A stretch of DNA of 63,754 bases, the filler included, from Candidatus Fermentibacterota bacterium (lineage in GTDB: Bacteria > JAFGKV01): the NCBI GenBank assembly GCA_016928395.1. It is 6 parts of 6 records of this genome, joined end to end, with 100 filler letters (N's around TTAATTAATTAA, not from the genome) between each part and the next. Parts side by side here need not be neighbours in the genome. Positions count along the whole stretch, not along the records: positions 29,249 to 53,221 come from JAFGKV010000292.1; 5 more parts are not named here. One strand, 5' to 3'. The notes below the pieces were generated by a model that worked only from the letters and a program-made list of their open reading frames with translations, had not been told where the DNA came from and searched no databases. The translations under genes were made by a program, and so were the position numbers. This document shows, in pieces, positions 1 to 63,754 of the stretch (within the stretch, counting starts at the first letter, position 1; each line of letters opens with the position of its first letter).

Positions 1-11
1 CCAACTGCCGG

Positions 12-87
12 CTGTACTCTCAACCCTGAGAATTCTGAGGGAGCCCGGCGTCCTCAGAGGCCGCACTGAACCCTGAACCCCGAACCC
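12..87. repeat. Dispersed ~76-bp repeat, copy 1 (near-identical reverse complement at 58255-58330)
   Basis: CTGTACTCTCAACCCTGAGAATTCTGAGGGAGCCC...GCACTGAACCCTGAACCCCGAACCC matches the reverse complement of the end of contig 5 with few mismatches. Confidence 0.85.
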
Positions 88-122
88 GATGCCAGTCGGC
101 AATTGGCAGTCGGCAATCGGGA

Positions 123-199
123 CTATCTCCTCACTCCTCACTCCTATCTCCTCACTCCTATCTCCTCACTCCTATCTCCTCACTCCTCACCCCTATCTC
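123..199. repeat. Heptamer tandem array (CTCACTC/CTATCTC) x11
   Basis: Read directly: 11 consecutive 7-mers CTATCTC/CTCACTC/CTCACCC. Confidence 0.95.
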
Positions 200-306
200 A
201 TCCCCGGCCTTGCCCAAGAGAACATGCAAAGTCCGTACTCGTGCTCGATTTCCTCTGCTCGCCGATCACGATTACGACAACGATATCGATCCCGACCCCG
301 GGGCGG

Positions 307-393
307 GCGGAGTCAGAGCTTTGCCCCTACGAGGCAACGGTTCCTCGCAGAGTTTTGTAGGGGAGGGCGTCTCTGCCCTCCCGCACGCCGCTG
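307..393. repeat. GTAG-type REP/BIME-like palindrome cluster (reverse-complement copy at 18571-18657)
   Basis: GTAGGGGAGGGCGTCTCTGCCCTCCC plus an inverted ...GCCCCTAC unit; same cassette at the start of contig 3 and a related one at 25711-25768. Confidence 0.85.
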
Positions 394-487
394 GGCACCC
401 CGCGATGCTGGTCGGGCCTGACAGCCGATAGCCAACAAATGAACCCTGAAACCCGGACCCTCGCGGCCGACGGCGAAGCGTGGGCCA

Positions 488-1714
488 TCATCCCCGTGCC
501 CCTCCCGCCGCCAGGCGCCGGATGGCATCGGCGGTGAGGTCGGCCGTGCGGTCCCAGGTGTACGTGGCGGCGATGCGGCGGCCTTCGGCGATCAGCCGGC
601 GCCGCAGGGCAGGGTCGGCTCTCAGCCCTACAATGGCTTCGGCCAGCATATCGGGCGAGTGGGGATCAACCACGAGAGCCGCATCCCCTGCCATGTCGGC
701 CATGGGGGTGTCAGTTGCCGTAATCACTGGACACCCGCAGGCCATGGCCTCAAAAGCAGGCAAGCCGAACCCCTCTACGAGCGAGGGAATGAGCAGCATC
801 GTCGCCCCTCGGTACAGACCCCCAAGCTGCGCATAGCCGACCGGCGCCGCCCGGTGAACGGCAGGAACATCGTGTGGATCCATCGCCGAGCGAAGCTCAC
901 GAAACCGTTCCCGTGACGCCCCCACCAGCACCAGATGCACATCTTTCCATTGTCGCCGCGCCCGATGCCACCCCTCCAGCACCATTGGCACGTTCTTGCC
1001 CGGCCCGGCGCTGCCCACGCACAATGCATAGGGCCAGCCCGGCGCGAATGCGGGGCCGTCCACGCCAAGCTGGGGGCTTACCCCTTCCGGCGTCGGGGTG
1101 ATGCGCGAACGAGGTACCCCCAGCACGCTCGTCAGCGCTTCTGCCGTTCGCTGGGATACGGCCAGGTGGTGCTCCGCTTTCGCCAGCCTGACATAATGGG
1201 CGCGGTACGAGGCAGGCACGCGGCCTGACGGGAAGAACAGGGCAGGATGCTGGATGAACGCCAGATCATGGCAGACCACCGCGTGATGGCGGGCCCATGA
1301 TGGCGAGGGAACCACCAGTTGCTGGGAGCTGACGAATACGTCCAGACGCAGCGGCGCGAGGGCGGCCCTCGTGGCACGCTCGACCCACAGAGCAGGAATC
1401 CGGGCCAGAAGCCCCATGGCGCCCCCGGCCGGCCGCCACCGCGGAGTCAGGCCGACGGTGCGTGCCCCGGGCCACAATGCGTGGAGGCAAACCGGGGGCT
1501 CATGCCCCTCTAGTATGCCCAGTACGCAGCATGCATCAGGAAGCCTGGCCGCAAGCCGGGGCAGCATTTCCTCCAGATATCTCCCCACCCCTCCGAGGTT
1601 GCCTGCAGAGCCGTCGGCAGGGCCGGGGATGGGCATCTCCTCGTCATCCGAGGCATACCGGGGGGCGTTCTCGTACGCCTCGTGGAGCCAGCGGACGTCG
1701 ATACCCAGGTTCAT
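488..1714 (-). CDS. Glycosyltransferase family 4 (GT-B)
   Basis: GGVGRY N-terminal motif, CHDLAF, PSLVEGFGLPAFEAMACGCPVI signature, YTWDRTA end; 4-nt overlap with upstream gene. Confidence 0.93.
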   Translation of the reverse strand: MNLGIDVRWLHEAYENAPRYASDDEEMPIPGPADGSAGNLGGVGRYLEEMLPRLAARLPDACCVLGILEGHEPPVCLHALWPGARTVGLTPRWRPAGGAMGLLARIPALWVERATRAALAPLRLDVFVSSQQLVVPSPSWARHHAVVCHDLAFIQHPALFFPSGRVPASYRAHYVRLAKAEHHLAVSQRTAEALTSVLGVPRSRITPTPEGVSPQLGVDGPAFAPGWPYALCVGSAGPGKNVPMVLEGWHRARRQWKDVHLVLVGASRERFRELRSAMDPHDVPAVHRAAPVGYAQLGGLYRGATMLLIPSLVEGFGLPAFEAMACGCPVITATDTPMADMAGDAALVVDPHSPDMLAEAIVGLRADPALRRRLIAEGRRIAATYTWDRTADLTADAIRRLAAGGARG

Positions 1715-3219
1715 GCCCGGCCTCGAAGAGCTCTCGCCAGGCGACGCAGCCGCGCCTCGATTCTCAGCCTCCAGAAGCGGTGTTCAGCGCGCCAGAACGC
1801 CAGATCAGCCAATCGTTTCCGCAGCCATGGCAGCGGGTACTCTCCCAGCCGGTCAGACTCCTCCACGTAGAACATGCTGAACAGGATATCCTCCATGAGG
1901 CCCGCATCCGCAATCCAGGGCAGGCGCCCAGACCGGAGAAAGCCCTGCGGCCCCAGCTCCGCTGCCCAGCCCGCCAGGTCGGCAGGCTCCTGGAGCCCCG
2001 CCTCCAGGGCTCGCGCATACAGCTCTCCGCCAGGATAGGGGCGAAACAAGCCCGGCCCGCATACCACGGATCGGGGAAAACGTCGCTTGAGCCGCGCCAT
2101 GAAGGCGAGGGTATCGAAAAGCTGCGCCCGAGTCTCTCCTGGAATGCCCATCATGAAGAACAAGAGAGGCACGATACCTGCATCGTGGCACGCAGCCACG
2201 GCATGTTCGGTCTCAGCCACCGTGATGTCTTTTTTCAGGAGTTGGAGCACCTCGTCATTGCCGCTCTCGGCGCCCATGCGCAGGCATGCGCATCCGGTCT
2301 CCCGCAGATAGGTGAGGAAGGCGCCGTCCACGAAACCCGGCCGGAACATGTCGGCACGGACATTTGCCTCCCACCGCACATGGGGGTATTGCCGGTGAAG
2401 GTGATCGAGGATACTGGTCACCCGGTCGATATCGCCGATGAATAGGTCGTCCATAAACCACACGTGATCGATCGTGCCGGGCTCAAGCAGCAGATCCAGC
2501 TCAGCGGTCACCTGGTCGACCGGTCGTTTGCGCCATCGCCTGCCCAGGAGCAGCTCATTGGGACAGAAGGCGCACCGGTAGGGACACCCCCGGGAGGTCA
2601 GGACATCCGTTCCCCGTACCATTCTGCCCCCGGGGATGCGGCGGGGCGCGTAGGATGCCGGATCGATTAGGTGGTACGCCGGCGAGGGAAGAGCTCGTAT
2701 ATCCGGCAGGGCCGGCTCACCGTTTCCCACGAGGGCTCCATCCTTCCGGCACAGCACGCCGGGGATTTCCAGCGGCTCGCCTGCATCGGCCAATATCGCA
2801 GCCAAGTTCACAGCCGATTCGTCCGCCTCCCGCGGCAGCACGAAGTCGGCGGCGGGATCCATGGCCGTACCCCGGGGAAACAGACTGGCGTGAGCCCCGC
2901 CCCAGACGATGGGAACACTGGGGGCAAGGGCTCGAACCTGCCGGGCAATGGCCAGCCCATGGGCGACCTGCACGGTCATGGCGGAGATGCCCACGAACAA
3001 AACATCCCGATTCAGACTCTCATGGATCCACGCCCGAGTCGCCTCCTTGGCGTGGCAGCGCGCATCGTGGAGGCGTACGACAAATCCACCGCGCTCCAGG
3101 GCGGCAGCCAAAAAGAGCAGGCCCATGGGCAGGCTGCGGCCCGGGTCCGAGGACAGTTCCTCGCCGGGATCGGCGGCATTGCTGCCCGGATAGACCAAAA
3201 GGATCTGCTTCCGGGTCAC
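1711..3219 (-). CDS. B12-binding-domain radical SAM protein (class B-like)
   Basis: LPMGLLFLAAAL / VGISAMT / WGGAHASL cobalamin-binding domain; TSRGCPYRCAFC CxxxCxxC; MGAESG; FMMGIPGET. Confidence 0.93.
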   Translation of the reverse strand: MTRKQILLVYPGSNAADPGEELSSDPGRSLPMGLLFLAAALERGGFVVRLHDARCHAKEATRAWIHESLNRDVLFVGISAMTVQVAHGLAIARQVRALAPSVPIVWGGAHASLFPRGTAMDPAADFVLPREADESAVNLAAILADAGEPLEIPGVLCRKDGALVGNGEPALPDIRALPSPAYHLIDPASYAPRRIPGGRMVRGTDVLTSRGCPYRCAFCPNELLLGRRWRKRPVDQVTAELDLLLEPGTIDHVWFMDDLFIGDIDRVTSILDHLHRQYPHVRWEANVRADMFRPGFVDGAFLTYLRETGCACLRMGAESGNDEVLQLLKKDITVAETEHAVAACHDAGIVPLLFFMMGIPGETRAQLFDTLAFMARLKRRFPRSVVCGPGLFRPYPGGELYARALEAGLQEPADLAGWAAELGPQGFLRSGRLPWIADAGLMEDILFSMFYVEESDRLGEYPLPWLRKRLADLAFWRAEHRFWRLRIEARLRRLARALRGRA

Positions 3220-4313
3220 CGCACGACTCCGGGCGCGGCATGATGGCAGCCTCGGCAGAGCTCGGGAATCCGCCCTCGGGATAGCCCATCCCGCATGGCG
3301 CGGTAGCCGGGCCCATTCCAGATGCTCTTGAACGAACTCGACCGCAAGTCACCCAGAGCCGCGGTTTCGGCATAGGGTAACGCGCAGCAGGGAGTAAGGA
3401 ACCCCTCCCACGTGACGTAGGGATAGTCCCACAGGTAGAAGCACGGGATGAAGGCCTCGGGCCATAGAGCCCGATCCAGTTTCGTGTACACGAAAGGCAA
3501 ATTCAGCTCTGCAGCCCTGCGCTCTGCCGCGAGCGTCATGCGCCGCGCACGCTCAATGCTCTCCACGGCCATGGGGTCAGTGCCCTCAGGCTTCCAGCGG
3601 GCGCTGAGGTCGCAGAAGCTGATGCGATCGACCTTCAGCTGTGCGCCCAGTTCCACGAACTCAACCAGTTCGCCCACATTGGGCTCCATGACCACCAGAG
3701 CCAAAGCCACGGAAGGCCGCGCGCTCAGCTCGCATACCGCGCCCACCTGGTGCACGATCTGGTCAAACCTGCCGCCCCGGACAACCTGATGGGTCGAGGC
3801 CGTCGCCGCATCCAGGCTGACCCCGATCTCACCCAGCCCGGCCTCGACCAGCTCCGCCACGCGCGCCGGGGTCAGGAGTACACCATTGGTGTTCAGGCCG
3901 ATCGTGGCCATCGGCGCCCGGGCCTTCACCGCTCTGGCCATGGCAGCCAGGTCGTGGTTCAAGAGCGGCTCTCCCAGACCGTGGAGCGTCACATGCTGGA
4001 AATGCCGGAAGTGAGCCAAGAGCTTCTCGAAAGTAGACAGCGACATGTGCCCCTGATGTTGGGGAGGGCCCAGCGTTGAACGGGAGCACTGGGCACAGGC
4101 CATGTTGCAGCGGCTGCTCACCTCGAACTGGAGGAATCGGGGCCAGGAGGCCACGCGGGTGGGCCGTCGCCGCACCGCCACCGCCGCGGCGATGTGATTC
4201 AGGGTGGCCGCGGCCCCCACCGAGTGTGCCAGGGCGATCATTCTCGCGAGCCTTCCCTGAGGTTTCTCCACGCGGGCGCGGGATGCGGCGGGGCGCAGAC
4301 TCTCGGCGCTCAT
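3216..4313 (-). CDS. Radical SAM/SPASM-twitch domain protein
   Basis: CNMACAQC, LHGLGEPLL, NTNGVLL; C-terminal CFYLW...PCC...CRGC cysteines; start moved to ATG 4313, which forms an ATGA overlap with the GT2 stop. Confidence 0.9.
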   Translation of the reverse strand: MSAESLRPAASRARVEKPQGRLARMIALAHSVGAAATLNHIAAAVAVRRRPTRVASWPRFLQFEVSSRCNMACAQCSRSTLGPPQHQGHMSLSTFEKLLAHFRHFQHVTLHGLGEPLLNHDLAAMARAVKARAPMATIGLNTNGVLLTPARVAELVEAGLGEIGVSLDAATASTHQVVRGGRFDQIVHQVGAVCELSARPSVALALVVMEPNVGELVEFVELGAQLKVDRISFCDLSARWKPEGTDPMAVESIERARRMTLAAERRAAELNLPFVYTKLDRALWPEAFIPCFYLWDYPYVTWEGFLTPCCALPYAETAALGDLRSSSFKSIWNGPGYRAMRDGLSRGRIPELCRGCHHAAPGVVR

Positions 4314-5254
4314 CTCACGCGAATCGAATAGGTGTGATGCGCGGAGAGCAGCATCCTGTTGAATGCCCTCTTCCGCTGCCAGTTCGCGTTGCAGAAGCCA
4401 AGAACCGAAAGCAGGGCGGCCAGAAATAGATTGAGCCGGGCGCACACCAAAGTCGTCCATCGCACCAATGCCCCTGCGCCGGGCCCGTGGCGCGCGGAGA
4501 AGTAGATATACTTACCCTCGTACGAACGGGCCAGCTGCAGCCCTTGGGGCAGAGTCCTCCATGTCGCCCCCATGTCATGCACCACCCGGACGGCGGGGAC
4601 GTAGTACCGCTGCCACCCGGCCCGCGCCATGCGATAGGCCCAGTCGATGTCTTCATAGTAGGTAAAGAAGCGCTCATCCATGCCGCCGGTGGCATCCAGG
4701 GCCGCGCGCCTGACCAGGAGGCAGGAGCCGGCCGGTGCATCCACCGGCCGGGGATCCTGTTCGCTCAGGGAGGGGGGGACGCCGCTGAAGCCGATATCCT
4801 TGAGCCTCCGGGGCAGGAGCCATCCCAGCGGCGAAAGCCCCAGGAGATGGGGCAGGAGCCGGGGGAACCGGGCATAGGAGATCTGTGGAGCACCCTCAGG
4901 AGTCACCAGCATGGGACTGGCCGCACCGACCCCGGGGTGTTCCTCCATGAACCGTACGAGCCCCTCCACCGCTCCCTGGGGGAGGATGCAATCGGGATTA
5001 AGAAGCAAGAGATAGTCTCCTCCTGCCGTGCTCATACCCGCATTGGCGCCCCTGGCGAACCCAGCATTCTCCTCGCTCCGCAGCAGAATCACGCCATCGA
5101 ACGCCGCGACAGCCTCGGCGGTGCCGTCGTCCGATGCATTGTCCACCACGATGTGCTCATACGTGCCGTCCATGGGACGAGCCTCCACCACCGAGGCAAG
5201 ACAATTGACCACATGGTCGCGGGCATTGAAGGTCACTGTCACGATGGAGACCAT
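4310..5254 (-). CDS. Glycosyltransferase family 2 (rhamnosyltransferase-like)
   Basis: VSIVTVTFN, VVDNASDDGT, NAGFARGAN, LLLNPD, GMDERFFTYYEDIDW; start taken at MVSIV (5254). Confidence 0.93.
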   Translation of the reverse strand: MVSIVTVTFNARDHVVNCLASVVEARPMDGTYEHIVVDNASDDGTAEAVAAFDGVILLRSEENAGFARGANAGMSTAGGDYLLLLNPDCILPQGAVEGLVRFMEEHPGVGAASPMLVTPEGAPQISYARFPRLLPHLLGLSPLGWLLPRRLKDIGFSGVPPSLSEQDPRPVDAPAGSCLLVRRAALDATGGMDERFFTYYEDIDWAYRMARAGWQRYYVPAVRVVHDMGATWRTLPQGLQLARSYEGKYIYFSARHGPGAGALVRWTTLVCARLNLFLAALLSVLGFCNANWQRKRAFNRMLLSAHHTYSIRVR

Positions 5255-6171
5255 CGGGTCTCCTGTATCAGCCTGCGGAGTGCGGCCCGGTAGAAAAGGT
5301 CGTGAACAAACCGGAAGTAGGGCGCCCGCAGGGCGGGCACCGCCGTGCACACCGGGGCCCATGCCTCGACCACCGCCAGCACCGGCCGGCTGTGGGCGAG
5401 AGCCCGCCGCGCCCGCGCCCATGGGGTGTCACGGCCGAGGGTGATGAGGCCGGGAATCGTGGCATCAGCGATGAGTGCGCCCTGCGCCAGGCTTTCCATG
5501 CGGGCGAGACTGCCGCGAAGGGTCACGGGGTGATGGTGATAGCCCACGGCGGCCGGCTCGTAGTGGAAACGCATGCCTCGTTGGCCCAGGCGTGCGCCCA
5601 GTTCGACATCCTCGAACGCCGCCCCGGGAAACCGTTCGCTGAATCCGCCGGCCTCACAGACAAACGAACGGGCCACCGAGATATTGGCAGTCCAGAAGAA
5701 GACCGGCGGCACGTTCATGGGATCGGTGATCTTGTCATAGCAGAACTGGGGCCCCCCGTGCTCCAGCCAGTGCATGAGCGGTGAGATGTGAAGCTCCCTG
5801 CTCCAGGTGACCCGCCCCAGCACCGCCACATCCTCTCCGGGAAACCGGTGATGATGCGCGAGGTGCGCCTCCACCAACCCCGGCGCCGCCACCACGTCGT
5901 CGCCCATGAAAAGCACAAGGCGCCCGTGGGCTGCGGCCAGGCCCCGATTGCGGGCAGTGGCGGGACCCCGGTGATCCTGGCGGATCATGCGCACCGGCAC
6001 GGGCGATTCCCGGGCCCAGAGCTCCACCGAGGCGACTGTGTCATCCACGGAGCCATCATCTACCACAACTACCTCGGCATCGCCCCGCTGGCATTGCCCC
6101 GCGATTTCTTTCAAGCCCCGCATGAGAATCGGGCGCCGGTTGAAGGTGGGGATGATGATGGAGAGAATCAT
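5239..6171 (-). CDS. Glycosyltransferase family 2
   Basis: SIIIPTFNR, VVVDDGSVD, GPATARNRG, LFMGDD, GGFSERF..FEDVELG. Confidence 0.93.
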   Translation of the reverse strand: MILSIIIPTFNRRPILMRGLKEIAGQCQRGDAEVVVVDDGSVDDTVASVELWARESPVPVRMIRQDHRGPATARNRGLAAAHGRLVLFMGDDVVAAPGLVEAHLAHHHRFPGEDVAVLGRVTWSRELHISPLMHWLEHGGPQFCYDKITDPMNVPPVFFWTANISVARSFVCEAGGFSERFPGAAFEDVELGARLGQRGMRFHYEPAAVGYHHHPVTLRGSLARMESLAQGALIADATIPGLITLGRDTPWARARRALAHSRPVLAVVEAWAPVCTAVPALRAPYFRFVHDLFYRAALRRLIQETRWSPS

Positions 6172-8084
6172 CCGTCCTCCGGGTCGTGGAGTTCAACCAG
6201 CAGCATCCTCTCGGTTGACTCGATGATCCGCACGGGAGCGCCGCGTTGGGTTCGGTCGGCCAGCCAGCGGAGCACACCTTCCATGACGGCGTCGCGCTCC
6301 TGGCGGGCGAAGTAGGGGAACCCCCACCTGTAGGGCACGGTTTCCACCATGGCCACCACCGGGCGGGTGGAAGGCCATTGCATATCCGGGGACTCACCGA
6401 GCAGTGATGACAGGCGGCGCGTATGATGACGAGGCCAGACTATGGACTGCACAGGGTCCTGCGTGGGGAAGGGTCGGCCGTCAGGCAACCGAGAAATGAG
6501 CCCCAGCGAGTAGACCGTGCCCGGATGATCCAGGAGCAGCTCATGGGCCCAGCGGACCGCCTCGGGGTAGCCAAGACGCGCATAGTTCACCGGCTGGGGC
6601 CGCAGTGAGAACATCGCAAGCCCCACGAAGGTCGCACAGAGCCCGTCGCGGAGGCGACTCGAGAGCACCGTGGCTGCTGCGACCACGCCCAGCACTGCCA
6701 GAAGCACTCCCTGCGACGGCGTGGACTCGCCCGTCATGAGGCGGTGGGCTGCCAGCACCACCATGCCAGCCAAAGGTATGAGCCGCCGCCGGGACTCCAG
6801 CCGCACGTCACCGACAAGGCTGCCGGCCGCCCAGGCAAAGGCCATGGCATAGTAGGGGGGCGCATGACCGTAGTCGCCCAAATACAGCGCGTCGCGGGCG
6901 GCGGCGTAGGCGGTATGCAGCAGCACCAGGGCCATCAGCAAAGGCGGCATTGTGCGTCGTCGAAGGGCGGCACATCCCAGAACAACGACGATGACCACGG
7001 CCGTGATGTCCATCCATTCCACATACCATCCGGTACCCAGCAGGATTCGGTGCAGGTCGACGCCGTGGCCGCCCACGGTGAAGGATGCCCGGGGTGAGAG
7101 GTGCGCCATGGCGGAGATGCCGAAAGAATGATGCATCACATGGTAGTACGCCCACGCGAACAGCGTCATGACCGCACCGGCCAGTAGCACGGACAACGCG
7201 GGCCTTCGGGCGCCGGTCACTAGCCCTGCCACGGCTCCGCACACGATCCATGCCACCATGAACTGCACCGACAGGGGGTGAATCAACACGTGGGCCATCC
7301 CGGCACCCACGAGAACCGCCGCCGCACGCCGTGAGCCATGTTCCACGGCCTCGACCAGAAGCAAGAGCAAGGCGGGGAGGAAGGCGAAGGCAAACCGGTC
7401 GGGTTCCAGAGAGGTCTGCACCGAGGGCAGGACAAGATGGCGGTACGCAGGGACCGCATACACGAAGGCCGCAACCCAGCCGCCGAATGGCGTGGACGCA
7501 CGGCGAGCCAAGGCATAGGCGCCTACGACACCCATGAGGGAGAGCAGGGGGCCGAAGAAGCGCATCACCTCGTAGGGCGATAGCCCTGACGCCCCATGCA
7601 GGGTCAACACCAGGGCGTGGTAACCCCGAGGATAGAACGAAAAGTCATGGAATCCGGCGATGGGGTCTCCCATGGCCAATGCCTTGCAGAGCACTAGGTG
7701 GCCCCAGGGATCATTGCCGCCCAGGGCAAGGTGACGAAGGGAGTCCGGCAGGCGCAAGGCCAACGCCGCGGCCATGGCCAGGATGAGAGGCCACTGAAGC
7801 TTCGGCGCCGCGGTAGGACATCGGCGGCCCCAGGCCATCGCGGCCATCGAGACCACGATGTGCGCGATGAGGCCCCATTCGGGGGCATACGCGCCGGTGA
7901 CCATGAGGCAGTAGGAGGATGCGACATTCGCGGTCACCCCCAAGAGGAACGCGATGAGTGCCTGCGCGGCGTGTCCGCCGGGCCCAATCCTACCGCTGAC
8001 CCGCCACCACGGCAGGATCCACATCGCACCCCCCGCGGCCCCGAGACGAAGCAGCGCGAGCACTTCAACCCATCCGACCGTCAC
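6168..8084 (-). CDS. Polytopic membrane protein, putative GT-C fold transferase
   Basis: Many hydrophobic segments; loop motifs GNDPWGH and FYPRGYH resemble GT-C enzymes; coupled within the glycosylation operon. Confidence 0.6.
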   Translation of the reverse strand: MTVGWVEVLALLRLGAAGGAMWILPWWRVSGRIGPGGHAAQALIAFLLGVTANVASSYCLMVTGAYAPEWGLIAHIVVSMAAMAWGRRCPTAAPKLQWPLILAMAAALALRLPDSLRHLALGGNDPWGHLVLCKALAMGDPIAGFHDFSFYPRGYHALVLTLHGASGLSPYEVMRFFGPLLSLMGVVGAYALARRASTPFGGWVAAFVYAVPAYRHLVLPSVQTSLEPDRFAFAFLPALLLLLVEAVEHGSRRAAAVLVGAGMAHVLIHPLSVQFMVAWIVCGAVAGLVTGARRPALSVLLAGAVMTLFAWAYYHVMHHSFGISAMAHLSPRASFTVGGHGVDLHRILLGTGWYVEWMDITAVVIVVVLGCAALRRRTMPPLLMALVLLHTAYAAARDALYLGDYGHAPPYYAMAFAWAAGSLVGDVRLESRRRLIPLAGMVVLAAHRLMTGESTPSQGVLLAVLGVVAAATVLSSRLRDGLCATFVGLAMFSLRPQPVNYARLGYPEAVRWAHELLLDHPGTVYSLGLISRLPDGRPFPTQDPVQSIVWPRHHTRRLSSLLGESPDMQWPSTRPVVAMVETVPYRWGFPYFARQERDAVMEGVLRWLADRTQRGAPVRIIESTERMLLVELHDPEDG

Positions 8085-9280
8085 GGCAGCACCCCGCTGG
8101 AACCCAGGCCCAGCATGGCGCGGGCCACCGGGAACACCTCGGTCAGCGGTACGGCGCCTTCCGGCCCTGAGCCATCGCTGGTGATGAATGCGCCCCAGTT
8201 GTCGCTGACCGATGGGTGGTAACCGTGCATCCCTGCCGGCCTGATCCCCCTCTGGAAGTAGGAGGGCATGATCACTGTTCCCTCATCCACGACCCAGAAG
8301 GCCTCACCATTCTCGCGGCGGCCGCCTCGAAGATGCAGCTCGTCAAAATCGCCGGGGGAGAGCCAGCGCCCTCCGGGAAGCGCCTCAAGCCGTTCCGTGA
8401 TGCGCGCACGGGCCGGTTCGCGAAGAAACCAGAACCTCGCCACAGTGGAGTCCAGGAACACGACGTAGTCACGGCCGTGGCGAAGCGGGAGTTCGCCCAG
8501 AGCGGCCTCCACATTGACCTCTCCCCGCACCTCTACCATGCCATGATCACCAAACACCAGGAGCTTTGCATCCGGCCACAGAGACCGGGCATGGCGCCAC
8601 ACCGATTCGAGCCCTTCGTCGATGGCCCGCAGGGCCCGGTGGACCTCGGGGGAATGCGGCCCGTGCTCATGCCCGGCCCAGTCCAACTCTGCATAGTGCA
8701 GAAACACGAAGGAGTGCGAGGCTCTGATTCGAGACAACGCGGCCGCGGTGAGCACTGAGGTCCGCTGATCCACCACGGGATACCCAAGATGAAGCCAGGG
8801 GCGACAGTGGGCCGAGAGGATGCTGAGCAAGCCGGGCCGGGGCTGCGCCCGGTCTTCCCATGGGAGGTCCGTCTCGGAGAAGGCAAACAGAGACAACCGC
8901 CTCAGCGGGATTTCGGCCAGGTAGCAGTATGAGGCGCTGCCGCGATGGCCCCGACGCGCCTCCGCCCTGCACGCCATGGCCGTCAGAGCCCTGCGCACCC
9001 GCCACGACAGGGGCGTCCACCGGTCGAAGATGCCGGGGAGGAACCGCGCCGCCTTGAACGGCGAATTGGCCGGGTCATAGCAGAAAAGATGCCCGACCCC
9101 GCTTTCGTTCGGGAATAGGCCTGCCATGAATGCGGGCCGGAGCTGGCCCGCGAACACCTCTTGTGTCGCCCCTGCGGAGCCTGCGGCAGCCACCTCGGCC
9201 AAGAAGGGAGCATGCTCGGGCCTGACCTTGTCATGACGCAATGCATCCACCAGAACCATGAGCAGATGTTCGTTGCTCAC
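8081..9280 (-). CDS. Alkaline phosphatase superfamily / nucleotide pyrophosphatase-phosphodiesterase-like protein
   Basis: LVDALRHD, ELDWAGHEHG, FGDHGM and GMHGYHP metal-binding motifs. Confidence 0.88.
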   Translation of the reverse strand: MSNEHLLMVLVDALRHDKVRPEHAPFLAEVAAAGSAGATQEVFAGQLRPAFMAGLFPNESGVGHLFCYDPANSPFKAARFLPGIFDRWTPLSWRVRRALTAMACRAEARRGHRGSASYCYLAEIPLRRLSLFAFSETDLPWEDRAQPRPGLLSILSAHCRPWLHLGYPVVDQRTSVLTAAALSRIRASHSFVFLHYAELDWAGHEHGPHSPEVHRALRAIDEGLESVWRHARSLWPDAKLLVFGDHGMVEVRGEVNVEAALGELPLRHGRDYVVFLDSTVARFWFLREPARARITERLEALPGGRWLSPGDFDELHLRGGRRENGEAFWVVDEGTVIMPSYFQRGIRPAGMHGYHPSVSDNWGAFITSDGSGPEGAVPLTEVFPVARAMLGLGSSGVLP

Positions 9281-10381
9281 TTAGACTGGTTCCCCGTAGC
9301 AGACCTCAAACCACCGTTGCACCGAAAGCCTGGCGGCCTCGGACCAGCAGGTGAACCGAGGCGCCGGCCCTGAGTGTGCCAGGAACCGGTGCGCCAACCG
9401 TAGTGCATCCGCCTGGTCTGAGCCCTCGAGGCCCGATGCGCCCAACACGAGCACTTCGGCGCATTCGACGGCTCTGCGCCGGGCATCAAAGCGCCCCGTC
9501 TTGAGCAGAGACCGCAGGGTGGGGCGCACCGGCAGAAACCGGCGTCGCCACAGAGCCTGGGCCACGTGGGAGGCAGAGGCAGATGGGCTGCCGACAAAGC
9601 TCCCGACTTCAGCAATCAGCCGCCCGCAGGCGAGGCGCCACAGATCCGTGCTCCAGCGTCGCGGCCCGGGCTCCACTCGGAAGGAGAGCGCTTCCTCCGC
9701 GGCTTCTGCAAGCGGGTCGTCTGGCGCCAGGGCCTTGAACCGGGCCACCTTCTCACGGTAGGGTACGACGTAGGTTCCCGCCTTGACCAACGCGGCATCC
9801 ACCACCGCCAACACGGCCTTGCTCACCTGGGAGGGAAAGCGCGTAGGATCGGGCATTTCGCCCGTGAGTTCCTGTGGCGGGCATTCCAGGAGACAGACCA
9901 TCCTGTTCAAGAGCAGAATCAAGGCCTCGGTGCGGGCTACCGGGACCGCGGGAATATCGTGGAGCGGGCCGGCAGTTCCCCGCAGAAGCCCGTGGCCTCG
10001 TCGGGCATCGATCACCAGCATCGTGTCCGCGGCGCGAACCAGATCGCCAGGAGTGAACGGCACGATATCCAGACCGGGAAGACCCAGGTCCTTCTTCAGC
10101 TCGGCGCAGAGCGGCCCGATCCGCTCCCATCCGCTCCTCGTGGGGGTGACAAGGAGCAGATCATAGTCGTTCCACGGTGCGAATCCCGCCTCGGTGCGTG
10201 CCATGGCGCCCTCGCCCCTGCCGAAGGCGCCGATCACGGCCAAGGTCAGGAGTTCCCCAAACGCCGCCGCTACCCCGTCTGCGATTCGCCGAAGGTCGTT
10301 TCGGGCTCTGGCCTCGGCCTCGGGAAGACCGGATGCCGTGAGTCGGCCCACGGCAGGCGAATCATCGGAGATAGTCGGCAA
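9281..10381 (-). CDS. Pol-beta-type nucleotidyltransferase-fold protein
   Basis: IGAFGRGEG...NDYDLLLV fits the hG[GS]-x-DhD motif; helical C-terminal half. Confidence 0.6.
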   Translation of the reverse strand: MPTISDDSPAVGRLTASGLPEAEARARNDLRRIADGVAAAFGELLTLAVIGAFGRGEGAMARTEAGFAPWNDYDLLLVTPTRSGWERIGPLCAELKKDLGLPGLDIVPFTPGDLVRAADTMLVIDARRGHGLLRGTAGPLHDIPAVPVARTEALILLLNRMVCLLECPPQELTGEMPDPTRFPSQVSKAVLAVVDAALVKAGTYVVPYREKVARFKALAPDDPLAEAAEEALSFRVEPGPRRWSTDLWRLACGRLIAEVGSFVGSPSASASHVAQALWRRRFLPVRPTLRSLLKTGRFDARRRAVECAEVLVLGASGLEGSDQADALRLAHRFLAHSGPAPRFTCWSEAARLSVQRWFEVCYGEPV

Positions 10382-11702
10382 AGATCCCTATCTGTCGGGC
10401 CAGCATACCCAGCGAGCCCCTGGTGAACCGGCGAACGGCATACGCCGGCCGCAGGTAGTACCTCAGCAATGCGCGGCGCTGCACCGCCTTCAGATCTGCC
10501 CCGGGAAACCGGTAGCCGAAGGGAAAGAAGTCACCAGTGACGGCGTCGCCGAGTTCCTCTGCCATGGGAGTGCCGGGGTATGGCTCCAAGACATGGAACG
10601 AGGCGTAGGTCGGCGCCAGTTCTTTGGCGAACTCCACCGTCGCCTCCATGTCGGTGGGCGTTTCGCCCGGGAACCCGAACATGAAGAAGCAGGCGGTCTC
10701 CATGCCGGCGTCTTGGGCCATGCTGACTCCCCTGCGGATGGTCTCCGTAGTCTCGCCCTTGCGAATGCTGACCAGCACGCGGTCGCTGCCCGACTCGACG
10801 CCGAAGTGCACCAGGCGGCACCCGGTGTGCCGCATCCGCTTCAGAAGCGCCTCATCCAGGCTGTCGGCTCTGGTCTGGCAGCACCACGAGACATCGCGGC
10901 CCAGGCGTTCCATGCAATCGCATACGGCCAAGGCACTGGCACGGTCGATGGTGAACTCGATATCGATGAAGTAGAGGCTGCGGACCCCGTGGGTAAGCAC
11001 GGCTTCCCGAATCTCACGACAGACATTGTCCGCGGGTTTGCGGCGGAACGCGCGCCCGCCGTACATGGCCCGTAGGCAGAAGCGGCACCCATGGGGACAG
11101 CCCCGGGTCGCCTCGAGCAACATGAGATGGTCGCCCAGCACTTCGTAGCGATACCGTTGCATGGGCAGCAGTTCCATGGCAGGCGCGGGCAAGGCGCCCA
11201 GGTCGAGCAGTGGCCGGGGGCTGGTGGTGATGAGGGCGCCGTTCTCAAGGTATGCCACACCCGGCGTCGCCTCCCGGCTGCCGCGCGCCAGATCCCGCAT
11301 GGTCGCTTCAGGCTCGCCGATAACCGCCGCATAGGCGCCGGTGGCCCGCAGCATCTGTGCCGGGCGAACCGTGCCGTGCACTCCCACGACGACTACCCTG
11401 GGAACGACCTGCTTTACCGCCTCGACTGCGGCCAGGAACGGATCCAGCTCGGTATTGGGACAGACCCACTTGTCCAGCGTAGAACTGGTGACAAACGCCA
11501 ACTCAGCGCCGCGAACCCGCTCCGCCAGGCCTTCGGCCTCGATTCTTTCGGCATTGGCATCCACTACGGACACGGCAATGCCGGCATCACGGATCATCGC
11601 AGCGGCGGTCGCCAGCGACAGCGGCGGCCACACGCGGTTGTACACCGGGCCCCGGAGCCTTCTGCCTCTGGTCCACAGAGGATTGACGAGCACGACGCTC
11701 AC
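10362..11702 (-). CDS. B12-binding-domain radical SAM protein
   Basis: WPPLSLATAAA, VVGVHGT, TRGCPHGCRFC, FGVESG, FMFGFPGET. Confidence 0.92.
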   Translation of the reverse strand: MSVVLVNPLWTRGRRLRGPVYNRVWPPLSLATAAAMIRDAGIAVSVVDANAERIEAEGLAERVRGAELAFVTSSTLDKWVCPNTELDPFLAAVEAVKQVVPRVVVVGVHGTVRPAQMLRATGAYAAVIGEPEATMRDLARGSREATPGVAYLENGALITTSPRPLLDLGALPAPAMELLPMQRYRYEVLGDHLMLLEATRGCPHGCRFCLRAMYGGRAFRRKPADNVCREIREAVLTHGVRSLYFIDIEFTIDRASALAVCDCMERLGRDVSWCCQTRADSLDEALLKRMRHTGCRLVHFGVESGSDRVLVSIRKGETTETIRRGVSMAQDAGMETACFFMFGFPGETPTDMEATVEFAKELAPTYASFHVLEPYPGTPMAEELGDAVTGDFFPFGYRFPGADLKAVQRRALLRYYLRPAYAVRRFTRGSLGMLARQIGIFADYLR

Positions 11703-11969
11703 GTCAGACTCCCTGTGACGGTGGCTCTTTCTGATGGATACAGCACCACGTACCTCTGTGTGAAGTGTGGATCGGGAGGACAGCGGGGCTCACCGCGGAC
11801 GCCGCACGATACCCGACGGGTGATTCGAGGTTTATCAGCGCAGAAAGAAGGGGGAGCGGGCGCTGAATCGCAAGGCGTGGCAGTATTTTCCGCGAGGCCA
11901 TCCGCACCTCGCGACCATATCCCCCGTTTCGGCACCGACGCCGACACCGGCGCGAAAGAGATTCGGGCG

Positions 11970-12587
11970 CTATTCCACGATCCTGACGACCTGTTCCAGC
12001 GGAGCCTTCCGGGGACCCGCCACCGGGTAGGCGGCATAACCGACCGGGACCACGGCCATGAACTCTCCCTGGGGCTCGCCCAGGAAGGAAAGCACATCAT
12101 CCTTGATGAGGAATAGGATGCCCAGCCACACTGTGGCAACGCCAAGGGATGTCGCCGCCACCAGCATGTTCTCCACCGCCGCCGCGGAGTTCTGGATCTC
12201 CATGGTGCGGAAGAAGTCGCGGGCGGAGTCTTCGCCGACCCCGAACAGCTCTGCTCCCCGGGCGATGAGTTCACCGGTATTCGAAACGGCGATTACGACG
12301 GGAGCGCTGACTATGCTTCGCGCCGCCATGCGCAGCAGGGTCGAGGCGGGGCGGGGGAACCCCGCGGCATGCGAAGTTACCAGATGGGCGAGAGCCTTTT
12401 TCTTCTCGCCGCGCACGACGACAAAGCGCCATGACTGCTGGTTGTGCGCCGAAGGCGCTTGGTTGGCGGCACGCAGGATCGCGGTGATGTGGTCATCAGG
12501 AACGAGCCTGCCGGTGAACATGCGGACACTGTGGCGGTTGGCGATGGAATCCAGCGTCTCATTGCGGACAGGACGTGACGCGGTCAT
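11970..12587 (-). CDS. Nitroreductase family protein
   Basis: RHSVRMF, APSAHNQQSWRF, AAVENMLVAATSLGVATVW, VPVGY; start at 12587 after a GGAGGT RBS. Confidence 0.92.
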   Translation of the reverse strand: MTASRPVRNETLDSIANRHSVRMFTGRLVPDDHITAILRAANQAPSAHNQQSWRFVVVRGEKKKALAHLVTSHAAGFPRPASTLLRMAARSIVSAPVVIAVSNTGELIARGAELFGVGEDSARDFFRTMEIQNSAAAVENMLVAATSLGVATVWLGILFLIKDDVLSFLGEPQGEFMAVVPVGYAAYPVAGPRKAPLEQVVRIVE

Positions 12588-12718
12588 GGCTACCTCCGGC
12601 AGGACGAGGCGCACGGGGAATGGGGGCACGGAAACAGAGAGGAATGAATGGGGGAATCTGTGAGCCCGTCAACGTCAGACCGCCCACCGCCCGCGGCAGC
12701 TCCCGTGGCGCGGCCCGC

Positions 12719-12880
12719 CTACCTGATCACCACCAAGGGCGTGCGCCCCACGAATCCCTCTGTCCGCATCTGCAGGATGTACGTCGCCGGGGGCACCCGC
12801 GTGCCGGACCGAGTTCGGAGATCCCACACAAACTCATGAGTTCCCTCCCCGCGCGGTCCCTCCCACCTCTTACTCAAGAG
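12719..12880 (-). CDS. 3' end of a secreted protein (FlgD-Ig/T9SS-like C-terminal domain), cut by the contig end; not in the ORF track
   Basis: Hand translation: LLSKRWEGPRGEGTHEFVWDLRTRSGTRVPPATYILQMRTEGFVGRTPLVVIR*, the same WD..G..V.PG.Y...LVVxR tail as other secreted proteins here. Confidence 0.8.
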   Translation of the reverse strand, partial: LLSKRWEGPRGEGTHEFVWDLRTRSGTRVPPATYILQMRTEGFVGRTPLVVIR

Positions 12881-12881
12881 C

Positions 12882-12981
12882 NNNNNNNNNNNNNNNNNNN
12901 NNNNNNNNNNNNNNNNNNNNNNNNNTTAATTAATTAANNNNNNNNNNNNNNNNNNNNNNNNNNNNNNNNNNNNNNNNNNNN
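12882..12981. other. Artificial contig-join spacer
   Basis: N run + TTAATTAATTAA (stops in all six frames) + N run, 100 nt. Confidence 0.99.
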
Positions 12982-13230
12982 CGGGGGTTCGGGGCCGGTA
13001 TCGCCATCGGAATCGACGAGTCGGGCATTCGAGTACGAGTACGAGCTCTGCATGTTCTCTCACACAAGGGAGGACTGCCGGACCGGCTCCTCCCTTGGGC
13101 AAGGGGCGGTTGGGAGGGATTTGCCCCTCTGGATGAATGGATGAGTGGACGTTCTGGGTTCCGAATACTGCGAAGCCCCCAATGCCGACTGCGCACCGCT
13201 CGGCTCAACCCTCTCTGTGCCTCCGCGTCA
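12982..13230. repeat. Intergenic mosaic of short repeats and palindromes
   Basis: GGTATCGCCATCGGAATC hexamers, TCGAGTACGAGTACGAG, CCCTTGGGCAAGGG palindrome, GGATGAAT/GGATGAGT octamers; shares TCGAGTACGAGTACG...GCATGTTCT with 218-248 (reverse). Confidence 0.7.
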
Positions 13231-13293
13231 AATAGGTGATCTCCCGGAACAGGCCCGGGGACACTTTCCCTTCTTCTTGAAGGAGCACCTCCA

Positions 13294-15762
13294 GTGAACG
13301 CGAATCATCTCCGCATCATCACGTGCACCCTTGCCGCATCATACTCCTCCGTTCTGGGAGCGCTGACGCCGCCGCCGCATCCTCTGTTCGACGGGGACGC
13401 GGTGCACGAGATACGGCTGACCTTCCACCAGGAGGCCTGGTGGGATTCGTTGACCCTGAACTACGAAGGCCAGCAAGACCCGCACTATCTGGCCGCTGAG
13501 TTCAGTTGGGCCGGCATTCACTTCGACAGCATCGGCGTTCGCTTCAAGGGCAACAGCAGCTACCACAGCGCCTTGGGCCTGAAGAAGTCGTTCAAGCTGG
13601 ATATCGATGAGTACGCGACTGGGCAAACGGTCTATGGTATGGACAAGCTGAACTTGAACAACGTCTTCCACGATCCGACCTTCGTCCGTGAACCCTGCTG
13701 CTATGAGCTGTGCTCGTCAGTGGGACTCCCCACTGTGCGCACCAACTATGCCGCACTGTACATCAATGACCAGTTCTGGGGCCTCTACATCCTCGTCGAA
13801 CAGTTCGATGCCGAGTTCATTGAGAGCCGGTTCGGCCTCGGCGAAGAGGGAAACCTCTGGAAGGGCGATCCCCACGGAAGCCTCATCTACCGTGGCCCTA
13901 ACGAATCCGACTACTACCCGGAGTATGAGCTGGAGACCAATGAGGAGGAGAACGACTGGTCGGCCCTGGTGGAGTTGATAGACGGCCTGAATAATATCCC
14001 GCCCGGTGAACTTCCCGAAATGATGTCATCTCTGATGGACGTGAACTCCGCCCTGGCCATGCTGGCCATCGACAACTTCACGGTGAATCTCGATTCCTAC
14101 ATAGGCCGTTGTGCCAACTACTACATGTACCATCGTGATCGGGATGGACGGTTCGTCTTCTCGAAGTGGGATCTGAACGAAAGCTGGGGCCTGTTCAATG
14201 TGGGGAACATGTCGCCCGACCAGCTCAGGCACCTTGACCCCTTCTGGTTGAATCCCATGCCCGGGGAGATGCGACCCCTGGCCGCCAGGCTCTGGCAGGT
14301 GCCGCTGTACCGAGACATCTACCTCGGCCACATGCGGCGCCTCATGGCCGGCGCGGCGCTGCCCGACACCCTACTGGCTCGCATGAATGCCCTTCGCGAC
14401 ATGATCCGGCCGTTCGTGTATGCTGATCAGAACAAGTTCTTCAGCAATGCCCAGTTCGATGCCGCCATGACAACGGATATCGTGCAGGGCGGCGGCCCCA
14501 ACCCCCGCATCATCCCCGCTCTGGAGCCCTTCATCAGGGGTCGGGATGCATGGCTGCGGCAGGTCATAGGCGAATGGATGGCGCCGGATGGTCTGGTGCT
14601 CAACGAACTGATGGCTAATAACCGGGCGAGCGCGGCCGATGAGCACGGCGACTTCGATGACTGGGTCGAGATCGCCAATGCCGGCTCCGCGCCTGTTGCT
14701 CTGGGCGGCATGATCCTGACCGACAATGTCGGTGATCCCGGGAGCCACTTCGTCTTCCCTGACCTCGTCCTCCAACCCGGCGGATACGTGGTGGTGTGGG
14801 CAGACAATGAGCCGCAGCAGGGTCCCTTTCACGCGCCGTTTGGGCTGGCCAGTGCTGGCGAGGAGGTGCACCTCCTGCAAGGCATGGTGACCATTGACCA
14901 GGTCACCTACCCGCAACTGGGGGTGGACGTCTCCTGGGGCCGGTGGCCCGACGGTACGGGGGCATGGCAGCTCCTGGCCCAGGCCACTCCCGGAGCCCAA
15001 AACGAGAACACGACCGACCCCGAGGAGATCGTGCTCTTCATCAACGAGTTTCTGGCGCTCAATACGGGCACGAACCAGGACGAGGCCGGAGAGTATGACG
15101 ACTGGGTCGAGATCTACAATCCCGGGCCCGATCCGGTGCAGATGGGCGGCCTCTTCCTCACCGATGACCTGTCATTCACCACAAAGTGGGCGTTCCCGGA
15201 CACGGTGCTGGAATCCGGGGCGTTCATGCTCCTCTGGTGCGACGATGACGATAACGGCCCCTTCCACGCGTCCTTCAAACTCAGCGCCGACGGCGAGGAA
15301 CTGGGGCTCTTCGGCCGGATCTCCGCAGGCAATGCCCTCATCGACTCCCACGTCTTCGGCCCCCAGGAGGCTGACAGGAGCGAAGGCCGCCTGCCTGACG
15401 GCGGCGATACCTGGGTTCGGTTCTTTGAGCCGACGCCCATTGCGAGCAACAATGGCGCGGCAGGGGCCGACCCTGCACTGCCCCTCGAGTACGCGCTGCT
15501 GCCCCCTTGCCCCAACCCATTCAGCCACTCGACCGAAATTCGGTTCGTCGCTCCCGTTCGCGGCAGGATGCACCTCGGCGTGTACGATCTCTCCGGCCGG
15601 CATATCGTCACCCTTGCGGATGGCGTGTGTGAGGGGGGTGCATTCCGGATTACGTGGGATGGGAGGGAAGACCACGGCCGCCGCGTTGGGGCCGGTGCGT
15701 ATCTCTTACGGATGGAGGCCGGGGAGTCCGTCTCCACCCGCCGTCTGGTCGTCCTGCGCTGA
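13294..15762 (+). CDS. Secreted CotH-family kinase with two lamin-tail domains and an FlgD-Ig/T9SS-like tail
   Basis: GVRFKGNSS, KKSFKLD, NLDSY, NYYMY, WDLNESW (CotH); LNELMA..DWVEI and INEFLA..DWVEI (LTD); PNPF...WDG...GAY..RRLVVLR. Confidence 0.88.
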   Translation: MNANHLRIITCTLAASYSSVLGALTPPPHPLFDGDAVHEIRLTFHQEAWWDSLTLNYEGQQDPHYLAAEFSWAGIHFDSIGVRFKGNSSYHSALGLKKSFKLDIDEYATGQTVYGMDKLNLNNVFHDPTFVREPCCYELCSSVGLPTVRTNYAALYINDQFWGLYILVEQFDAEFIESRFGLGEEGNLWKGDPHGSLIYRGPNESDYYPEYELETNEEENDWSALVELIDGLNNIPPGELPEMMSSLMDVNSALAMLAIDNFTVNLDSYIGRCANYYMYHRDRDGRFVFSKWDLNESWGLFNVGNMSPDQLRHLDPFWLNPMPGEMRPLAARLWQVPLYRDIYLGHMRRLMAGAALPDTLLARMNALRDMIRPFVYADQNKFFSNAQFDAAMTTDIVQGGGPNPRIIPALEPFIRGRDAWLRQVIGEWMAPDGLVLNELMANNRASAADEHGDFDDWVEIANAGSAPVALGGMILTDNVGDPGSHFVFPDLVLQPGGYVVVWADNEPQQGPFHAPFGLASAGEEVHLLQGMVTIDQVTYPQLGVDVSWGRWPDGTGAWQLLAQATPGAQNENTTDPEEIVLFINEFLALNTGTNQDEAGEYDDWVEIYNPGPDPVQMGGLFLTDDLSFTTKWAFPDTVLESGAFMLLWCDDDDNGPFHASFKLSADGEELGLFGRISAGNALIDSHVFGPQEADRSEGRLPDGGDTWVRFFEPTPIASNNGAAGADPALPLEYALLPPCPNPFSHSTEIRFVAPVRGRMHLGVYDLSGRHIVTLADGVCEGGAFRITWDGREDHGRRVGAGAYLLRMEAGESVSTRRLVVLR

Positions 15763-15991
15763 GCCTGAACCGCTTCCCGTTCCTCGGAGCGCAGGCATTG
15801 TCATGCGAGCGTCTTGAGGGACTCGCGTGACTGGTGAGCGAGACAAGAGCCCGGAACGCAACGCTACGGGGTCAAACCTGATCCTCATGAAGGCGAAACA
15901 CACGGGCCACCGTGCGGGAACGGAGAGACGACGTCCGTGTCGTCGGCAGGGGTTGTGCGGTAACTACCGAGGGCAAGCGACCTTGCTGGTG

Positions 15992-16027
15992 ATATAGGAC
16001 GTGTCATATATGTGACAGATCCTATAT
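15992..16027. promoter_or_regulatory. AT-rich imperfect palindrome, candidate operator
   Basis: ATATAGGA-CG-TGTCA-TATATG-TGACA-GA-TCCTATAT, 13 of 15 arm positions complementary, in a GC-rich background. Confidence 0.45.
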
Positions 16028-16594
16028 ATGATTCGTCCTATGCAAATCAGCTATGAATGTCAGGGAATCGTGGGGGCTCAAGGCTCCTCTGCACCCTGTC
16101 AGACCCCCTTGTCTGCGCCACACAGGAACGCTGGCGAGACGCCGATGTGCTGGTCAAGGATCGATCGCTGGAGACGCTCGCGCAGCCACGTGCCATGCGG
16201 GACGCGTATGATCCATGGTCAACGTTGCACACCCCTCCCAAGGAACTTCGGCCTGGACACGACGAGATCAAACCCCCGCAATCACCGTCCCGGACTGGGA
16301 GTATCCTCCGAGCGGCATGTAGGAGAGAAGCCTGGGCTTCTTGTCACCGTCAAGACGAGAACATCGCGTCTGACGGCACGTTGGCAGGGTTGACGCACTA
16401 CAGCGTGGTTCGCTTTCTCTCCGGTGCATGCGAAGTTGCTCTGACCGGGCGCAGTGCGCGCACGGCGACGGTGCCCACAACGTATTGTGCGCCTTCCCGG
16501 CCGGAGAATCGCCACTTTCCCGGCGTGCCGCCAGTCCGGCCGCTACGGTGGATTTCGCCGTGTTCTGTGACGCGGCCCGGCGGTTCATGAGAGG

Positions 16595-18316
16595 GTGCAC
16601 TTGAGGCGATCAATGCAGGCTTTATCGAAGGCGCGACGGCAGCGGCTTTTCCCGGCAGCAGTCCTCCCGGCCGTCATGCTGGTGTATGCCGCGACTCTCG
16701 TAGTAATGCCGTCAGGGGGCTTCTGGATCAATGACAACGGGTGCAAGTTTCTCCAGATGACGGGGCTCGTTCAGAACGGATACCGAGACGTTTCCATTCC
16801 GTGGCCCGGACGAGACATAGATCCGGCCTACCTCTTCAACCCGCTGCCGAGCCCATTCGGAGAGCTGTTCAGGGGGAGGCTCTACGGGTTTTACTCACAC
16901 CCCTTCACTCTTGTATCCTCCATTCCGTACCGGCTCCTCGGCTTCCGAGGGATCTATGTCATTCCACTGGTGAGCGCGTTCTTTTTACTGTTGGCGGTCA
17001 GGTCACTGGCGGATCGTCTTCCGGGCCGCCCCCGAAGCCTCGCAGTCGGAATAGTGGGCCTCTGCACGCCGGTGTGGTTCTATGGCGTAGACTTCTGGGA
17101 ACACCTTCCCGCCTGCTGCCTCGTAGCGTGGAGTGTCGTCGCAATCCTCAGGTTTCACGCTCGGCCGACCTCTCGCTCTGTGGCGCTCTGTGCGTTCTTC
17201 CTGGGAACGGCCATCTACTTTCGGGATGACCTCTACCTCTTCGGGCTGCCGCTGCTGGCTGCGGTCGCCCTGATGCGGCCTTTTCGGTGGCCCCATGTGG
17301 CGCTTTTCGGCGCGACTGCCGCGCTGACCCTGGCGCCGTTATGGGCGTTCAACCTGATCCAGTTTCACCATCCGCTCGGCCTCCGTCTCCTCTCCGCCGC
17401 GTCAGGGAGCGGCGGCGTGCTGCGCCATCTTGCCGACAGGCCAAAGGTGTTCGACCTGTTGCTGCTGAACGGTCACGGGAAAGCTGCTCTCTCGCTCATC
17501 GCCACGCTGCCGTTCGCGTTTCTGCTTTTCGTACCGTTCGCTGTGGGCACCCGATGGCGTGAGCCCGCGATGTTGGCGTTGGCCGTCTTGGGTCTCGCGA
17601 GCGGGACGATCATCGCGAGCGGGCATCTCCTCGCCGATCGGCCGATGTGGTGGCTCATGCAAGCCAACGGCCTCTTTGCGGCGTCACCTGTGGTGGTCTT
17701 CGCGTTGATCCGAGTAGGAAAACAAGGTGCCTCGGGACCATCAGACAGTGGGGCCCGCCTGATACGACTGATCGCGGCGGCGTATGCGGGAATCTACGTG
17801 CTCCTATCCCCCCTGGCCAATACGGCCGGGATCCACTGGGGATGCCGGCTCTTGCTCCCGCTCTACCCGCTCCTGGGCGTACTGTCCGCGTCTGCCATCA
17901 GCGTGTGGTGGGCGGAGTCTCCGGGCCGTAACCTCGCGGGGGTCCTCGCTGCCACGGTGATTGCACTCTCCTTCGGGGTGCAGGCCTATGCCCAGAAGCT
18001 GCAATACGAGCGCAAGTCGTTCTCCGCGGAGCTGAACCGTCTCGTGGCCGAGCGCCCCGAGGACGTGGTGGCCGCAGTGGGCTGGTTCCTCCCCCAGGAA
18101 ATCGCGACCGTCTTCTACGACAAGAAGGTCTTCCTCGTGAAGCGAGAAGACCAACTCGGATACCTGCTCGCCTTCCTGCGTCGCCATGGCGTCCGGGATG
18201 TACTCGTCGTATCGGCTGAGCCCCTTCGGGCCGGCTCCTCCCCGGCGACTTGCCTCCTGACGGATGTGCTGAACTTCATTTCCGTGCGTCTCGTGCCGCT
18301 CAGGCTGACGCCATAG
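16595..18316 (+). CDS. Polytopic membrane protein, putative GT-C/PMT-like glycosyltransferase
   Basis: Multiple TM segments; loop FWINDNGCKFLQ, FWEHLPA, HWGCRLLLP; start may be ATG 16613. Confidence 0.6.
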   Translation: MHLRRSMQALSKARRQRLFPAAVLPAVMLVYAATLVVMPSGGFWINDNGCKFLQMTGLVQNGYRDVSIPWPGRDIDPAYLFNPLPSPFGELFRGRLYGFYSHPFTLVSSIPYRLLGFRGIYVIPLVSAFFLLLAVRSLADRLPGRPRSLAVGIVGLCTPVWFYGVDFWEHLPACCLVAWSVVAILRFHARPTSRSVALCAFFLGTAIYFRDDLYLFGLPLLAAVALMRPFRWPHVALFGATAALTLAPLWAFNLIQFHHPLGLRLLSAASGSGGVLRHLADRPKVFDLLLLNGHGKAALSLIATLPFAFLLFVPFAVGTRWREPAMLALAVLGLASGTIIASGHLLADRPMWWLMQANGLFAASPVVVFALIRVGKQGASGPSDSGARLIRLIAAAYAGIYVLLSPLANTAGIHWGCRLLLPLYPLLGVLSASAISVWWAESPGRNLAGVLAATVIALSFGVQAYAQKLQYERKSFSAELNRLVAERPEDVVAAVGWFLPQEIATVFYDKKVFLVKREDQLGYLLAFLRRHGVRDVLVVSAEPLRAGSSPATCLLTDVLNFISVRLVPLRLTP

Positions 18317-18470
18317 ATTGGATGTGTGTGCGAGCACATGAGGATGGGGCACGGGAAGGACTAAAGGAGTGAAGAAGGCCGGTCTAAGCTGTAACTTCAC
18401 CGGGGAGCTCTGCGTTCCTACGCAGCGCATGAGAACCAGCCGGAGGAATGAGGAGCCCGAATGTCATCAC

Positions 18471-18570
18471 NNNNNNNNNNNNNNNNNNNNNNNNNNNNNN
18501 NNNNNNNNNNNNNNTTAATTAATTAANNNNNNNNNNNNNNNNNNNNNNNNNNNNNNNNNNNNNNNNNNNN
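18471..18570. other. Artificial contig-join spacer
   Basis: N run + TTAATTAATTAA + N run. Confidence 0.99.
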
Positions 18571-18812
18571 CAGCGGCGTGCGGGAGGGCAGAGACGCCCT
18601 CCCCTACGGAGGCCTGCGAGGAACCGTTGCCTTGTAGGGGCGGAGCTCTGACTCCGCTCGTGTCGGGCCTGAAGGCCCTCCTACTGTTCGGCTGCGCGGA
18701 ACCGTTGCCGTCGTAGGGGCGACCGTCTCTGGTCGCCCGCAGGAGGGGGAGCTCGGAGTCGGTATCGGTATCGCTCTCGAGAGGCGTACCTCCTAGTACG
18801 AGTACGAGCGCG
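18571..18812. repeat. REP/BIME-like cluster plus hexamer cassette
   Basis: Reverse complement of 307-393, further GTAGGGGCG/CCTAC palindromes, GGTATCGGTATC-GAGGCGTACCTC-AGTACGAGTACGAG. Confidence 0.85.
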
Positions 18813-18848
18813 AAGCTGGGGTGTACTCTCAAACGAACCGCAAGGAGA

Positions 18849-18866
18849 GTGTGACCCAGGTCACAC
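18849..18866. promoter_or_regulatory. CRP/FNR-family-type operator (TGTGA-N6-TCACA)
   Basis: GTGTGACC-CA-GGTCACAC, perfect 8-bp arms containing the CRP consensus, ~245 bp upstream of the S8 peptidase. Confidence 0.5.
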
Positions 18867-19109
18867 ATATCATGTGATCCGGGTCCTTGCCGTCTCACGG
18901 GATCTTCACTATGATTCATCGCGACCTCGGCCGCTCGGTCTCGGGAGGCGTATGTGCCCCGGGTGCGTACTCCGTCTGCCGTCGATTCCCAGGAATGACT
19001 TGAGCGAGTGCAGGGCATGTATCTACATTGGGCCGCTGTGACCTGGTTTTCGGATTCCCCACCCACGGGGCCTGCGAGCCTGGTCGGTCTTTCACACCAA
19101 GGAGGGTGT

Positions 19110-22049
19110 ATGCGTCGCGTCTTTGTTGTCACAGCCCTCGCGTTGATTGTTTCGGCCAACATGGTCGCCGCAGCAACCATGTCGGTCGAGGCGGCTCGCA
19201 AGGTGGATCCCAAGCTACTCATGCTTCACAAGGATCCCGCGACCTTCGGCAAGGGTTTCACCAATGCGGCTTTAGGCGCTGCCGTCGATCCCAAGAACGC
19301 AGTGGTCCCCGTGATCGTCAAGACCACCGCTCCGCGCAGCAGGCTTGAGGCCGCAGGTGCCACCGTCGGCTCCGTCCTCGGTGACATCGTGACGGCCCGT
19401 ATCCCGCTGGAGAAGCTGGAGGCCATAGCGCTCTTGGAGGATGTCGAAGCCATTGAGGCATCGTATCGCCTCTACAACTGCATGGATGTCAGCGTGCCTG
19501 AATGCGGGGGAACGGCGGTACGGCAGCAACTGGGGTTCACCGGCAACGGCGTCATCGTCGGCTTGCTGGATACGGGCATCGACCCCTATCATCCCGACTT
19601 CCTCGATGCCAACAACAAGACCCGCGTGCAGTTCATCTGGGATCAGTGGTCATCTGGCACCCCACCCTCTGGCTATACGTACGGCCGCGAATGGACGAAG
19701 GCACAAATCGACGCCGGTAATTGCACCATGAACGATCCGGGAGCACACGGTTCGCACTGCTCGGGTACGGCCGCCGGTGACGGGAGTGCGTCCAACGCGG
19801 GGTATATCGGCATGGCCACCAAAGCCGATATCATGATGGTATCGAACCTTTCGGACGACATCTTCAGTTACGGGTATGCACCTCCGTGGTCACCCACCCC
19901 TAGCACCATGGGCTCGCTGGACGGTCTTGCCTACCTCTACCAGAAGAAGTCGCAACTCAACAAACCCATGGTCATCAGTTGGAGCCAGGGCGTCACCATG
20001 GGACCCCACGATGGCTCGACGCTGTTCGAACAGGGTGTCGATAACTTCATCACGACCCGTAACATCCCGGTCTGCATCGCGGCGGGCAACGATCAAGAAC
20101 AAGACTGGCATGCGCGGGCCCAGGTCACGACGGGCTCGGCGCGAACCGTGTCGTTCACGACCGGCACGCCCGGGCAGGATCAGCTCTCGGGCGATGTGAA
20201 GTTCGAGATCTGGTACAAGCTGGGCGACAAGCTGAACCTGGAGATCATCGACCCCTTCGGCGGCGTCTCCAGTGTGTTCGGCCCTGACGAGACAGGCTGG
20301 CCCGGCTGGATCATGAGCACCGGCGACACGGTCTGGGTGTACTCCACGAGCAATCATCCGGTAAGCCACAAGGGCTATTTTCTGGTTGATCTGTGGGACT
20401 GGAACGACGGCGTGACACAAGGCACCTGGCGCATCCGGCTTTCCGCCGATAACTCCCTGCCCCAAGGCGGCCAGTTCGACGCCTGGTTTGAACGCAATCA
20501 GTACGCCGTTCACTGGCTGGAGAATGTGTCCCTGGAGTCCATCGTTGGTATGCCCGGTTCCGCCAAGCAGGCCATCACCGTCGGCTCCTACAATACCAAG
20601 CTTCAATGGTATGACATCGACGGCACCGGGTGGACCATCAGCGAAACCATGGGCGAAATCTCGGGCTTCAGCAGCAACGGCCCGACTGCCGATGGCCGAC
20701 AGAAGCCGAACCTTTCGGCGCCCGGCCAGATCATCGCCTCGGTAATGTCCAGCGGTTCAGCGCCGGATTACACGCAGAACCAGCGCTACTACGTTGCGCC
20801 GGACGGCGTGCATGTCTACATGCAGGGGACGAGCATGGCCACGCCCCATGTCGCGGGATGCATCGCCACGATGCTGGAGAAGAAACCGACGGCGTCATAC
20901 ACCGAGATCCGTGACATTCTCCAGAACACCGCCCGCCATGACCAGTACACCGGGCAGGGCTGGCAGAAAGATTTCGGCTGGGGCAAACTCGATGCCTACG
21001 CGGCCGTGCAGGCAACCGGCGGCGGCGGCCCCGGCCAGACCGTGGAGCTCATCTATGACGATGGGACACCGACCAGCGGGTACTACTGGCCCGGCGCGGG
21101 GCAAGGTTCCGGTGTTCAAATGACACCGCCACAGTACCCGGCGACCATCAAAAAGCTGAAGTACTACATCAACTCGGTCAGCGGCGGCGCGTCGTTCAGT
21201 GCCCGCACTTATGACACCGTCACCGGAAACCAGATTACCAATGCCCTGACAGTCACGGCACCGGGTACCGGGTGGCTCGAGGTCGACGTGTCAGGCCAGA
21301 ACAAGCAGGTTACCGCCGAGTTCATCGTCTGCATGTTCTACGACGGTGTGAATACGCCGACCTTCGGCTATGATCCCGCGGACAATGGCCGCGCGTGGGA
21401 CTTCGACGGCACAAACTGGGACACGTGGAACGAGACCTACTTTATGCGGACCATCGTGCAGGTCGGCAGCGCCGTCGAGGACGAAATCGAGCTGGCGGGC
21501 CTCTCGGCGAATGCCGTCGAGGGCGCCGTGATGCTGGCCTGGTCGCCCTCGGTCGCCTGGGAGATTTCCGGGTACAATGTGTACCGCAACAAATCGGCCC
21601 AGACCGAGTCATGGAACCAGGTCAACCGTGCCATGCTGACCGAGACCTCGTTCAAGGATGAGACCGTGGAACCGGGCCAGACCTACTTCTACTGGCTGGA
21701 AGCGGTCACGCCTTCGGGCGTCGGCACCCTGTTCGGGCCGGTGGACGTGACCACCCTGGGCGGTCCGACCACCCTGTGGCTCATGCAGCCGAGGCCTACG
21801 CCCACCAACGGTCCGTCGTCACTGCGGTTCTTCCTGCCGACTGCCGGCACGGTGTCGATGGGTCTCTATGACGTCGCCGGGCGTCGCGTGGCCTCCATGA
21901 TGGAGCCCGAGGAGATGGGATCAGGCTGGCGGTCGCTCTCGTGGGCGCCGACAACATCGCTGCCTTCAGGCCGCTACGTCTGCAGGTTGGCGCTGGATGC
22001 CGGAGACCTGCAGCTCAGTGCCACCAAGCCCTTCATCCTGATTCGTTAG
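19110..22049 (+). CDS. Secreted subtilisin-like S8 serine peptidase with Ig/FnIII and FlgD-Ig-like C-terminal domains
   Basis: Signal peptide after a GGAGG RBS; triad GLLDTGID / HGSHCSG / GTSMATPHVAG; oxyanion AAGN; tail PRPTP...GRY..KPFILIR. Confidence 0.93.
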   Translation: MRRVFVVTALALIVSANMVAAATMSVEAARKVDPKLLMLHKDPATFGKGFTNAALGAAVDPKNAVVPVIVKTTAPRSRLEAAGATVGSVLGDIVTARIPLEKLEAIALLEDVEAIEASYRLYNCMDVSVPECGGTAVRQQLGFTGNGVIVGLLDTGIDPYHPDFLDANNKTRVQFIWDQWSSGTPPSGYTYGREWTKAQIDAGNCTMNDPGAHGSHCSGTAAGDGSASNAGYIGMATKADIMMVSNLSDDIFSYGYAPPWSPTPSTMGSLDGLAYLYQKKSQLNKPMVISWSQGVTMGPHDGSTLFEQGVDNFITTRNIPVCIAAGNDQEQDWHARAQVTTGSARTVSFTTGTPGQDQLSGDVKFEIWYKLGDKLNLEIIDPFGGVSSVFGPDETGWPGWIMSTGDTVWVYSTSNHPVSHKGYFLVDLWDWNDGVTQGTWRIRLSADNSLPQGGQFDAWFERNQYAVHWLENVSLESIVGMPGSAKQAITVGSYNTKLQWYDIDGTGWTISETMGEISGFSSNGPTADGRQKPNLSAPGQIIASVMSSGSAPDYTQNQRYYVAPDGVHVYMQGTSMATPHVAGCIATMLEKKPTASYTEIRDILQNTARHDQYTGQGWQKDFGWGKLDAYAAVQATGGGGPGQTVELIYDDGTPTSGYYWPGAGQGSGVQMTPPQYPATIKKLKYYINSVSGGASFSARTYDTVTGNQITNALTVTAPGTGWLEVDVSGQNKQVTAEFIVCMFYDGVNTPTFGYDPADNGRAWDFDGTNWDTWNETYFMRTIVQVGSAVEDEIELAGLSANAVEGAVMLAWSPSVAWEISGYNVYRNKSAQTESWNQVNRAMLTETSFKDETVEPGQTYFYWLEAVTPSGVGTLFGPVDVTTLGGPTTLWLMQPRPTPTNGPSSLRFFLPTAGTVSMGLYDVAGRRVASMMEPEEMGSGWRSLSWAPTTSLPSGRYVCRLALDAGDLQLSATKPFILIR

Positions 22050-22066
22050 CAGTTTTCGGATCGCGT

Positions 22067-22098
22067 ACGAGGGGATGGCCTCCCAGCCATCCCCTCGT
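22067..22098 (+). terminator. Hairpin downstream of the S8 peptidase, probable terminator
   Basis: ACGAGGGGATGGC-N6-GCCATCCCCTCGT, perfect 13-bp stem; no clear U-tract. Confidence 0.6.
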
Positions 22099-22357
22099 CG
22101 TGTGTGCCTCATCCCTTCGTACTCGGGTTCACGGGTACGGTCTGTGCGCGCGACCGCTGTACGAGCGGCTTCCAGTTGTACGAGCGGCTTCAGCCGCGAC
22201 CCTCCCCCGCATCCCTGTCGGGCCTGAAGGCCCTCCTACAGTGCCGGCGGCTTCCCGCGTCGAAGCATCTTGAGGGCAGCCTCTTGACGCACGCACGTCT
22301 TCATTGGTAGTTGCAGACTACCGTTCTGTCATCTCGATACCCAACAGAGGAGTGACA

Positions 22358-22873
22358 ATGCGCCCTGCGATCGTGTCTGTGGCCCTCATGCTCATGCTCG
22401 CCCTACCCGCTCTGGCGGCGGAGAAGGGCCACATCTCCGTGACTGCCACCGCCAGCATCTACGATCCCCCGGGGGATGCGGGGGCATCCCCCATGCTGGG
22501 GCTTCGCGCCAACTATTGGCTGAGTTCAAAGGTCGCCCTTGCGGGGAATGTGTCATGGACGAAGTATGACGACGCCGGCACCAGTATCACGTATGTCCCC
22601 GTCTCCATCGACGGCATTCTCCACCCCCTGGGTTCCGCCAAGTTCGATCCGTATGTCGGCGCAGGTCTGGGCCTGAACTACCGTTCCTGGGCAGATGATT
22701 CGAGGACCGATGCCGGCGTCGAATTCCTGGCAGGCCTCGCCTACCGGCCGGGGGGATCCATGAGCTTCGATTTCGAGGTCAAGCGCCGGATCGAGGATCT
22801 CTCCGACACGAAGGACTCCGGTTCGTGGTCATTCGGCGGCGGTATTACCGGCACGTGGTCGGGGGATCTCTAG
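22358..22873 (+). CDS. Outer-membrane beta-barrel protein (OmpW/OmpA-like, 8-stranded)
   Basis: Signal peptide, alternating amphipathic strands, PYVGAGLG motif; GAGGAG RBS before ATG 22358. Confidence 0.8.
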   Translation: MRPAIVSVALMLMLALPALAAEKGHISVTATASIYDPPGDAGASPMLGLRANYWLSSKVALAGNVSWTKYDDAGTSITYVPVSIDGILHPLGSAKFDPYVGAGLGLNYRSWADDSRTDAGVEFLAGLAYRPGGSMSFDFEVKRRIEDLSDTKDSGSWSFGGGITGTWSGDL

Positions 22874-23097
22874 CACACGCATATCGCCCCGCGTCAAGTA
22901 GTGCCCCGCATTAGGGCTAACCTTCGCGGCTGACACCGCTTCTGCACGCGGGGTAATGCTGTGCACAGGCCATGTAGGAGCGCCGTAAGGCGCGAAGACT
23001 GCCCGGCCGCGAAGGGTCTTCGCGGCCGGGGTCGGGTGTCCTGTTCGCGTTTGATACCGCTCCAACACGCAAGGCGCAGGATCGGAGAGAATGAATC

Positions 23098-23766
23098 ATG
23101 TCTCGTCTTGGCATGATCTTCGGCATGGCCATCGCCGCCCCCGTCGTGCTTGGGTGTCGTGGTGGCATGCCGGTCGACCTGTGTGAAGCCGCGAAGCGCG
23201 GCGATCTGCAGGAAGTACGCCAGCTCGTCGAAAAGGGAGCCCAGGTCAATTCCGGGTGTTCCCGCGAGTGGACGGCGCTGCACTGGGCAACGGATAAGGG
23301 ACATGTGGATGTCGCACGCTTCCTCCTCGAACAGGGCGCCGATTCCCGGGCTCTCACGGTCGGCGGCACCACATCCCTGCATCGCGCGGCCCACAAAAAT
23401 CGCTTAGCCATCGCCCGGCTTCTGCTGGAGCATGGGGCGGATGTCAACGCAGCCGATGACAATGGGTGGCGCCCGCTGCACTGGGCCGTCGGGCGCGGGT
23501 TTTGTGACATCGCAGCCCTGCTTCTCGATCATGGGGCGGACGTCAATGCTCAGAACGGCAAGGGGTTCTCACCCCTCCACCGGGCAGTGATGCGCGGCAG
23601 ACAGGAGGCAACGCGGTTCCTCATCCAGCACGGAGCAGACCTCAACGTCCGAACGGCCGACGGCAAGACGGCCCAAGACCTGGCACGAGAACAGGGCCAG
23701 ACCAAACTCATCGCCATCCTCATCGGCGCTTCCGACACGACAAAGGAGGGACAAGGGGGCTGGTGA
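23098..23766 (+). CDS. Ankyrin-repeat (lipo)protein
   Basis: Repeated TALHWA/TSLHRA/RPLHWA/SPLHRA...LL..GADVNA; possible lipobox VVLGC. Confidence 0.92.
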   Translation: MSRLGMIFGMAIAAPVVLGCRGGMPVDLCEAAKRGDLQEVRQLVEKGAQVNSGCSREWTALHWATDKGHVDVARFLLEQGADSRALTVGGTTSLHRAAHKNRLAIARLLLEHGADVNAADDNGWRPLHWAVGRGFCDIAALLLDHGADVNAQNGKGFSPLHRAVMRGRQEATRFLIQHGADLNVRTADGKTAQDLAREQGQTKLIAILIGASDTTKEGQGGW

Positions 23767-23899
23767 TAGCTGTCTCCCCTTGCAGCAGCGGGCCCTACTG
23801 CTGAGTGCTGCCCCGGCATCCCAACAAGGGGATACCGCTGGATCTAGAGAGAATCACAACCTCGGCGGACTCGCGAGTCGAGGCTCTTCGTTGGGGAGG

Positions 23900-24697
23900 C
23901 TACTTCACGAGCTCTTGCAGCTCCGACTGGTTCTCCCGCGAGAGTTGCCGGGAGAGGAATCTGTCGACGCTGGCCGGATCCGGATTTTGCCGCACAGGTT
24001 CCACGACCTCCTCGTAGCTCTCCGGATCCTCTGCGTCACGGAACACGAGAAGCCCCACGCCGAAACGACCGCAGAGCAGCATGAGTCGATCGAACGCCTC
24101 GTCGCCGTCCGGAAGGCCATCGGGGCATTCATAGACCAGGTAGCTCTTGTGGGCAAACATCGAATGTGAAGCCGTCTCGAACACGGCCTCTATCTCGTAG
24201 GTACCGGCAGGCTTGACCTCGAAGGTAATGACCTCGAGGTAGCGACCGGGCGTGAACGTATAGGTTCGCACCGCCGCCAGCGTGATATCCGGCCTGGTCC
24301 ACTTTCCGCCCGTGCTCCTCTTCCCCTGGTGCGCGGTGATCTGCAGGACGAAGTGCTTGATCGAGTTCTCCCTGACGAAGTTGCTGCCGAGATAGGCGCT
24401 GATGGGAGCATAGAGCTCCTTCTCTCCCGAAGGCTTCCTGCCCTTGCCTTCGGCAGCAGCCACGACCAGCCGAACAGACCCCCCTTTTCCTCGGGCCTTG
24501 GCAAGTTTGCCCTCCTGAATGAGCGCGTTCCGGATCTCCCAGTACACATCTTCCGTGAGGTCGAAGTCATGCTTGTCTTTCAAGGCCTTCCTGAGTTCCC
24601 CCATGAGCTTCTTGTTCCCTTTTGCCTCGCCCGATGTCGGCATCAGCGCGAGAAGCACCTTGGAGAACTTGCGGAACTCGGCGTCGCTGATCGTCAT
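23900..24697 (-). CDS. Putative PD-(D/E)xK nuclease-fold protein with an N-terminal winged-helix-like domain
   Basis: EKELY helix, RPDITL, FEVK; N-terminal GNKKL...YWEIRNALIQEGKLAKARGKGGSV; AGGAGAG RBS before ATG 24697. Confidence 0.6.
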   Translation of the reverse strand: MTISDAEFRKFSKVLLALMPTSGEAKGNKKLMGELRKALKDKHDFDLTEDVYWEIRNALIQEGKLAKARGKGGSVRLVVAAAEGKGRKPSGEKELYAPISAYLGSNFVRENSIKHFVLQITAHQGKRSTGGKWTRPDITLAAVRTYTFTPGRYLEVITFEVKPAGTYEIEAVFETASHSMFAHKSYLVYECPDGLPDGDEAFDRLMLLCGRFGVGLLVFRDAEDPESYEEVVEPVRQNPDPASVDRFLSRQLSRENQSELQELVK

Positions 24698-24875
24698 GGG
24701 GCTCTCTCCTTGCTGAAGACATGCGGCCAACCTGGCTCTGTGGAGCGAGGATCTGTGACAGTTAGAGACGGGGGAGCATCTCTGTCAAGGTCGACCCTGG
24801 TAGCGTGAATGTGATGGCCGGATCGAGTTGGCCCTTGACTGGGCGCGTGCCACGTCCAATACTACACGCGTACAC

Positions 24876-24891
24876 TTCGTTATATGGCGAA
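24876..24891 (+). promoter_or_regulatory. Probable ArsR/SmtB operator
   Basis: TTCG-TTATATGG-CGAA inverted repeat just upstream of the arsR RBS; TTGACT -35-like hexamer at 24835. Confidence 0.5.
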
Positions 24892-24905
24892 ACATAGGAG
24901 ACAAG

Positions 24906-25265
24906 ATGAGGACACTGACCAGTGTGACCAAGGCCCTGGCCGATGAGAATCGCCTTCGCATTCTCAATGCCCTGCGGCACGGCGAGCTGTGCGTCTGCCA
25001 GCTCATCGAGCTGCTGGGTTTGGCGCCGTCCACCGTGTCCAAACACCTGTCGATCCTGCGCCAGGCGGGGCTCGTGGAGTCGCGCAAAGAGGGGCGCTGG
25101 ATGCACTACCGCCTGCCGGACAATGCCGCGTTGGTGGTTCGCGGCGCCTTGGCATGGGTTCTGAGTGCGCTTGCAGGAACTGACACTGCACAGCGCGACG
25201 AGGTTCAGCTCAGCGAGATTCTCAAGGAGGGCAAGGAGGCGCTATGCCAGCGAATGAGCCGTTGA
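24906..25265 (+). CDS. arsR: ArsR/SmtB family metalloregulator
   Basis: KALADENRLRIL, ELCVCQL metal box, STVSKHLSILRQAGLV, RKEGRWMHY. Confidence 0.93.
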   Translation: MRTLTSVTKALADENRLRILNALRHGELCVCQLIELLGLAPSTVSKHLSILRQAGLVESRKEGRWMHYRLPDNAALVVRGALAWVLSALAGTDTAQRDEVQLSEILKEGKEALCQRMSR

Positions 25266-25714
25266 AGATACTGTTCCTCTGTACCGGCAACTCATGCCGG
25301 AGCCAGATGGCCGAGGGGTGGACCCGGCATCTGCACGCGGGACGTATCGAAGCCTATTCCGCGGGCATCGAGGTCAAACCGGTGGACCCCCGCGCCGTGG
25401 CCGTCATGGCCGAGGCGGGAGTGGACATCTCCCACCACCGATCGAAGCATGTGTACGACGTGGTAAGCATCGGGTTCGACGTGGTCATCACCGTGTGCAG
25501 CCACGCCCGGGAAACCTGTCCGCTTTTCCCCGGGAAGGCAATCATCCTTCATCACGAATTTGACGATCCGCCCTACCTGGCCCGTCACGCGGCTTCCGAG
25601 GATGAAGAACTCTCCCACTACCGACGAGTCCGCGACGAAATCCGCGCCTTCGTCGAGGACCTGCCCGAGATGTTTCAGGAGCCATCCGGTAATGCCGCGC
25701 ATCACGCGGCGTAG
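25244..25714 (+). CDS. arsC: Arsenate reductase (LMW-PTP fold)
   Basis: LFLCTGNSCRSQMAEG, VITVC, CPLFPG, FDDP, RRVRDEI. Confidence 0.94.
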   Translation: MPANEPLKILFLCTGNSCRSQMAEGWTRHLHAGRIEAYSAGIEVKPVDPRAVAVMAEAGVDISHHRSKHVYDVVSIGFDVVITVCSHARETCPLFPGKAIILHHEFDDPPYLARHAASEDEELSHYRRVRDEIRAFVEDLPEMFQEPSGNAAHHAA

Positions 25715-25975
25715 GGGCCGGACCCCGTGCCCGCCCGGGGGACGGGAGGGCAGAGTCGCCCTCCCCTACGGCATGCGTGAGAGCGCCCCTTCAGAGGCTT
25801 TGCTGAACCCTGTACCCCCGCACCAGGCTTTCTTCTGGATTCCGGATACTGCCCAGCGTCTCCTCACTCCTCACTCCCAACTCCTCACTTCAACGAGAGC
25901 GAGGCACCCATCCATTCTTCCATTGTTCTATTGTTCCATTCTTCCATTCTTCCATATCTGAACCCTGAGGCCCAG
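25711..25975. repeat. REP-like pair plus heptamer/octamer tracts inside the ars operon
   Basis: GTAGGGGCCGG...GCCCTCCCCTAC; CTCACTC heptamers at ~25860-25890; TCCATTCT/TCTATTGT octamers at ~25910-25955. Confidence 0.8.
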
Positions 25976-25995
25976 CCTACCGCCAGGAGAAGCCC

Positions 25996-27189
25996 ATGAT
26001 CACTGAAGCCTGTGTGACCAAGCAGCCCAAAGGCCTGAGCGTCTTTGAGAAGTACCTGACCGCGTGGGTTCTCTTGTGCATCGCGGCCGGTATCCTTCTG
26101 GGGAAGATCGCTCCCGGCGTCGCCCGATCGCTTGACGACATGGCGATCTTCGTGAATGGCGCCCCCGTGGTGTCCATCCCCATTGCCATCTGCCTGTTCT
26201 TCATGATGTATCCCATTATGGTCAAGATAGACTTCGCGTCAGTCATCAAGGCCGGCAGGAGCGGGAAACCGGTCGGGTTGACCCTGTTCGTGAACTGGGC
26301 CATCAAACCGTTCACCATGTATGCCATTGCCCTGCTGTTCCTGGGCGTGCTGTTCCGGGGCTTCATCGGCGCCGAGGCGACGGACCTGGTGAAGATGCCG
26401 TTCGGCCTGGATCTGGCCGTGGGCACAACGCACGGGGCCGGCACGGTGGTGCTCCACGAGGGCGTCAAGATGCTGCAGGTTCCGCTGTGGCGCAGCTACC
26501 TGGCCGGCTGCATTTTGCTCGGCATCGCGCCCTGCACGGCCATGGTGCTGGTCTGGGGCTACCTGGCGCGGGGCAATGACGGGTTGACGTTGGTCATGGT
26601 GGCCATCAACTCACTGACCATGCTCGTGCTGTACGGCGTGCTGGGCGGTTTCCTGTTGGGCGTCGGCCGGCTGCCCGTCCCCTGGCAAGCATTGGTGCTC
26701 TCCATCGGCATCTATGTCGCACTGCCGCTCGTCGCAGGCTACGTGTCGAGGAAGTGGCTCATCGCCGCCAAAGGCGAAGCGTGGTTCACCGAGAAGTTCC
26801 TCCATGTTCTTACCCCCATCACGATTATCGCCCTACTGACGACGCTGGTGCTGCTCTTCTCATTCAAGGGCGAGGTGATTCTCTCCAATCCGCTGACGAT
26901 CCTGTGGATTGCCATCCCGCTGTTCATACAGACCAACCTGATTTTCTGGTTGGCCTACCTCCTGGCCCGGCGGCTGAAGCTGCGCTACGAGGATGCCGCC
27001 CCTTCCGCCATGATCGGGGCATCAAACCACTTCGAGGTCGCCATCGCCACCGCCACCATGCTGTTTGGTCTCTCTTCAGGCGCGGCTTTGGCCACGGTGG
27101 TCGGCGTGCTCATCGAGGTGCCGGTCATGCTCATGCTGGTCAAGATCTGCCTGCGGACGACCCATTGGTTCGCGCCGAAAGGCGTCTGA
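25996..27189 (+). CDS. acr3: Acr3-family arsenite efflux transporter
   Basis: [57 protein letters not shown]. Confidence 0.96.
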
Positions 27190-27296
27190 TCTCCGGAAAG
27201 CCCATTCACGTACCCGTTCACGTGCACGCTTCCTGGTGCCGATGCTCCGCGTCGGAACCCCCGTGCCGCCGCTCCGCGGTCGAGAGGGGCGCGGAG

Positions 27297-27947
27297 GATG
27301 ATGATTTAACAGGGTCATTTGCAAGCCCTCTTATCAGTTTTCCAACCTCTGGTTTTGTTCAGGCAAGCCTTGTTTTCACGACTCCGGATAATACAGAAAG
27401 ATGCCAGATCGGCGTGGGTGTGAGAACCCCTAACGGCATTGTTTATTTCGATGATGCAGTGCTTTATGAATCTAACTGTGAGGGCTGTGAAGGAGAGGTG
27501 TATTGGGCTGGTTATCTGGGGGATTATCCTGATGGCAGTTGTGACCTTCTCGGACCTGAGATCTACGAGGCTGAGTCATGGGATACTGTATGTCTTGTTG
27601 CCAGAGGCGATAATGAGTATTGCGATGGCCAGACAGTCAACTTTGCGCTGTCAGATTCATCTACTCTTCCTGAAGGCTTTGTGTGGAACCCATTATCAGA
27701 GACAAGTGATGAGATGGAGCAGTTAGATGATAACCTCTGGGTTGCGCATGTGCCTTGGATTTTTGCATATTGTTTGGGCTCGTGCAATCCGCAGACTATG
27801 GTGCTGCAGTGCCCTCCAAGCTTTGGAGTGGACTGCTGCGACCCGATCCATGAATGCATAGAGTTTTGCAATGTGTGCGATGACCCGCATGGCGATTACT
27901 ACAGCTTGTGCCTTGATTATTGTGATGAGACTGCTAAAAAGAGCTGA
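27297..27947 (+). CDS. 3' fragment of a Cys-rich extracellular protein in lower-GC DNA (5' part missing)
   Basis: Open frame begins mid-domain (FTTP...GIVYFDDAVL, carbohydrate-binding-module-like) with many Cys; no start codon; composition differs from the host. Confidence 0.6.
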   Translation, partial: DDDLTGSFASPLISFPTSGFVQASLVFTTPDNTERCQIGVGVRTPNGIVYFDDAVLYESNCEGCEGEVYWAGYLGDYPDGSCDLLGPEIYEAESWDTVCLVARGDNEYCDGQTVNFALSDSSTLPEGFVWNPLSETSDEMEQLDDNLWVAHVPWIFAYCLGSCNPQTMVLQCPPSFGVDCCDPIHECIEFCNVCDDPHGDYYSLCLDYCDETAKKS

Positions 27948-27952
27948 TTGAT

Positions 27953-29148
27953 ATGGACAAGAAACTGAAAACCGGGATTTTGGCTTTGCTTGCTGTGCTT
28001 TGTTTGATGATAGTAGCTTCTTTTGCTTATGCACAGGGTGCTGTTGCTTATTTCGAGGCCACACTAGGCATGGGCGGCTCTTTAGGAGAGTCAGGTCCTC
28101 TCGGCTCTTGCGGTCTGGAGGGAGAGGTTTGTGATGAGACGCTTGCATGCTGTGAAGGCCTTTTCTGCAGTCCAGGCATTGTCTACAGCGCTTTGTATTA
28201 TGACGATGTCGTGAAGCACTGCTGCCCTTCAGGCACTTACTGGGACAATGATGAGAGCGCCTGCGTGCCCTCTCCTGCCTTTTCATGCTCAGACGGCTGG
28301 ACTGAGAATTTCAACTCAGGGATTGATGTGTTTAACGACTGGTTCAGGTATTATGATTCTGTTGACAACTATCAGACTCACACTGTTTACGGGATGCTTT
28401 ACATTGACGGGTTCAAAGAAGGCGACTTTTCTGACTACAACTGGGGAATGGGCGGAGACTATCTCAAGAGCCGATACTATCTCGGAGACGGCAGTGATGA
28501 TGAGGTCTTGGAGTTTGTGTGGAAGATGAGGCTCAACCCAATAGGCTTTGAAGACTTTGGCAAAAGCAACGCGATAATGTACCTCCAGAACGAGGAGGAG
28601 GATTACATCATCAACATCTGGAGGACAGGGCATTTCCCAGGTGATGGACAGCCCCATAACATCGTGATCTTAGAGGGCTACAATACAGGAGTGGGCTGGG
28701 ATGAGCTTTGCGTTGACGGGAACTGCTGTCCCTCATGCATTTTCAGGGACTTGACAATGTACGACACTTACAAGCTTGTGATTGACGTTGCAGAGCAGAA
28801 ATACCAGGTCTATCTCAATGATGTGCTTTTCGACAACTTCAACAACCCAGGCCATCCGACAGTTCATGACTGGCGCTACTACCAAGGCCCTGGAAGATTG
28901 GAGAAGCTCTCTGTTGTCTTCGGAGGAAACACGCTCTTCGAACAGACCCAGAACGTGAGCTTCGATGACTTCAGTGCCAGCGGAGGGACTTGCGCTGACC
29001 TCGACCTCGGACATCGAATCTGCGGAGACGTCAGCGCATCAGGCACAGACCTGCCGTCAGCCTGCGACACAGACCTGACAGACGTTGCTGTTTTCCCGAA
29101 CATGAACTATTACAACTTCTACTGCGTCTATGAAGGAAAGAATTACTC
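27953..29148 (+). CDS. Secreted Cys-rich acidic protein, 3'-truncated, in lower-GC DNA
   Basis: MDKKLK + hydrophobic signal; CC-rich segment followed by a beta-sandwich-like region; runs into the gap. Confidence 0.75.
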
Positions 29149-29248
29149 NNNNNNNNNNNNNNNNNNNNNNNNNNNNNNNNNNNNNNNNNNNNTTAATTAA
29201 TTAANNNNNNNNNNNNNNNNNNNNNNNNNNNNNNNNNNNNNNNNNNNN
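29149..29248. other. Artificial contig-join spacer
   Basis: N run + TTAATTAATTAA + N run. Confidence 0.99.
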
Positions 29249-29306
29249 AACGGCGGTCGAATGCGATCGTACTTGTGAATCCGAGTGCTTAAGCTAGGCA
29301 GCAACT

Positions 29307-31451
29307 ATGCATCTTGCCAAGCGTGTTTTACGATGGCTTCCGGCGTTCCTTTGGCAGGCGGCCCTCCGTGCCGCGCGTCCCCGTACCTGTGCCTACGCGG
29401 CACTGGCGGCGCTCGCCGTGGCGGGGCGCGTTGCGGGAGAACCGACCGTCGATAGTCTGCGGGCGGTGTTGCAGTCTTCACCGACGGACTCTATCCGCGT
29501 GAACGTGCTGAATCAACTCGCGTTCGAACTTCACCGCACCGATCCGCATCAGACCCGCGCATACGTCTCCGAGGCCCTCGACCTAGCTACCAGCCTTGAT
29601 CTTACGGCGTGCACCGCCCGAAGTCATCAGGTGTTCGGCATCTACCACTGGACCCAAGGTGACTACAGGGAAGCGTTGCGTTCGCACTTCATCGCGCTGA
29701 CACTATATGAAGGTCTTGGGGACTCATCAGGCTTGGCGCGTTCCTACAACAATATAGGTGCCGTCTACTATAGTCGAAGTCTCTATGATGAGGCACTTGA
29801 CTATTTCATGAAATCACTCAGCATCTACGAGAATCGTCCTATCACGCCGGAAGTCGCATTCATTTACATCAATATCGGTGTCATAATGCGACTTCAGCAG
29901 AACTACGACCAAGCGCTCAGCTACTATCTCAAGGCCCTGGATTTCTATCGCCAAGAGGGATATGACCGAGACAGAGCCGCGGCATTGGCCGGCATAGGGG
30001 CTGTCTACCTTGATCGAGCCCGGTACGATGAGGCTATTGAGTACTACCGGAAGGCCCTGGAAATCCGTAATGCCATGGGCGATCGAAGCGGCATAGCCGC
30101 ATGCCTCCAGAGCATCGGGGTCATTCATCAACGGCAGGGGAGATCCGCGTTGGCTTTGGAGAGCCTCACCAGCGCCCTGACCATCGCTGCGGACCTGGGC
30201 AACAGAAACCTATTGGCAACGACTCATGTCGTCATGGGAACTATGCTTGTCCAGCTTCAACGCTTTGACCAGGCAGAGCGGCATCTGGAGAGCGGCCTGC
30301 GGCTCGCTTCCGACATCGGCGGACGACGAGTGGCCATGGAAGCATACCGAGGGCTTACGGAAGTAGCCACATCGCGGAGTGACTATCGAGCCGCTCTGCG
30401 ACTCCACCAGCAGTATGCCGCGCTCAGCGACAGCATCTACAATGCCGAGAAGACCCAGGCTATCGAGGATATGCATGCCAAGTACGAAGCGGCGAAGTTG
30501 GAAAGCGAGATTCGCGACCTTCACCTCGACAGTGAGAAGAAGGATGTGGAACTGGATCGTCGCCGGGTCGAGCTATCCAAACAGCGCATAGTCATCTACT
30601 CCCTGGCCACGGTGTTCGTGACCATCGTCGTGTTCTCCATTCTCCTTTCCCGGCAGTTGTCCCAGAACAAGCGAAATGCCATCCTCCTCGCACGGCAGAA
30701 CCACCAGCTTACGCGGCAACAGGAAATCCTCAATCGTCAGACAGCCGAGCTCACCCAGCTCAATGCCACCAAGGACCGGTTTTTCGCCATCATTGCCCAC
30801 GACCTCCGCAGCCCCTTGGCATCGCTGCTTTCCACCACCAAGTCACTTTCAGACTGTTGCGATAGTGTGGATGGCCAGAGTCTGCGGCACTATCTGGAGA
30901 CCATCAACACCTCAGCCGCCCGGCTCCACCGGCTCCTGGAGAACCTCCTCCAATGGGCATCTGCCCAGAGCGGCACCCTGCATGCAGAGGTAGGTACGGT
31001 GTCCGTGCGAGACGCGGTGACCGAGGTAGTCGGGGTTCTATGCGATACTGCCGAGGCAAAGGGGGTTGCCCTATCATCATCTGTGGCCCCAACGCTGCGA
31101 GTGGTGGCGGATGCGAACATGCTGCGCGTCGTGCTTCGTAATCTGGTGGACAATGCCATCAAGTTCAGTGGAGGGGGGAGCGAGGTGTCCGTGACCGCCG
31201 CTGAAGTCGACGGCGCTGCCGAGATCACCGTCGTCGACCACGGCGTCGGCATTCCGGCCACCGACCTGGCGAATCTCTTCCAACTCGACCGATCCCCGCG
31301 TACCAGGGGAACCACTGGAGAGCAAGGTTCGGGTCTGGGATTGACCCTGTGCCGCGACTTCATCACGACTCTGGGCGGCCGGATCTGGGCGGAGAGCACG
31401 CACGGGCAGGGCAGCACCTTCCACGTGGTGCTGCCTCTGAGCCGGGGGTAA
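29307..31451 (+). CDS. TPR-repeat sensor histidine kinase
   Basis: TPRs (YNNIGAVY...EALDYF), one TM helix, H-box IIAHDLRSPL, N-box NLVDNAIKF, G1 DHGVGI, G2 GSGLGL. Confidence 0.94.
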   Translation: MHLAKRVLRWLPAFLWQAALRAARPRTCAYAALAALAVAGRVAGEPTVDSLRAVLQSSPTDSIRVNVLNQLAFELHRTDPHQTRAYVSEALDLATSLDLTACTARSHQVFGIYHWTQGDYREALRSHFIALTLYEGLGDSSGLARSYNNIGAVYYSRSLYDEALDYFMKSLSIYENRPITPEVAFIYINIGVIMRLQQNYDQALSYYLKALDFYRQEGYDRDRAAALAGIGAVYLDRARYDEAIEYYRKALEIRNAMGDRSGIAACLQSIGVIHQRQGRSALALESLTSALTIAADLGNRNLLATTHVVMGTMLVQLQRFDQAERHLESGLRLASDIGGRRVAMEAYRGLTEVATSRSDYRAALRLHQQYAALSDSIYNAEKTQAIEDMHAKYEAAKLESEIRDLHLDSEKKDVELDRRRVELSKQRIVIYSLATVFVTIVVFSILLSRQLSQNKRNAILLARQNHQLTRQQEILNRQTAELTQLNATKDRFFAIIAHDLRSPLASLLSTTKSLSDCCDSVDGQSLRHYLETINTSAARLHRLLENLLQWASAQSGTLHAEVGTVSVRDAVTEVVGVLCDTAEAKGVALSSSVAPTLRVVADANMLRVVLRNLVDNAIKFSGGGSEVSVTAAEVDGAAEITVVDHGVGIPATDLANLFQLDRSPRTRGTTGEQGSGLGLTLCRDFITTLGGRIWAESTHGQGSTFHVVLPLSRG

Positions 31452-31629
31452 CCTGCACCCCACCCGGGGACAATCGCCACGCCGTCCAACAGGCCAAACG
31501 TAGAGCGCTCCATCTCTCCCCGCGTAGTACAGTCTCCTTTCCCGGCAGATCCACCGCCACCAGAACCGGTCCGGCAAGAGCTGCGGGAGCCAGAGTGATG
31601 AGCAGGAGCAGGGCAGTCATGGTGCACAT
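31363..31629 (-). pseudogene. Possible remnant of a secreted-protein gene
   Basis: GAGGAG RBS and signal peptide MCTMTALLLLITLAPAALA, then the frame degenerates and overlaps the kinase 3' end. Confidence 0.3.
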
Positions 31630-32260
31630 CAGAAACTCCTCTTCCCTGGGATGAGAGACAATCAACGGAACGACGTCACGTCGTGAGTCCCGCTTCATCA
31701 TCCCGTGAGATCAGGCACCCTCCGTGAACAGCCCTGTTAGCCCAGAAGCACGAGTTCGAGCGGCCAGTGGAGTCAAGGGTGCATCTGGTCAGAGTTGCAT
31801 CCGTTGCGTCAGCATCCGTTCGCAGAGATCTCGACAAGGGAGTCAGCCGGAGTGCATCGGCTCACGAAGGGGCGTGTACTTAGACCGGCTTCGTTCTCCG
31901 ACCCACGCCGAGATGGAATAGACTGCCGACGCGGATGCCCGACGGTATGTCCACATGCGGTCACTGCTGCGCAGTTTTGGGCAGTAGTGCCGTCCGCGGT
32001 GCTCGCCGTCCGGAGAGGAAGAGAGAGTAGGGGAATCGAATCGATCACACTCGAGCCAACTACAGGCTCTATGCCGGATCTTCTCGCCCTCTCATAGATC
32101 TTGACCTCACGAGCTCTGGGCATGAGCCTTGCTGCCCTGTATCTCGTTTGACCGTCGTCTAGGGAACACGCTCTCTGTTGAGTAGCTGTTGCGCCCTTCC
32201 AAGGCGTGATCTGCCGGGCCGAGACCCACGCTCGGCGATCTGCAACATCGGAGTAGGCCC

Positions 32261-34522
32261 GTGTCGCTGCCTCACATGGTTTCTGGATCCGTGCTCCTCG
32301 CGGTCACAATGACCCTTCATGCAGCGCCCCACCGGGAGGTTGACACCCTCGCCCCAGATCCGGTCCTCGCCAGTCCACAGATACGTACGCTGATCGTACG
32401 CAGCGATGAGAATTCCACGGCGCTGGACGTAGAGATCTTGGGTTCGCCCGGGCGACAATGGCCCGCGGAGATCGGCATAGGCCTCGTGGCTGTGGCTCCC
32501 CGTGGCCGGATCATGGCCAGACTTGACGCCGTTGACGCCCACGTTCTCGGGCAGGCTGACGACGTTGCGCGTATCCTCCCGGCAGACTTCCCGGAGGACC
32601 TCGTCCTTGTCGGGCCGCCGGGGATATGGCGGGAGCTGCGAGTCGTGCGCGTCGCAATTCGACCACAGTGGGGCGAAGGTGAGAGCGCGAGAGTCGCGCG
32701 ACGGGTGAGAGTCACCATCATCAATGCCGGCGGTCAGGGCGTAGCCGAACTGGATCATCCTGCCCGGCCTGTCTCGCTGGTGTGGGATCGCCTCTTCCGG
32801 GCCCATGTGCTGAACTACGAGGCGTTTCAGCCTCCCCGGCTCACCATCGGCACGGGCCCACGCTACATCGTGATCTCGCGATCGCGCTTCACGGAGCACA
32901 CACCGGCCTTCGTGGAGTGGAAGACTCGACAAGGATACGGGGTCGAGGTCATCACGCTCGAGGACTTGGGGTATACCGATCCCTTTGACCGCAACGCCAT
33001 CAATGCCACCAAGCGCTGCATTATGGAGGCATATACCTCCTGGGACCCGCCCCTGGAGTTCGTGCTCCTGACGGGTGACATGTACGCCGGGGCGCCCGCC
33101 GGTTCCATCTACAGCAAGCAGTTCACTGACATTCTTGGCTACTATCCCCTGGAGCGCTACTACGATCAGTGGTACGCGTTGGTCGACGGGCCGGACTTGT
33201 TACCCGATATCATGCTCGGCCGATTTCCCGACAGCAATGCCCAACGCATGGGATACCAGCTTGGCAAGACGGTCGGATACGAGATGAGCCCCCACATCGA
33301 AGGAACATGGCAACGCAATTCAGTCATGACCGCCATCCACAGCAACCCAACCCATCCGACCATCCTGACCAAACAGGCCGTCTCCGATAGTCTCGTAGCC
33401 TGGGGCATGACAGTCCACGAATTCTACTGCGGCCAGGCTATCCCTGCCCGCATCATTCCCGCGATCAACCAGGGAGTTGCCTTCTACAACTACCGAGGAG
33501 AGTGGTGCGGAGAGAACGACTGGGGAGGCACCTTCTACCCTAACGACGCCGCGTACATCAGCAATGTGAACAAGTTGGGCGTGTGGACGGCCATAAGCTG
33601 CAGCACCGCGGATTTTGTCTTCAACTACCCCATCAACGCCGAAATTCTCCTGCGATTAGGCCATGACAATCCGGCCGCCCCTCGAGGGGCGGTGGCGGTA
33701 GTGGGCTCCCAGGGCTACACCCACGCCAACTTCAATAACCCCTTGGACTGGGCCTTCTACCACGCCTTTACCCATCAAGACGCCACGCTCTTGGGCGAGG
33801 CCTTCATGGCCTCCAAGATCTACGTCGCATCCGTCACCGCCCCCAGCGACAGCCAGACTACCACTTTGTGCGAGTATACCATCCTTGGCGACCCCTCGCT
33901 GCAGGTGTGGACCGATGTGCCGACGCCGCTTTCCGTTGCCATTGACCCGCCATCAGTGCCCGAAGGGATGACCACCCCGGTGACCCTCTCGGTTACCACC
34001 GACGCTGTTTCGCCGGTCTCCGGCGCCTTGGCCTGCCTCCGGCGCGGGGGGGATGTCTACGTCTACGGGTACACCGATGATTCTGGCGCGGTGACCCTCC
34101 CGGTGATGCCCACGGAGACTGGAACCTCCGGCGTGCCTGTCGACGTCACCATCACTGCTGTCAACAGGATCCCCCACTACGGCACCCTCCCGGTGCTCAC
34201 CAGCAGGCCCGCACCCCCGGGCAATGTGACGGTTGTCATCGACCGTGATGCCCGGCTGAAGATCACCTGGAACCCAGTGCTCTCCGATGAACGAGGTCTT
34301 CCCGTGGTCATAGACCGCTACGAGGTCTCCCTTGATGACGACGCATTCGTCGCGGCAGATCGCCCCGCGGCTTCCGCGGGAACAACGACGGCTATCTCCT
34401 TTGCCACCACCTCGCCAGGCACCTTCGTGCGCGTGGTCGCAGTCTCACGCGAGGGCCGAAGGTCGCACCCAAGTGAACCCGAGGGCGCCGTCTCCCTACC
34501 GCTGGCCATGCCCGTGAGGTAA
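32261..34522 (+). CDS. C25 (gingipain-like) family protein with propeptide and an FnIII-like tail
   Basis: FVEWKTRQGY, FVLLTGD, DQWYALVDG.D.LPDIMLGRFP, NYRG, ISCSTADF, YTILGDPSLQVW. Confidence 0.85.
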   Translation: MSLPHMVSGSVLLAVTMTLHAAPHREVDTLAPDPVLASPQIRTLIVRSDENSTALDVEILGSPGRQWPAEIGIGLVAVAPRGRIMARLDAVDAHVLGQADDVARILPADFPEDLVLVGPPGIWRELRVVRVAIRPQWGEGESARVARRVRVTIINAGGQGVAELDHPARPVSLVWDRLFRAHVLNYEAFQPPRLTIGTGPRYIVISRSRFTEHTPAFVEWKTRQGYGVEVITLEDLGYTDPFDRNAINATKRCIMEAYTSWDPPLEFVLLTGDMYAGAPAGSIYSKQFTDILGYYPLERYYDQWYALVDGPDLLPDIMLGRFPDSNAQRMGYQLGKTVGYEMSPHIEGTWQRNSVMTAIHSNPTHPTILTKQAVSDSLVAWGMTVHEFYCGQAIPARIIPAINQGVAFYNYRGEWCGENDWGGTFYPNDAAYISNVNKLGVWTAISCSTADFVFNYPINAEILLRLGHDNPAAPRGAVAVVGSQGYTHANFNNPLDWAFYHAFTHQDATLLGEAFMASKIYVASVTAPSDSQTTTLCEYTILGDPSLQVWTDVPTPLSVAIDPPSVPEGMTTPVTLSVTTDAVSPVSGALACLRRGGDVYVYGYTDDSGAVTLPVMPTETGTSGVPVDVTITAVNRIPHYGTLPVLTSRPAPPGNVTVVIDRDARLKITWNPVLSDERGLPVVIDRYEVSLDDDAFVAADRPAASAGTTTAISFATTSPGTFVRVVAVSREGRRSHPSEPEGAVSLPLAMPVR

Positions 34523-34525
34523 GGG

Positions 34526-37500
34526 ATGCACCGGGGACACCTGACGAGCTACGGTTTCCGATGCATCGAACCTATCCGGCCCGGCCTTCCCTGCCGACCT
34601 GTCCTCATTCTATCAATGATCTCTGTGTTGCTCGCCGCGGAGGCGGAACCCGCGACCTTCACCGTAACCTCAACCGCCGCGACGGGGGCGGGCTCGCTCC
34701 GCGAAGCAATTACCTTGGCCAATACCGCCACCGGCCTCGATACCGTGGCCTTCAGCATACCGGGGGCCTTACCCACGATCATCAGCCTTACCACGACGCT
34801 CCCGTCCATCACCTCACCGCTCTATCTCGACGGCTATACCCAGCCGGGCTCTGCACCGGCCAACGGGTCATCTCCTGCGATCATCGGTGTGCAGCTCCAG
34901 GGAAGCGCAGGAGGCACGGGCCTCAGCGTGTCCTCAGCAGGGGGCACCGTGCGAGGCCTTGCCATCGGAGGTTTCATCACCGGTGTCTCGATCAACGGTG
35001 CACCGGGAACGCTCATCGAGGGCAATCATATCGGCGTCGATGCCGCGGGCGCGTCGGTCCTGCCCAATGGGGTTGGAATCCGCCTACTTTCCGGCGGGCA
35101 CCAGATAGGAGGGACTCTCCCAGAGTCCCGCAACCTGATATCCGGCAATACCCAGCACGGAATAGACATCCAGACCGGCGACTGGGATCCCGAGCCGGGA
35201 GAGACCAACTCCATCATGGGCAACTACATCGGCGCCGATGCCACGGGTGGAGGCGCCCAGGGAAACGGGGGATGTGGGATCGTGGTGACCCGCGGTGCTG
35301 ATACTTCGATAGGGGGCATCGCTCCCGGTGCAGGGAATGTCATCGCTTTCAATGGAGGACCCGGCGTGTACGTTGCTCACGGTATACGTAACTGCATCCT
35401 CTCCAACGCCATTTTCGACAATGGCGGTCTCGGCATCGACCTCCTGTGGGACTACTGGGATACCGAACCTGATGGCGTGAACCCCAATGATGTCGGCGAC
35501 GGTGATTGGGGGGCCAATGAACTACAGAATTTCCCGGTGCTGACCAGCGCCCAGAGCGCAGGCTCCTCGCTCATCATCACCGGATCGCTGAACAGCCTGC
35601 CCAACGCGGATTACCGCGTAGAATTCTACAGTTCGCCCTCTCCGGATGAGGCAGGCTACGGCGAGGGAAACGCATTCGTATGCGCCACCCAGGTGACCAC
35701 GGATGCTTCGGGCTCGTGCGAGTTCGTGGCCACTTCGGCCCTCTCGCCGGCTCTGGGATCATTCATCTCCGCGACTGCCACCGATGCGCTGAATAACACA
35801 TCGGAGTTCAGCCGTTGCCTTCCGTTTCAGGGCTCAACCCTCGTCACCACCTCCCTGGATTCCGGACCGGGCTCCCTGCGCAACGCCATCGCGACTTCAA
35901 ACCTCACGCCGGGCCTCGATACGATTTCCTTTGGCATCCCCACCGCCGGGGCCCACGTCATTCGCGTCCAGTCTCCTCTTCCCCCACTGGAGGACCGCGT
36001 GGTCATCGACGGGTATACCCAGAACGGTGCCACGGAAGCAACCGCGGAGTCGCCCGCCGCACTCATGATCGAGATCGATGGAAGCCTCTTGGGCGGCAAC
36101 GCCAGCGGACTCACCATCAGGGCCGGCCCGTGCACGATACGGGGGTTGGCTGTGGGAGGATTCCCGTGGTGCGGCATACTCTCGGAACACAGCGATTCCA
36201 GCATCATCGCGGGAAACCATCTGGGAGTGGATGGCACGGGCACGGCATTGCGGGGCAATGGGATCGGGATATACATCCAGGATGGAGCGGGCACCGTGGT
36301 CGGAGGATCCTCTCCGGCGACGAAGAATGTGATAAGTGGGAATGCCCTTGCCGGTCTTATCCTGGCAGGTTCGATGGATAGCGCCGTCGGCAACTATGTG
36401 GGCACCGCGTCCGACGGCACCTCGCCCCTGGGGAATGGCATTGGAGTCATCCTTGGAAAAGACGAGATTCTGGGAGGCGGTGAACCCATCTGCAGAAACG
36501 TGATCGCAAGTAACAACAGCCACGGAGTGGTGGCTGCGCTCTCGGGCAGCGCCGTGACGCACAATTGGATTGGCATGACAATCGGCGGTGGGGCAGTGGG
36601 GAACGGGGGCGTCGGAATCGGTGTCGGGATAGAATGGCTTGATGATACCCTCACCGGGCGACTCAGCCTCAGAGCTCCTTCGGAAGACGGAGTGAGAAAC
36701 ACTATCAGGGAGAACATAATCTGCGGGAGTGCAGGGCTGGGCATCGATCTCTATCCCCCTGGGCCGGGCATCAATGATGCCGGCGATATCGATACCGGCG
36801 CCAATGCGCAGCAGAACTACCCGATTCTCTTGCAGGCACTGGACAACCAGGGTGTGACTGTCCTGTCAGGTGAACTGCAGAGCGCCCCCAACGTGGAATT
36901 CACCATAGACTTCTACTGCAATGACCTACCCGATCCCACCAACCACGGCGAGGGTCTCGTCCCTTTGGGTTCCGCGGCCACACTCACGGATGCCCAGGGC
37001 AACGGCACGGTGTCGCTGCAGGTGCCTTCCGGCCAGCTCCAAGGCCGTTTCGTGTGCTGCACCTCCACCGACCCTGAAGGCAACACCTCGGAGTTCGGGC
37101 CATGTCTGGCGATCGGCGGCTCGGGGGCCGTCACGACCACTGCGGATACCGGTGTGGGTTCTCTCCGGATGGCCATCGCGGCCGCGAATGCCAGCAATGA
37201 CATCTCTACCGTGACCTTTGCGCTGCCGGGCCCCGGGCCGCACACCATCCGGCCGACGTCACCACTTCCCCCGCTCCTGCGGTCAATCACCGTCGATGGC
37301 TACACACAGACGGGCGCACAGGTCGCCACTGACTCTGAACCGGCGATCCTCAAGATCTATGTCGACGGAACCCTGGCAGGAGAGAACGTCGACGGGCTTA
37401 CACTTGCTGGAGAGGCCCCAGTCGTCTCGGGGATCGTGGTGACTGGCTTCTCCGGCTGCGGCGTCCTCATCACCGGCAGCGGGGCTGCGGTGCGCGGATC

Positions 37501-38944
37501 CTGGATCGGTGCTCCCATGCCGTCGATGGTCGCAAACGGCGGCGACGGCATCCGTATCGAAGCGTCAGGTGCCACAGTAGGAGGCATAGACCCCGCCGAT
37601 CGATGCGTGGTCTCGGCCAATCTGGGTGACGGGATTCGGATCTCGGGTACTCAGGCCACGGGAAACATCGTCATAGGGAGCCATATCGGTACCGATCCCT
37701 GGGGTACTTCCGCCCGCCCCAACGGTGCAGCCGGCATTCGCCTATCCGGAGAAGACAATGCTATCGGCAACGGGCGGCCTGATGGCCGCAATGTCATCTC
37801 CGGCAATACCGGTGAGGGAGTAGTGATCGAGAGAGCCGGCAATGTACTCCGGGGCAATTGCATCGGTGTCGACGCCACCGGATGTCGCGCCATGGGCAAT
37901 GCAAGCCACGGGATACTGGTTTCCTCGGCAGACGATGCCGTCATCGGCGGTGATGCGGCCGGTGACGCGAATATCATCTCGGCCAATGGTGGAGCGGGAG
38001 TCAGCATTCGCTACGGCGGTTCGGCGGACAATCGTGTGAGCGGAAACTTCATTGGAACAGATGCTGCCGGTAACCCTGTGGGCAACGTGGCATCGGGTGT
38101 GTCCATCCGAGGCGCCCAGCGCACGACCGTCGGTGGCGCGTCGCCGGGTCTGGGCAATACCATCGCCTTCAACGGCGGCGCGGGCATCGAGGTGGTCACG
38201 GGTTTGGGCAATGCCTTCACGTGCAACTCCATTCATGACAACGTAGGTCTCGGCATCGATCTGGGACCTTCTGGCGTCACGCCCAATGACCCCTTCGACG
38301 TGGACACGGGCGCCAACATGCTGCAGAATTTCCCAGAGCTCGCCGGCGCCCGGTTCGATACGGGCGGTACACTGGCCGTATGGGGCATACTCCGTAGCAC
38401 ACCGTCGGAGGTCTTCACGGTACAGTTCTTCTGGTCTCCCACCGCCGACCCCTCCGGATACGGCGAAGGAGCCCACTGGGCTGGCCAATGCGTAGTGACG
38501 ACGGGCTCAAACGGGCAGGCCGACTTCGATGTCTCCATCCCGATTGACGGTCTTGTTCATGGAGCGACGTTGAGCGCCCTCGCCACCGGCGCTTCGGGCA
38601 ATACCTCGGAGTTTTGCCTGTCCGTGCCGATAGAGGGGCTTCCTGCAACGGCCACCCCCGCGGTGCAGGCCTTCGATCTACGGCAGAACGCACCCAACCC
38701 ATTTTCCAGTGCCACAGCCATAGAGTTCAGCCTGCCTGCCGCAGCGTTCGTGACTGTTGATGTCTTTGATGCCGGCGGCCGGGACATCCGGTGCCTGATC
38801 GCCTCGCCCATGGACACCGGAGCTCATACCGTGACCTGGGATGGAGCCGGGCATGACGGCATGCCGGTCGCACCCGGCCTCTACATATGCCGCCTTCAGG
38901 CCGGGGAACGCCGTGCGACACGGCCGATGGTACTGCTGCGATGA
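34526..38944 (+). CDS. Large secreted beta-helix repeat protein (three CSLREA-like modules) with FlgD-Ig tail
   Basis: Three units starting GSLREAI/GSLRNAI/GSLRMAI with GNxIG, NxISGN, GLGIDL, GANxxQN[FY]P, NTSEF; tail PNPF...WDG..PGLY..PMVLLR. Confidence 0.85.
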   Translation: MHRGHLTSYGFRCIEPIRPGLPCRPVLILSMISVLLAAEAEPATFTVTSTAATGAGSLREAITLANTATGLDTVAFSIPGALPTIISLTTTLPSITSPLYLDGYTQPGSAPANGSSPAIIGVQLQGSAGGTGLSVSSAGGTVRGLAIGGFITGVSINGAPGTLIEGNHIGVDAAGASVLPNGVGIRLLSGGHQIGGTLPESRNLISGNTQHGIDIQTGDWDPEPGETNSIMGNYIGADATGGGAQGNGGCGIVVTRGADTSIGGIAPGAGNVIAFNGGPGVYVAHGIRNCILSNAIFDNGGLGIDLLWDYWDTEPDGVNPNDVGDGDWGANELQNFPVLTSAQSAGSSLIITGSLNSLPNADYRVEFYSSPSPDEAGYGEGNAFVCATQVTTDASGSCEFVATSALSPALGSFISATATDALNNTSEFSRCLPFQGSTLVTTSLDSGPGSLRNAIATSNLTPGLDTISFGIPTAGAHVIRVQSPLPPLEDRVVIDGYTQNGATEATAESPAALMIEIDGSLLGGNASGLTIRAGPCTIRGLAVGGFPWCGILSEHSDSSIIAGNHLGVDGTGTALRGNGIGIYIQDGAGTVVGGSSPATKNVISGNALAGLILAGSMDSAVGNYVGTASDGTSPLGNGIGVILGKDEILGGGEPICRNVIASNNSHGVVAALSGSAVTHNWIGMTIGGGAVGNGGVGIGVGIEWLDDTLTGRLSLRAPSEDGVRNTIRENIICGSAGLGIDLYPPGPGINDAGDIDTGANAQQNYPILLQALDNQGVTVLSGELQSAPNVEFTIDFYCNDLPDPTNHGEGLVPLGSAATLTDAQGNGTVSLQVPSGQLQGRFVCCTSTDPEGNTSEFGPCLAIGGSGAVTTTADTGVGSLRMAIAAANASNDISTVTFALPGPGPHTIRPTSPLPPLLRSITVDGYTQTGAQVATDSEPAILKIYVDGTLAGENVDGLTLAGEAPVVSGIVVTGFSGCGVLITGSGAAVRGSWIGAPMPSMVANGGDGIRIEASGATVGGIDPADRCVVSANLGDGIRISGTQATGNIVIGSHIGTDPWGTSARPNGAAGIRLSGEDNAIGNGRPDGRNVISGNTGEGVVIERAGNVLRGNCIGVDATGCRAMGNASHGILVSSADDAVIGGDAAGDANIISANGGAGVSIRYGGSADNRVSGNFIGTDAAGNPVGNVASGVSIRGAQRTTVGGASPGLGNTIAFNGGAGIEVVTGLGNAFTCNSIHDNVGLGIDLGPSGVTPNDPFDVDTGANMLQNFPELAGARFDTGGTLAVWGILRSTPSEVFTVQFFWSPTADPSGYGEGAHWAGQCVVTTGSNGQADFDVSIPIDGLVHGATLSALATGASGNTSEFCLSVPIEGLPATATPAVQAFDLRQNAPNPFSSATAIEFSLPAAAFVTVDVFDAGGRDIRCLIASPMDTGAHTVTWDGAGHDGMPVAPGLYICRLQAGERRATRPMVLLR

Positions 38945-40602
38945 GAGGACGGCATGTGTTCCCGCATATCCACGCTCCGACTGACCCGCCGACGCCGCCG
39001 ATACGCGGGCGCCTTGAAAGCAGGCTCGTGGCGATCATTCTCGCCTGCACGGCCATGGCCTATGCGGGAGCGTGGTGCGAAACGCCCCCGTACGCCCTGT
39101 ATTCACCCAATGAGCAACAAGACGGACGGTTTGGGTGGTCCATCGCTCCGGTGGACACTGCCGTGGTGGGTATGGCCGGCATCGTGGTCGGAGCGCCCTA
39201 CGAGGAATCCGACGGGGTAGCGGAGGCAGGAATGGCCTATTGTTTTCGAGCCGCAGACGGCCTTCTCCAAAGCGAACTGAGGTCTGACGCACCACAGGTG
39301 CGCGGGCGCTTCGGCTTCGCCGCCGCGAGCATAGGAGATATCGACGGTGATGGCGAGACAGACCTGGCCGTAGGCGCGCCCGGTGAAAACTCGGGGGACT
39401 ACCCCGCCGCGGGCCAGGCATACCTCATCAGCGGTGCATTCGGGACGAGTATCAGAAACCTGGATTCACCCGGAGCGGAACCCGCGGGGTACTTCGGTTG
39501 GAGCCTCCTCGCCTTGGCTGATATCACCGGAGACGGCATCGGCGACATCGCGGTGGGCGCACCCGGCGAGACCCCCGCGCCGTCCCGCTGCAATGTAGGG
39601 CGGGTCTATCTCTTCAGCGGCGCCACAGGCGAGTGTTGTGGCGCACTGGATGCGCCAGTGTCGCTGGCAGACGGTCGATTCGGTGCCGTTATGGCGGGAC
39701 TGCGCGCGGCGGACGGGTCACCCTTGATCGCGTTCGGCCTGCCCACTGCCGGCGACTCTTCCTCGGGGGAAGTGTTTATCATGGGCGTCACCGGTCAGGT
39801 CATCCAATGCCTGGTGCCTCCCTCGCCCGCTGCAGGCGCACGGTTTGGGAGTGCACTGGCACCCTGTCACGACATTGATGGGGATGGATTCCCGGATCTA
39901 CTCATTGGCGCACCCGGTTCCAGTGATCGCGGCCGTGCCTATGCCTTCAGCGGGGCCGCCGGCATCCTATTGACGGAGTTCTCGCCTCCCCCCGATGTGG
40001 GTGGGTTCTACGGCCGCTCGGTGGCGCCCGCGGGCGATATCGATGGTGACGGCTGCGCGGAGATTGCTGTAGGCTATCTGGTGGACGCGCCGGGTGAGGG
40101 ATGGCGGGGCGGCGTGCATGTGGCCCGAACCGGCGGGGAGCATGTGAGAGCGCTCACTGCTCCCGAGGCTTCAGGCAGCAGTTTTGGATGGTCACTCGCC
40201 GCGCTGGGCGATCCCGGTGGTGACGGCCAAGACGATCTCGCCATCGGCGCCTACGGAGCGGCGGGGAGTGCCGGGTTCCATGAGGCGGGGTGTCTATTTG
40301 TCCTGAGCCCCCAATCCGCCCCGTATCGGCCACAGCCCCGGGTAGTGCGTCTTCTGGGGCCATGGCCCAATCCTGCCCGCGATGTGGCCCGCATCCTCGT
40401 ACAAGGCTCCCACGGAGACGAGATACGAGTGACTCTGCGCGATGCGGCCGGCCGCGCAGCTCCTGCATCTGCATGCCGCGTCGAGGGCAAAGGCGATGAC
40501 TACGAACTCCGTCTCTCCCCCACCCTCCCCTCAGGATTGTACTGGCTTTGCGCCTCCTCCGGGCGATGCGTCACCACCAAGCCCTTGCTGGTGATCAGGT
40601 AG
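38941..40602 (+). CDS. FG-GAP / integrin-alpha-like beta-propeller protein with T9SS-like tail
   Basis: Repeated FG.S...DIDGDG..DL.VGAPG; tail PWPNPA...SGLY..KPLLVIR; ATGA overlap at 38941. Confidence 0.88.
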   Translation: MRGRHVFPHIHAPTDPPTPPIRGRLESRLVAIILACTAMAYAGAWCETPPYALYSPNEQQDGRFGWSIAPVDTAVVGMAGIVVGAPYEESDGVAEAGMAYCFRAADGLLQSELRSDAPQVRGRFGFAAASIGDIDGDGETDLAVGAPGENSGDYPAAGQAYLISGAFGTSIRNLDSPGAEPAGYFGWSLLALADITGDGIGDIAVGAPGETPAPSRCNVGRVYLFSGATGECCGALDAPVSLADGRFGAVMAGLRAADGSPLIAFGLPTAGDSSSGEVFIMGVTGQVIQCLVPPSPAAGARFGSALAPCHDIDGDGFPDLLIGAPGSSDRGRAYAFSGAAGILLTEFSPPPDVGGFYGRSVAPAGDIDGDGCAEIAVGYLVDAPGEGWRGGVHVARTGGEHVRALTAPEASGSSFGWSLAALGDPGGDGQDDLAIGAYGAAGSAGFHEAGCLFVLSPQSAPYRPQPRVVRLLGPWPNPARDVARILVQGSHGDEIRVTLRDAAGRAAPASACRVEGKGDDYELRLSPTLPSGLYWLCASSGRCVTTKPLLVIR

Positions 40603-40843
40603 ATCAAGACTCCATCTGGAGGTCAGCCCCCGGCCGGGCCCGGTGTCTTCGCCCACCGTTCCTGTGGCCCTTAGGCCGGTGACGAGCTATCTTGGCTAGG
40701 ATGGCCCAGCGCCATTGTGATGGCGAAGGTTCTTCGGTAATGTGGCGGGCTTCACCCACCCACGGATCCGTAGCCCTTGTCGCGACCCTTGACCATGAAG
40801 AGGCGTCGGGGGATGTCCGGGTACTAACTCTGTAGGAGTCACT

Positions 40844-42649
40844 ATGAGCGAGGAGCGTGTCCTCGTCATCGACGACGATCCGCATGTGCTGCAGGCTATT
40901 CAATACGCATTCGAGCGGGGAGGATTCGAAACGCTGGTCGCCTCGGATGCCGAGCTGGGCCTGGAGATTTTCAGGGATGAACGCCCCAGCCTTGTGATCA
41001 CCGATCTTCTCCTGCCGCATACCGATGGCTTCGAGATTGTCCAGAGCATACGCTCGGATCCGATCGCCCGGAACACGCCGGTTATCATCCTCAGCGCCCG
41101 CACCCAGGAACAGGACAAGCTCCGGGGACTAGAGCTGGGTGCCGACGACTATGTGACCAAGCCCTTCAGCCCTACAGAACTGGTGGCGAAGGCAAGGGCC
41201 GTGCTTCGCCGGGCCACTGCGTATCGCGAACGCCGTCGCGTTCCTGGTGTGGGCGGGCCTTTCGCGGCCGAAGGGCTGGAACGGCTGGCGGGGCTCAGAT
41301 TCGCGGACTATGTTGTCGGAGTCGGCAATCGCTCGGCATTCGAGGCCGCCCGCGCGGCGGCCGAAAGCCCCGGCAACCGGTTCAACCCTCTGTTCCTCTA
41401 TGGCGGCAACGGCCTCGGTAAGACTCACCTGGTGTGCGCCATGGCCAATGAGATTTACGAAGTCAATCCTGGCGCGCGAATCCTGTACGTCAGCTCCGAG
41501 GTATTTAGCACGCAGATCGTCGATGCGTATCGCCAACGTCAGGTCGAGCAGTTCCGGCGGGAATACGTGGGAGCCGATGCCTTGATCGTGGATGACATTC
41601 AGTTCCTGGCGGTGTCGCCCAGCCTGCAAACCGTCGCTGCCACCATCCTGGCTGCCATGCATGAGAACGGCAAGCAAATCGTCATCTGTTCCGACCGGCG
41701 GCCCGAGGAACTCCAGACCATCGCCGCGGAGATCAGTGCGCGATTCGCCCTTGGCCTGGTCGTAGAGATCGACAAGCCTGATGTCAGCCTCAGAACTCGT
41801 ATTCTCCTCCACAAGGCGCGACAAAACGGGTGGCCTCTGCACGAGTCACTTCTTCTCTACTTAGCCAACCACGCCGACTCGGACGTACGCACGCTGGAGG
41901 GGATAGCCAAGCGAATGGTCGCCATGCAGACCTTCGCCCGAATCAAGCCTGACACCGCTCTGATAGACAGGTTGCTGGAGGAGGTAACCCTGCGGGAAGA
42001 GGAGCACGACCGCAGTAATGACGACGACGGAGAACCCGTGCCCGGATCTGAAGCCCGCTTGGCGTCGTTTAACGAGGAGTTCAACAGGGGAGCCATCGTG
42101 CGAGCCCTGGATACCCCTGAAGGTATCGCCCAGCGCACTCCGCGGTCCCATGGAAGACCAGTAGTAGTGCTGGGCAGGTCCGGGCCCTTGGTCATTGACA
42201 CGGTGGAGGCCCTGATTGGACAGAAGGACAGAGTCTTCACCATTCCCGAGGGAGAGCGCTGGGCCTGCATGGCCCATGCCGCCTCCACGCGACCGAAGTG
42301 GATCGTGGTAGGCACCAACCGGTGGAGTCAGGGCGATGAGTTGACGCTGGCGTTGGAGTGCGGCGCCGAGCCATCCTTCGTCGTAGTAATCGATAGTGGG
42401 CATCCCGACGTGCTGGAGGCGAGACGACTCATCCTTTCGATTCCCAGCAGCAGAGGCATGGCCGTGGTCGTGCTGGTGAGCTCCATCACCCAGACCACGT
42501 CGGAAGCGACTCGCCTCACCATAGCCCGCAGCATGAGGCGGCTATTCCGCGTCGGTGAGGACATACCTGTTCTCGCCAGCGGCGTCATTGCTCCAGATGA
42601 AAGTCGCCGGTGGCTGGACGCTGCTCTGGCCCGAAGCCGTCCCCGATAG
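40844..42649 (+). CDS. Receiver domain - DnaA-type AAA+ domain - degenerate small-GTPase-like domain fusion
   Basis: REC: VIDDD, ITDLLLP, IILSA, DDYVTKPF; AAA+: FADYVVG.GN, FNPLFLYGGNGLGKTHL, LIVDDIQFL, SDR, ARF, DVRTLEG; no DnaA domain IV; AGGAG RBS. Confidence 0.85.
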   Translation: MSEERVLVIDDDPHVLQAIQYAFERGGFETLVASDAELGLEIFRDERPSLVITDLLLPHTDGFEIVQSIRSDPIARNTPVIILSARTQEQDKLRGLELGADDYVTKPFSPTELVAKARAVLRRATAYRERRRVPGVGGPFAAEGLERLAGLRFADYVVGVGNRSAFEAARAAAESPGNRFNPLFLYGGNGLGKTHLVCAMANEIYEVNPGARILYVSSEVFSTQIVDAYRQRQVEQFRREYVGADALIVDDIQFLAVSPSLQTVAATILAAMHENGKQIVICSDRRPEELQTIAAEISARFALGLVVEIDKPDVSLRTRILLHKARQNGWPLHESLLLYLANHADSDVRTLEGIAKRMVAMQTFARIKPDTALIDRLLEEVTLREEEHDRSNDDDGEPVPGSEARLASFNEEFNRGAIVRALDTPEGIAQRTPRSHGRPVVVLGRSGPLVIDTVEALIGQKDRVFTIPEGERWACMAHAASTRPKWIVVGTNRWSQGDELTLALECGAEPSFVVVIDSGHPDVLEARRLILSIPSSRGMAVVVLVSSITQTTSEATRLTIARSMRRLFRVGEDIPVLASGVIAPDESRRWLDAALARSRPR

Positions 42650-42781
42650 CGGCATGTTCAGGTACGCGCGCACCTGCGGAAGGAGAACTGCTGCCGGGCA
42701 GTCCATTCTTGAGCACCCTGCCTACGATGCGCCCGGTGCATCGCACGGCTAATCGATGACCTCTTACTACGGGGTGACCGT

Positions 42782-44365
42782 ATGACATCCATCGAAACCA
42801 GAATCACCAGTGTTACCGTGTTCACAGATCGCGCCCGCGTGGTGAGGCAGGGCTCGACAAAGGTGGAGCCGGGGCGACAGAGTATGAGGTTGGGCGTGCT
42901 ACCGCTGGCCTGCGATCCTGAATCCGTGCGGGTGCGTGCCCACGGCACGGCCCACGCAACCCTGCTTGGTGTTGACATCGCCCGCCAGACCTACATCGAG
43001 ACGCCCGCCGAAGACGTGCGTGAACTGGAAAGGGAGATCGAGCTCCTGGCGGCACGTATCGCCGATGTGGACGGTCAGGTCACCCTGTGCAGTGAGGAAC
43101 GTACTGCACTGGCGGCACTTCTCCAGAACACCGAACCGCTGGCCAGAGGTATCGCGTTCGGCAAACTGGCCCCTGATGCCCATATGAACCTTGTGAGCCG
43201 AGTCCGGCAGCGTTGTGCCGAATTGGATGGCGAGACCCGGGATCTGGTCGCCACGAGACGCGAGCTTGATCGAGCCATTCAGAAGCCTCGGATCGAAATT
43301 AAGCGGCTGCAGAGTGCCACCGGGGTTGAACGGTACGTGACATCCATCGACCTGGAGGTCGTCCACGGAGGGGACCTGACGGTCGAGCTGTCGTCGTTGG
43401 TCAAAGGTGCCTCGTGGTCACCGGTGTATGATCTCCGGGTGAGCGAGGGTGGTGAACCGGGTCTGAGCGTGGGGTACATCGGCCAGGTCACGCAGGAGAC
43501 CGGTGAATCGTGGGACGATGTGGAACTGGTACTCTCCACGGCCCGGCCCGCCCGGGCCGCAGCCCTTCCTGAGCTGAAGCCCTGGTATCTTTCGCCTATC
43601 CGGCCCCGGGCGGAGGAGGCGGAACGGTATGACAAGGCTCGCCCAGCAGCGTTCTCAGCGCCAGGGATCGTCACGAGCGCCGAGGTGGAGGAAGGCGCCG
43701 TGGCGGATGACAGGATCGCGGAGAACGCCGTAGCATCCGTGGAATCCACGGGGGCCTTCATCTCCTACCGCGTGGCCGGTACCGTGAGCGTTCCCTCTGA
43801 TGGGTCTCCCCACAAGGCAACCGTTGCCCGCTTCGATCTTTCTCCGAGAATTGACTACCTGGCTACGCCAAAACTGGTGGAAGACGTGTTCCGCCGGGCC
43901 AGAGTCACCAATGAGAGCCCGTATGTCTTCCTAGCCGGCCCGGCCAATCTGTTCTCCGGCGATGACTTCATCGGCCGAACCGCCCTCAAGCATGTCTCAC
44001 CCGGCGGCGACATGGAGCTGTTCCTCGGCGTGTGCGATGCGATCAAGGTGAGGCGTGAACTCAAGAAGCGTGATGTCGACCGCAAAATCATCGGCAATCG
44101 CCGCACCGTGACCTTGGGCTATGAGATCAGAATCGAAAACTCCTTGGCATCCGAGGTCAGCCTCGTGCTGCGTGATCAGCTTCCGGTGCCACGGGACGAG
44201 GAGATCAAAGCAAAGCTGGAGAACGCCGACCCCAAGCCGACGATGACTGATGATCTTGGCATCATGACATGGGAACTGGCGATCCCGGGAGGGAGCACGC
44301 GGGTTGTGACTCTTGAATTCAGCGTCGATCATCCCCGCCAGATGGAGATCCCGGGCCTGCCTTGA
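42782..44365 (+). CDS. DUF4140/DUF4139 (MuiA-like) protein
   Basis: ITSVTVFTDRARVVR, coiled coil, ASWSPVYDLR, QETGESWDDVELVLSTARP, VPSDG, RDQLPV. Confidence 0.88.
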   Translation: MTSIETRITSVTVFTDRARVVRQGSTKVEPGRQSMRLGVLPLACDPESVRVRAHGTAHATLLGVDIARQTYIETPAEDVRELEREIELLAARIADVDGQVTLCSEERTALAALLQNTEPLARGIAFGKLAPDAHMNLVSRVRQRCAELDGETRDLVATRRELDRAIQKPRIEIKRLQSATGVERYVTSIDLEVVHGGDLTVELSSLVKGASWSPVYDLRVSEGGEPGLSVGYIGQVTQETGESWDDVELVLSTARPARAAALPELKPWYLSPIRPRAEEAERYDKARPAAFSAPGIVTSAEVEEGAVADDRIAENAVASVESTGAFISYRVAGTVSVPSDGSPHKATVARFDLSPRIDYLATPKLVEDVFRRARVTNESPYVFLAGPANLFSGDDFIGRTALKHVSPGGDMELFLGVCDAIKVRRELKKRDVDRKIIGNRRTVTLGYEIRIENSLASEVSLVLRDQLPVPRDEEIKAKLENADPKPTMTDDLGIMTWELAIPGGSTRVVTLEFSVDHPRQMEIPGLP

Positions 44366-44398
44366 GAGAACGCGGCAAGGGCCGCGTGAGATGGCATC

Positions 44399-45613
44399 AT
44401 GCGTGAGATTCTGACCGGCTGCGCCATAGGCCTCGCTCTGTTGGGTGTCGCCATGGGGCGCTTCCCGTGGCTGCGCATGAACCGGGCGACCATCGCGCTG
44501 GTGGGTGCCGTTGTGCTGGTGCTCATGGGCGCCATCTCCCTGGAAGAGGCGTTCGACTCTCTGGATCTTAGTACATTGGTGCTCTTGTTTGCCATGATGG
44601 TGCTCAATGTGAACCTGAGCATCTGCGGCTTCTTCCGACTTCTCACCGCCCGGATCCTCTGCTGGGCCAAGACTCCTCGCCAACTTCTGGCTTTGGTCGT
44701 GATGTCGTCTGGTGTGCTCTCGGCCCTGTTTCTCAATGACACGGTTGTGTTGATGTTCACACCCTTGGTGATCCGGGTAACGCGCCAGGTAGGCAGAAAC
44801 CCGATCCCCTATCTCGTCGCGCTGGCCACTGCCGCCAATATCGGCTCCACCGCTACCATCATCGGCAATCCCCAGAACATGCTCATCGGCATCTCGTCCG
44901 GGATACCATTCGCCAGGTTCGCAGCCTTGCTGTCTCCAGTATCGTTGATAGGGCTGGGGCTGGCATGGGTCGTCGTGTTCCTGGTCTACCGGTCGCAGTT
45001 CCGCTCGGAACGCCTAGCCTCCTTTGTCACAGTGGAGACGCGTACCTATCGCCCCCTTCTACGCAAGAGCCTCGCAGCCGCTGCACTGATGATCCTGGGG
45101 TTGCTGGCCGGCATGCCCATCCCCCTTGCCTCCATGGCCGCGGCATCCCTGCTCCTGGTCACGCGACGACTGAAGCCCGAGCGGGTGTTCCGAGAGATCG
45201 ACTGGTCGTTGCTGGTGTTTTTCTCCGGCTTGTTCGTGGTCACAAAGGCGCTGGAGACGACGGGGTTGAGCGCGCGGCTCTTCGCGCTGGCAAGGCCATT
45301 GGGCCAGGGCGTGCTCGGTCTCACCGCCGCGTCGGCCGTTCTCAGCAACCTGATCTCCAATGTGCCGGCCGTGCTCATGTTCCGCCCTTTGGTGCCTGCA
45401 TTTCCCAATGTGGAGAAGTCATGGCTGGTGCTGGCCATGGCCACGACTTTGGCAGGCAACCTGACACTGCTGGGTTCTGTGGCCAATCTCATTGTCGCCG
45501 AATCTGCACGACGCAGCGGCGTCAGACTCACGTTTCTTCACTACTTGAGAGCCGGTGTGCCCATCACGATTCTCACTTTGGCGTGGGGCGCGCTGTGGCT
45601 CAGTCTGATGTGA
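44399..45613 (+). CDS. ArsB/NhaD (IT superfamily) anion transporter, YbiR-like
   Basis: SALFLNDT, AANIGSTATIIGNPQNM, SNLISNVPAV, TLAGNLTLLGSVANLIV. Confidence 0.9.
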   Translation: MREILTGCAIGLALLGVAMGRFPWLRMNRATIALVGAVVLVLMGAISLEEAFDSLDLSTLVLLFAMMVLNVNLSICGFFRLLTARILCWAKTPRQLLALVVMSSGVLSALFLNDTVVLMFTPLVIRVTRQVGRNPIPYLVALATAANIGSTATIIGNPQNMLIGISSGIPFARFAALLSPVSLIGLGLAWVVVFLVYRSQFRSERLASFVTVETRTYRPLLRKSLAAAALMILGLLAGMPIPLASMAAASLLLVTRRLKPERVFREIDWSLLVFFSGLFVVTKALETTGLSARLFALARPLGQGVLGLTAASAVLSNLISNVPAVLMFRPLVPAFPNVEKSWLVLAMATTLAGNLTLLGSVANLIVAESARRSGVRLTFLHYLRAGVPITILTLAWGALWLSLM

Positions 45614-45769
45614 TGCGGCCTCGGCCCGCGTCCTGCGGTTCATTTCGGCTCAGCCTATCCTGTCTCAGGCCGCCTTTGCGGCATGGCCTTCGAGGAGGCG
45701 ATGACGACGTCCCGCCGACTATGCGCTCTATACGTGACCGCTGCCACCCTGCTCGCGACGGAAGCCTCC

Positions 45770-46045
45770 GAGTGAGAAGTGAGGAGTGAGGAGATAGTGC
45801 GGCAGTCCGGAACTCGTGTGAGAGTACATCCACGCACTCGTACTCGGAGGTACGCCTCCGATGGCGATAGCGACGCTGAGTGAGGAGTGAGGAGATAGGA
45901 GTGAGCTGAGGGCCGATAGCTGACAGCCGACAGCCAACTGCCAACCGTACTCTCCATCTCGAAAAACCTGGGTGCTGTCGCATCCAGAGGCCTTGCTGAC
46001 GACTGATGACTGCGAGCGAAGCGAGCCGAACCCTGAACCCGAGCC
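45770..46045. repeat. Intergenic mosaic of heptamer/hexamer repeats between convergent genes
   Basis: GAGTGAG/GAGATAG heptamers, CTCGTACTCGGAGGTACGCCTC core, GCCGATA/GCTGACA/GCCGACA heptamers, GAACCCT heptamers. Confidence 0.85.
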
Positions 46046-46072
46046 CCTCGCACAGCGAGACACGAGGCCGGG

Positions 46073-48910
46073 CTACTCGCTGAAGATGGCTTTGGGCCTG
46101 ATGACGCCTGCCCTGATCTGGGTGCGCGGGAACAAGGTCGCGATTCGGCCCTCCAGGCGGGGGAGAAACTCCCGGTACCGCGGGTTCATGCCCACCCGTC
46201 CGAACCCTTCGGTGAGGATCACGGCCAGCGGAAGGTCTTCATCGCCGGTCACGCCCACTGCCAGCTCGCGCCCGGAGAACTCCCGCCAGGTCATGCTATC
46301 CACCGACGGCGCGATGATGCCCCGCGCGCCTTCTTCGACGCATCGTCGCAGGAAAGCGCTGTCCGCGGGCTCCAGTGTCGCCACGATGACGTCGCGGGAG
46401 AATCTGGGGGTTTTTCCGTGCAATTGCAGGACTCCCCAGGTCTCTCGGCCGAATCCGATGGCCCCAGCCAGTACCTCTCCTTCGCCGGCGATAGTGGCAG
46501 CTCGGGTCTGTTCCACACGCTCCACCGTGCCGTAAACCAACGCGCGACACGCCCGCGGTTCCGTGTCGCACTGCATCACCACCGTCCCCTGCTCAAGGTC
46601 AATCGCGGCGATTCTACCGGAGATTGGCGCCCTGACGGCCGGGCGCCCACCGGTGCCGCCCACGATCTCCTGTCCCTCCCAGAGAAACTCTCCCAAGGCG
46701 ACCTTCAGCATGTGGAGAATCCGCTTTGGCCGAGTTCCAAGGATCTTCGCGACGTCGATGGTGACCGGTTCGGTCGTGTGCTCCTGAATCTCCCGCAGGA
46801 TGATGAGACCCCCTTCTTCGATCCGAACCACTCTGCCGCGCACCGGCGATATGCAGAAGAACTCCACCCGCAGCAAAGGTTCCCGACCGCGAAACACACG
46901 CTGACCGACAGCTACCGTATCGCCTTCCTGAACCAGCAATCCTTCGCGAAGAGCCTCCGACGACAGCGTTCGATGATACCCCACCAGTTGAGGGATGTTC
47001 ACTATGAACACCCGGGGCGGGGCCAGCGTGTTTTGGCCCACGACGCGCTCCGGGGTGACACGCTCACCTTCGCTGACCAGAATCTCCCCGTCATAGGGCA
47101 GTTCGCGGACAATGGTGAAGGGCCCCTTTTTCGGAGCGGCCGAAGGCCGAACCAGGCCAAGGGCTGGTCTACGGGGGCTTGTCGGAAACTCCCATGCCTC
47201 CGAGGCAATCAGGGGAGATCCGCAGAATCCAACACCCCGACCGCGGCAGTCGAACAACACGGGAAGGGATGAGTCCAGGACAACATGCCCTCCTTTGCGA
47301 TACAGGGAGATTCCTGGGGCCGGCGTCACCTCCCAGTGCCCCGGCGGCGCCAGCATGACCTCGTTACCACGGAGCCGATAGGTCTTCCCGGATCGGCGAT
47401 CCACCGCCGACACAACGACCCGCGTGGAGTTCATTGCCCCGGTGGGCGCCACTACCCAGGCGATTTCTCTGAGGCACTGGCGTTCGAAAAACTCCAGGGC
47501 ACCCGCTTCATCCCGCGAGGCCAGAATCCCACAATGAGGGCTCCAGAACGAGCCGTCCACGGCGATTTTGGTAACGCCAGTGGGTAAGAATCCATCCTCT
47601 ACGATCCTCAGAACCTCTTTGTCGGAAGCGTGGGAGAAAATGCCGCCGGCCGCAATCACAAGGTCGATATCAGAAATGCGAAATCGTGAGGATGATCCCA
47701 CCGGGGTCAGAGTCTCCTGGAATCGATCAACAGCCGACCGCTTCAGTATCCTCTCCGCCATGCCGATCCGCGCCTCGGAGAACGCCATGATCTTGTGCTG
47801 CTTCCAGGCCTGCGCGATCCCTGCCAGCCCGATTGCCCGCTCGATGGCCTCCTCGGTCTCATCAGAGGGAATGTAGGTGGGATTGAGCATCTTTCCTGCG
47901 GCGTAGTCGCGGAGATCGCCTTCGCTCACCCCGGGAACATGGGGCAGGATCTCGCCTACCCCGGCAGTGGCGATGACATTACAGATGGAGTAGCTCATGC
48001 CGATATTGGCCGCTACGGTTCGCTGGCAACTGCCGCGAATCCAGGAGAACACGTCGGTGGTGGCGCCGCCCATATCGAACATGACGATGTTCTGGCTATG
48101 CCGCCGGGCGTATCGCGTAAGGATTCGCTCCACAGCCAGGGGCGTCGGTATGATATCCGCAGCAACCCAGGGCTTCAGTTGGCCATAGCCCGGGGCTCGC
48201 TCCATCACCGTGTGCATGAAGATGTCGAGAATGGCATCCTTGGCGGGCTGTGGATTCGTCTCGTGCAAGGTGGGTCTGACATTGTCCACTACATGCACCT
48301 CGAAGTGTTCGGCTGTTACTTGCTGCACGTATGCCCGTGCAGCGGCATTGCCGCAGAAGACCAGCGGAATGCGGCCCGAGGTATCGAACTTGGGCCGCGG
48401 GTGTGCCAGGCTCAGAGTCTCGGCAAGCCGCACCAGGTTGGCAATATCCCCGCCATCAACCCCGCCGGCCATGAGAATCAGGTCGGGGCGCAGGTCACGC
48501 ATCACGGCCATGCGTTCCACGGTGGAGAGACGGTCATCCACGGTAAAGGTCCGGAGCACGACGCCGCCCGCCCCCTGGGCTGTGAGTTGCGCGATCTTGC
48601 CTGTGTCGGTTGACGTAAGGCCCACCACCATCATCTGGAGACCGCCCCCGGCCGAACTGGTGGTCAGATACGGAAAGCGAGGATTGCCATGCTCATCGAG
48701 CAGTTCCTCGCCGGTGTGCTCTCCCAGGGCTCGAGCGGCGGCCCGCACTCCCTCGCACACATTCTCCTGGGGCGCCTCCACGGTTGTTGGGACGGTGGCC
48801 GCGCCGCGTACCTCGTATGAGGAGCCGCCCCTCAGCAGCAACCCCTTGGTCGTGGTGCTGCCAATATCGGTGATGAAGACAGCGTGAAAACCGTTACTGG
48901 GCACGCGCAC
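46073..48910 (-). CDS. GlmL/MutL-like (glutamate mutase L family) ASKHA ATPase fused to a C-terminal domain of unknown function
   Basis: TDIGSTTTK, TSSAGGGL, LMAGGVDGG, DMGGATTDVFS, RTVAANIGMSYS; C-terminal ~350 aa with V.EG..V / SPV.G.V barrel-sandwich-like motifs, LTEGFG, TQIRAGVIRP. Confidence 0.8.
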   Translation of the reverse strand: MRVPSNGFHAVFITDIGSTTTKGLLLRGGSSYEVRGAATVPTTVEAPQENVCEGVRAAARALGEHTGEELLDEHGNPRFPYLTTSSAGGGLQMMVVGLTSTDTGKIAQLTAQGAGGVVLRTFTVDDRLSTVERMAVMRDLRPDLILMAGGVDGGDIANLVRLAETLSLAHPRPKFDTSGRIPLVFCGNAAARAYVQQVTAEHFEVHVVDNVRPTLHETNPQPAKDAILDIFMHTVMERAPGYGQLKPWVAADIIPTPLAVERILTRYARRHSQNIVMFDMGGATTDVFSWIRGSCQRTVAANIGMSYSICNVIATAGVGEILPHVPGVSEGDLRDYAAGKMLNPTYIPSDETEEAIERAIGLAGIAQAWKQHKIMAFSEARIGMAERILKRSAVDRFQETLTPVGSSSRFRISDIDLVIAAGGIFSHASDKEVLRIVEDGFLPTGVTKIAVDGSFWSPHCGILASRDEAGALEFFERQCLREIAWVVAPTGAMNSTRVVVSAVDRRSGKTYRLRGNEVMLAPPGHWEVTPAPGISLYRKGGHVVLDSSLPVLFDCRGRGVGFCGSPLIASEAWEFPTSPRRPALGLVRPSAAPKKGPFTIVRELPYDGEILVSEGERVTPERVVGQNTLAPPRVFIVNIPQLVGYHRTLSSEALREGLLVQEGDTVAVGQRVFRGREPLLRVEFFCISPVRGRVVRIEEGGLIILREIQEHTTEPVTIDVAKILGTRPKRILHMLKVALGEFLWEGQEIVGGTGGRPAVRAPISGRIAAIDLEQGTVVMQCDTEPRACRALVYGTVERVEQTRAATIAGEGEVLAGAIGFGRETWGVLQLHGKTPRFSRDVIVATLEPADSAFLRRCVEEGARGIIAPSVDSMTWREFSGRELAVGVTGDEDLPLAVILTEGFGRVGMNPRYREFLPRLEGRIATLFPRTQIRAGVIRPKAIFSE

Positions 48911-49075
48911 GCCTCCGGCGCATACTAGCGGATGATAGCGGAATCACTGCCAAGGGATCGCTGACGACGGGTAGGACGGGAATCCATCCGGGCATTGAGG
49001 GAAAGACCCGCTCCCTCGGCAGAGGGGCGAACCCGCTGCGCGGCCATCAGCACGCTATGGGAACGGAGAAAACCC

Positions 49076-49447
49076 CTACCAGGCGGCCTTTCGGTCTCGC
49101 TTGGCGCGGCGGATACCGCGCCGGCTTCCCTTGCTGGGGCGGAATGTCTTGGCTCCCCCTCGGGATCCGGAACTCCCAAAATCCCTGCCGCCCGCCTCGA
49201 ACCGGGGCCGAGCTTCGTTGACCACCAGCTTGCGGCCATCAAGCTCAGCATCATGACACTGTTTGACCGCTTCATCGGCATCTGCCTGCGACGCCATCTC
49301 GATAAACGCAAACCCGCGGGATTTCCCCGAGAACCTGTCCACCGCCAAGTCGCAGCTCTCCACCGTGCCGGCAGCCTCGAACAGCTTCCGAAGGTCAGCC
49401 ACCGTAGTCTCGTAGGATAGATTCCCGACATACAGTTTCGTTGCCAT
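49076..49447 (-). CDS. RRM-domain RNA-binding protein
   Basis: RNP2 KLYVGNLSY, RNP1 SRGFAFIEM, GRKLVVNEARPR, Gly/Arg-rich tail. Confidence 0.94.
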   Translation of the reverse strand: MATKLYVGNLSYETTVADLRKLFEAAGTVESCDLAVDRFSGKSRGFAFIEMASQADADEAVKQCHDAELDGRKLVVNEARPRFEAGGRDFGSSGSRGGAKTFRPSKGSRRGIRRAKRDRKAAW

Positions 49448-49981
49448 GCGTCTTTCTGTGCTCCTCGCTGTTTCTGTGAGTGCCCGCGCGGAAGTCGGCC
49501 GGTAGACGACCTTCGTCTCCGTGCGGCTCGGCATAGGCGCAAGCTGTTGGCGATTGTCTCAATTCCCGGCACCAACCGATATGATGGGCAAATTCCTCGG
49601 TTTGGCAAGACCTTTCGTGGAACGGGGGCCAGAAGCGGCATCCGCGCTCCCCGAGAAAATGGCAGTAGCCTCGCTTCGCTCGTGGTTCCCAGGGTTCGGG
49701 GTTCGAGTCGCTGTGCCCGCAGGGCACAGGGTTTAGAGGTCGAGCCAAAACGGTTGAATGAGGAGATAGGAGCCAGCCGCTACCCTCTTCACTTCTTCAC
49801 ATTCCTTGCCCCTCAGTTCGCTCAAGGGGCGGGAGGAGCCATCTCTTTCGTCTCGTCTTTGCTCTTTCGTTTCTTCCGCCCGTAAGGCATCACTTTTCCC
49901 TTGCGGTATGAAGGTGGCATATCGTAGCGTATGGGTGCTCGCAACCAGCGTCTTCTTCGGTATCTACACAGGAGGGATCCG

Positions 49982-50278
49982 ATGCCCACGTATGTCCTGA
50001 TGACGAAGCTGGGGCCAGACCTTGCGAAGGAAATGAAGCATCGCAGGGAGATAGGCCGGGAATGGCGCAAACGAGTGCGGGAGCTGTGCCCCAGCATCAA
50101 ATTCGTTGCGCACTACGCCCTGCTCGGCGCGTATGACTTCCTCGATATCTTCGAAGCCAGCAATGAGGAGGAGGCGGCCTTGGTGTCGATGGTGAGCCGT
50201 TCGGCCGGCGCGGTGAGCGCCGAGAGTTGGACCGCTATCCCCTACGCCAAGTTCCTGGAACTGTCGGAGAAGGTCTGA
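49982..50278 (+). CDS. GYD-domain protein
   Basis: MPTYVLMTKL...YALLGAYDFLDIFEA; GGAGG RBS. Confidence 0.8.
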   Translation: MPTYVLMTKLGPDLAKEMKHRREIGREWRKRVRELCPSIKFVAHYALLGAYDFLDIFEASNEEEAALVSMVSRSAGAVSAESWTAIPYAKFLELSEKV

Positions 50279-50335
50279 CCCGTCGGCACCCCGGGTTCCG
50301 ACAGGCCCCCGAACCTAGTCACGTTCCCCGGGGGC

Positions 50336-51232
50336 CTATGTCATCCTGCGGTCGCGCTGCGCCCGCAGGATGATCTTCTGGCCGGCCTTGAGGAGCTCGT
50401 CGAGATCCTTGCCGTCACCGGGGAAGCCAACCAGCGCAGTGTCCACCGCCAAGGCAATCTTGGACGGCGCCTTGTCCCTTTGGCGTTCCTTCTCGATGAG
50501 TTTTGCGATGCGGTCCTTCGCCACCTTCGACTCGTCCGGCGAGGTTTCGGTTAGAAGCACGCACAGCGTACCATCATACACGAGGCCGACATGGTCACCG
50601 CCTCGAACAGCCCGGCACACCGTCTCGGCATAGTATTGCCAGATGGAGGAATCCACCGATCCGACGGCCCGCGAGAGGCTGCGGCTTTGGGCAACCTCGT
50701 CTGCAAAGTCTATGAGCAAGAGAGACATCGGCCGCTGCATCCGCCTGCTTCGCCACAACTCGACTTCCAGCACCCTCCGGAAATACTCCTGCGACCAAAG
50801 ATAGATGGTCTTGCCCTCCGCCTCTACCCCCGACTGCAACCGCATACCGGCGAGCTGCTTTTCCTGCTCCTGCACCGTTGCCCTGAGATCCTCAATGGTT
50901 TTCTTTTGCTCCGCGGCAGTCTTGAGGAGGTCCTGCGACGTGATATGCGAACGGCTGAGTACGGGCTCGCCCGGGCCGGGCTCCACAGTGGTATGCGGGC
51001 GGCTCGCGGGTGGTAAAGCACGCGAAGGCGCCGACCGGCCTGGTTTGATGACCGGCACGACCAGCATGACTGCTCCCGCAAGCGTGCCCACCGCACTCAG
51101 GATCCGGAAGAGTTCCGACGAGGCCCACAGACTGGGCGCCGCGAGCAGAAACGTCGCAATCAGAAACAAGAATGCGGCCGTCGTCAATGACGCCGCCGTG
51201 CACAGAGTCTCATGTGATTCGTGTTTTCGCAT
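50336..51232 (-). CDS. Membrane-anchored degenerate GGDEF-domain protein
   Basis: Two TM helices, coiled coil, ELWRSRR..RPMSLLLIDF, RGGD-HVGLV-YDGTL-CVLLTET, FPGDG..LDELL. Confidence 0.7.
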   Translation of the reverse strand: MRKHESHETLCTAASLTTAAFLFLIATFLLAAPSLWASSELFRILSAVGTLAGAVMLVVPVIKPGRSAPSRALPPASRPHTTVEPGPGEPVLSRSHITSQDLLKTAAEQKKTIEDLRATVQEQEKQLAGMRLQSGVEAEGKTIYLWSQEYFRRVLEVELWRSRRMQRPMSLLLIDFADEVAQSRSLSRAVGSVDSSIWQYYAETVCRAVRGGDHVGLVYDGTLCVLLTETSPDESKVAKDRIAKLIEKERQRDKAPSKIALAVDTALVGFPGDGKDLDELLKAGQKIILRAQRDRRMT

Positions 51233-51358
51233 GGCATCCCTCCTCTACCTTGCGGCATGCCGCAAGGTACTGGGACCGGCCATTGCGTGCAATATCCATC
51301 TGCCTCCGGAGAGCGGGGCCACTTTCTGGCGGCGATGATTCTAAAGCAAGGAGCGGGT

Positions 51359-53056
51359 ATGCCCGTTGTGAGAGTCGCCATCGCGCAGTTAAACCAAACT
51401 GTGGGGGCCTTGGAGGCCAATGTGGCCGCCATTCAGGAGTATGCGGCAAAGGGCGAGGCCCACGGCGCCCAGCTCATGGTATGCCCTGAGCTGTCCATCC
51501 CTGGGTACCCTCCCGAAGACCTGGTGCTCAAGCCATCGTTCGTGGCCGCGAACCGTGCCGCCCTGGAGCGCGTGGCGGCGAACACCGGGGCCATGCCGAT
51601 CCTCGTGGGATTCGTCGATCGAGAGGATGGCATGCTGTATGATGCGGCCGCGGTGCTCCAGGAGGGCAGGATCGTCGCCGTGTACCGCAAGGCGATGCTC
51701 CCCAACTACGGCGTGTTCGACGAGAAGCGCTATTTCACGCCTGGATCCGAAGCGCTGGTACTGGAGAGCCAGGCGGGCAGGATCGGCGTGACAATCTGTG
51801 AGGATATCTGGCTTCCCCATGGGCCGTACCTCGCGGAGTCTCAGGCCGGCGCCTGCCTCATCGTGAACCTGAGCGCCTCACCGTATCACAGGGAGAAGTG
51901 GAAGGAACGCCAACGGCTCATCGCGGCCCGCGCCCGGGAGTCACAGGCCGCGCTTGTCTATGCCAACTTGGTAGGCGGGCAGGACGAACTGGTGTTCGAT
52001 GGGTTCAGCCTCGTGGCTGACGGCACGGGCCGCATCCTGGCCCAGGGCCGCGGGTTCACCGAGGAACTCATGGTAGTGGACATCCCCTTGGAGGAGCATC
52101 GAGGAGCGGAGGAGCATTCCGGCGTACGGATTGTGCCCCTGACCCTGCCGCCGCACCCCGGCGAAGGCATGGACCAGCCGAGGATCACGATCCCTTCCTC
52201 TCCGGAAGAGGAGGTCTACGAAGCGCTGGTACTGGCAACTCACGACTATGTGGGCAAGAACGGCTTCAGCGATGCCATCATCGGGTTATCCGGCGGGATC
52301 GACTCCGCCGTCGTGGCGTCCATCGCGGTGGATGCGCTGAGCTCGAGACGCGTCCACTGCCTGTTCATGCCCAGTGAGTTCACTTCCAGGGAAAGCTACG
52401 AGGATGCCGAAGCGGTTGCCCGCAATCTCGGCATCTCCCTGGAGACCATCCCCATCGACGACATGCTGCACGCCTATTGCAGTAGCCTGGCGAGGGTATT
52501 CGCGGGCACGAAAGCCGACACCACCGAGGAGAACCTCCAAGCGCGGATCCGCGGCAACCTGCTCATGGCCCTTTCCAACAAGCTGGGCTACCTGGTCCTC
52601 ACCACAGGCAACAAGAGCGAGATGGCCTGCGGGTATGCGACTCTCTACGGCGACATGGCAGGCGGCTTCGCGGTCATAAAGGATGTGCTCAAGACCATGG
52701 TGTTTCGCCTCGTGGCGTATCGCAACGCCCGACAGGGCGGGCCATGGCTGCCCGACCGGCTCCTGACCAAAGCGCCCAGCGCGGAGCTGCGCTACGATCA
52801 GAAGGATTCAGACAGCCTGCCTCCCTATGACGTGCTGGATCCGATCCTGGAAGCCTATGTCGAACAGGACCTCTCCATCGAGGCCATTGTGGCGCGCGGG
52901 TTCCCGCGGGATACGGTGCGACGCGTGGCTCGGCTGGTTGACCGTGCCGAGTACAAGCGCCGCCAGGCGCCGCCGGGCGTCAAGATCACGGCCAAGGCCT
53001 TCGGCCGGGACCGCCGCCTGCCCATCACCAATCGCTTCTCCAATGAACGCCCCTGA
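51359..53056 (+). CDS. nadE: Glutamine-dependent NAD+ synthetase
   Basis: Glutaminase PELSIPGYPPEDL, KAMLPNYGVFDEKRYF, ICEDIW; synthetase GLSGGIDS, ENLQARIRG, TGNKSE, PSAELR, AEYKRRQAPPG. Confidence 0.97.
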   Translation: MPVVRVAIAQLNQTVGALEANVAAIQEYAAKGEAHGAQLMVCPELSIPGYPPEDLVLKPSFVAANRAALERVAANTGAMPILVGFVDREDGMLYDAAAVLQEGRIVAVYRKAMLPNYGVFDEKRYFTPGSEALVLESQAGRIGVTICEDIWLPHGPYLAESQAGACLIVNLSASPYHREKWKERQRLIAARARESQAALVYANLVGGQDELVFDGFSLVADGTGRILAQGRGFTEELMVVDIPLEEHRGAEEHSGVRIVPLTLPPHPGEGMDQPRITIPSSPEEEVYEALVLATHDYVGKNGFSDAIIGLSGGIDSAVVASIAVDALSSRRVHCLFMPSEFTSRESYEDAEAVARNLGISLETIPIDDMLHAYCSSLARVFAGTKADTTEENLQARIRGNLLMALSNKLGYLVLTTGNKSEMACGYATLYGDMAGGFAVIKDVLKTMVFRLVAYRNARQGGPWLPDRLLTKAPSAELRYDQKDSDSLPPYDVLDPILEAYVEQDLSIEAIVARGFPRDTVRRVARLVDRAEYKRRQAPPGVKITAKAFGRDRRLPITNRFSNERP

Positions 53057-53221
53057 TACGCCCCGCGAAGGTCTCGCACTAGATCGTGCACCGCGGCCCT
53101 CGCATGGCTTCGGTGAGGGCGAAAGCTTTGGGGGACATTGCGAAAGGAGGGTTGTACCCCGGAGAACGCGCTGTTCGCCTGCCCGTGCAATGCGGGCCCT
53201 GCGAGGAGCATCGTGTGCGGT

Positions 53222-53321
53222 NNNNNNNNNNNNNNNNNNNNNNNNNNNNNNNNNNNNNNNNNNNNTTAATTAATTAANNNNNNNNNNNNNNNNNNNNNNN
53301 NNNNNNNNNNNNNNNNNNNNN
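53222..53321. other. Artificial contig-join spacer
   Basis: N run + TTAATTAATTAA + N run. Confidence 0.99.
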
Positions 53322-53729
53322 CCCGCCCCCCCCCCCCCCGAACCCGTGACGAGTGGGGATGGGCGTGCTCCCATGGACGCCACGGCCCGACAACATCGGG
53401 TCTGGTGTCCGCGGGAATGGTTTACATCGGGGAGAAGAAGCTTCGATGAAGAGGGAGACGAGACGAGAGCGGCTGCACGCTCTCGGGGGGGATACGATGC
53501 AGGGCGCCCCCCGCGCTTCCTGAAGACAGAGTAACGGCGTGTGCTCCCAGTCCGCTCCCATGATGGCCTCCTAAGATCGCAGGCACAGGCTGCGTATCTC
53601 TCATCTGGTGCAAGGGTACTCCAGCCCACACGCGCTGTCAAGGGCGCCTCCCTCCGGCATTGCCGCGGTGAGTATCACCCCGCACATTGGGGCGTGTTTC
53701 GACCCTGGCCCCTGACCGGAGGTGTGACC

Positions 53730-55823
53730 GTGAGACTCCTGCTCGCTCTGGTGATCCTTTCGACAGCCACTGCCCGCGCACCATCGGAGACACCGTCCAT
53801 CCCTGGGAATGTGGCCACCACGGGAGATCGGCCGTCGGCACGGCAGGCCGAGGGCCGTGGCGAGGGACTCCCCGACCGCCGGGATTTTCCCCTGGATCCC
53901 AGCCGCTACCTCCCCATGCCACTGCCCGATCCCCGCGCGAGGCCGGCGTCACCCCCGGGCGAGAGCCGGGCGGTCTCCTACGACATGCGCACGGGCCAGG
54001 AAGTCCAGTGGCAGGTCCCCGCGCCCACGGGCCTCGACGCCGCGCGGGTCGAGGGATGGCCCGGCCGGGAAAGCCCCAGGGAGTTCGGGGAAGGTGTGCC
54101 CGAGGTTCGCAACTTCACCGATCTCGAGCTCGTCAACGACCCCGAGCTGTTTCCCTGGCGCGTCAATGTGAAGGTGTTCATGCAGTTCGGGTCGTCCTAC
54201 TACGTCGGCTCCGGCGTGCTCGTTGATCCGTATCACGTACTGACGGCGGGTCATTGCGTCTTCGACCATGGCGGCACAGACGACTGGGCCGATGACATCA
54301 CCGTGGTGCCGGCCTATGAGAACGGGAGCCAGCCATTCGGCAATGCCGGCGCCGTGAGCCTTCACTCCTGGACCGGGTGGACCCAAGACGGCAGCTACGA
54401 TCACGATATGGGCGTGATCGATTTGGATAGACCCATCGGCGCACTGACCGGGTGGCACGGCTATGGGTACAACAACAGCAACTCGTTTTTCACCGGAAAC
54501 ACCTTCCACAATCCCGGTTATCCCGCCGCCTCGCCCTACAATGGCCAGTACATGTACTATTGGTACGGGGATTTCGACCTGGCAGGCACCTACCAGCTCA
54601 CCTTTTTCAAGACGGCCTATGGCGGCCAGAGCGGCAGCGGGGCCTACCACCTCAGCGACGACCAACGCACGGTCTACGCGGTGCTCTCCAATGGCTGGTC
54701 GCTGTGGACCAATGATGTCAGAATCACGGAGTCGAAGTTTAGCCACATCGGCGGCTTCATCGCCGAGGATACGCCGGCGGCCTATGATCTCATCGCGATG
54801 GAAACCAACATCGCTCCCTCGTCGGTCACCGCGGGCAACGCCTTGATCTCCATGGACTACCTCGTGCACAACTACTCCTCGGCGTCGTGGAGCGGGTCAG
54901 TACCGGTGACCGTCTACCTCTCGACGAACAACGACATCTCGCCTGCGGATACCCCGATTCAGGATCACTCCTTCTCCTGGAGCTTCGGGCCGATGTCGTC
55001 GGTGCGAGTCACCGTGAGTACCCCGCCGGCCATACCCATCGCCACTCCCTCGGGGAGCTACTATGTCGGCATCATCTTGGGCGTCTCCGATGCGAATGCC
55101 GCCAACAATGAGAGCGATGGCCAGGAGGCCAGCTATGTCTGGGTGAACGGCGGGCCAGATCTGATGGTGCAGAACCCCGGGACAGCGCCGTCCACCATCA
55201 TCGCGGGAACCTCCACGATCGCATCCTGCACGGTGCGAAATCAGGGCGGCAACTCAGCCGGTGCATCCATCCTGCGGTACTATCTCTCCTCCAACACGAC
55301 CTACGATGCCGGTGATGCCTACCTGGGCTACGACTCTGTCGGTTCCCTGCCTGGAGGCGGAACCAGCTCTCAGAGCGAGACCCTGGCCATTCCTGCGGGG
55401 ACGGCAGGGGGAACCTGGTATCTGCTCTTCCATGCGGATGCGGAGAGCCAGGTTTCCGAGCTGAACGAAAGCAACAATGTGACAGCCCTTGCGGTCACGG
55501 TTCAGCCGGAGAACATCCCCCCCGACGCCATCACCGACCTTGCCGCTACGGGCGCCGCCCCAGATCTCCTGCTCTCATGGAGCGCTCCGTGGGACAATGT
55601 GGGCGTGGTCGGCTACTGGGTGTACCATCATGCCTCCCTCCACGACTTTGGCACCCCGCTGGTCTACTTGAGCGGCGCGTCCACCCTCTCCTACTCAGTG
55701 CCCAATGCCTGCGGAGACCCCGCATCAAATCACTTCTACGATGTCCGGGCCCGAGATGCCGCGGGCAATGTGGCCGCCTCCTCCAACTGGGTCGGTGAGT
55801 TTGACTTCTCGGTGGATCCCTGA
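53730..55823 (+). CDS. Secreted trypsin-like (V8-type) serine protease with CARDB-like and FnIII-like domains
   Basis: Triad LTAGHC / HDMG / GGQSGSG; PGYP; PDL...VRNQG...SELNESNN (CARDB); GTG start after GGAGG. Confidence 0.88.
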   Translation: MRLLLALVILSTATARAPSETPSIPGNVATTGDRPSARQAEGRGEGLPDRRDFPLDPSRYLPMPLPDPRARPASPPGESRAVSYDMRTGQEVQWQVPAPTGLDAARVEGWPGRESPREFGEGVPEVRNFTDLELVNDPELFPWRVNVKVFMQFGSSYYVGSGVLVDPYHVLTAGHCVFDHGGTDDWADDITVVPAYENGSQPFGNAGAVSLHSWTGWTQDGSYDHDMGVIDLDRPIGALTGWHGYGYNNSNSFFTGNTFHNPGYPAASPYNGQYMYYWYGDFDLAGTYQLTFFKTAYGGQSGSGAYHLSDDQRTVYAVLSNGWSLWTNDVRITESKFSHIGGFIAEDTPAAYDLIAMETNIAPSSVTAGNALISMDYLVHNYSSASWSGSVPVTVYLSTNNDISPADTPIQDHSFSWSFGPMSSVRVTVSTPPAIPIATPSGSYYVGIILGVSDANAANNESDGQEASYVWVNGGPDLMVQNPGTAPSTIIAGTSTIASCTVRNQGGNSAGASILRYYLSSNTTYDAGDAYLGYDSVGSLPGGGTSSQSETLAIPAGTAGGTWYLLFHADAESQVSELNESNNVTALAVTVQPENIPPDAITDLAATGAAPDLLLSWSAPWDNVGVVGYWVYHHASLHDFGTPLVYLSGASTLSYSVPNACGDPASNHFYDVRARDAAGNVAASSNWVGEFDFSVDP

Positions 55824-56013
55824 TCGCGGCAGGATTCGCCGTGGGAGCCTACGGAAGTGGGCGAACGGGGAAATCTGAGGAAATTCTGAGGCGAGCATAC
55901 CATACTCTTGGTGAGTTCAGGTTACCGCCGTGGGCATCGGATGATTTTGCATCGATGCGCGGCGGTTTTACCCCGCCGGACCAGGCTCTGGTACGGCTTC
56001 GAAGGAGGTTACG

Positions 56014-58197
56014 ATGTCGCTCCGTATTCTACTGTGTGTCTGCGCCATGCTGTCGATATCCCTGGCTGCGGAGCAGTGGCAACCTCTGAATGGCCCGCTG
56101 GGCGGCGATGTCCGCTGTATGGCAGTGGACAGGAGCGACCCCTCAAGTGTCTATTTGGGCTTGGGCACCCATGCCTCCATGGGAAGCGAGTATGCCGATG
56201 GCGGCGGGCTGTTCTACAGCAACGATGCCGGAGACTCCTGGCGAAGATCAAGCCTCCAGAACGTCAAGGTCAGTGGCATCACCACCGCCGCCGGCCGCAT
56301 CTGGGCGGCGACCTATGGCGAGGGCGTGTGGGCCGCGGTGGAGCCCTCGGGCGCCTGGATCCCTGAGAACAGCGGGCTGGGATCTCCAACCGTCCTCTGC
56401 ATAACCGGAACCGCCGATCACCTGGTGGTCGGTACCATGGCCGGGGTCTTCCACGCTCATCCAGACACGGCCGTCTGGGTTCCCGCGGAGATGCCGGGGG
56501 AGCGTCAGATCTGGGGCCTGGCCTCGGCTCCGTGGCTTCCGGAGCTGATGCTGGCGGCAACCGACAGCGGCGTGTGGCGCAGCGACACAGGGGGAGATGT
56601 GTGGAGTTTCGCAGGCACGGGCATCGAGCAGACCAACCTGCGGAGCATCGCCGTCGGGGCTGATGGGCGATGCTGGGCGGGTTCACGGCCGGGGTCAAAC
56701 CAGGACGCCGTTGTCTACTGCTCGGCCGATACAGGCAGAACATGGGCTCCCTGTGCGCCCCTGCCGGCCTCCAGGGCCGACGGGGTGTGGTCGATCCTTC
56801 CCAGGCCGGAGTCGGTGCTGATCGGTATCGGGTGGCTGGGGTCCGGGATGGGCCGAGTCTTCCGTCTACGCGACGGCGCGGCGGAATGGGAAGAGCACGC
56901 CAGTGTCCACTATCGCTCGGTTCGGGCTTTGACTGAGGTCCCGGCTGGCGGTGACCGCATCCTGGCGGGGGGGGAGTCGTGCGGTGGCGTCCTCTGCAGC
57001 ACTGATGGAGGAGATACCTGGGGGTATCGGCTGACCGGTCTCGATGCGGGCAATGTCTACTCGCTGCGCATTGTCGATTCTGCCTCAGGCACGATTATGG
57101 CCGGGCTGGGGTTCTCGGGAGCCCTTGCCCGGGCCGATGAATGGGGCGCCTCGTGGACCCGGGTGGACTCGCTCTTCCCCTCGTTGTTCGTTCGAGGGCT
57201 TGCCGTGCATCCCTCAAACCCGGAGACCCTCTACGCGGCGGCGTGGAATCGTCTGTATCGCAGCACAAACGGCGGTGAATCCTGGGCTTCAATGAGCGCT
57301 TCCGTCTCCCAGGCGACGGGCATTGACCTCAGCGCGGCCGATCCCAGCATCATCTACGCGGGGGCTACTCAGGGCGTGTCGGTCAGCCAGGATGGGGGAG
57401 ACACGTGGAGTGATCCCGACTCGACCCTTCCCGGCACTGTCAAAGCCGTGGTCGCCGACCCTCGGAACGCCAGGCATGCCCTGGCGGCGCGGGAATGGTC
57501 ACACGTCTATGAAACCTTCGACGCGGGTGTCTCGTGGGACACGCTCGCAATCCAGTCATGCCGGACTCTGGCTCTTCACCCCACTGATCCCCAGTGGATC
57601 TATGCCGGCGCAAATGGCGGCGTGTATGTCTCCATCGACGGTGGAGCAACCTTCCAGTTCCTGACCTCAGGGCTGCCGGGTCTTTGGGTCAATGCGATCA
57701 TCGCCGATCCCCAGGACCCCGCGGTGATCTGGGCCGGAACGCCCGGCGGCGTGTACAAGAGCATCGATGGCGGCCAGACCTGGCATTTCAACTCCGATGG
57801 CATGGCCAACCTTGATGTACGGGCATTCGAGTTCCACGACGAATCGCGCAGGATTTTCGTCGGCTCTCACAGCGGGGGCGTGCATTGGGCCTTCGCCGAC
57901 GCGACGCCGACCGATGGAAACTCGCCCGGCACCCCGCAGCCTCTTGCGCTACGACTGCAGGTCTCTCCCGTACCGTGTGTCGATGAGGTGCGCATCTCCC
58001 TGCTGGGCGAGGTTGGGCCGGACAACGGCGTTCGTGTCGCGCTCTACTCCCTGGATGGGAGGCGCATGCACAGCGGCGGATTCGGGCCGGGGAACTCGTG
58101 TGTCTGGCGGCTTGGTCATCTCCCGGCCGGGTCTTATGTGCTGCGGGCCGAATCCTCCTCGGCGAAGGCATCCCAGGCCCTCACTTTGGTGAGATAA
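56014..58197 (+). CDS. Secreted BNR/Asp-box (VPS10/Ycf48-like) beta-propeller protein with T9SS-like tail
   Basis: Many S.DGG.[TS]W repeats; signal peptide; tail VSPVP...YSLDGR..AGSYVLR..LTLVR. Confidence 0.88.
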   Translation: MSLRILLCVCAMLSISLAAEQWQPLNGPLGGDVRCMAVDRSDPSSVYLGLGTHASMGSEYADGGGLFYSNDAGDSWRRSSLQNVKVSGITTAAGRIWAATYGEGVWAAVEPSGAWIPENSGLGSPTVLCITGTADHLVVGTMAGVFHAHPDTAVWVPAEMPGERQIWGLASAPWLPELMLAATDSGVWRSDTGGDVWSFAGTGIEQTNLRSIAVGADGRCWAGSRPGSNQDAVVYCSADTGRTWAPCAPLPASRADGVWSILPRPESVLIGIGWLGSGMGRVFRLRDGAAEWEEHASVHYRSVRALTEVPAGGDRILAGGESCGGVLCSTDGGDTWGYRLTGLDAGNVYSLRIVDSASGTIMAGLGFSGALARADEWGASWTRVDSLFPSLFVRGLAVHPSNPETLYAAAWNRLYRSTNGGESWASMSASVSQATGIDLSAADPSIIYAGATQGVSVSQDGGDTWSDPDSTLPGTVKAVVADPRNARHALAAREWSHVYETFDAGVSWDTLAIQSCRTLALHPTDPQWIYAGANGGVYVSIDGGATFQFLTSGLPGLWVNAIIADPQDPAVIWAGTPGGVYKSIDGGQTWHFNSDGMANLDVRAFEFHDESRRIFVGSHSGGVHWAFADATPTDGNSPGTPQPLALRLQVSPVPCVDEVRISLLGEVGPDNGVRVALYSLDGRRMHSGGFGPGNSCVWRLGHLPAGSYVLRAESSSAKASQALTLVR

Positions 58198-58254
58198 GGG
58201 AGCGGGCGCGCAGCCGCGGCGGGAAGCAGGTGAGGAGATAGGGGAAGGCCCACA

Positions 58255-58330
58255 GGGTTCAGGGTTCGGGGTTCAGTGCGGCCGCTGAGGTCGCGGGGCT
58301 CCCTCAGATTTCTCAGGGTTGAGAGTACAG
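58255..58330. repeat. Dispersed ~76-bp repeat, copy 2
   Basis: Reverse complement of 12-87 with few substitutions. Confidence 0.85.
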
Positions 58331-58347
58331 TGCAGCGGGCGGGCACA

Positions 58348-58447
58348 NNNNNNNNNNNNNNNNNNNNNNNNNNNNNNNNNNNNNNNNNNNNTTAATTAAT
58401 TAANNNNNNNNNNNNNNNNNNNNNNNNNNNNNNNNNNNNNNNNNNNN
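58348..58447. other. Artificial contig-join spacer
   Basis: N run + TTAATTAATTAA + N run. Confidence 0.99.
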
Positions 58448-58615
58448 GTCAGGAGAGCCTGGTGCGCCTGCCTGCCGCAGGCAGGTAACGAAAGGCGCTC
58501 TCGTCGCGGTGCAGATTCAGCGGAGGCTGATGCCCGCCTGCGAAGTAGGCTGACCTCCGATTGGCGACCGATTCAGGCTTTCTCCTGGCACTCTGACCCC
58601 ATGAGCTCATGTGAC

Positions 58616-58649
58616 AAAAGAAGCCCCCCGGGAAGCCGGGAGGCTTCTT
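58616..58649 (-). terminator. Rho-independent terminator
   Basis: AAGAAGCCCCCCGG-GAAG-CCGGGAGGCTTCTT stem with a U-tract on the minus strand, just after the stop at 58666. Confidence 0.8.
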
Positions 58650-58665
58650 CGTTTCGGGCCGATGT

Positions 58666-60333
58666 CTATTTGCTGACTGCGTCGACGATGATGCCGGCGG
58701 GGTAGGTGTAGTTGTCGTTGCCGGCGTACCAGGCTGTCCCTTTGATCGTGACGCCGTCAGGGTAGTTGTCGCGTTTCTTGAACAGCCGGTCCCACATCTT
58801 GGCGGCGGGTGAGCCCTTGAGCAGATAGCCATAGACGTAGTCGCGGGTCATGTCGGTCTCGCTCGGCTTCAGGAGCTTCACGCAGTCGTAGTCGGTCCGG
58901 GGAGCGGATGCCACCAGCCAGGTCATGCTGGTCTGGCCCAACCCCGCGGTGAACATGACCGGATCGCCCTGATACTTCTTCACGGTCGGCGATCCCTTCT
59001 TGAACACGTCGAAACTCACCTGTACATAGTCCTTGGCGGGGCTAGCGGCTGCCTCGCTGCTGTAGTGCGCGAAGGGGCCATCGAGCTGCACACCCTTGCC
59101 GGGCAGCTTGGACACGAGGTTGGGGATCACCGCCTCCAGAGGATAGGCCATGCCCCAGTTCTGTCGGGCCGTACCCTGTGCGGCCTGCAGGGGCAGCCCC
59201 ACCGATGCCCGCCACTGGTTCAGGAAGTCCATGTTCAACTTGCCCGGCTCGGAGGCCACGAAAGCACCGAATCGATCGAAGTAGACCTTGTCGGGCAGTA
59301 GCTTCGGATCGGCCTCCATGTTGCCCTCGGCCTCATCGAGCATGTAGTCCATGGGATTCTCGTTCAGATCCTCCAGTTCGTCGGGCTTCCACATCAGGAG
59401 GTTCTGGGTGTTCATATCCATATACTTGTAGTAGCCGCCCTGGCACTGGAAGAACATGTTGTTCTTCATAACCGTCTCGTCGTTGCCGAAGGTGTTGCTG
59501 ACGGCATAGCCCGCCTCGCCGCCCTCGGTCTGCAGAAACCCGATGATGTTGTTCTCGAGAATCGTCTTGCCCTGCCTGCCCACGAAGACACCCATGGATC
59601 CGCCCTTGCCTGGCTGGGACCAGCCGAACAGGATGGTGTTGTTCTTGATGCTCACGACGCCGCCGGGCTGGGCCGATCGAGTCTCAATGGCCGCGTAGAA
59701 CGTGTTCAACACGAAGCAGTTGCTGATCTCGTTATCCGCACCCTGCCAGGCCGCATAGATGCCGTCACCGTACGGGTTGAGGAGGATACAGTTGAGGATC
59801 TTGATGTTGGCATTGTTGGCATGGAACAACTCGCCCTTCCACGAGTCTTTCGGGAGGATCTTGCTGCCGTCAGCGAGGTAGCTGTTGCGGGATTTAGAGT
59901 TCAGTACGAACCCGTCGACAACCATGCCGCTGTGATCCTCATGCTGGTGGCCCGCGATCAGCCCCTCGGGCAACCCTGTCCAGTCGCCGCGATAGTCCTC
60001 CGCACGTTCAAGAATCGTGAAGTACTTGAACGGATTGCGCACGGAGAAGTCGCCGTTGTACCCGCCCGCCAAAGTGAGATTCGGCACTTTTACCACGAAT
60101 GCGCCGGAGCCTCCCTTGCTGTGGTAGGTTCCCTGGGCGACGTGGATCACATCGCCACGTACGGCTCGTTCCAGCGCCCGCCACAGAGCGCCGTAGGGTG
60201 CCTCCTTGGCGCCGCTGCCCATGTCATCACTCGCCTTGACATAGATGTCGGCAGCGTGAGCCATGGGGTGCGCGAGCACGAGGACGAAGGCAATGAAGAG
60301 GGGGGCAATCGTTGCACGGTATCGACTCAGCAT
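58666..60333 (-). CDS. Secreted right-handed beta-helix protein (DUF1565/pectin-lyase-like)
   Basis: Signal peptide after GGAGG; DIYV...GAKEAPY..L..AL..A..GDVIHVAQGTY, GGYNGDFSVRNP, Asn-ladder IxNN repeats. Confidence 0.78.
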   Translation of the reverse strand: MLSRYRATIAPLFIAFVLVLAHPMAHAADIYVKASDDMGSGAKEAPYGALWRALERAVRGDVIHVAQGTYHSKGGSGAFVVKVPNLTLAGGYNGDFSVRNPFKYFTILERAEDYRGDWTGLPEGLIAGHQHEDHSGMVVDGFVLNSKSRNSYLADGSKILPKDSWKGELFHANNANIKILNCILLNPYGDGIYAAWQGADNEISNCFVLNTFYAAIETRSAQPGGVVSIKNNTILFGWSQPGKGGSMGVFVGRQGKTILENNIIGFLQTEGGEAGYAVSNTFGNDETVMKNNMFFQCQGGYYKYMDMNTQNLLMWKPDELEDLNENPMDYMLDEAEGNMEADPKLLPDKVYFDRFGAFVASEPGKLNMDFLNQWRASVGLPLQAAQGTARQNWGMAYPLEAVIPNLVSKLPGKGVQLDGPFAHYSSEAAASPAKDYVQVSFDVFKKGSPTVKKYQGDPVMFTAGLGQTSMTWLVASAPRTDYDCVKLLKPSETDMTRDYVYGYLLKGSPAAKMWDRLFKKRDNYPDGVTIKGTAWYAGNDNYTYPAGIIVDAVSK

Positions 60334-60617
60334 TGAAACCTCCTTCCGCCGAGTCCAGTCAACGAGGGCGCACGGGATCACAATCCCGCGAAGGCACGAT
60401 GATGCCGCTCGGCAACGGGATCCGCGTGGGTTGCACACCGACGCCCGAAACCGGTGACGCCCCGAGTATGCAGGTATGGGCAACACTCCTCACAATGTAC
60501 TCACAACTGGGAAATGTTCATGAAAAACCTAGGATGGGCAGGGAAGATTGCGGATTGGGGAGAGTCGGACCCTGGCGGGGCCAGGTATTGTCTATTGGGA
60601 TTCGAGCGTGAGGATCG

Positions 60618-60859
60618 ATGAGCGGGCGCGTCTACGCCCAGGCAGCCGATGCCCGCGTGGAGCACCTCCGGCTGCAAGGTGGGCGACAGGAGGTCGACTC
60701 TATCGTGGGGCGCCCTGACCTGCGCGTGCTGGGCATCGAGGTGAAGCTAGGCAGATCGCCGACGATTTGCTGGATGCGATCGTCGTTCACCCAGGCCCCC
60801 AAGCCTACCGTCTGCCAGATGGCATTGCAGTCGTGCCAGCAGCGCCCCTTGGGCCGTGA
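60618..60859 (+). pseudogene. Decayed C-terminus of a DUF4143-type (AAA ATPase-associated) protein
   Basis: RVYAQAADARVEHLR..GRQEVDSIV..PD.RVLGIEVKL continues in another frame at 60761 as DDLLDAIVVHPGPQAYRLPDGIAVVPAAPLGP*. Confidence 0.72.
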
Positions 60860-61286
60860 GCTTGAGCGAAGGAGAGCCGGGAGTAACTCCTGAGACACGA
60901 GCGAGGCGGGCCTCGATTGTGCTATCTGCCGCGCTCTCAACCGCACGGACTGTGCGCCGCTTCCAGTGGGCGGGCCGGCGGTGGGCGCTGAGACTGTCGC
61001 AACATGCGTGAGGACACGTTGATCCTGAAGTCACCCAGAGATCTCGTCAGACCAGGTTGCCACGGTCAGGCACACGAAGAAGGCCAGCCACGGCCACCGT
61101 CAGAGCTCGATGACATGGCGCGTCGAGAGCAGGAGTCCTGATCGGGAAAGAGTTCGAAAACCGGCGTGTGCCGGAACGGGAGGAGATTCGTGTGCCACGC
61201 GGCACGAGACGTCCCGCCCCTGCTCCGACATTCCGCGCGCCGCAATCGTCCGGCGTTCTCCTGGTACTCTGACCCCAGGCAGCTCC

Positions 61287-62345
61287 TCATCCCATCGCGG
61301 TCCCCTCTGCGCCTCCCCGCACTGCCCAGCGCAGCTTGGCGGAAGAAGCGCGCGGGTTCGCGCGCACTTCATCGGCCCCGGCGCGAACCACCCCCTCGGA
61401 AGTCGCCGCGTAGATGCCCGCTCGACGGCCAGAGTCGAACGCCTTCTTCACGCGGCGATCTTCGCCGGAATGGAATGTGAGCATCACGACGCGGCCACCG
61501 GGGGCGAGGCACGCAGGCAAGTTCCGCAGGAATGCGTCCAGCGCGGAGAACTCGTCGTTCACGGCGATGCGCAACGCCTGGAAGGTGCGGCGGACCGAGG
61601 TTTCCACCTCCTCTTCCGCGGTCTGCGGATACGCCGCCTTGACTCCCGCACGTATGCGGCGGCCCAGTTGGGCCGTCGTCGTCACGGGGCGCGTCTTCAG
61701 GAGAGTGGCGATGAGTCGTGCGTGCGGTTCATCCGCATGCTCCTCCAGGACACGGGCGAGCTTCTCCTCGCTCAAGTCCGTGACGAGTCTCGATGCCGGC
61801 GCCCCGCGGGAAGGATTCATCCGCATGTCCAGCGGCCCTGGCTCCTTATAGGTGAAACCACGATCCGGATTGTCGAGCTGCATGGACGACACGCCCAGAT
61901 CCGCGAGAATCAGGTTCGCCGCTGACACGCCTTCCTGCTCCAGCAATCGCGGCAGGCCGGCGAAGTTGCTCCGGCGCGCCACGAACACGTCTGGGCCGAA
62001 CCCTTCTGCCCGCAGCCGAGCCTCCGTCCGCGGCAGCTCGAGCGGATCGACGTCGAGTCCGATCAGCTTCCCTCCGGGCCGAATCCTCGTGAGAATCTCC
62101 CGCGCGTGACCGCCGCCGCCGAGCGTCGCGTCCACCGCCCGGTCGCCGGCGCCCGGCGACAGCACGCGCAGCACCTCGGCCACCATGATGGGCCGATGCA
62201 TTCCGGCGGGTGTCTTTCCGGCGTCTATCACCTTCTGAACGTCCGAGGCGTACCGGTCGGGGTTCAGTTCCTTGTACTTCTCATGGAACTTCCGCGGGTT
62301 CTTGCCCGGGTAGCGACGGCGGCGGATGTGCTCACCGTGGGGCAT
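61287..62345 (-). CDS. rsmH: 16S rRNA m4C1402 methyltransferase, stand-alone variant with N-terminal extension
   Basis: HRPIMVAEVL, DATLGGGGHA, DLGVSSMQLD, GPLDMRMNP, FQALRIAVNDE, TFHSGEDRRVK, SAKLR; start uncertain. Confidence 0.93.
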   Translation of the reverse strand: MPHGEHIRRRRYPGKNPRKFHEKYKELNPDRYASDVQKVIDAGKTPAGMHRPIMVAEVLRVLSPGAGDRAVDATLGGGGHAREILTRIRPGGKLIGLDVDPLELPRTEARLRAEGFGPDVFVARRSNFAGLPRLLEQEGVSAANLILADLGVSSMQLDNPDRGFTYKEPGPLDMRMNPSRGAPASRLVTDLSEEKLARVLEEHADEPHARLIATLLKTRPVTTTAQLGRRIRAGVKAAYPQTAEEEVETSVRRTFQALRIAVNDEFSALDAFLRNLPACLAPGGRVVMLTFHSGEDRRVKKAFDSGRRAGIYAATSEGVVRAGADEVRANPRASSAKLRWAVRGGAEGTAMG

Positions 62346-62869
62346 CGGGTCCGGAGTGCCTTCGACCCCCGCACACGGGGCCGGTGTCGCCGCGTGAATG
62401 GTGTCGGGCGCTCCGCGGCTCGGTACGACCGACCCAGGCAACCGGGATCGTCGCGCCCGCGTCTCGACGCCGTTCCCGCGGTTGCGCTGCGGATATCCGA
62501 CATCCAATCAGATCCATCACATACCCCACGGTGGAAGTGGCTCTTAGCGAGACTCAGCCGCAACTACCCTCGTCTCTCCCCTACCGTCAAGCAGCCACGG
62601 CCCCGGGCATGGGCAGGATGGTGCAGCGAGTTTGGAGTACGGGCTCTTTGCGTTCATCCGCCACTGGTGTGCGTTCACCGCACTCCGCACTCCGCGTTCC
62701 GCATTCGAATGGCTGCCGATTCCTCAATCGGACTTCCTGCGCTGCACTCCTCACTCCTCACTCGATGTAGTGAGGATGATATCACCACGCTCTACAGGGC
62801 GATAAGGCCTTCTCTTGACGGCTCCGTCGCTCGGTCAGTTGACATTTTACCTACGTTATGTGTCGCCTT

Positions 62870-63091
62870 GAGAAGTAGGAGATGCGCCGGAAGGGGTATC
62901 TGGCGGGAGCATTGAGTCGAGGTACAGAAAAGGGGAGAACCTCCTTGTAGCATAGGGCTGTGAGACAATAACCACTAGCGCTACAAGGAGGTATCAGCAC
63001 AATGGACGAACCTACCAGGTACGACAAGTTCTGTCAATTCAGGCAGGAGATTCGAGGTTCATCAAAGCACCTGATTGTCCCTAGTCCCTAG
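62870..63091 (+). mobile_element. Truncated IS110-family-like left end: structured leader plus the first 26 codons of a transposase
   Basis: 13-bp perfect stem ACCTCCTTGTAGC/GCTACAAGGAGGT (62939-62992) covering the RBS; ATG 63002 MDEPTRYDKFCQFRQEIRGSSKHLIV, recalled as an IS110 N-terminus normally continuing GID; left boundary approximate. Confidence 0.55.
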
Positions 63092-63450
63092 GCCCTAGAC
63101 TGCCGAGCGTAAGCTCGATTCCCTCGTCAGTTGCTCACCTTGGAGCCTTTGGGGCGAGTGTGTTGCGTGCCTTTCTTCATGTCCTTCATGCCCTTCGTGG
63201 TGAGTCCCTTGCTTCCTTTGCGGGCTTTGCGGCTTTGTCGTTGACCCTGAGCGCAGTCGAGGGGCGTGAGACTTGCTGCCTTCCTCTGTGGTGAGCCTCG
63301 CTTCCCTCGCAGGCCCCAGGGTTCAGGGTTGGGATACTGGAACGATGGATGAGTGGACGAGTGGATGGATGCATGAACCTCCTGTATTCTGACTTCTGGA
63401 TTCTGAATACTGTGCAAGGCTGCCTGCCGACTATCTCCTCACTCATACCC
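63079..63450. repeat. Mosaic of 7-, 8- and 9-mer repeats and palindromes
   Basis: CCCTAGT/CCCTAGG/CCCTAGA; CTTCATGTC/CTTCATGCC/CTTCGTGGT; CTTTGCGGG/CTTTGCGGC; CCCTGAGCGCAGTCGAGGGG; GAGTGGAC/GAGTGGAT; TTCTGAC/TTCTGGA/TTCTGAA. Confidence 0.85.
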
Positions 63451-63754
63451 GAACTCAACCCTGCATGCTGATCGTGAAACGAGGCCGGCTCTTGCTTCTG
63501 GGGGCACGAACAGGCATTCTTTGGCATCTACCACAGCTGTCCTGAGAGGTGGGGAGTAGGTGTATGCCTTTGGTGGTTGTCGAAGGTGGCCCAGCCATGA
63601 CCGGCACGCGAAAGTGGAGGGGATTCCAGATGCGTCGATGCATCCGATTCTGCCTGGCCCGCATACCGTTGCGGCAAGAAACAGGCCGGGCGGCACCCCG
63701 CCATGGTCATCAAAGGAACGGGGAGCGCAAACCCTTGGGGAGGAAAGGGTTCAC

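Follow-up and report, generated by a model that had tools for sequence, protein, structure and literature searches.

An open reading frame of a Candidatus Fermentibacterota bacterium (positions 40844–42649 of the window, i.e. the whole 63.7 kb stretch of DNA analyzed) encodes a protein of 601 amino acids that joins three domains: an OmpR/PhoB-type receiver, an AAA+ core corresponding to DnaA domain III and a G-domain-like C-terminal domain. There is about an even chance that this protein is a genuine response regulator with an output made up of a neofunctionalized paralog of the DnaA AAA+ core and a flexibly tethered, Ras/Arf-like pseudo-GTPase; on this reading, the output would be enzymatic or protein-binding and not DNA-binding. 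As most of the residues with which DnaA builds filaments have been lost, the AAA+ module probably serves as a repurposed ATP switch instead of an initiator.

Architecture of the open reading frame

The open reading frame is intact and starts with ATG. A preliminary description had given it as a receiver fused to a DnaA core; that part of the architecture is real, but the third domain (aa positions ~402–597) had been overlooked. The features are as follows.

40844..42649, + strand: whole open reading frame (receiver, DnaA domain III and G-domain-like C-terminal domain)
40844..41218, + strand: receiver of OmpR/PhoB type, aa positions 1–125, with alpha5 extending to about position 131
41003..41005, + strand: codon of D54, the predicted phospho-acceptor (D in 43/44 and E in 1/44 family proteins)
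41219..41290, + strand: linker between receiver and AAA+ core, aa positions 126–149, with P139-F140 ("GPF"); pLDDT 58–78
41291..42001, + strand: DnaA-type AAA+ core (domain IIIa and lid), aa positions 150–386
41402..41425, + strand: Walker A GGNGLGKT, aa positions 187–194 (K193 in 44/44)
41591..41596, + strand: Walker B D250-D251 (44/44)
41741..41743, + strand: R300, at the position of the E. coli DnaA Arg finger R285 (R in 7/44)
41888..41890, + strand: sensor II R349 (E. coli R334; 44/44)
42002..42046, + strand: acidic disordered linker of variable length, aa positions 387–401 (pLDDT <50 for 387–400)
42047..42634, + strand: C-terminal domain, aa positions 402–597, Ras/Arf-like G-domain fold, pseudo-GTPase (Foldseek and VIA-align)

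The same colinear architecture is found in 44 full-length clusters (90% identity) from independent assemblies, with the source labels Ca. Eisenbacteria or Ca. Fermentibacteria; thus the architecture is not a chimera. In the linker between the receiver and the AAA+ core, P139 and F140 are invariant in all 44 family members. The aligned stretch at positions 387–417, which takes in the first helix of the C-terminal domain, varies from 18 to 61 residues across the family and has a median pI of 4.4.

There is next to no chance that the fusion is an artefact, whether it arose by chimeric assembly or reflects a pseudogene or the decay of a dnaA copy. Logan contigs do break at 41125–41173, inside the receiver. 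This break, however, is a pile-up of contigs from other regulators on a conserved receiver motif (depth up to 3578), and one independent Logan contig spans 41143–42900 with 0 differences and no joints. The frame is open, both structure models are confident, the 44 clusters are colinear and share the invariant linker residues, and the positions that differ from DnaA (described below) are conserved and not random. These observations refute the artefact, and the chimeric join that had been raised as a concern at the outset was not found in the contig or among the clusters.

Receiver domain

All the residues expected of an intact receiver, as first described, are present: D10/D11/D12, D54, S84, Y103 and K106-P107. 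Pfam Response_reg matches aa positions 6–117 (E-value = 1.6e-27), the best NCBIfam receiver matches are PhoB, CseB, CreB and MtrA, and Foldseek gives TM scores of 0.95–0.97 to the receivers of VicR, YycF and PhoB. D10, S/T84 and Y103 are found in all 44 family proteins, and D11, D54 and K106 in 43. The fold, acidic pocket, acceptor Asp, Thr/Ser, aromatic switch residue and Lys of response regulators are all in place and the receiver looks phosphorylatable.

DnaA-type AAA+ core

Pfam Bac_DnaA matches aa positions 152–308 with an E-value of 2.5e-49. Positions 151–386 align to positions 108–342 of the 437 in the NCBIfam DnaA model TIGR00362, i.e. to domain III only, and the score (247.6 bits) is below the equivalog cut-off of 343.9. 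DnaA_N and Bac_DnaA_C show no Pfam match in the protein at the domain threshold used (E ≤ 0.01). The absence of DnaA domains I and IV that had been noted is therefore confirmed at this threshold, and the Pfam search agrees with the predicted combination of Response_reg and Bac_DnaA without Bac_DnaA_C.

The nearest solved structure is domain III of Bacillus subtilis DnaA (8bv3, E-value = 2.4e-52), onto which the predicted model superposes with a TM score of 0.89 and an rmsd of 2.1 Å. Hda structures give an E-value of 1.4e-5 at best, and the match to the Hda model TIGR03420 (79.5 bits) falls short of the cut-off, which is 194.8 bits. Judged by sequence, the core is of the DnaA type and is far closer to DnaA than to Hda. 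It is not an enhancer-binding protein of the NtrC type, as Pfam gives no Sigma54_activat match at E ≤ 0.01, and no helix-turn-helix or winged-helix domain was detected with Pfam or NCBIfam.

The motif positions were mapped onto E. coli DnaA (K193, D250/D251, D284 as sensor I, R300 and R349), and every domain III motif named in the preliminary description (Walker A and B, sensors I and II, Arg finger) is present. The nucleotide site is that of DnaA domain III and is fixed: K193, D250, D251, D284 and R349 each occur in 44/44 family proteins. In addition, the family and 21 canonical DnaA proteins share 48 identically conserved positions, among them Walker A/B and sensor I/II. From the invariance of both Walker motifs and both sensors, the AAA+ module is predicted to bind ATP and probably hydrolyzes it.

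The residues that join one DnaA domain III to the next are a different matter. A review (PMC5742627) gives R285, R281, R227, L290 and K243 of E. coli DnaA as residues needed for domain III–domain III interaction; each is present in 19–20 of 20 canonical DnaA proteins. Equivalents of R281, R227 and K243 are found in none of the 44 family proteins, and the L290 (AID-2) equivalent is retained in 38. The Arg finger R285 has an equivalent in 7/44, compared with 20/20 in canonical DnaA. Thus the family has exchanged most of these interaction residues. K243 is replaced by S in 44/44, R281 by E in 38/44, and R227 by a hydrophobic residue or Thr in 44/44; the position of H136 is variable. Altogether, 22 positions that are ≥90% conserved in the 21 canonical DnaA proteins have another residue fixed in ≥80% of the family. 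The conserved character of these interface changes argues for a new function and against decay.

With the Arg finger kept in 7/44, an Hda-like hydrolysis trigger cannot be the function of the family, and the residues present indicate that most members cannot act through an Arg finger in the manner of DnaA or Hda. The Arg finger first described in the present protein is real (R300), but it is not a feature of the family. Arg occupies this position in the protein and its four nearest relatives, and a DnaA-like trans-acting contact is possible for this subclade. The Hda-type clamp motif (QL[SDN]LF or QLxLx[LFIM]) occurs in 0/44 family proteins. The earlier suggestion that the Arg finger supports an ATP-dependent filament, or stimulates hydrolysis as in Hda, is therefore at odds with the family.

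Putative C-terminal pseudo-GTPase domain

The model of the C-terminal domain has a pLDDT of 95.3 and a pTM of 0.92. Its top Foldseek matches are EngB/YsxC, Nog1, Ras, Arf and MglA (E-values from 2.8e-5). In VIA-align, 50 of the 50 entries shown are G domains or G-domain-like (Z 8.2–10.3, 119–172 aligned residues), which assigns the fold. A feature-based protein atlas places the domain with G-domain clusters at 0.87–0.88, too low to be taken as anything but a lead.

The AAA+ Walker A is the sole P-loop in every one of the 44 proteins, and NKxD within the C-terminal domain is found in 0/44, i.e. the G1 and G4 motifs of small GTPases are lacking. The position of the P-loop Lys is occupied by L449/V450. 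Because the P-loop is missing, the domain is read as a pseudo-GTPase. Stray [NT]KxD sequences occur in 2/44 proteins, in the AAA+ core of one and the variable linker of the other.

Sequence searches find the C-terminal domain solely with this AAA+ core, and it is the only part of the protein that is unique to the family. Among 1.84 billion representatives, just 14 were found to have it, and 12 of these are readable as this family or fragments of it. A single C-terminal domain used as a metagenome query yielded no relative, and the domain was not found in the 301 Gemmatimonadota genomes searched. Its pI is 8.9 in the present protein, with a family median of 6.7 and a range of 4.6–10.5.

Family relationships

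A quick LG+G4 tree places the family beside canonical DnaA. In a careful mixture-model tree, a 100/100 split puts the very long DnaC outgroup branch together with the family. Hda and the root, each a single long branch, have only tentative positions. In the quick tree, P0100 comes out as sister to the family with weak support; among its 120 listed relatives, 8 carry a source name and all are Clostridia DnaA, which is uninformative on origin.

A genome-collection scan with the family alignment listed at least 80 loci, 79 of them unrelated regulators and the remaining one a 34% identity match to the AAA+ core only; one of its three patterns is a generic receiver motif and the scan gives no family prevalence in reference genomes. 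A metagenome scan with a degenerate DNA pattern for DDIQFL[AG][IVM]SxS[LM]Q yielded seven loci. No publication on a receiver–DnaA fusion was found in a full-text search of a limited body of papers. The family is small and uncharacterized.

Gene neighborhoods

A histidine kinase gene is directly upstream in three of six distinct loci (L081, L086 and L087), and the three kinases are orthologous (60%–75% identical to one another). In the same three loci, a cyclic amidohydrolase gene is directly downstream. The stop and start codons of the three genes overlap or (nearly) abut. This arrangement spans two clades of the family, whose regulators are just 47% identical. The amidohydrolase scores 319.7 bits with the dihydropyrimidinase model TIGR02033 (cut-off 393.25), and by eye its metal-ligand motifs are kept.

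The window has neither a kinase gene abutting the open reading frame nor an amidohydrolase homolog within its 63.7 kb. Its nearest kinase is a TPR kinase at 29307–31451, 9.4 kb upstream, which is 27% identical to the linked kinases and not orthologous to them. L082/L084 have neighbors other than the kinase and amidohydrolase, and at L083 the upstream neighbor alone is readable and is not a kinase.

Neither dnaA nor dnaN nor any further replication gene is found near the window gene or at the five other distinct loci with readable flanks, and this does not favor the link to replication initiation that had been proposed. The best tblastn match to dnaN in the window has an E-value of 1.4, and E. 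coli DnaA domain IV finds nothing there by tblastn. With one mismatch or fewer, TTATCCACA has six scattered matches in the window, where 5.88 are expected by chance. The lack of a dnaN neighbor and of a TTATCCACA cluster, both noted from inspection, thus holds. A scan of 40300–43000 for promoters and terminators found nothing. PADLOC gave weak P-loop-level matches only, so no defence-system assignment is made. One contig from an RNA library covers 42517–42689; it does not show transcription.

Proposed mode of action and alternatives

The real architecture, the receiver chemistry, the kinase genes adjoining the gene in three of six loci and the DnaA-type core make the initial label of a "signal-gated DnaA-like" switch, here an ATP switch, an apt one. 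A histidine kinase would phosphorylate D54, as the intact receiver chemistry and the kinase genes abutting orthologs suggest. In receivers of the OmpR/PhoB class, phosphorylation is established to change the alpha4-beta5-alpha5 face and lead to dimerization, and by likeness the same may occur here. The change in the receiver may then gate the nucleotide state or the self-association of the AAA+ module, a coupling also proposed by likeness. The pseudo-GTPase domain, without canonical nucleotide binding, would be a docking surface for a partner. Without domain I, domain IV and K243, the protein is not a replication initiator.

Several other functions were considered. An unlikely one is that of an Hda-like regulator directed at DnaA, in which the phosphorylated protein docks on the AAA+ domain of DnaA and either uses its Arg finger to stimulate hydrolysis of DnaA-ATP or caps or poisons DnaA oligomers; two-component signaling would then be tied to replication initiation. 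The closeness of the core to DnaA itself (TIGR00362, 247.6 bits; 8bv3, E-value = 2.4e-52), the fully conserved ATP-site face and R300 in the present protein are in accord with this. The remodelled face is the Arg-finger face, which is how a one-sided cap might look. Such a cap or decoy for DnaA oligomers, gated by phosphorylation and with the pseudo-GTPase anchoring or localizing the complex, is quite improbable as the function of the whole family. It would work as follows: the ATP face is kept for the Arg finger of a neighbor and the outgoing face (R285, R281, R227, K243) is replaced, so that a docked protein would stop filament growth. A two-component system would in that case be wired directly to replication initiation by a mechanism unlike that of Hda. 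Against action on DnaA are the Arg finger in only 7/44, the clamp-binding motif in 0/44, the Hda model score (79.5 against 194.8 bits), and neighborhoods that hold no dnaA, dnaN or replication gene in the window or at the five other readable loci and in which the conserved genes are a kinase and an amidohydrolase.

Those neighbors suggest instead a regulator or partner of the cyclic amidohydrolase (hydantoinase, dihydropyrimidinase, allantoinase or dihydroorotase-like), an unlikely reading. That the operon controls N-heterocycle or pyrimidine metabolism, with the ATP site and pseudo-GTPase acting directly on the enzyme, is just as unlikely. The overlapping or near-abutting three-gene arrangement of L081, L086 and L087 in two distant clades points this way, as do the TIGR02033 score of 319.7 bits and the metal-ligand motifs. 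However, this score is below the family cut-off of 393.25, the arrangement is missing from the window and from L082/L084, the upstream neighbor at L083 is not a kinase, the 63.7 kb window has no homolog of the enzyme, and neighborhood by itself is no proof of binding. It is very improbable that the protein is a DNA-binding regulator, such as a transcription factor, in which the C-terminal domain takes over DNA binding from DnaA domain IV. OmpR/PhoB-type receivers belong to a class that consists mostly of transcription factors and the C-terminal pI of 8.9 would suit DNA binding, but no helix-turn-helix or winged helix was detected, the C-terminal fold is that of a G domain, and the family median pI is 6.7 (4.6–10.5).

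Response regulators with outputs that do not bind DNA wire bacterial signals straight into cell machinery, and DnaA paralogs, Hda among them, have a central role in the control of replication. In this family, the DnaA ATP module has been freed from the DNA-binding and helicase-loading domains; it has come under a phospho-receiver and is linked to a pseudo-GTPase of bacterial origin. An ATP face that is kept and an Arg-finger face that is rewritten represent a natural experiment on which parts of domain III matter for filaments. Should DnaA be the target, environmental sensing would be linked to replication initiation by a new route; otherwise, the AAA+ fold of the initiator would be reusable as a signaling switch.

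Comparison with known systems

The family shares with DnaA an AAA+ core with the initiator-type paired helices after beta2 (model helices 218–230 and 234–242), the 48 conserved positions and the close fit to 8bv3. It differs in having a receiver and a pseudo-GTPase in place of domains I, II and IV, in the replacement of K243, R281 and R227 in 44/44 and of R285 in 37/44, and in its variable H136 position. Hda/HdaA is likewise a DnaA-related AAA+ protein without the DnaA-box-binding domain. Hda, however, is short and essentially a single AAA+ domain (233 aa in E. coli), and it has an N-terminal clamp-binding motif (QLSLPL in E. coli) that is present in 0/44 family proteins. The Arg finger of Hda is essential, whereas the family mostly lacks it and is far nearer to DnaA in sequence.

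NtrC/DctD-type regulators also have a receiver N-terminal to an AAA+ ATPase, and in these phosphorylation controls AAA+ assembly. Foldseek aligns the receiver and AAA+ part of the present protein to NtrX, NtrC1, NtrC4 and LuxO. The AAA+ core of the family, however, belongs to the initiator clade and not to the sigma54-activator clade, the receiver is of OmpR/PhoB type, and there is no DNA-binding domain. The pseudo-GTPases p190RhoGAP pG1 and Tsr1 resemble the C-terminal domain in that they have a G-domain fold but lack nucleotide-binding motifs. The VIA matches include p190RhoGAP-B pG1 (Z 8.4), and Tsr1 is the only PDB sequence match (E-value = 0.36, non-significant). There is no detectable sequence relationship, and the domain of the family differs in being bacterial and fused to an AAA+ core.

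A set of Gemmatimonadota tandem proteins (P0048–P0077 and P0113), annotated as "DnaA/Hda family protein", are also DnaA domain III paralogs without domain IV. They differ from the family in having two AAA+ cores per chain and no receiver, and no member of the set is among the matches to the C-terminal domain of the present protein. The tandem proteins and the family form separate clades in both trees.

Domain structure of the open reading frame

The open reading frame with the fused receiver is:

40844–42649 (+ strand), ATG start, open frame, 601 residues

A Pfam scan of this protein shows a Response_reg domain at residues 6–117 (E = 1.6e-27) and a DnaA ATPase domain at residues 152–308 (E = 2.5e-49); neither DnaA_N nor Bac_DnaA_C is found. 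Residues 151–386 align to positions 108–342 of 437 in the NCBIfam DnaA equivalog, i.e. domain III and the lid, with a score (247.6 bits) below the cut-off of 343.9. The Hda model gives 79.5 bits vs. a cut-off of 194.8. Among solved structures the AAA+ part best matches B. subtilis DnaA domain III (E = 2.4e-52); Thermotoga DnaA (E = 1.7e-43) and Aquifex DnaA (E = 6.9e-33) also match, and Hda-like structures at E = 1.4e-5 only. By score, the AAA+ core is of the DnaA type.

The closest NCBIfam models of the receiver are PhoB, CseB, CreB, MtrA and YycF. An AlphaFold2 model of the full protein from 44 homologues (mean pLDDT 85.8, pTM 0.69) displays three folded domains, the third of which is described below. 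The modelled receiver superposes on the VicR, YycF and PhoB receivers at a TM of about 0.95, and the modelled AAA+ part on 8bv3 (TM 0.89, rmsd 2.1 Å). Pfam, NCBIfam, structure matches and this model all bear out the preliminary description of a receiver joined to a DnaA-type AAA+ core that lacks DnaA domains I and IV. Its statements on the surroundings also hold: dnaN is not encoded anywhere in the window, DnaA domain IV is likewise absent, and DnaA box-like 9-mers are no more frequent in the window than chance predicts (6 seen vs. 5.88 expected) and are unclustered.

Family members and integrity of the fusion

The first protein search yielded 44 full-length relatives (90%-identity clusters) of 595–665 aa, with query coverage of 98%–100% and identity of 41%–84%, from NCBI, JGI, ENA and Logan assemblies. 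Response_reg and Bac_DnaA are present in all 44, and the receiver chemistry is intact throughout their alignment. Six carry an organism label: Candidatus Eisenbacteria (P0004, P0008, P0024) or Candidatus Fermentibacteria (P0006, P0025, P0027). Family members are already in public annotation under generic labels, the NCBI names being “DnaA/Hda family protein” or “response regulator”. A full-text literature search found no publication on a receiver–DnaA fusion.

The family alignment is colinear across the 44 relatives, and every domain, as well as the receiver/AAA+ linker (P139–F140), contains invariant residues. In addition, one independent contig spans positions 41143–42900 with no difference and no joint. 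A chimeric join between the domains, which the preliminary description had named as a possible flaw, is ruled out by this conservation and by the contig, and an artefactual origin of the architecture has practically no probability. The contig breaks at 41125–41173 arise where many other regulators pile up on the conserved receiver motif.

One relative, P0047, has the same AAA+ core and C-terminal domain, but in place of the receiver it has a hydrophobic N-terminal segment resembling a membrane anchor, and a disordered linker; therefore the receiver is not obligatory for the core module. The records of two family loci, L083 and L086, share one accession prefix and bear P0036 and P0014 (~51% identical), and therefore one assembly may carry two family paralogues.

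The C-terminal domain

The third domain, at about residues 402–597, was absent from the preliminary description. It has no match in Pfam or NCBIfam and no significant sequence match in the PDB (best, Tsr1, E = 0.36). Modelled alone from a 55-row alignment, it gives a pLDDT of 95.3 and a pTM of 0.92. The best Foldseek matches of this model in the PDB are EngB/YsxC, Nog1, Ras, Arf and MglA (E from 2.8e-5, TM about 0.5). An exhaustive VIA-align search over 48,161 chains lists 50 entries, all G-domain or G-domain-like (Z 8.2–10.3), led by Sar1, Arf, Ras and Rheb and including the p190RhoGAP pseudo-GTPase domain.

The G motifs are missing from this fold. GxxxxGK[ST] is absent from the C-terminal domain, the sole P-loop in each of the 44 proteins being the AAA+ Walker A; a Leu or Val occupies the position of the Walker A Lys; and NKxD is found within the domain in none of the 44 (two proteins have an incidental NKxD-type match outside it, in the AAA+ core of one and the variable linker of the other). 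Since the predicted fold is that of a G-domain without P-loop, NKxD or Walker A Lys, we call the domain a putative pseudo-GTPase.

When 1.84 billion representative proteins were searched in full with HMMER, the domain came up in only 14. Five had already appeared in the first protein search as family members, full-length or partial; P0122 has the complete receiver and DnaA architecture, and the tail of the DnaA domain is still present in P0125 and P0126. Pfam matches nothing in P0121 or P0124; the former is approximately the C-terminal domain and little else, and the alignment of the latter spans the AAA+ lid and the C-terminal domain. P0129, also with no Pfam match, is a diverged fragment that by eye consists of lid and C-terminal domain. 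Three are short fragments, P0123 and P0127 with little beyond the domain and P0128 with a brief unaligned tail after it. No other protein context of the domain is seen among the 14, and it was not found in 301 Gemmatimonadota genomes.

Relationship to DnaA and Hda

In a quick tree (IQ-TREE, LG+G4, SH-aLRT; 152 rows, 48 of them the family) the family forms one clade (support 100, branch 0.93) beside canonical DnaA, and E. coli Hda lies on a 2.71 branch near the DnaC root. A mixture-model tree of 49 rows has a 100/100 branch of length 1.14 that splits the family from canonical DnaA, the tandem proteins described below and Hda; the DnaC outgroup (branch length 10) joins on the family's side. We conclude that a distinct, monophyletic family has branched off from DnaA-type domain III; one Hda and one DnaC sequence do not fix its root. 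On similarity, the grouping of the core with DnaA/Hda in the preliminary description stands. The order of events lies beyond the resolution of the two trees.

A second family of DnaA-III-only paralogues comprises P0048–P0077 and P0113 (about 590–715 aa), labelled Gemmatimonadaceae or Gemmatimonadota. All eight proteins of this family scanned with Pfam display two tandem Bac_DnaA ATPase stretches, no domain IV match and no receiver. One Longimicrobiales genome (G001; loci L092/L093) has a 766-aa open frame with two Bac_DnaA matches and a separate dnaA-type frame of 496 aa. A separate canonical dnaA is likewise expected in genomes with the receiver-fused family, to which this genome is a parallel only: a canonical-length dnaA-type frame coexists there with a different, tandem DnaA-III-only paralogue.

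Conserved and altered residues of the AAA+ core

The review PMC5742627 gives R285 of DnaA as the Arg finger, required together with R281, R227, L290 and K243 for the domain III–domain III interaction, V211 and R245 as binding single-stranded DNA, and R334 as sensor 2. The E. coli DnaA sequence has the expected letters at the residue numbers used.

Residues in 44 family members and 20 canonical DnaA proteins (E. coli numbering)
K178, D235, D236, D269, R334: family 44/44 each; canonical 20/20 each
R285 (Arg finger): family R 7, G 17, A 9, S 5, E 3, others 3; canonical R 20/20
R281: family 0 (E 38, G 6); canonical 20/20
R227: family 0; canonical 20/20
K243: family 0 (S 44); canonical 20/20
L290: family 38; canonical 19/20

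The protein in the window is one of the seven with an Arg at the R285 position (R300), and its own subclade supplies five of these seven. In the quick tree, the family lineages that branch earliest carry Ala at this position. The nucleotide pocket is intact and the outgoing oligomerisation face is rewritten. Compared with 21 canonical DnaA proteins, 48 positions of domain III are conserved identically in the family, 22 that are at least 90% conserved in canonical DnaA are fixed differently in at least 80% of the family, and 15, including H136, have become variable. Such a pattern is that of a paralogue with a new, constrained function.

Gene neighbourhoods

A flank can be read on one or both sides at six distinct loci: the window, L081, L082 (= L084), L083, L086 and L087. 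At half of them (L081, L086, L087) the regulator is immediately preceded by a histidine kinase gene on the same strand, and these kinases have 60%–75% mutual identity. The L081 kinase (2969–4162, − strand) is predicted to be soluble because its mean Kyte-Doolittle hydropathy stays at or below 1.6 in every 19-residue window; by eye only, its first ~150 residues have a receiver-like alpha/beta look.

At the same three loci a cyclic amidohydrolase starts a few bases from the regulator stop codon, and in L086 its GTG start codon and the regulator's TGA stop codon overlap. Its best model is dihydropyrimidinase/hydantoinase (319.7 bits; cut-off 393.25), then allantoinase and dihydroorotase. Compared with the L081 amidohydrolase, identity is 41% for that of L086 and 46% for that of L087; the L081 regulator is only 47% identical to those of L086/L087 and belongs to a different family clade.

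L082/L084 has htpG upstream and a convergent hybrid kinase downstream, and L083 a DAHP-synthase-like gene upstream, its downstream side being cut off. In the window the upstream neighbour is an FG-GAP protein with a sub-threshold secretion sorting tail match (E = 0.0089), and the downstream neighbour is a MuiA-family (DUF4139/DUF4140) protein. The nearest kinase there, of the TPR type and 9.4 kb upstream, is no orthologue of the linked kinases.

Possible function

NtrC-type regulators are a precedent for a receiver-gated AAA+ core. In the present family, phosphorylation of D54 would lead to the dimerisation typical of OmpR/PhoB receivers, and by analogy with NtrC-type regulators this may gate the ATP state or the association of the AAA+ core; the pseudo-GTPase would provide a partner-binding surface. 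The chances that this general reading is correct are about even. What makes action on DnaA attractive, be it Hda-like or by capping a filament, is that the family has conserved the ATP-accepting face but not the outgoing one. However, it has no contextual support (no replication gene is present at any of the six loci with readable flanks), and the Hda-like hydrolysis trigger proposed in the preliminary description is contradicted by the loss of the Arg finger, an Arg being retained in 7 of 44. Action on DnaA is unlikely. A role tied to the amidohydrolase, the gene that follows the regulator at three loci, is rather improbable, and DNA binding by these proteins would be very surprising.

Other features of the window

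A 173-base RNA-library contig, from the same study as the probable source sample, matches 42517–42689, from the 3′ end of the gene into the intergenic region, without a single difference; it is possibly DNA carry-over. Additional features are:

29307–40602 (+ strand), same-strand gene run that looks like a cluster of secreted or surface proteins; it includes a cytoplasmic TPR histidine kinase whose best NCBIfam model, FimS of Porphyromonas, is matched below cut-off, a gingipain-type protein (Peptidase_C25), a beta-helix protein of 1472 aa that has a FlgD-Ig tail, and an FG-GAP protein in which the Por secretion sorting tail match is weak and sub-threshold (E = 0.0089)
46073–48910 (− strand), 945-aa protein whose MutL domain is complete and of the glutamate-mutase type (PF13941, E = 1.5e-88), then a long C-terminal extension with weak barrel-sandwich hybrid matches
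13294–15762 (+ strand), 822-aa protein that joins a CotH kinase domain to lamin-tail domains and a FlgD-Ig tail
28001–30000, G+C down to 0.50 vs. about 0.62–0.66 elsewhere in the window, covering an open reading frame with no Pfam match (27953–29200) and the start of the TPR kinase

Follow-up and report, generated by a model that had tools for sequence, protein, structure and literature searches.

A candidate pseudo-GTPase domain in place of DnaA domain IV in a predicted response regulator with a DnaA-type ATPase

Gene and domain organization

The window analyzed here is a stretch of 63,754 nucleotides (filler included) joined from six parts of the genome assembly GCA_016928395.1 of a Candidatus Fermentibacterota bacterium. 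The gene at positions 40844-42649 encodes a protein of 601 amino acids. A receiver domain is followed in it by a DnaA-type AAA+ ATPase and, at the C-terminal end, by a conserved tail some 195 residues long; the open reading frame shares the N-terminus MSE.R.LV.DDDP with the full-length homologues in the alignment. The features of this locus are as follows.

40844..42649, + strand: whole gene, stop codon included, encoding receiver, DnaA-type AAA+ and pseudo-GTPase domains, 601 aa (ORF list, translation)
40859..41194, + strand: receiver (REC) domain, residues 6-117 (Pfam PF00072, E 1.6e-27)
41297..41767, + strand: DnaA-type AAA+ core, residues 152-308 (PF00308, E 2.5e-49, profile positions 6-162 of 162)
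within 41297..41767, + strand: Walker A, GNGLGKTH, residues 188-195 (sequence)
within 41297..41767, + strand: Walker B, IVDDIQF, residues 248-254 (sequence)
within 41297..41767, + strand: SDR box, residues 283-285 (sequence)
41768..41995, + strand: AAA+ lid (DnaA domain IIIb), residues 309-384 (TIGR00362 match)
within the lid at 41768..41995, + strand: sensor-II-like DVRTLEG, residues 347-353 (R349 and G353 invariant)
41996..42046, + strand: acidic flexible linker of variable length, residues 385-401 (pLDDT below 50 at residues 384-400 of the full-length model)
42047..42646, + strand: predicted C-terminal pseudo-GTPase domain, residues 402-601 (AlphaFold2 model, structure searches)
42155..42184, + strand: strand b1 and P-loop position, RPVVVLGRSG, residues 438-447, lacking GK[ST] (secondary structure of the models)
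42242..42265, + strand: most conserved loop, IPEGERWA, residues 467-474, just before strand b2 (alignments, models)
42296..42325, + strand: strand b3 and start of the switch-II position, KWIVVGTNRW, residues 485-494, lacking DxxG (alignments, model)
42536..42553, + strand: RRLFRV at the end of helix a4, residues 565-570 (alignments)

The linker, with the sequence EEEHDRSNDDDGE at residues 385-397 (41996-42034), lies in a gap-rich part of the alignment without conservation, and the full-length model (pTM 0.41) has no confident domain arrangement or inter-domain packing. All of the motif strings quoted for the protein in the earlier note were found in the translation of 40844-42646 (+ strand), those of the tail being VVVLGRSG (residues 440-447, 42161-42184), KWIVVGT (residues 485-491, 42296-42316), FVVVIDSGHPDVLEARRLI (residues 512-530, 42377-42433), AVVVLV (residues 540-545, 42461-42478), LFRVGEDIPVLASGV (residues 567-581) and PDESRRWLDAAL (residues 584-595).

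Receiver domain and DnaA-type ATPase module

Regarding signal input, the phospho-acceptor pocket of the receiver (D10/D11, D54, S84 and K106) is at least 90% conserved in the full-length alignment A1, so that the acidic pocket and the conserved Ser/Thr and Lys of two-component response regulators are intact, and the best NCBIfam matches to this domain are of the OmpR/PhoB type. Of the 15 loci of the tail family, 8 have a histidine kinase gene directly beside the family gene, an arrangement that is syntenic across genomes; inspection of the locus at 40844-42649 revealed no histidine kinase among the neighbours of this gene, and besides kinases no conserved neighbours were found across the 15 loci.

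The NCBIfam DnaA model TIGR00362 matches residues 151-386 (profile positions 108-342 of 437, E 2.6e-73) with a score of 247.6 bits against an equivalog cut-off of 343.9, the match covering domain III only, and the ATPase resembles DnaA far more closely than Hda (E 2.5e-22 in NCBIfam). The ATPase has retained the Walker A and Walker B motifs as well as the SDR arginine and sensor II, and K193, D250, D251 and D284 are invariant in nine paralogues including the canonical DnaA. A Pfam search of the 601-residue protein gave no match to Bac_DnaA_C (PF08299, DnaA domain IV), and a canonical DnaA with PF08299 is encoded elsewhere in the genome, on contig C126. The earlier proposal that a pseudo-GTPase stands in place of domain IV agrees with both results, and the output of this response regulator is probably something other than a DNA-binding domain.

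The source genome contains eleven DnaA-type ATPase domains at E<=1e-20, whereas the 28 other genomes compared have 0-2 each, and six of its DnaA-like paralogues lack the pseudo-GTPase tail. Across three Eisenbacteria-like genomes, 8-12 DnaA-type ATPase domains per genome are linked to receiver or MshEN inputs.

Conservation of the tail and loss of G motifs

The tail is carried by 12 further proteins at 38-81% identity (13 proteins in all) and has 21 invariant columns in the 12-row tail alignment A2; the quoted tail motifs are therefore more than chance resemblances. At the P-loop position G444 is invariant and S446 is at least 90% conserved, and the RPVVVLGRSG stretch falls in register with the P-loop of EngB in an hhalign alignment that is itself not significant. 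P468, G470 and W473 of the IPEGERWA loop are invariant, and judging from the order of elements in G domains this loop would occupy the switch-I position. The conserved sequence at the switch-II position is VG..RW, in which W494 is invariant, and R566, L567, F568 and R569 are invariant in the RRLFRV block, which served as the search pattern for related loci.

The earlier note had let the domain begin at 42150 (residue 436). The domain itself is borne out, but this start is too late: F413 is invariant, and the helix, strand and second helix of an extension at residues 402-431 belong to the domain, so that its span is about 42047-42646.

A motif scan of 23 tail-family members, which left aside an unrelated repeat protein and could not assess two fragments, detected neither the G1 P-loop GxxxxGK[ST] (0/23) nor the G4 motif [NT]KxD (0/23), in line with the loss of GKT and NKxD that had been described for the single protein. 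The G3 motif DxxG is not present in the tail encoded at 40844-42649 and occurs in 9 of the 23 members at scattered, non-conserved positions. No member of the family has intact G motifs, including the further loci added by scans of genome contigs (five) and metagenomes (four). There is little probability that the tail is still functional as a second sensor, with a nucleotide or some other phosphorylated ligand bound in a non-canonical pocket. The polar residues G444, S446, D452, T453, D517 and S518 are conserved near the C-terminal ends of strands b1 and b4 and may line a shared pocket, but the P-loop lysine or Ser/Thr and the guanine-specificity motif are absent in all 23 members and only three residues separate b1 from a1 in the AlphaFold2 models.

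Fold of the tail

The AlphaFold2 model of the tail (pLDDT 90.4, pTM 0.89) is one compact domain with an a0-b0-a0' extension followed by b1-a1-b2-b3-a2-b4-a3-b5-a4-b6-a5, the six-stranded sheet and five helices of a small GTPase; the models were built from a shallow 12-row alignment, and strand directions rest on structural alignments. In Foldseek the best match is YsxC (E 7.9e-5) and all rows identifiable by title are G proteins, with MglA at rank 17-18 (E 1.3e-3). VIA-align against 48,161 chains gave 67 chains at Z>=8, with Ras, Sar1, Arf, Rheb, Rag, FeoB, EngB and MglA in the top rows; Ras, Arf, Sar1 and EngB score Z 9.7-10.5, MglA Z 9.2 with 150 residues aligned, and the pseudo-GTPase p190RhoGAP-B pG1 Z 8.5 with 119 aligned. 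A second structure search ranked YsxC first (Z 13.0, 12.6 and 12.5, 165-175 residues aligned), KRas being the next family at 11.3; the alignment with YsxC chain 1sul_B (Z 13.0, rmsd 3.5 A, 175 of 195 residues) pairs model residues 1-192 with chain residues 1-195 and covers the N-terminal extension. Overall similarity to G domains is moderate (TM-scores 0.57-0.62, rmsd 3.5-5 A, sequence identity 9-15%). Among protein-language features all ten named neighbour clusters are GTPase families (score 0.87-0.88), which is a lead only.

Sequence profiles gave no significant link. Pfam has nothing significant on the tail, the sole match being PDE8A_N (E 0.23), and no NCBIfam family matches it at E<=1, including TIGR03598 (EngB), the model to which the true EngB of the source genome, a separate gene, scores 167.5 bits. 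A phmmer search of the tail against the PDB returned one non-significant match to a Bms1/Tsr1 G domain (E 0.26), and the tail profile found only Der/EngA there (E 0.19-0.32). In hhalign the tail reached a probability of at most 1.3% against GTPase profiles (EngB 1.3%; MglA, 22 sequences, 0.2%), with 63.7% for the control comparison of EngB with MglA; it reached 0.4% against the MglA-like protein of the source genome itself and at most 2.4% against 16 ORFs covering the GTPase-family matches in that genome. The earlier note had named two findings that would together speak against a Ras-like domain, a predicted structure without that fold and the lack of a profile match; only the second applies, and the fold is present in the predicted model, where all three structure searches lead to G domains. 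The predicted models thus support a small-GTPase (G-domain) fold for the tail.

A vWA/integrin-I fold was also considered because the tail has an LDSxSP loop and because in the Mg-chelatase subunits BchD/ChlD an acidic linker joins an AAA+ domain to a vWA domain. No vWA chain occurred among the structure-search matches listed, the long a1-b2 loop of the tail suits a G-domain connection better, and this candidate was set aside. Prediction of a complex of two tail copies, run without controls, returned a score of 0.00 and no answer, and speaks neither for nor against a dimer.

A further reading is that the tail binds nucleic acid and functionally replaces domain IV, contacting either DNA or, as EngB does on the large subunit, rRNA. 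The tail holds the position of the DNA-binding domain of DnaA, in fold it comes closest to a GTPase that binds ribosomes, and it has four invariant arginines (R527, R566, R569 and R588). Against this, its net charge is not conserved, with a pI from 4.75 to 9.62 across 12 members, which leaves no consistent charge signal for nucleic-acid binding, and Pfam and NCBIfam searches of it revealed no motif or family known for nucleic-acid binding. Nucleic-acid binding by the tail is considered improbable.

Distribution and genomic context

A search without length limit among 1.84 billion representatives placed the tail family in 15 clusters, all Eisenbacteria-like, and beyond these no stand-alone or otherwise fused tails were found. 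Four tail paralogues per genome are present in all three genomes of the phylum examined, and the genomes G000 and G001 have four pairs of orthologues in common, all with support of 100/100. DnaA-type sequence lies upstream of the tail in 10 of the 14 family members of the cluster search; four members (P0014, P0017, P0022 and P0024) are too short to show an upstream domain, and P0020 has a membrane helix instead of the receiver. This constant position behind a DnaA-type AAA+ domain wherever enough upstream sequence is available, together with invariant residues on both faces of the domain, could fit an intramolecular regulator that gates assembly by packing against the AAA+ or the receiver domain of the protein. 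Such a role has a slim chance of being correct, as the full-length model shows no confident packing between domains, the linker is disordered and of variable length, and the six tail-less paralogues of the source genome work without it.

Regarding MglA, the tail had been interpreted earlier as a dead GTPase of the MglA/CvnD type which docks on roadblock/MglB-type partners and belongs to a polarity or cell-cycle module. The structural matches given above include MglA, and the source genome has one MglA-like, two roadblock and two DUF4388 genes, clustered on a separate contig (C39). Within another phylum, 16 of 18 loci have a DnaA-like ATPase gene that is immediately preceded by an MglA-like gene, and in a second lineage (G020) REC-DUF4388, MglA-like, DUF4388 and DnaA-like genes form one cluster; these pairs fit a cooperation between G domains and DnaA-like ATPases. 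A specific affinity to MglA is not supported, however. YsxC/EngB is closer by about 4 Z units (Z 13.0 versus 9.2) and also accounts for the N-terminal extension, the hhalign probabilities against MglA are only 0.2-0.4%, and none of the 15 tail-family loci has a roadblock, DUF4388 or small-GTPase neighbour. The interpretation as an MglA/CvnD-type docking domain is very unlikely. As candidates for the closest relatives of the AAA+ domain at 40844-42649, the MglA-linked DnaA-like proteins were rejected by BLAST, since they are no closer to the 601-residue protein (28.6% identity, E 1.8e-26) than to the canonical DnaA of the source genome (32.9%, E 1.2e-37).

Proposed function

The most likely role of the tail is that of a docking module, which in this DnaA-like ATPase of a little-studied bacterial phylum takes the place of the DNA-binding domain. 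For the protein as a whole we favour, with some confidence, a phosphorylation-controlled AAA+ switch of the DnaA type bearing a nucleotide-free docking domain, a pseudo-GTPase of class i with a fold closest to YsxC/EngB. A histidine kinase would phosphorylate D54 of the receiver, and this would release or promote ATP-dependent self-assembly of the DnaA-like AAA+ module. The tethered pseudo-GTPase may then bring a partner to the AAA+ assembly, or the assembly may present the pseudo-GTPase, with docking through a conserved surface of the domain that would include the switch-I-like loop. The lack of nucleotide binding by the tail, its docking role and the oligomerisation are what we infer from the motifs, models and domain layout.

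A bacterial pseudo-GTPase would here be placed in a defined signalling context, that of a response regulator with adjoining kinase genes in its family, and the ATPase module of the replication initiator appears to have been reused many times as a signal-output device. If found, the partner of the tail would reveal the job of a DnaA-like assembly that does not open an origin, and would test whether pairs of G domains and DnaA-like ATPases, fused or operonic, are a general module. A full-text literature search found no description of a receiver-DnaA-G-domain protein, nor any that connects MglA with DnaA-like proteins.

A wider proposal, that DnaA-type ATPases and small G domains form an undescribed recurrent signalling pair which is operonic elsewhere and fused and nucleotide-free in Eisenbacteria, is rather doubtful. 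Were it true, the pseudo-G domain could take over sites at which a genuine G protein meets its partners, candidates being a roadblock, GAP or effector site or the ribosome site of EngB; two-component signals could then be coupled to polarity, ribosome assembly or replication control, and the 8-12 receiver- or MshEN-linked paralogues would represent a lineage-specific system built on the ATPase of the initiator.

Comparison with known systems

Among known proteins, YsxC/EngB/YihA (1SUL, 1SVW, 8QUA and 3PQC) is the best structural match to the whole tail including its extension, with only 10-12% sequence identity; the tail lacks G1, G3 and G4 and has no match to TIGR03598. EngB is a stand-alone protein, whereas the tail follows an AAA+ domain in the same chain, and the source genome keeps its true EngB separately.

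In the available text of two articles, pseudo-GTPases are described almost entirely from eukaryotes (PMC12490416, PMC10211241), and the same text presents class-i pseudo-GTPases such as p190RhoGAP pG1/pG2, CENP-M and the N-terminal domain of AAGAB as having a G fold without G motifs and making protein-protein contacts (PMC12490416, PMC10211241). The tail likewise appears to combine a G fold with the absence of catalytic and binding motifs, its loss of nucleotide binding being presumed from the motifs. These examples are eukaryotic and unrelated to it in sequence and context, whereas the tail is bacterial and forms part of a response regulator.

The AAA+ core and lid are common to DnaA and the 601-residue protein, in which a receiver replaces domains I-II and the predicted pseudo-GTPase replaces domain IV. 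Hda similarly lacks a DNA-binding domain. NtrC-type regulators have the same tripartite layout, in which the receiver governs an oligomerising AAA+ ATPase and a targeting domain comes third; these have a sigma-54-activator AAA+ domain and a helix-turn-helix, whereas the protein described here has an AAA+ domain of the DnaA/initiator type and a G-like fold. One example of an NtrC-type regulator was seen among the data for the MglA-linked loci. MglA, finally, has the general small-G fold in common with the tail, but has no sequence-profile link to it and is a poorer structural match than YsxC.

Domain organization of the receiver/DnaA-type protein

The gene under study encodes a protein with the following layout:

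40844-42649, + strand: open reading frame of 601 residues (ORF list and translation)
residues 6-117, + strand: receiver domain (Pfam, E 1.6e-27)
residues 152-308, + strand: DnaA ATPase domain (Pfam, E 2.5e-49)

It lies on contig C20 (23,973 bases, window 29249-53221); positions 1-29248 and 53222-63754 are N or belong off this contig, and adjacency across these borders does not equate to genomic linkage. The receiver resembles the OmpR/PhoB type (NCBIfam) and its pocket residues D10, D11, D54, S84 and K106 are kept across aligned homologues, as are the Walker A, Walker B, SDR box and sensor-II arginine of the ATPase in a comparison including the canonical DnaA of the genome. The NCBIfam DnaA equivalog model aligned to residues 151-386 only (profile positions 108-342 of 437, E 2.6e-73), scoring 247.6 bits, under the cut-off of 343.9, and the match to the Hda model was far weaker (E 2.5e-22). 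Pfam detected nothing credible past residue 400, and the absence of Bac_DnaA_C bears out the earlier note in placing the C-terminal domain (the tail) where DnaA carries its DNA-binding domain. An acidic stretch (residues 384-400) has pLDDT below 50 in the full-length model and differs in length and sequence between homologues, as expected of a flexible linker. That the tail serves as an intramolecular gate seems improbable.

The tail is common to 12 other proteins (38-81% identity), all full-length representatives of which have the order receiver, DnaA ATPase, tail, and 21 columns are invariant in an alignment of the 13 proteins minus P0008, which nearly duplicates P0007 (12 rows). Judged by sequence conservation, the tail is a genuine domain. 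The sequence strings on which its first description was based were all found in the translation at the positions given, and the domain itself stood; its proposed start at residue 436 did not, as model and alignment set the boundary near residue 402, with an N-terminal helix-strand-helix extension, including the invariant F413, ahead of the VVVLG strand.

Distribution and expansion of DnaA-type ATPases

A profile search with the tail against 1.84 billion cluster representatives, without length limit, returned 15 proteins at E<=0.001, 14 of which constitute the family; DnaA-type sequence precedes the tail in ten of these and the remaining four are too short to judge. Four copies occur in each of three genomes of the phylum (3/3; the source genome G000, G001 and G002), while a scan of 185,579 species genomes found the tail in two MAGs only, labelled Eisenbacteria and Fermentibacteria, and a metagenome scan added four short contigs. 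A tree covering 10 of 12 copies (one not extracted, one dropped as too short) resolved four orthologous pairs between G000 and G001, each with support of 100/100. Family protein P0020 (617 aa) has, where the others carry the receiver, a membrane helix at its N-terminus and then a disordered stretch; the same DnaA ATPase and pseudo-GTPase follow.

Regarding DnaA-type domains in general, the DnaA ATPase model is matched 14 times in G000 at E<=0.001, by one canonical DnaA, the sole copy with the DnaA DNA-binding domain (Bac_DnaA_C), four receiver/DnaA/pseudo-GTPase proteins, two shorter ones made up of receiver and DnaA, MshEN-DnaA proteins encoded on contigs C108 and C299, and two IstB-like transposition helpers; of the three adjacent MshEN-DnaA proteins on C299 one has two DnaA-type stretches, so that together they give four matches. 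At E<=1e-20 there are 11, 8 and 12 matches in G000, G001 and G002, whereas 28 other genomes have 0-2 apiece, and this is a lineage-specific expansion. In G000 the expanded domains lie on contigs C299, C108, C150, C311, C218, C126, C78 and C20, with receiver or MshEN (c-di-GMP receptor-type) domains as inputs.

Four adjacent MshEN genes (locus L012, 4940-14339, corresponding to C299 74939-84338, together with L140, 14062-14835) stand directly 3' of the gene for a prepilin peptidase, with a giant SprA_N-containing protein close by; three encode DnaA-type ATPase domains, and the last (about 1308 aa) has some 950 aa without a family match.

Gene neighborhoods and MglA-like genes

Fifteen family loci were inspected (four each in G000 and G002, three in G001, four metagenomic). 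A histidine kinase gene adjoins the family gene in 8/15 (L009, L010, L011, L047, L045, L043, L143 and L144), and three arrangements recur:

diaminopimelate epimerase, kinase, family gene, amidohydrolase, subtilase: three genomes
hybrid kinase with Hpt, family gene, PAS protein: two genomes
family gene, then cNMP-binding kinase: G000 and one metagenome contig

The window copy is an orphan, with an FG-GAP protein upstream, likewise in G001, and a DUF4140/DUF4139 protein downstream. Other features of its surroundings are:

32261-40599, + strand: three successive likely secreted proteins 5' of the gene, namely a C25 peptidase, a beta-helix protein of 1472 aa with a FlgD_ig-like domain at its end, and the FG-GAP protein, which itself weakly matches a T9SS sorting domain (E 0.0089)
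46076-48910, - strand: 945-aa protein, the first 479 residues matching the MutL family (PF13941, glutamate-mutase-accessory-like), the last ~465 without a family match

The earlier note had regarded the tail as a dead MglA/CvnD-type GTPase, a candidate for docking on roadblock partners with a role in polarity, and had asked whether homologues sit beside roadblock/DUF4388 genes. Operons of other lineages speak indirectly for this idea: an extra DnaA-like gene lies within an MglA-like/roadblock/DUF4388 cluster in two of 28 comparison genomes (G006 and G020). In the phylum of one of these, 18/19 genomes have the DnaA-like gene, and 16/18 DnaA-like loci (L119, 4967-6934 in G006; L121-L138) have an MglA-like gene directly upstream on the same strand, the AAA+ partner being devoid of a DNA-binding domain. 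The G006 pair stands among DUF4388-TPR, TPR-roadblock, CheR and CheD genes, and G020 (L120, 2856-7310) combines REC-DUF4388, MglA-like, DUF4388 and DnaA-like genes in a single cluster. The full-text literature searched held no account linking MglA with DnaA-like proteins (MglA, MglB and DnaA together gave nothing relevant). Against the idea, none of the 15 family loci has a roadblock, DUF4388 or small-GTPase neighbor, and the sole MglA-like gene found in G000, in a one-strand cluster on contig C39 (L051, 2772-6006; roadblock, DUF4388, roadblock, Arf/MglA-like small GTPase, DUF4388), is unlinked to all four pseudo-GTPase paralogues. We consider this reading unlikely. By BLAST, the MglA-linked DnaA-like proteins are not closer kin of the 601-aa protein (28.6% identity, E 1.8e-26) than of canonical DnaA (32.9%, E 1.2e-37).

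Loss of G motifs

Among 23 family members (two fragments without a search anchor and the unrelated repeat protein P0026 excluded), neither GxxxxGK[ST] (0/23) nor [NT]KxD (0/23) was found, and the domain would accordingly be catalytically dead by motif, as had been proposed. A bare GK[ST] occurs in 3/23 away from the P-loop position, DxxG in 9/23 at scattered positions, and only residues 444-446 separate b1 from a1 in the model. A role as a non-canonical ligand sensor appears doubtful.

Sequence methods detect no GTPase relationship, and the small-GTPase profile match that had been looked for did not emerge from Pfam, NCBIfam, PDB or hhalign searches. The tail alone matched no NCBIfam family at E<=1, and its PDB sequence matches were non-significant (Der, E 0.19-0.32; Bms1-type G domain, E 0.26). 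With hhalign its probability was at most 2.4% against 16 ORFs covering the GTPase-family matches of the genome; for profiles the value was 1.3% with EngB (15 sequences) and 0.2% with MglA (22 sequences). Comparing the EngB and MglA profiles with each other, as a control, gave 63.7% (E 6.7e-5, 152 columns). In the EngB alignment, itself non-significant, b1, a1 and the P-loop position line up in register, and the tail has hydrophobic residues opposite the EngB Gly-Lys-Ser.

Predicted fold and proposed role

The AlphaFold2 model of the tail, made from the 12-row alignment (pLDDT 90.4, pTM 0.89), has the order extension, b1-a1, 15-residue loop, b2-b3 hairpin, a2, b4-a3, b5-a4, b6-a5, which the full-length model reproduces. 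Foldseek against PDB gave 14 matches at E<=0.001; its list is led by YsxC (1sul_A, E 7.9e-5, TM 0.57), followed by EngB, Nog1, Der, Sar1, Ras, MglA (ranks 17-18), then G-alpha, EF-Tu, Toc34 and Era; all chains identifiable by title are G proteins, some rows being unnamed chains of large assemblies. VIA-align, independent of Foldseek (48,161 chains), placed 67 chains at Z>=8, with Ras, Sar1, Rheb, Arf, Rag, FeoB and EngB heading the list, and a second structural comparison covered the 997 best Foldseek chains. Protein-language features, of lead-level value only, put 10/10 named neighbor clusters in MMR_HSR1-type GTPase families (scores 0.87-0.88).

Structural matches of the tail model

NRAS: Z 10.5, rmsd 4.2, 145 aligned (VIA-align)
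EngB 3pqc_A: Z 9.7, 169 aligned (VIA-align)
MglA 5ymx_A: Z 9.2, 150 aligned (VIA-align)
p190RhoGAP-B pG1, known pseudo-GTPase: Z 8.5, 119 aligned (VIA-align)
YsxC 1sul_B: Z 13.0, rmsd 3.5, 175 of 195 residues, model residues 1-192 (997 best chains)
YsxC-type 1svw_A: Z 12.6, and 8qua: Z 12.5 (997 best chains)
KRas, next family after YsxC: Z 11.3, 143 aligned (997 best chains)

With G domains on top in all three comparisons, the small-GTPase-like fold suggested earlier is upheld at the level of the predicted model. We think it rather probable that the protein is a response regulator with a DnaA-type AAA+ assembly as its output and a tethered, nucleotide-free G-domain look-alike replacing the DNA-binding domain, an architecture of which the full-text literature searched contained no description. 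Published work describes class-i pseudo-GTPases as protein-binding modules (PMC12490416, PMC10211241; also PMC5593906), and by analogy the tail would most likely dock a partner; binding of nucleic acid or the ribosome is a rather remote prospect. Regarding known systems, the MglA/CvnD label finds no support (for MglA, Z 9.2 by VIA-align, with YsxC at Z 13.0 among the 997 best chains; 0.2% against the MglA profile), and because YsxC stands apart in the structural comparison, the nearest known fold is of the YsxC/EngB type, with which the predicted tail also shares the N-terminal extension.
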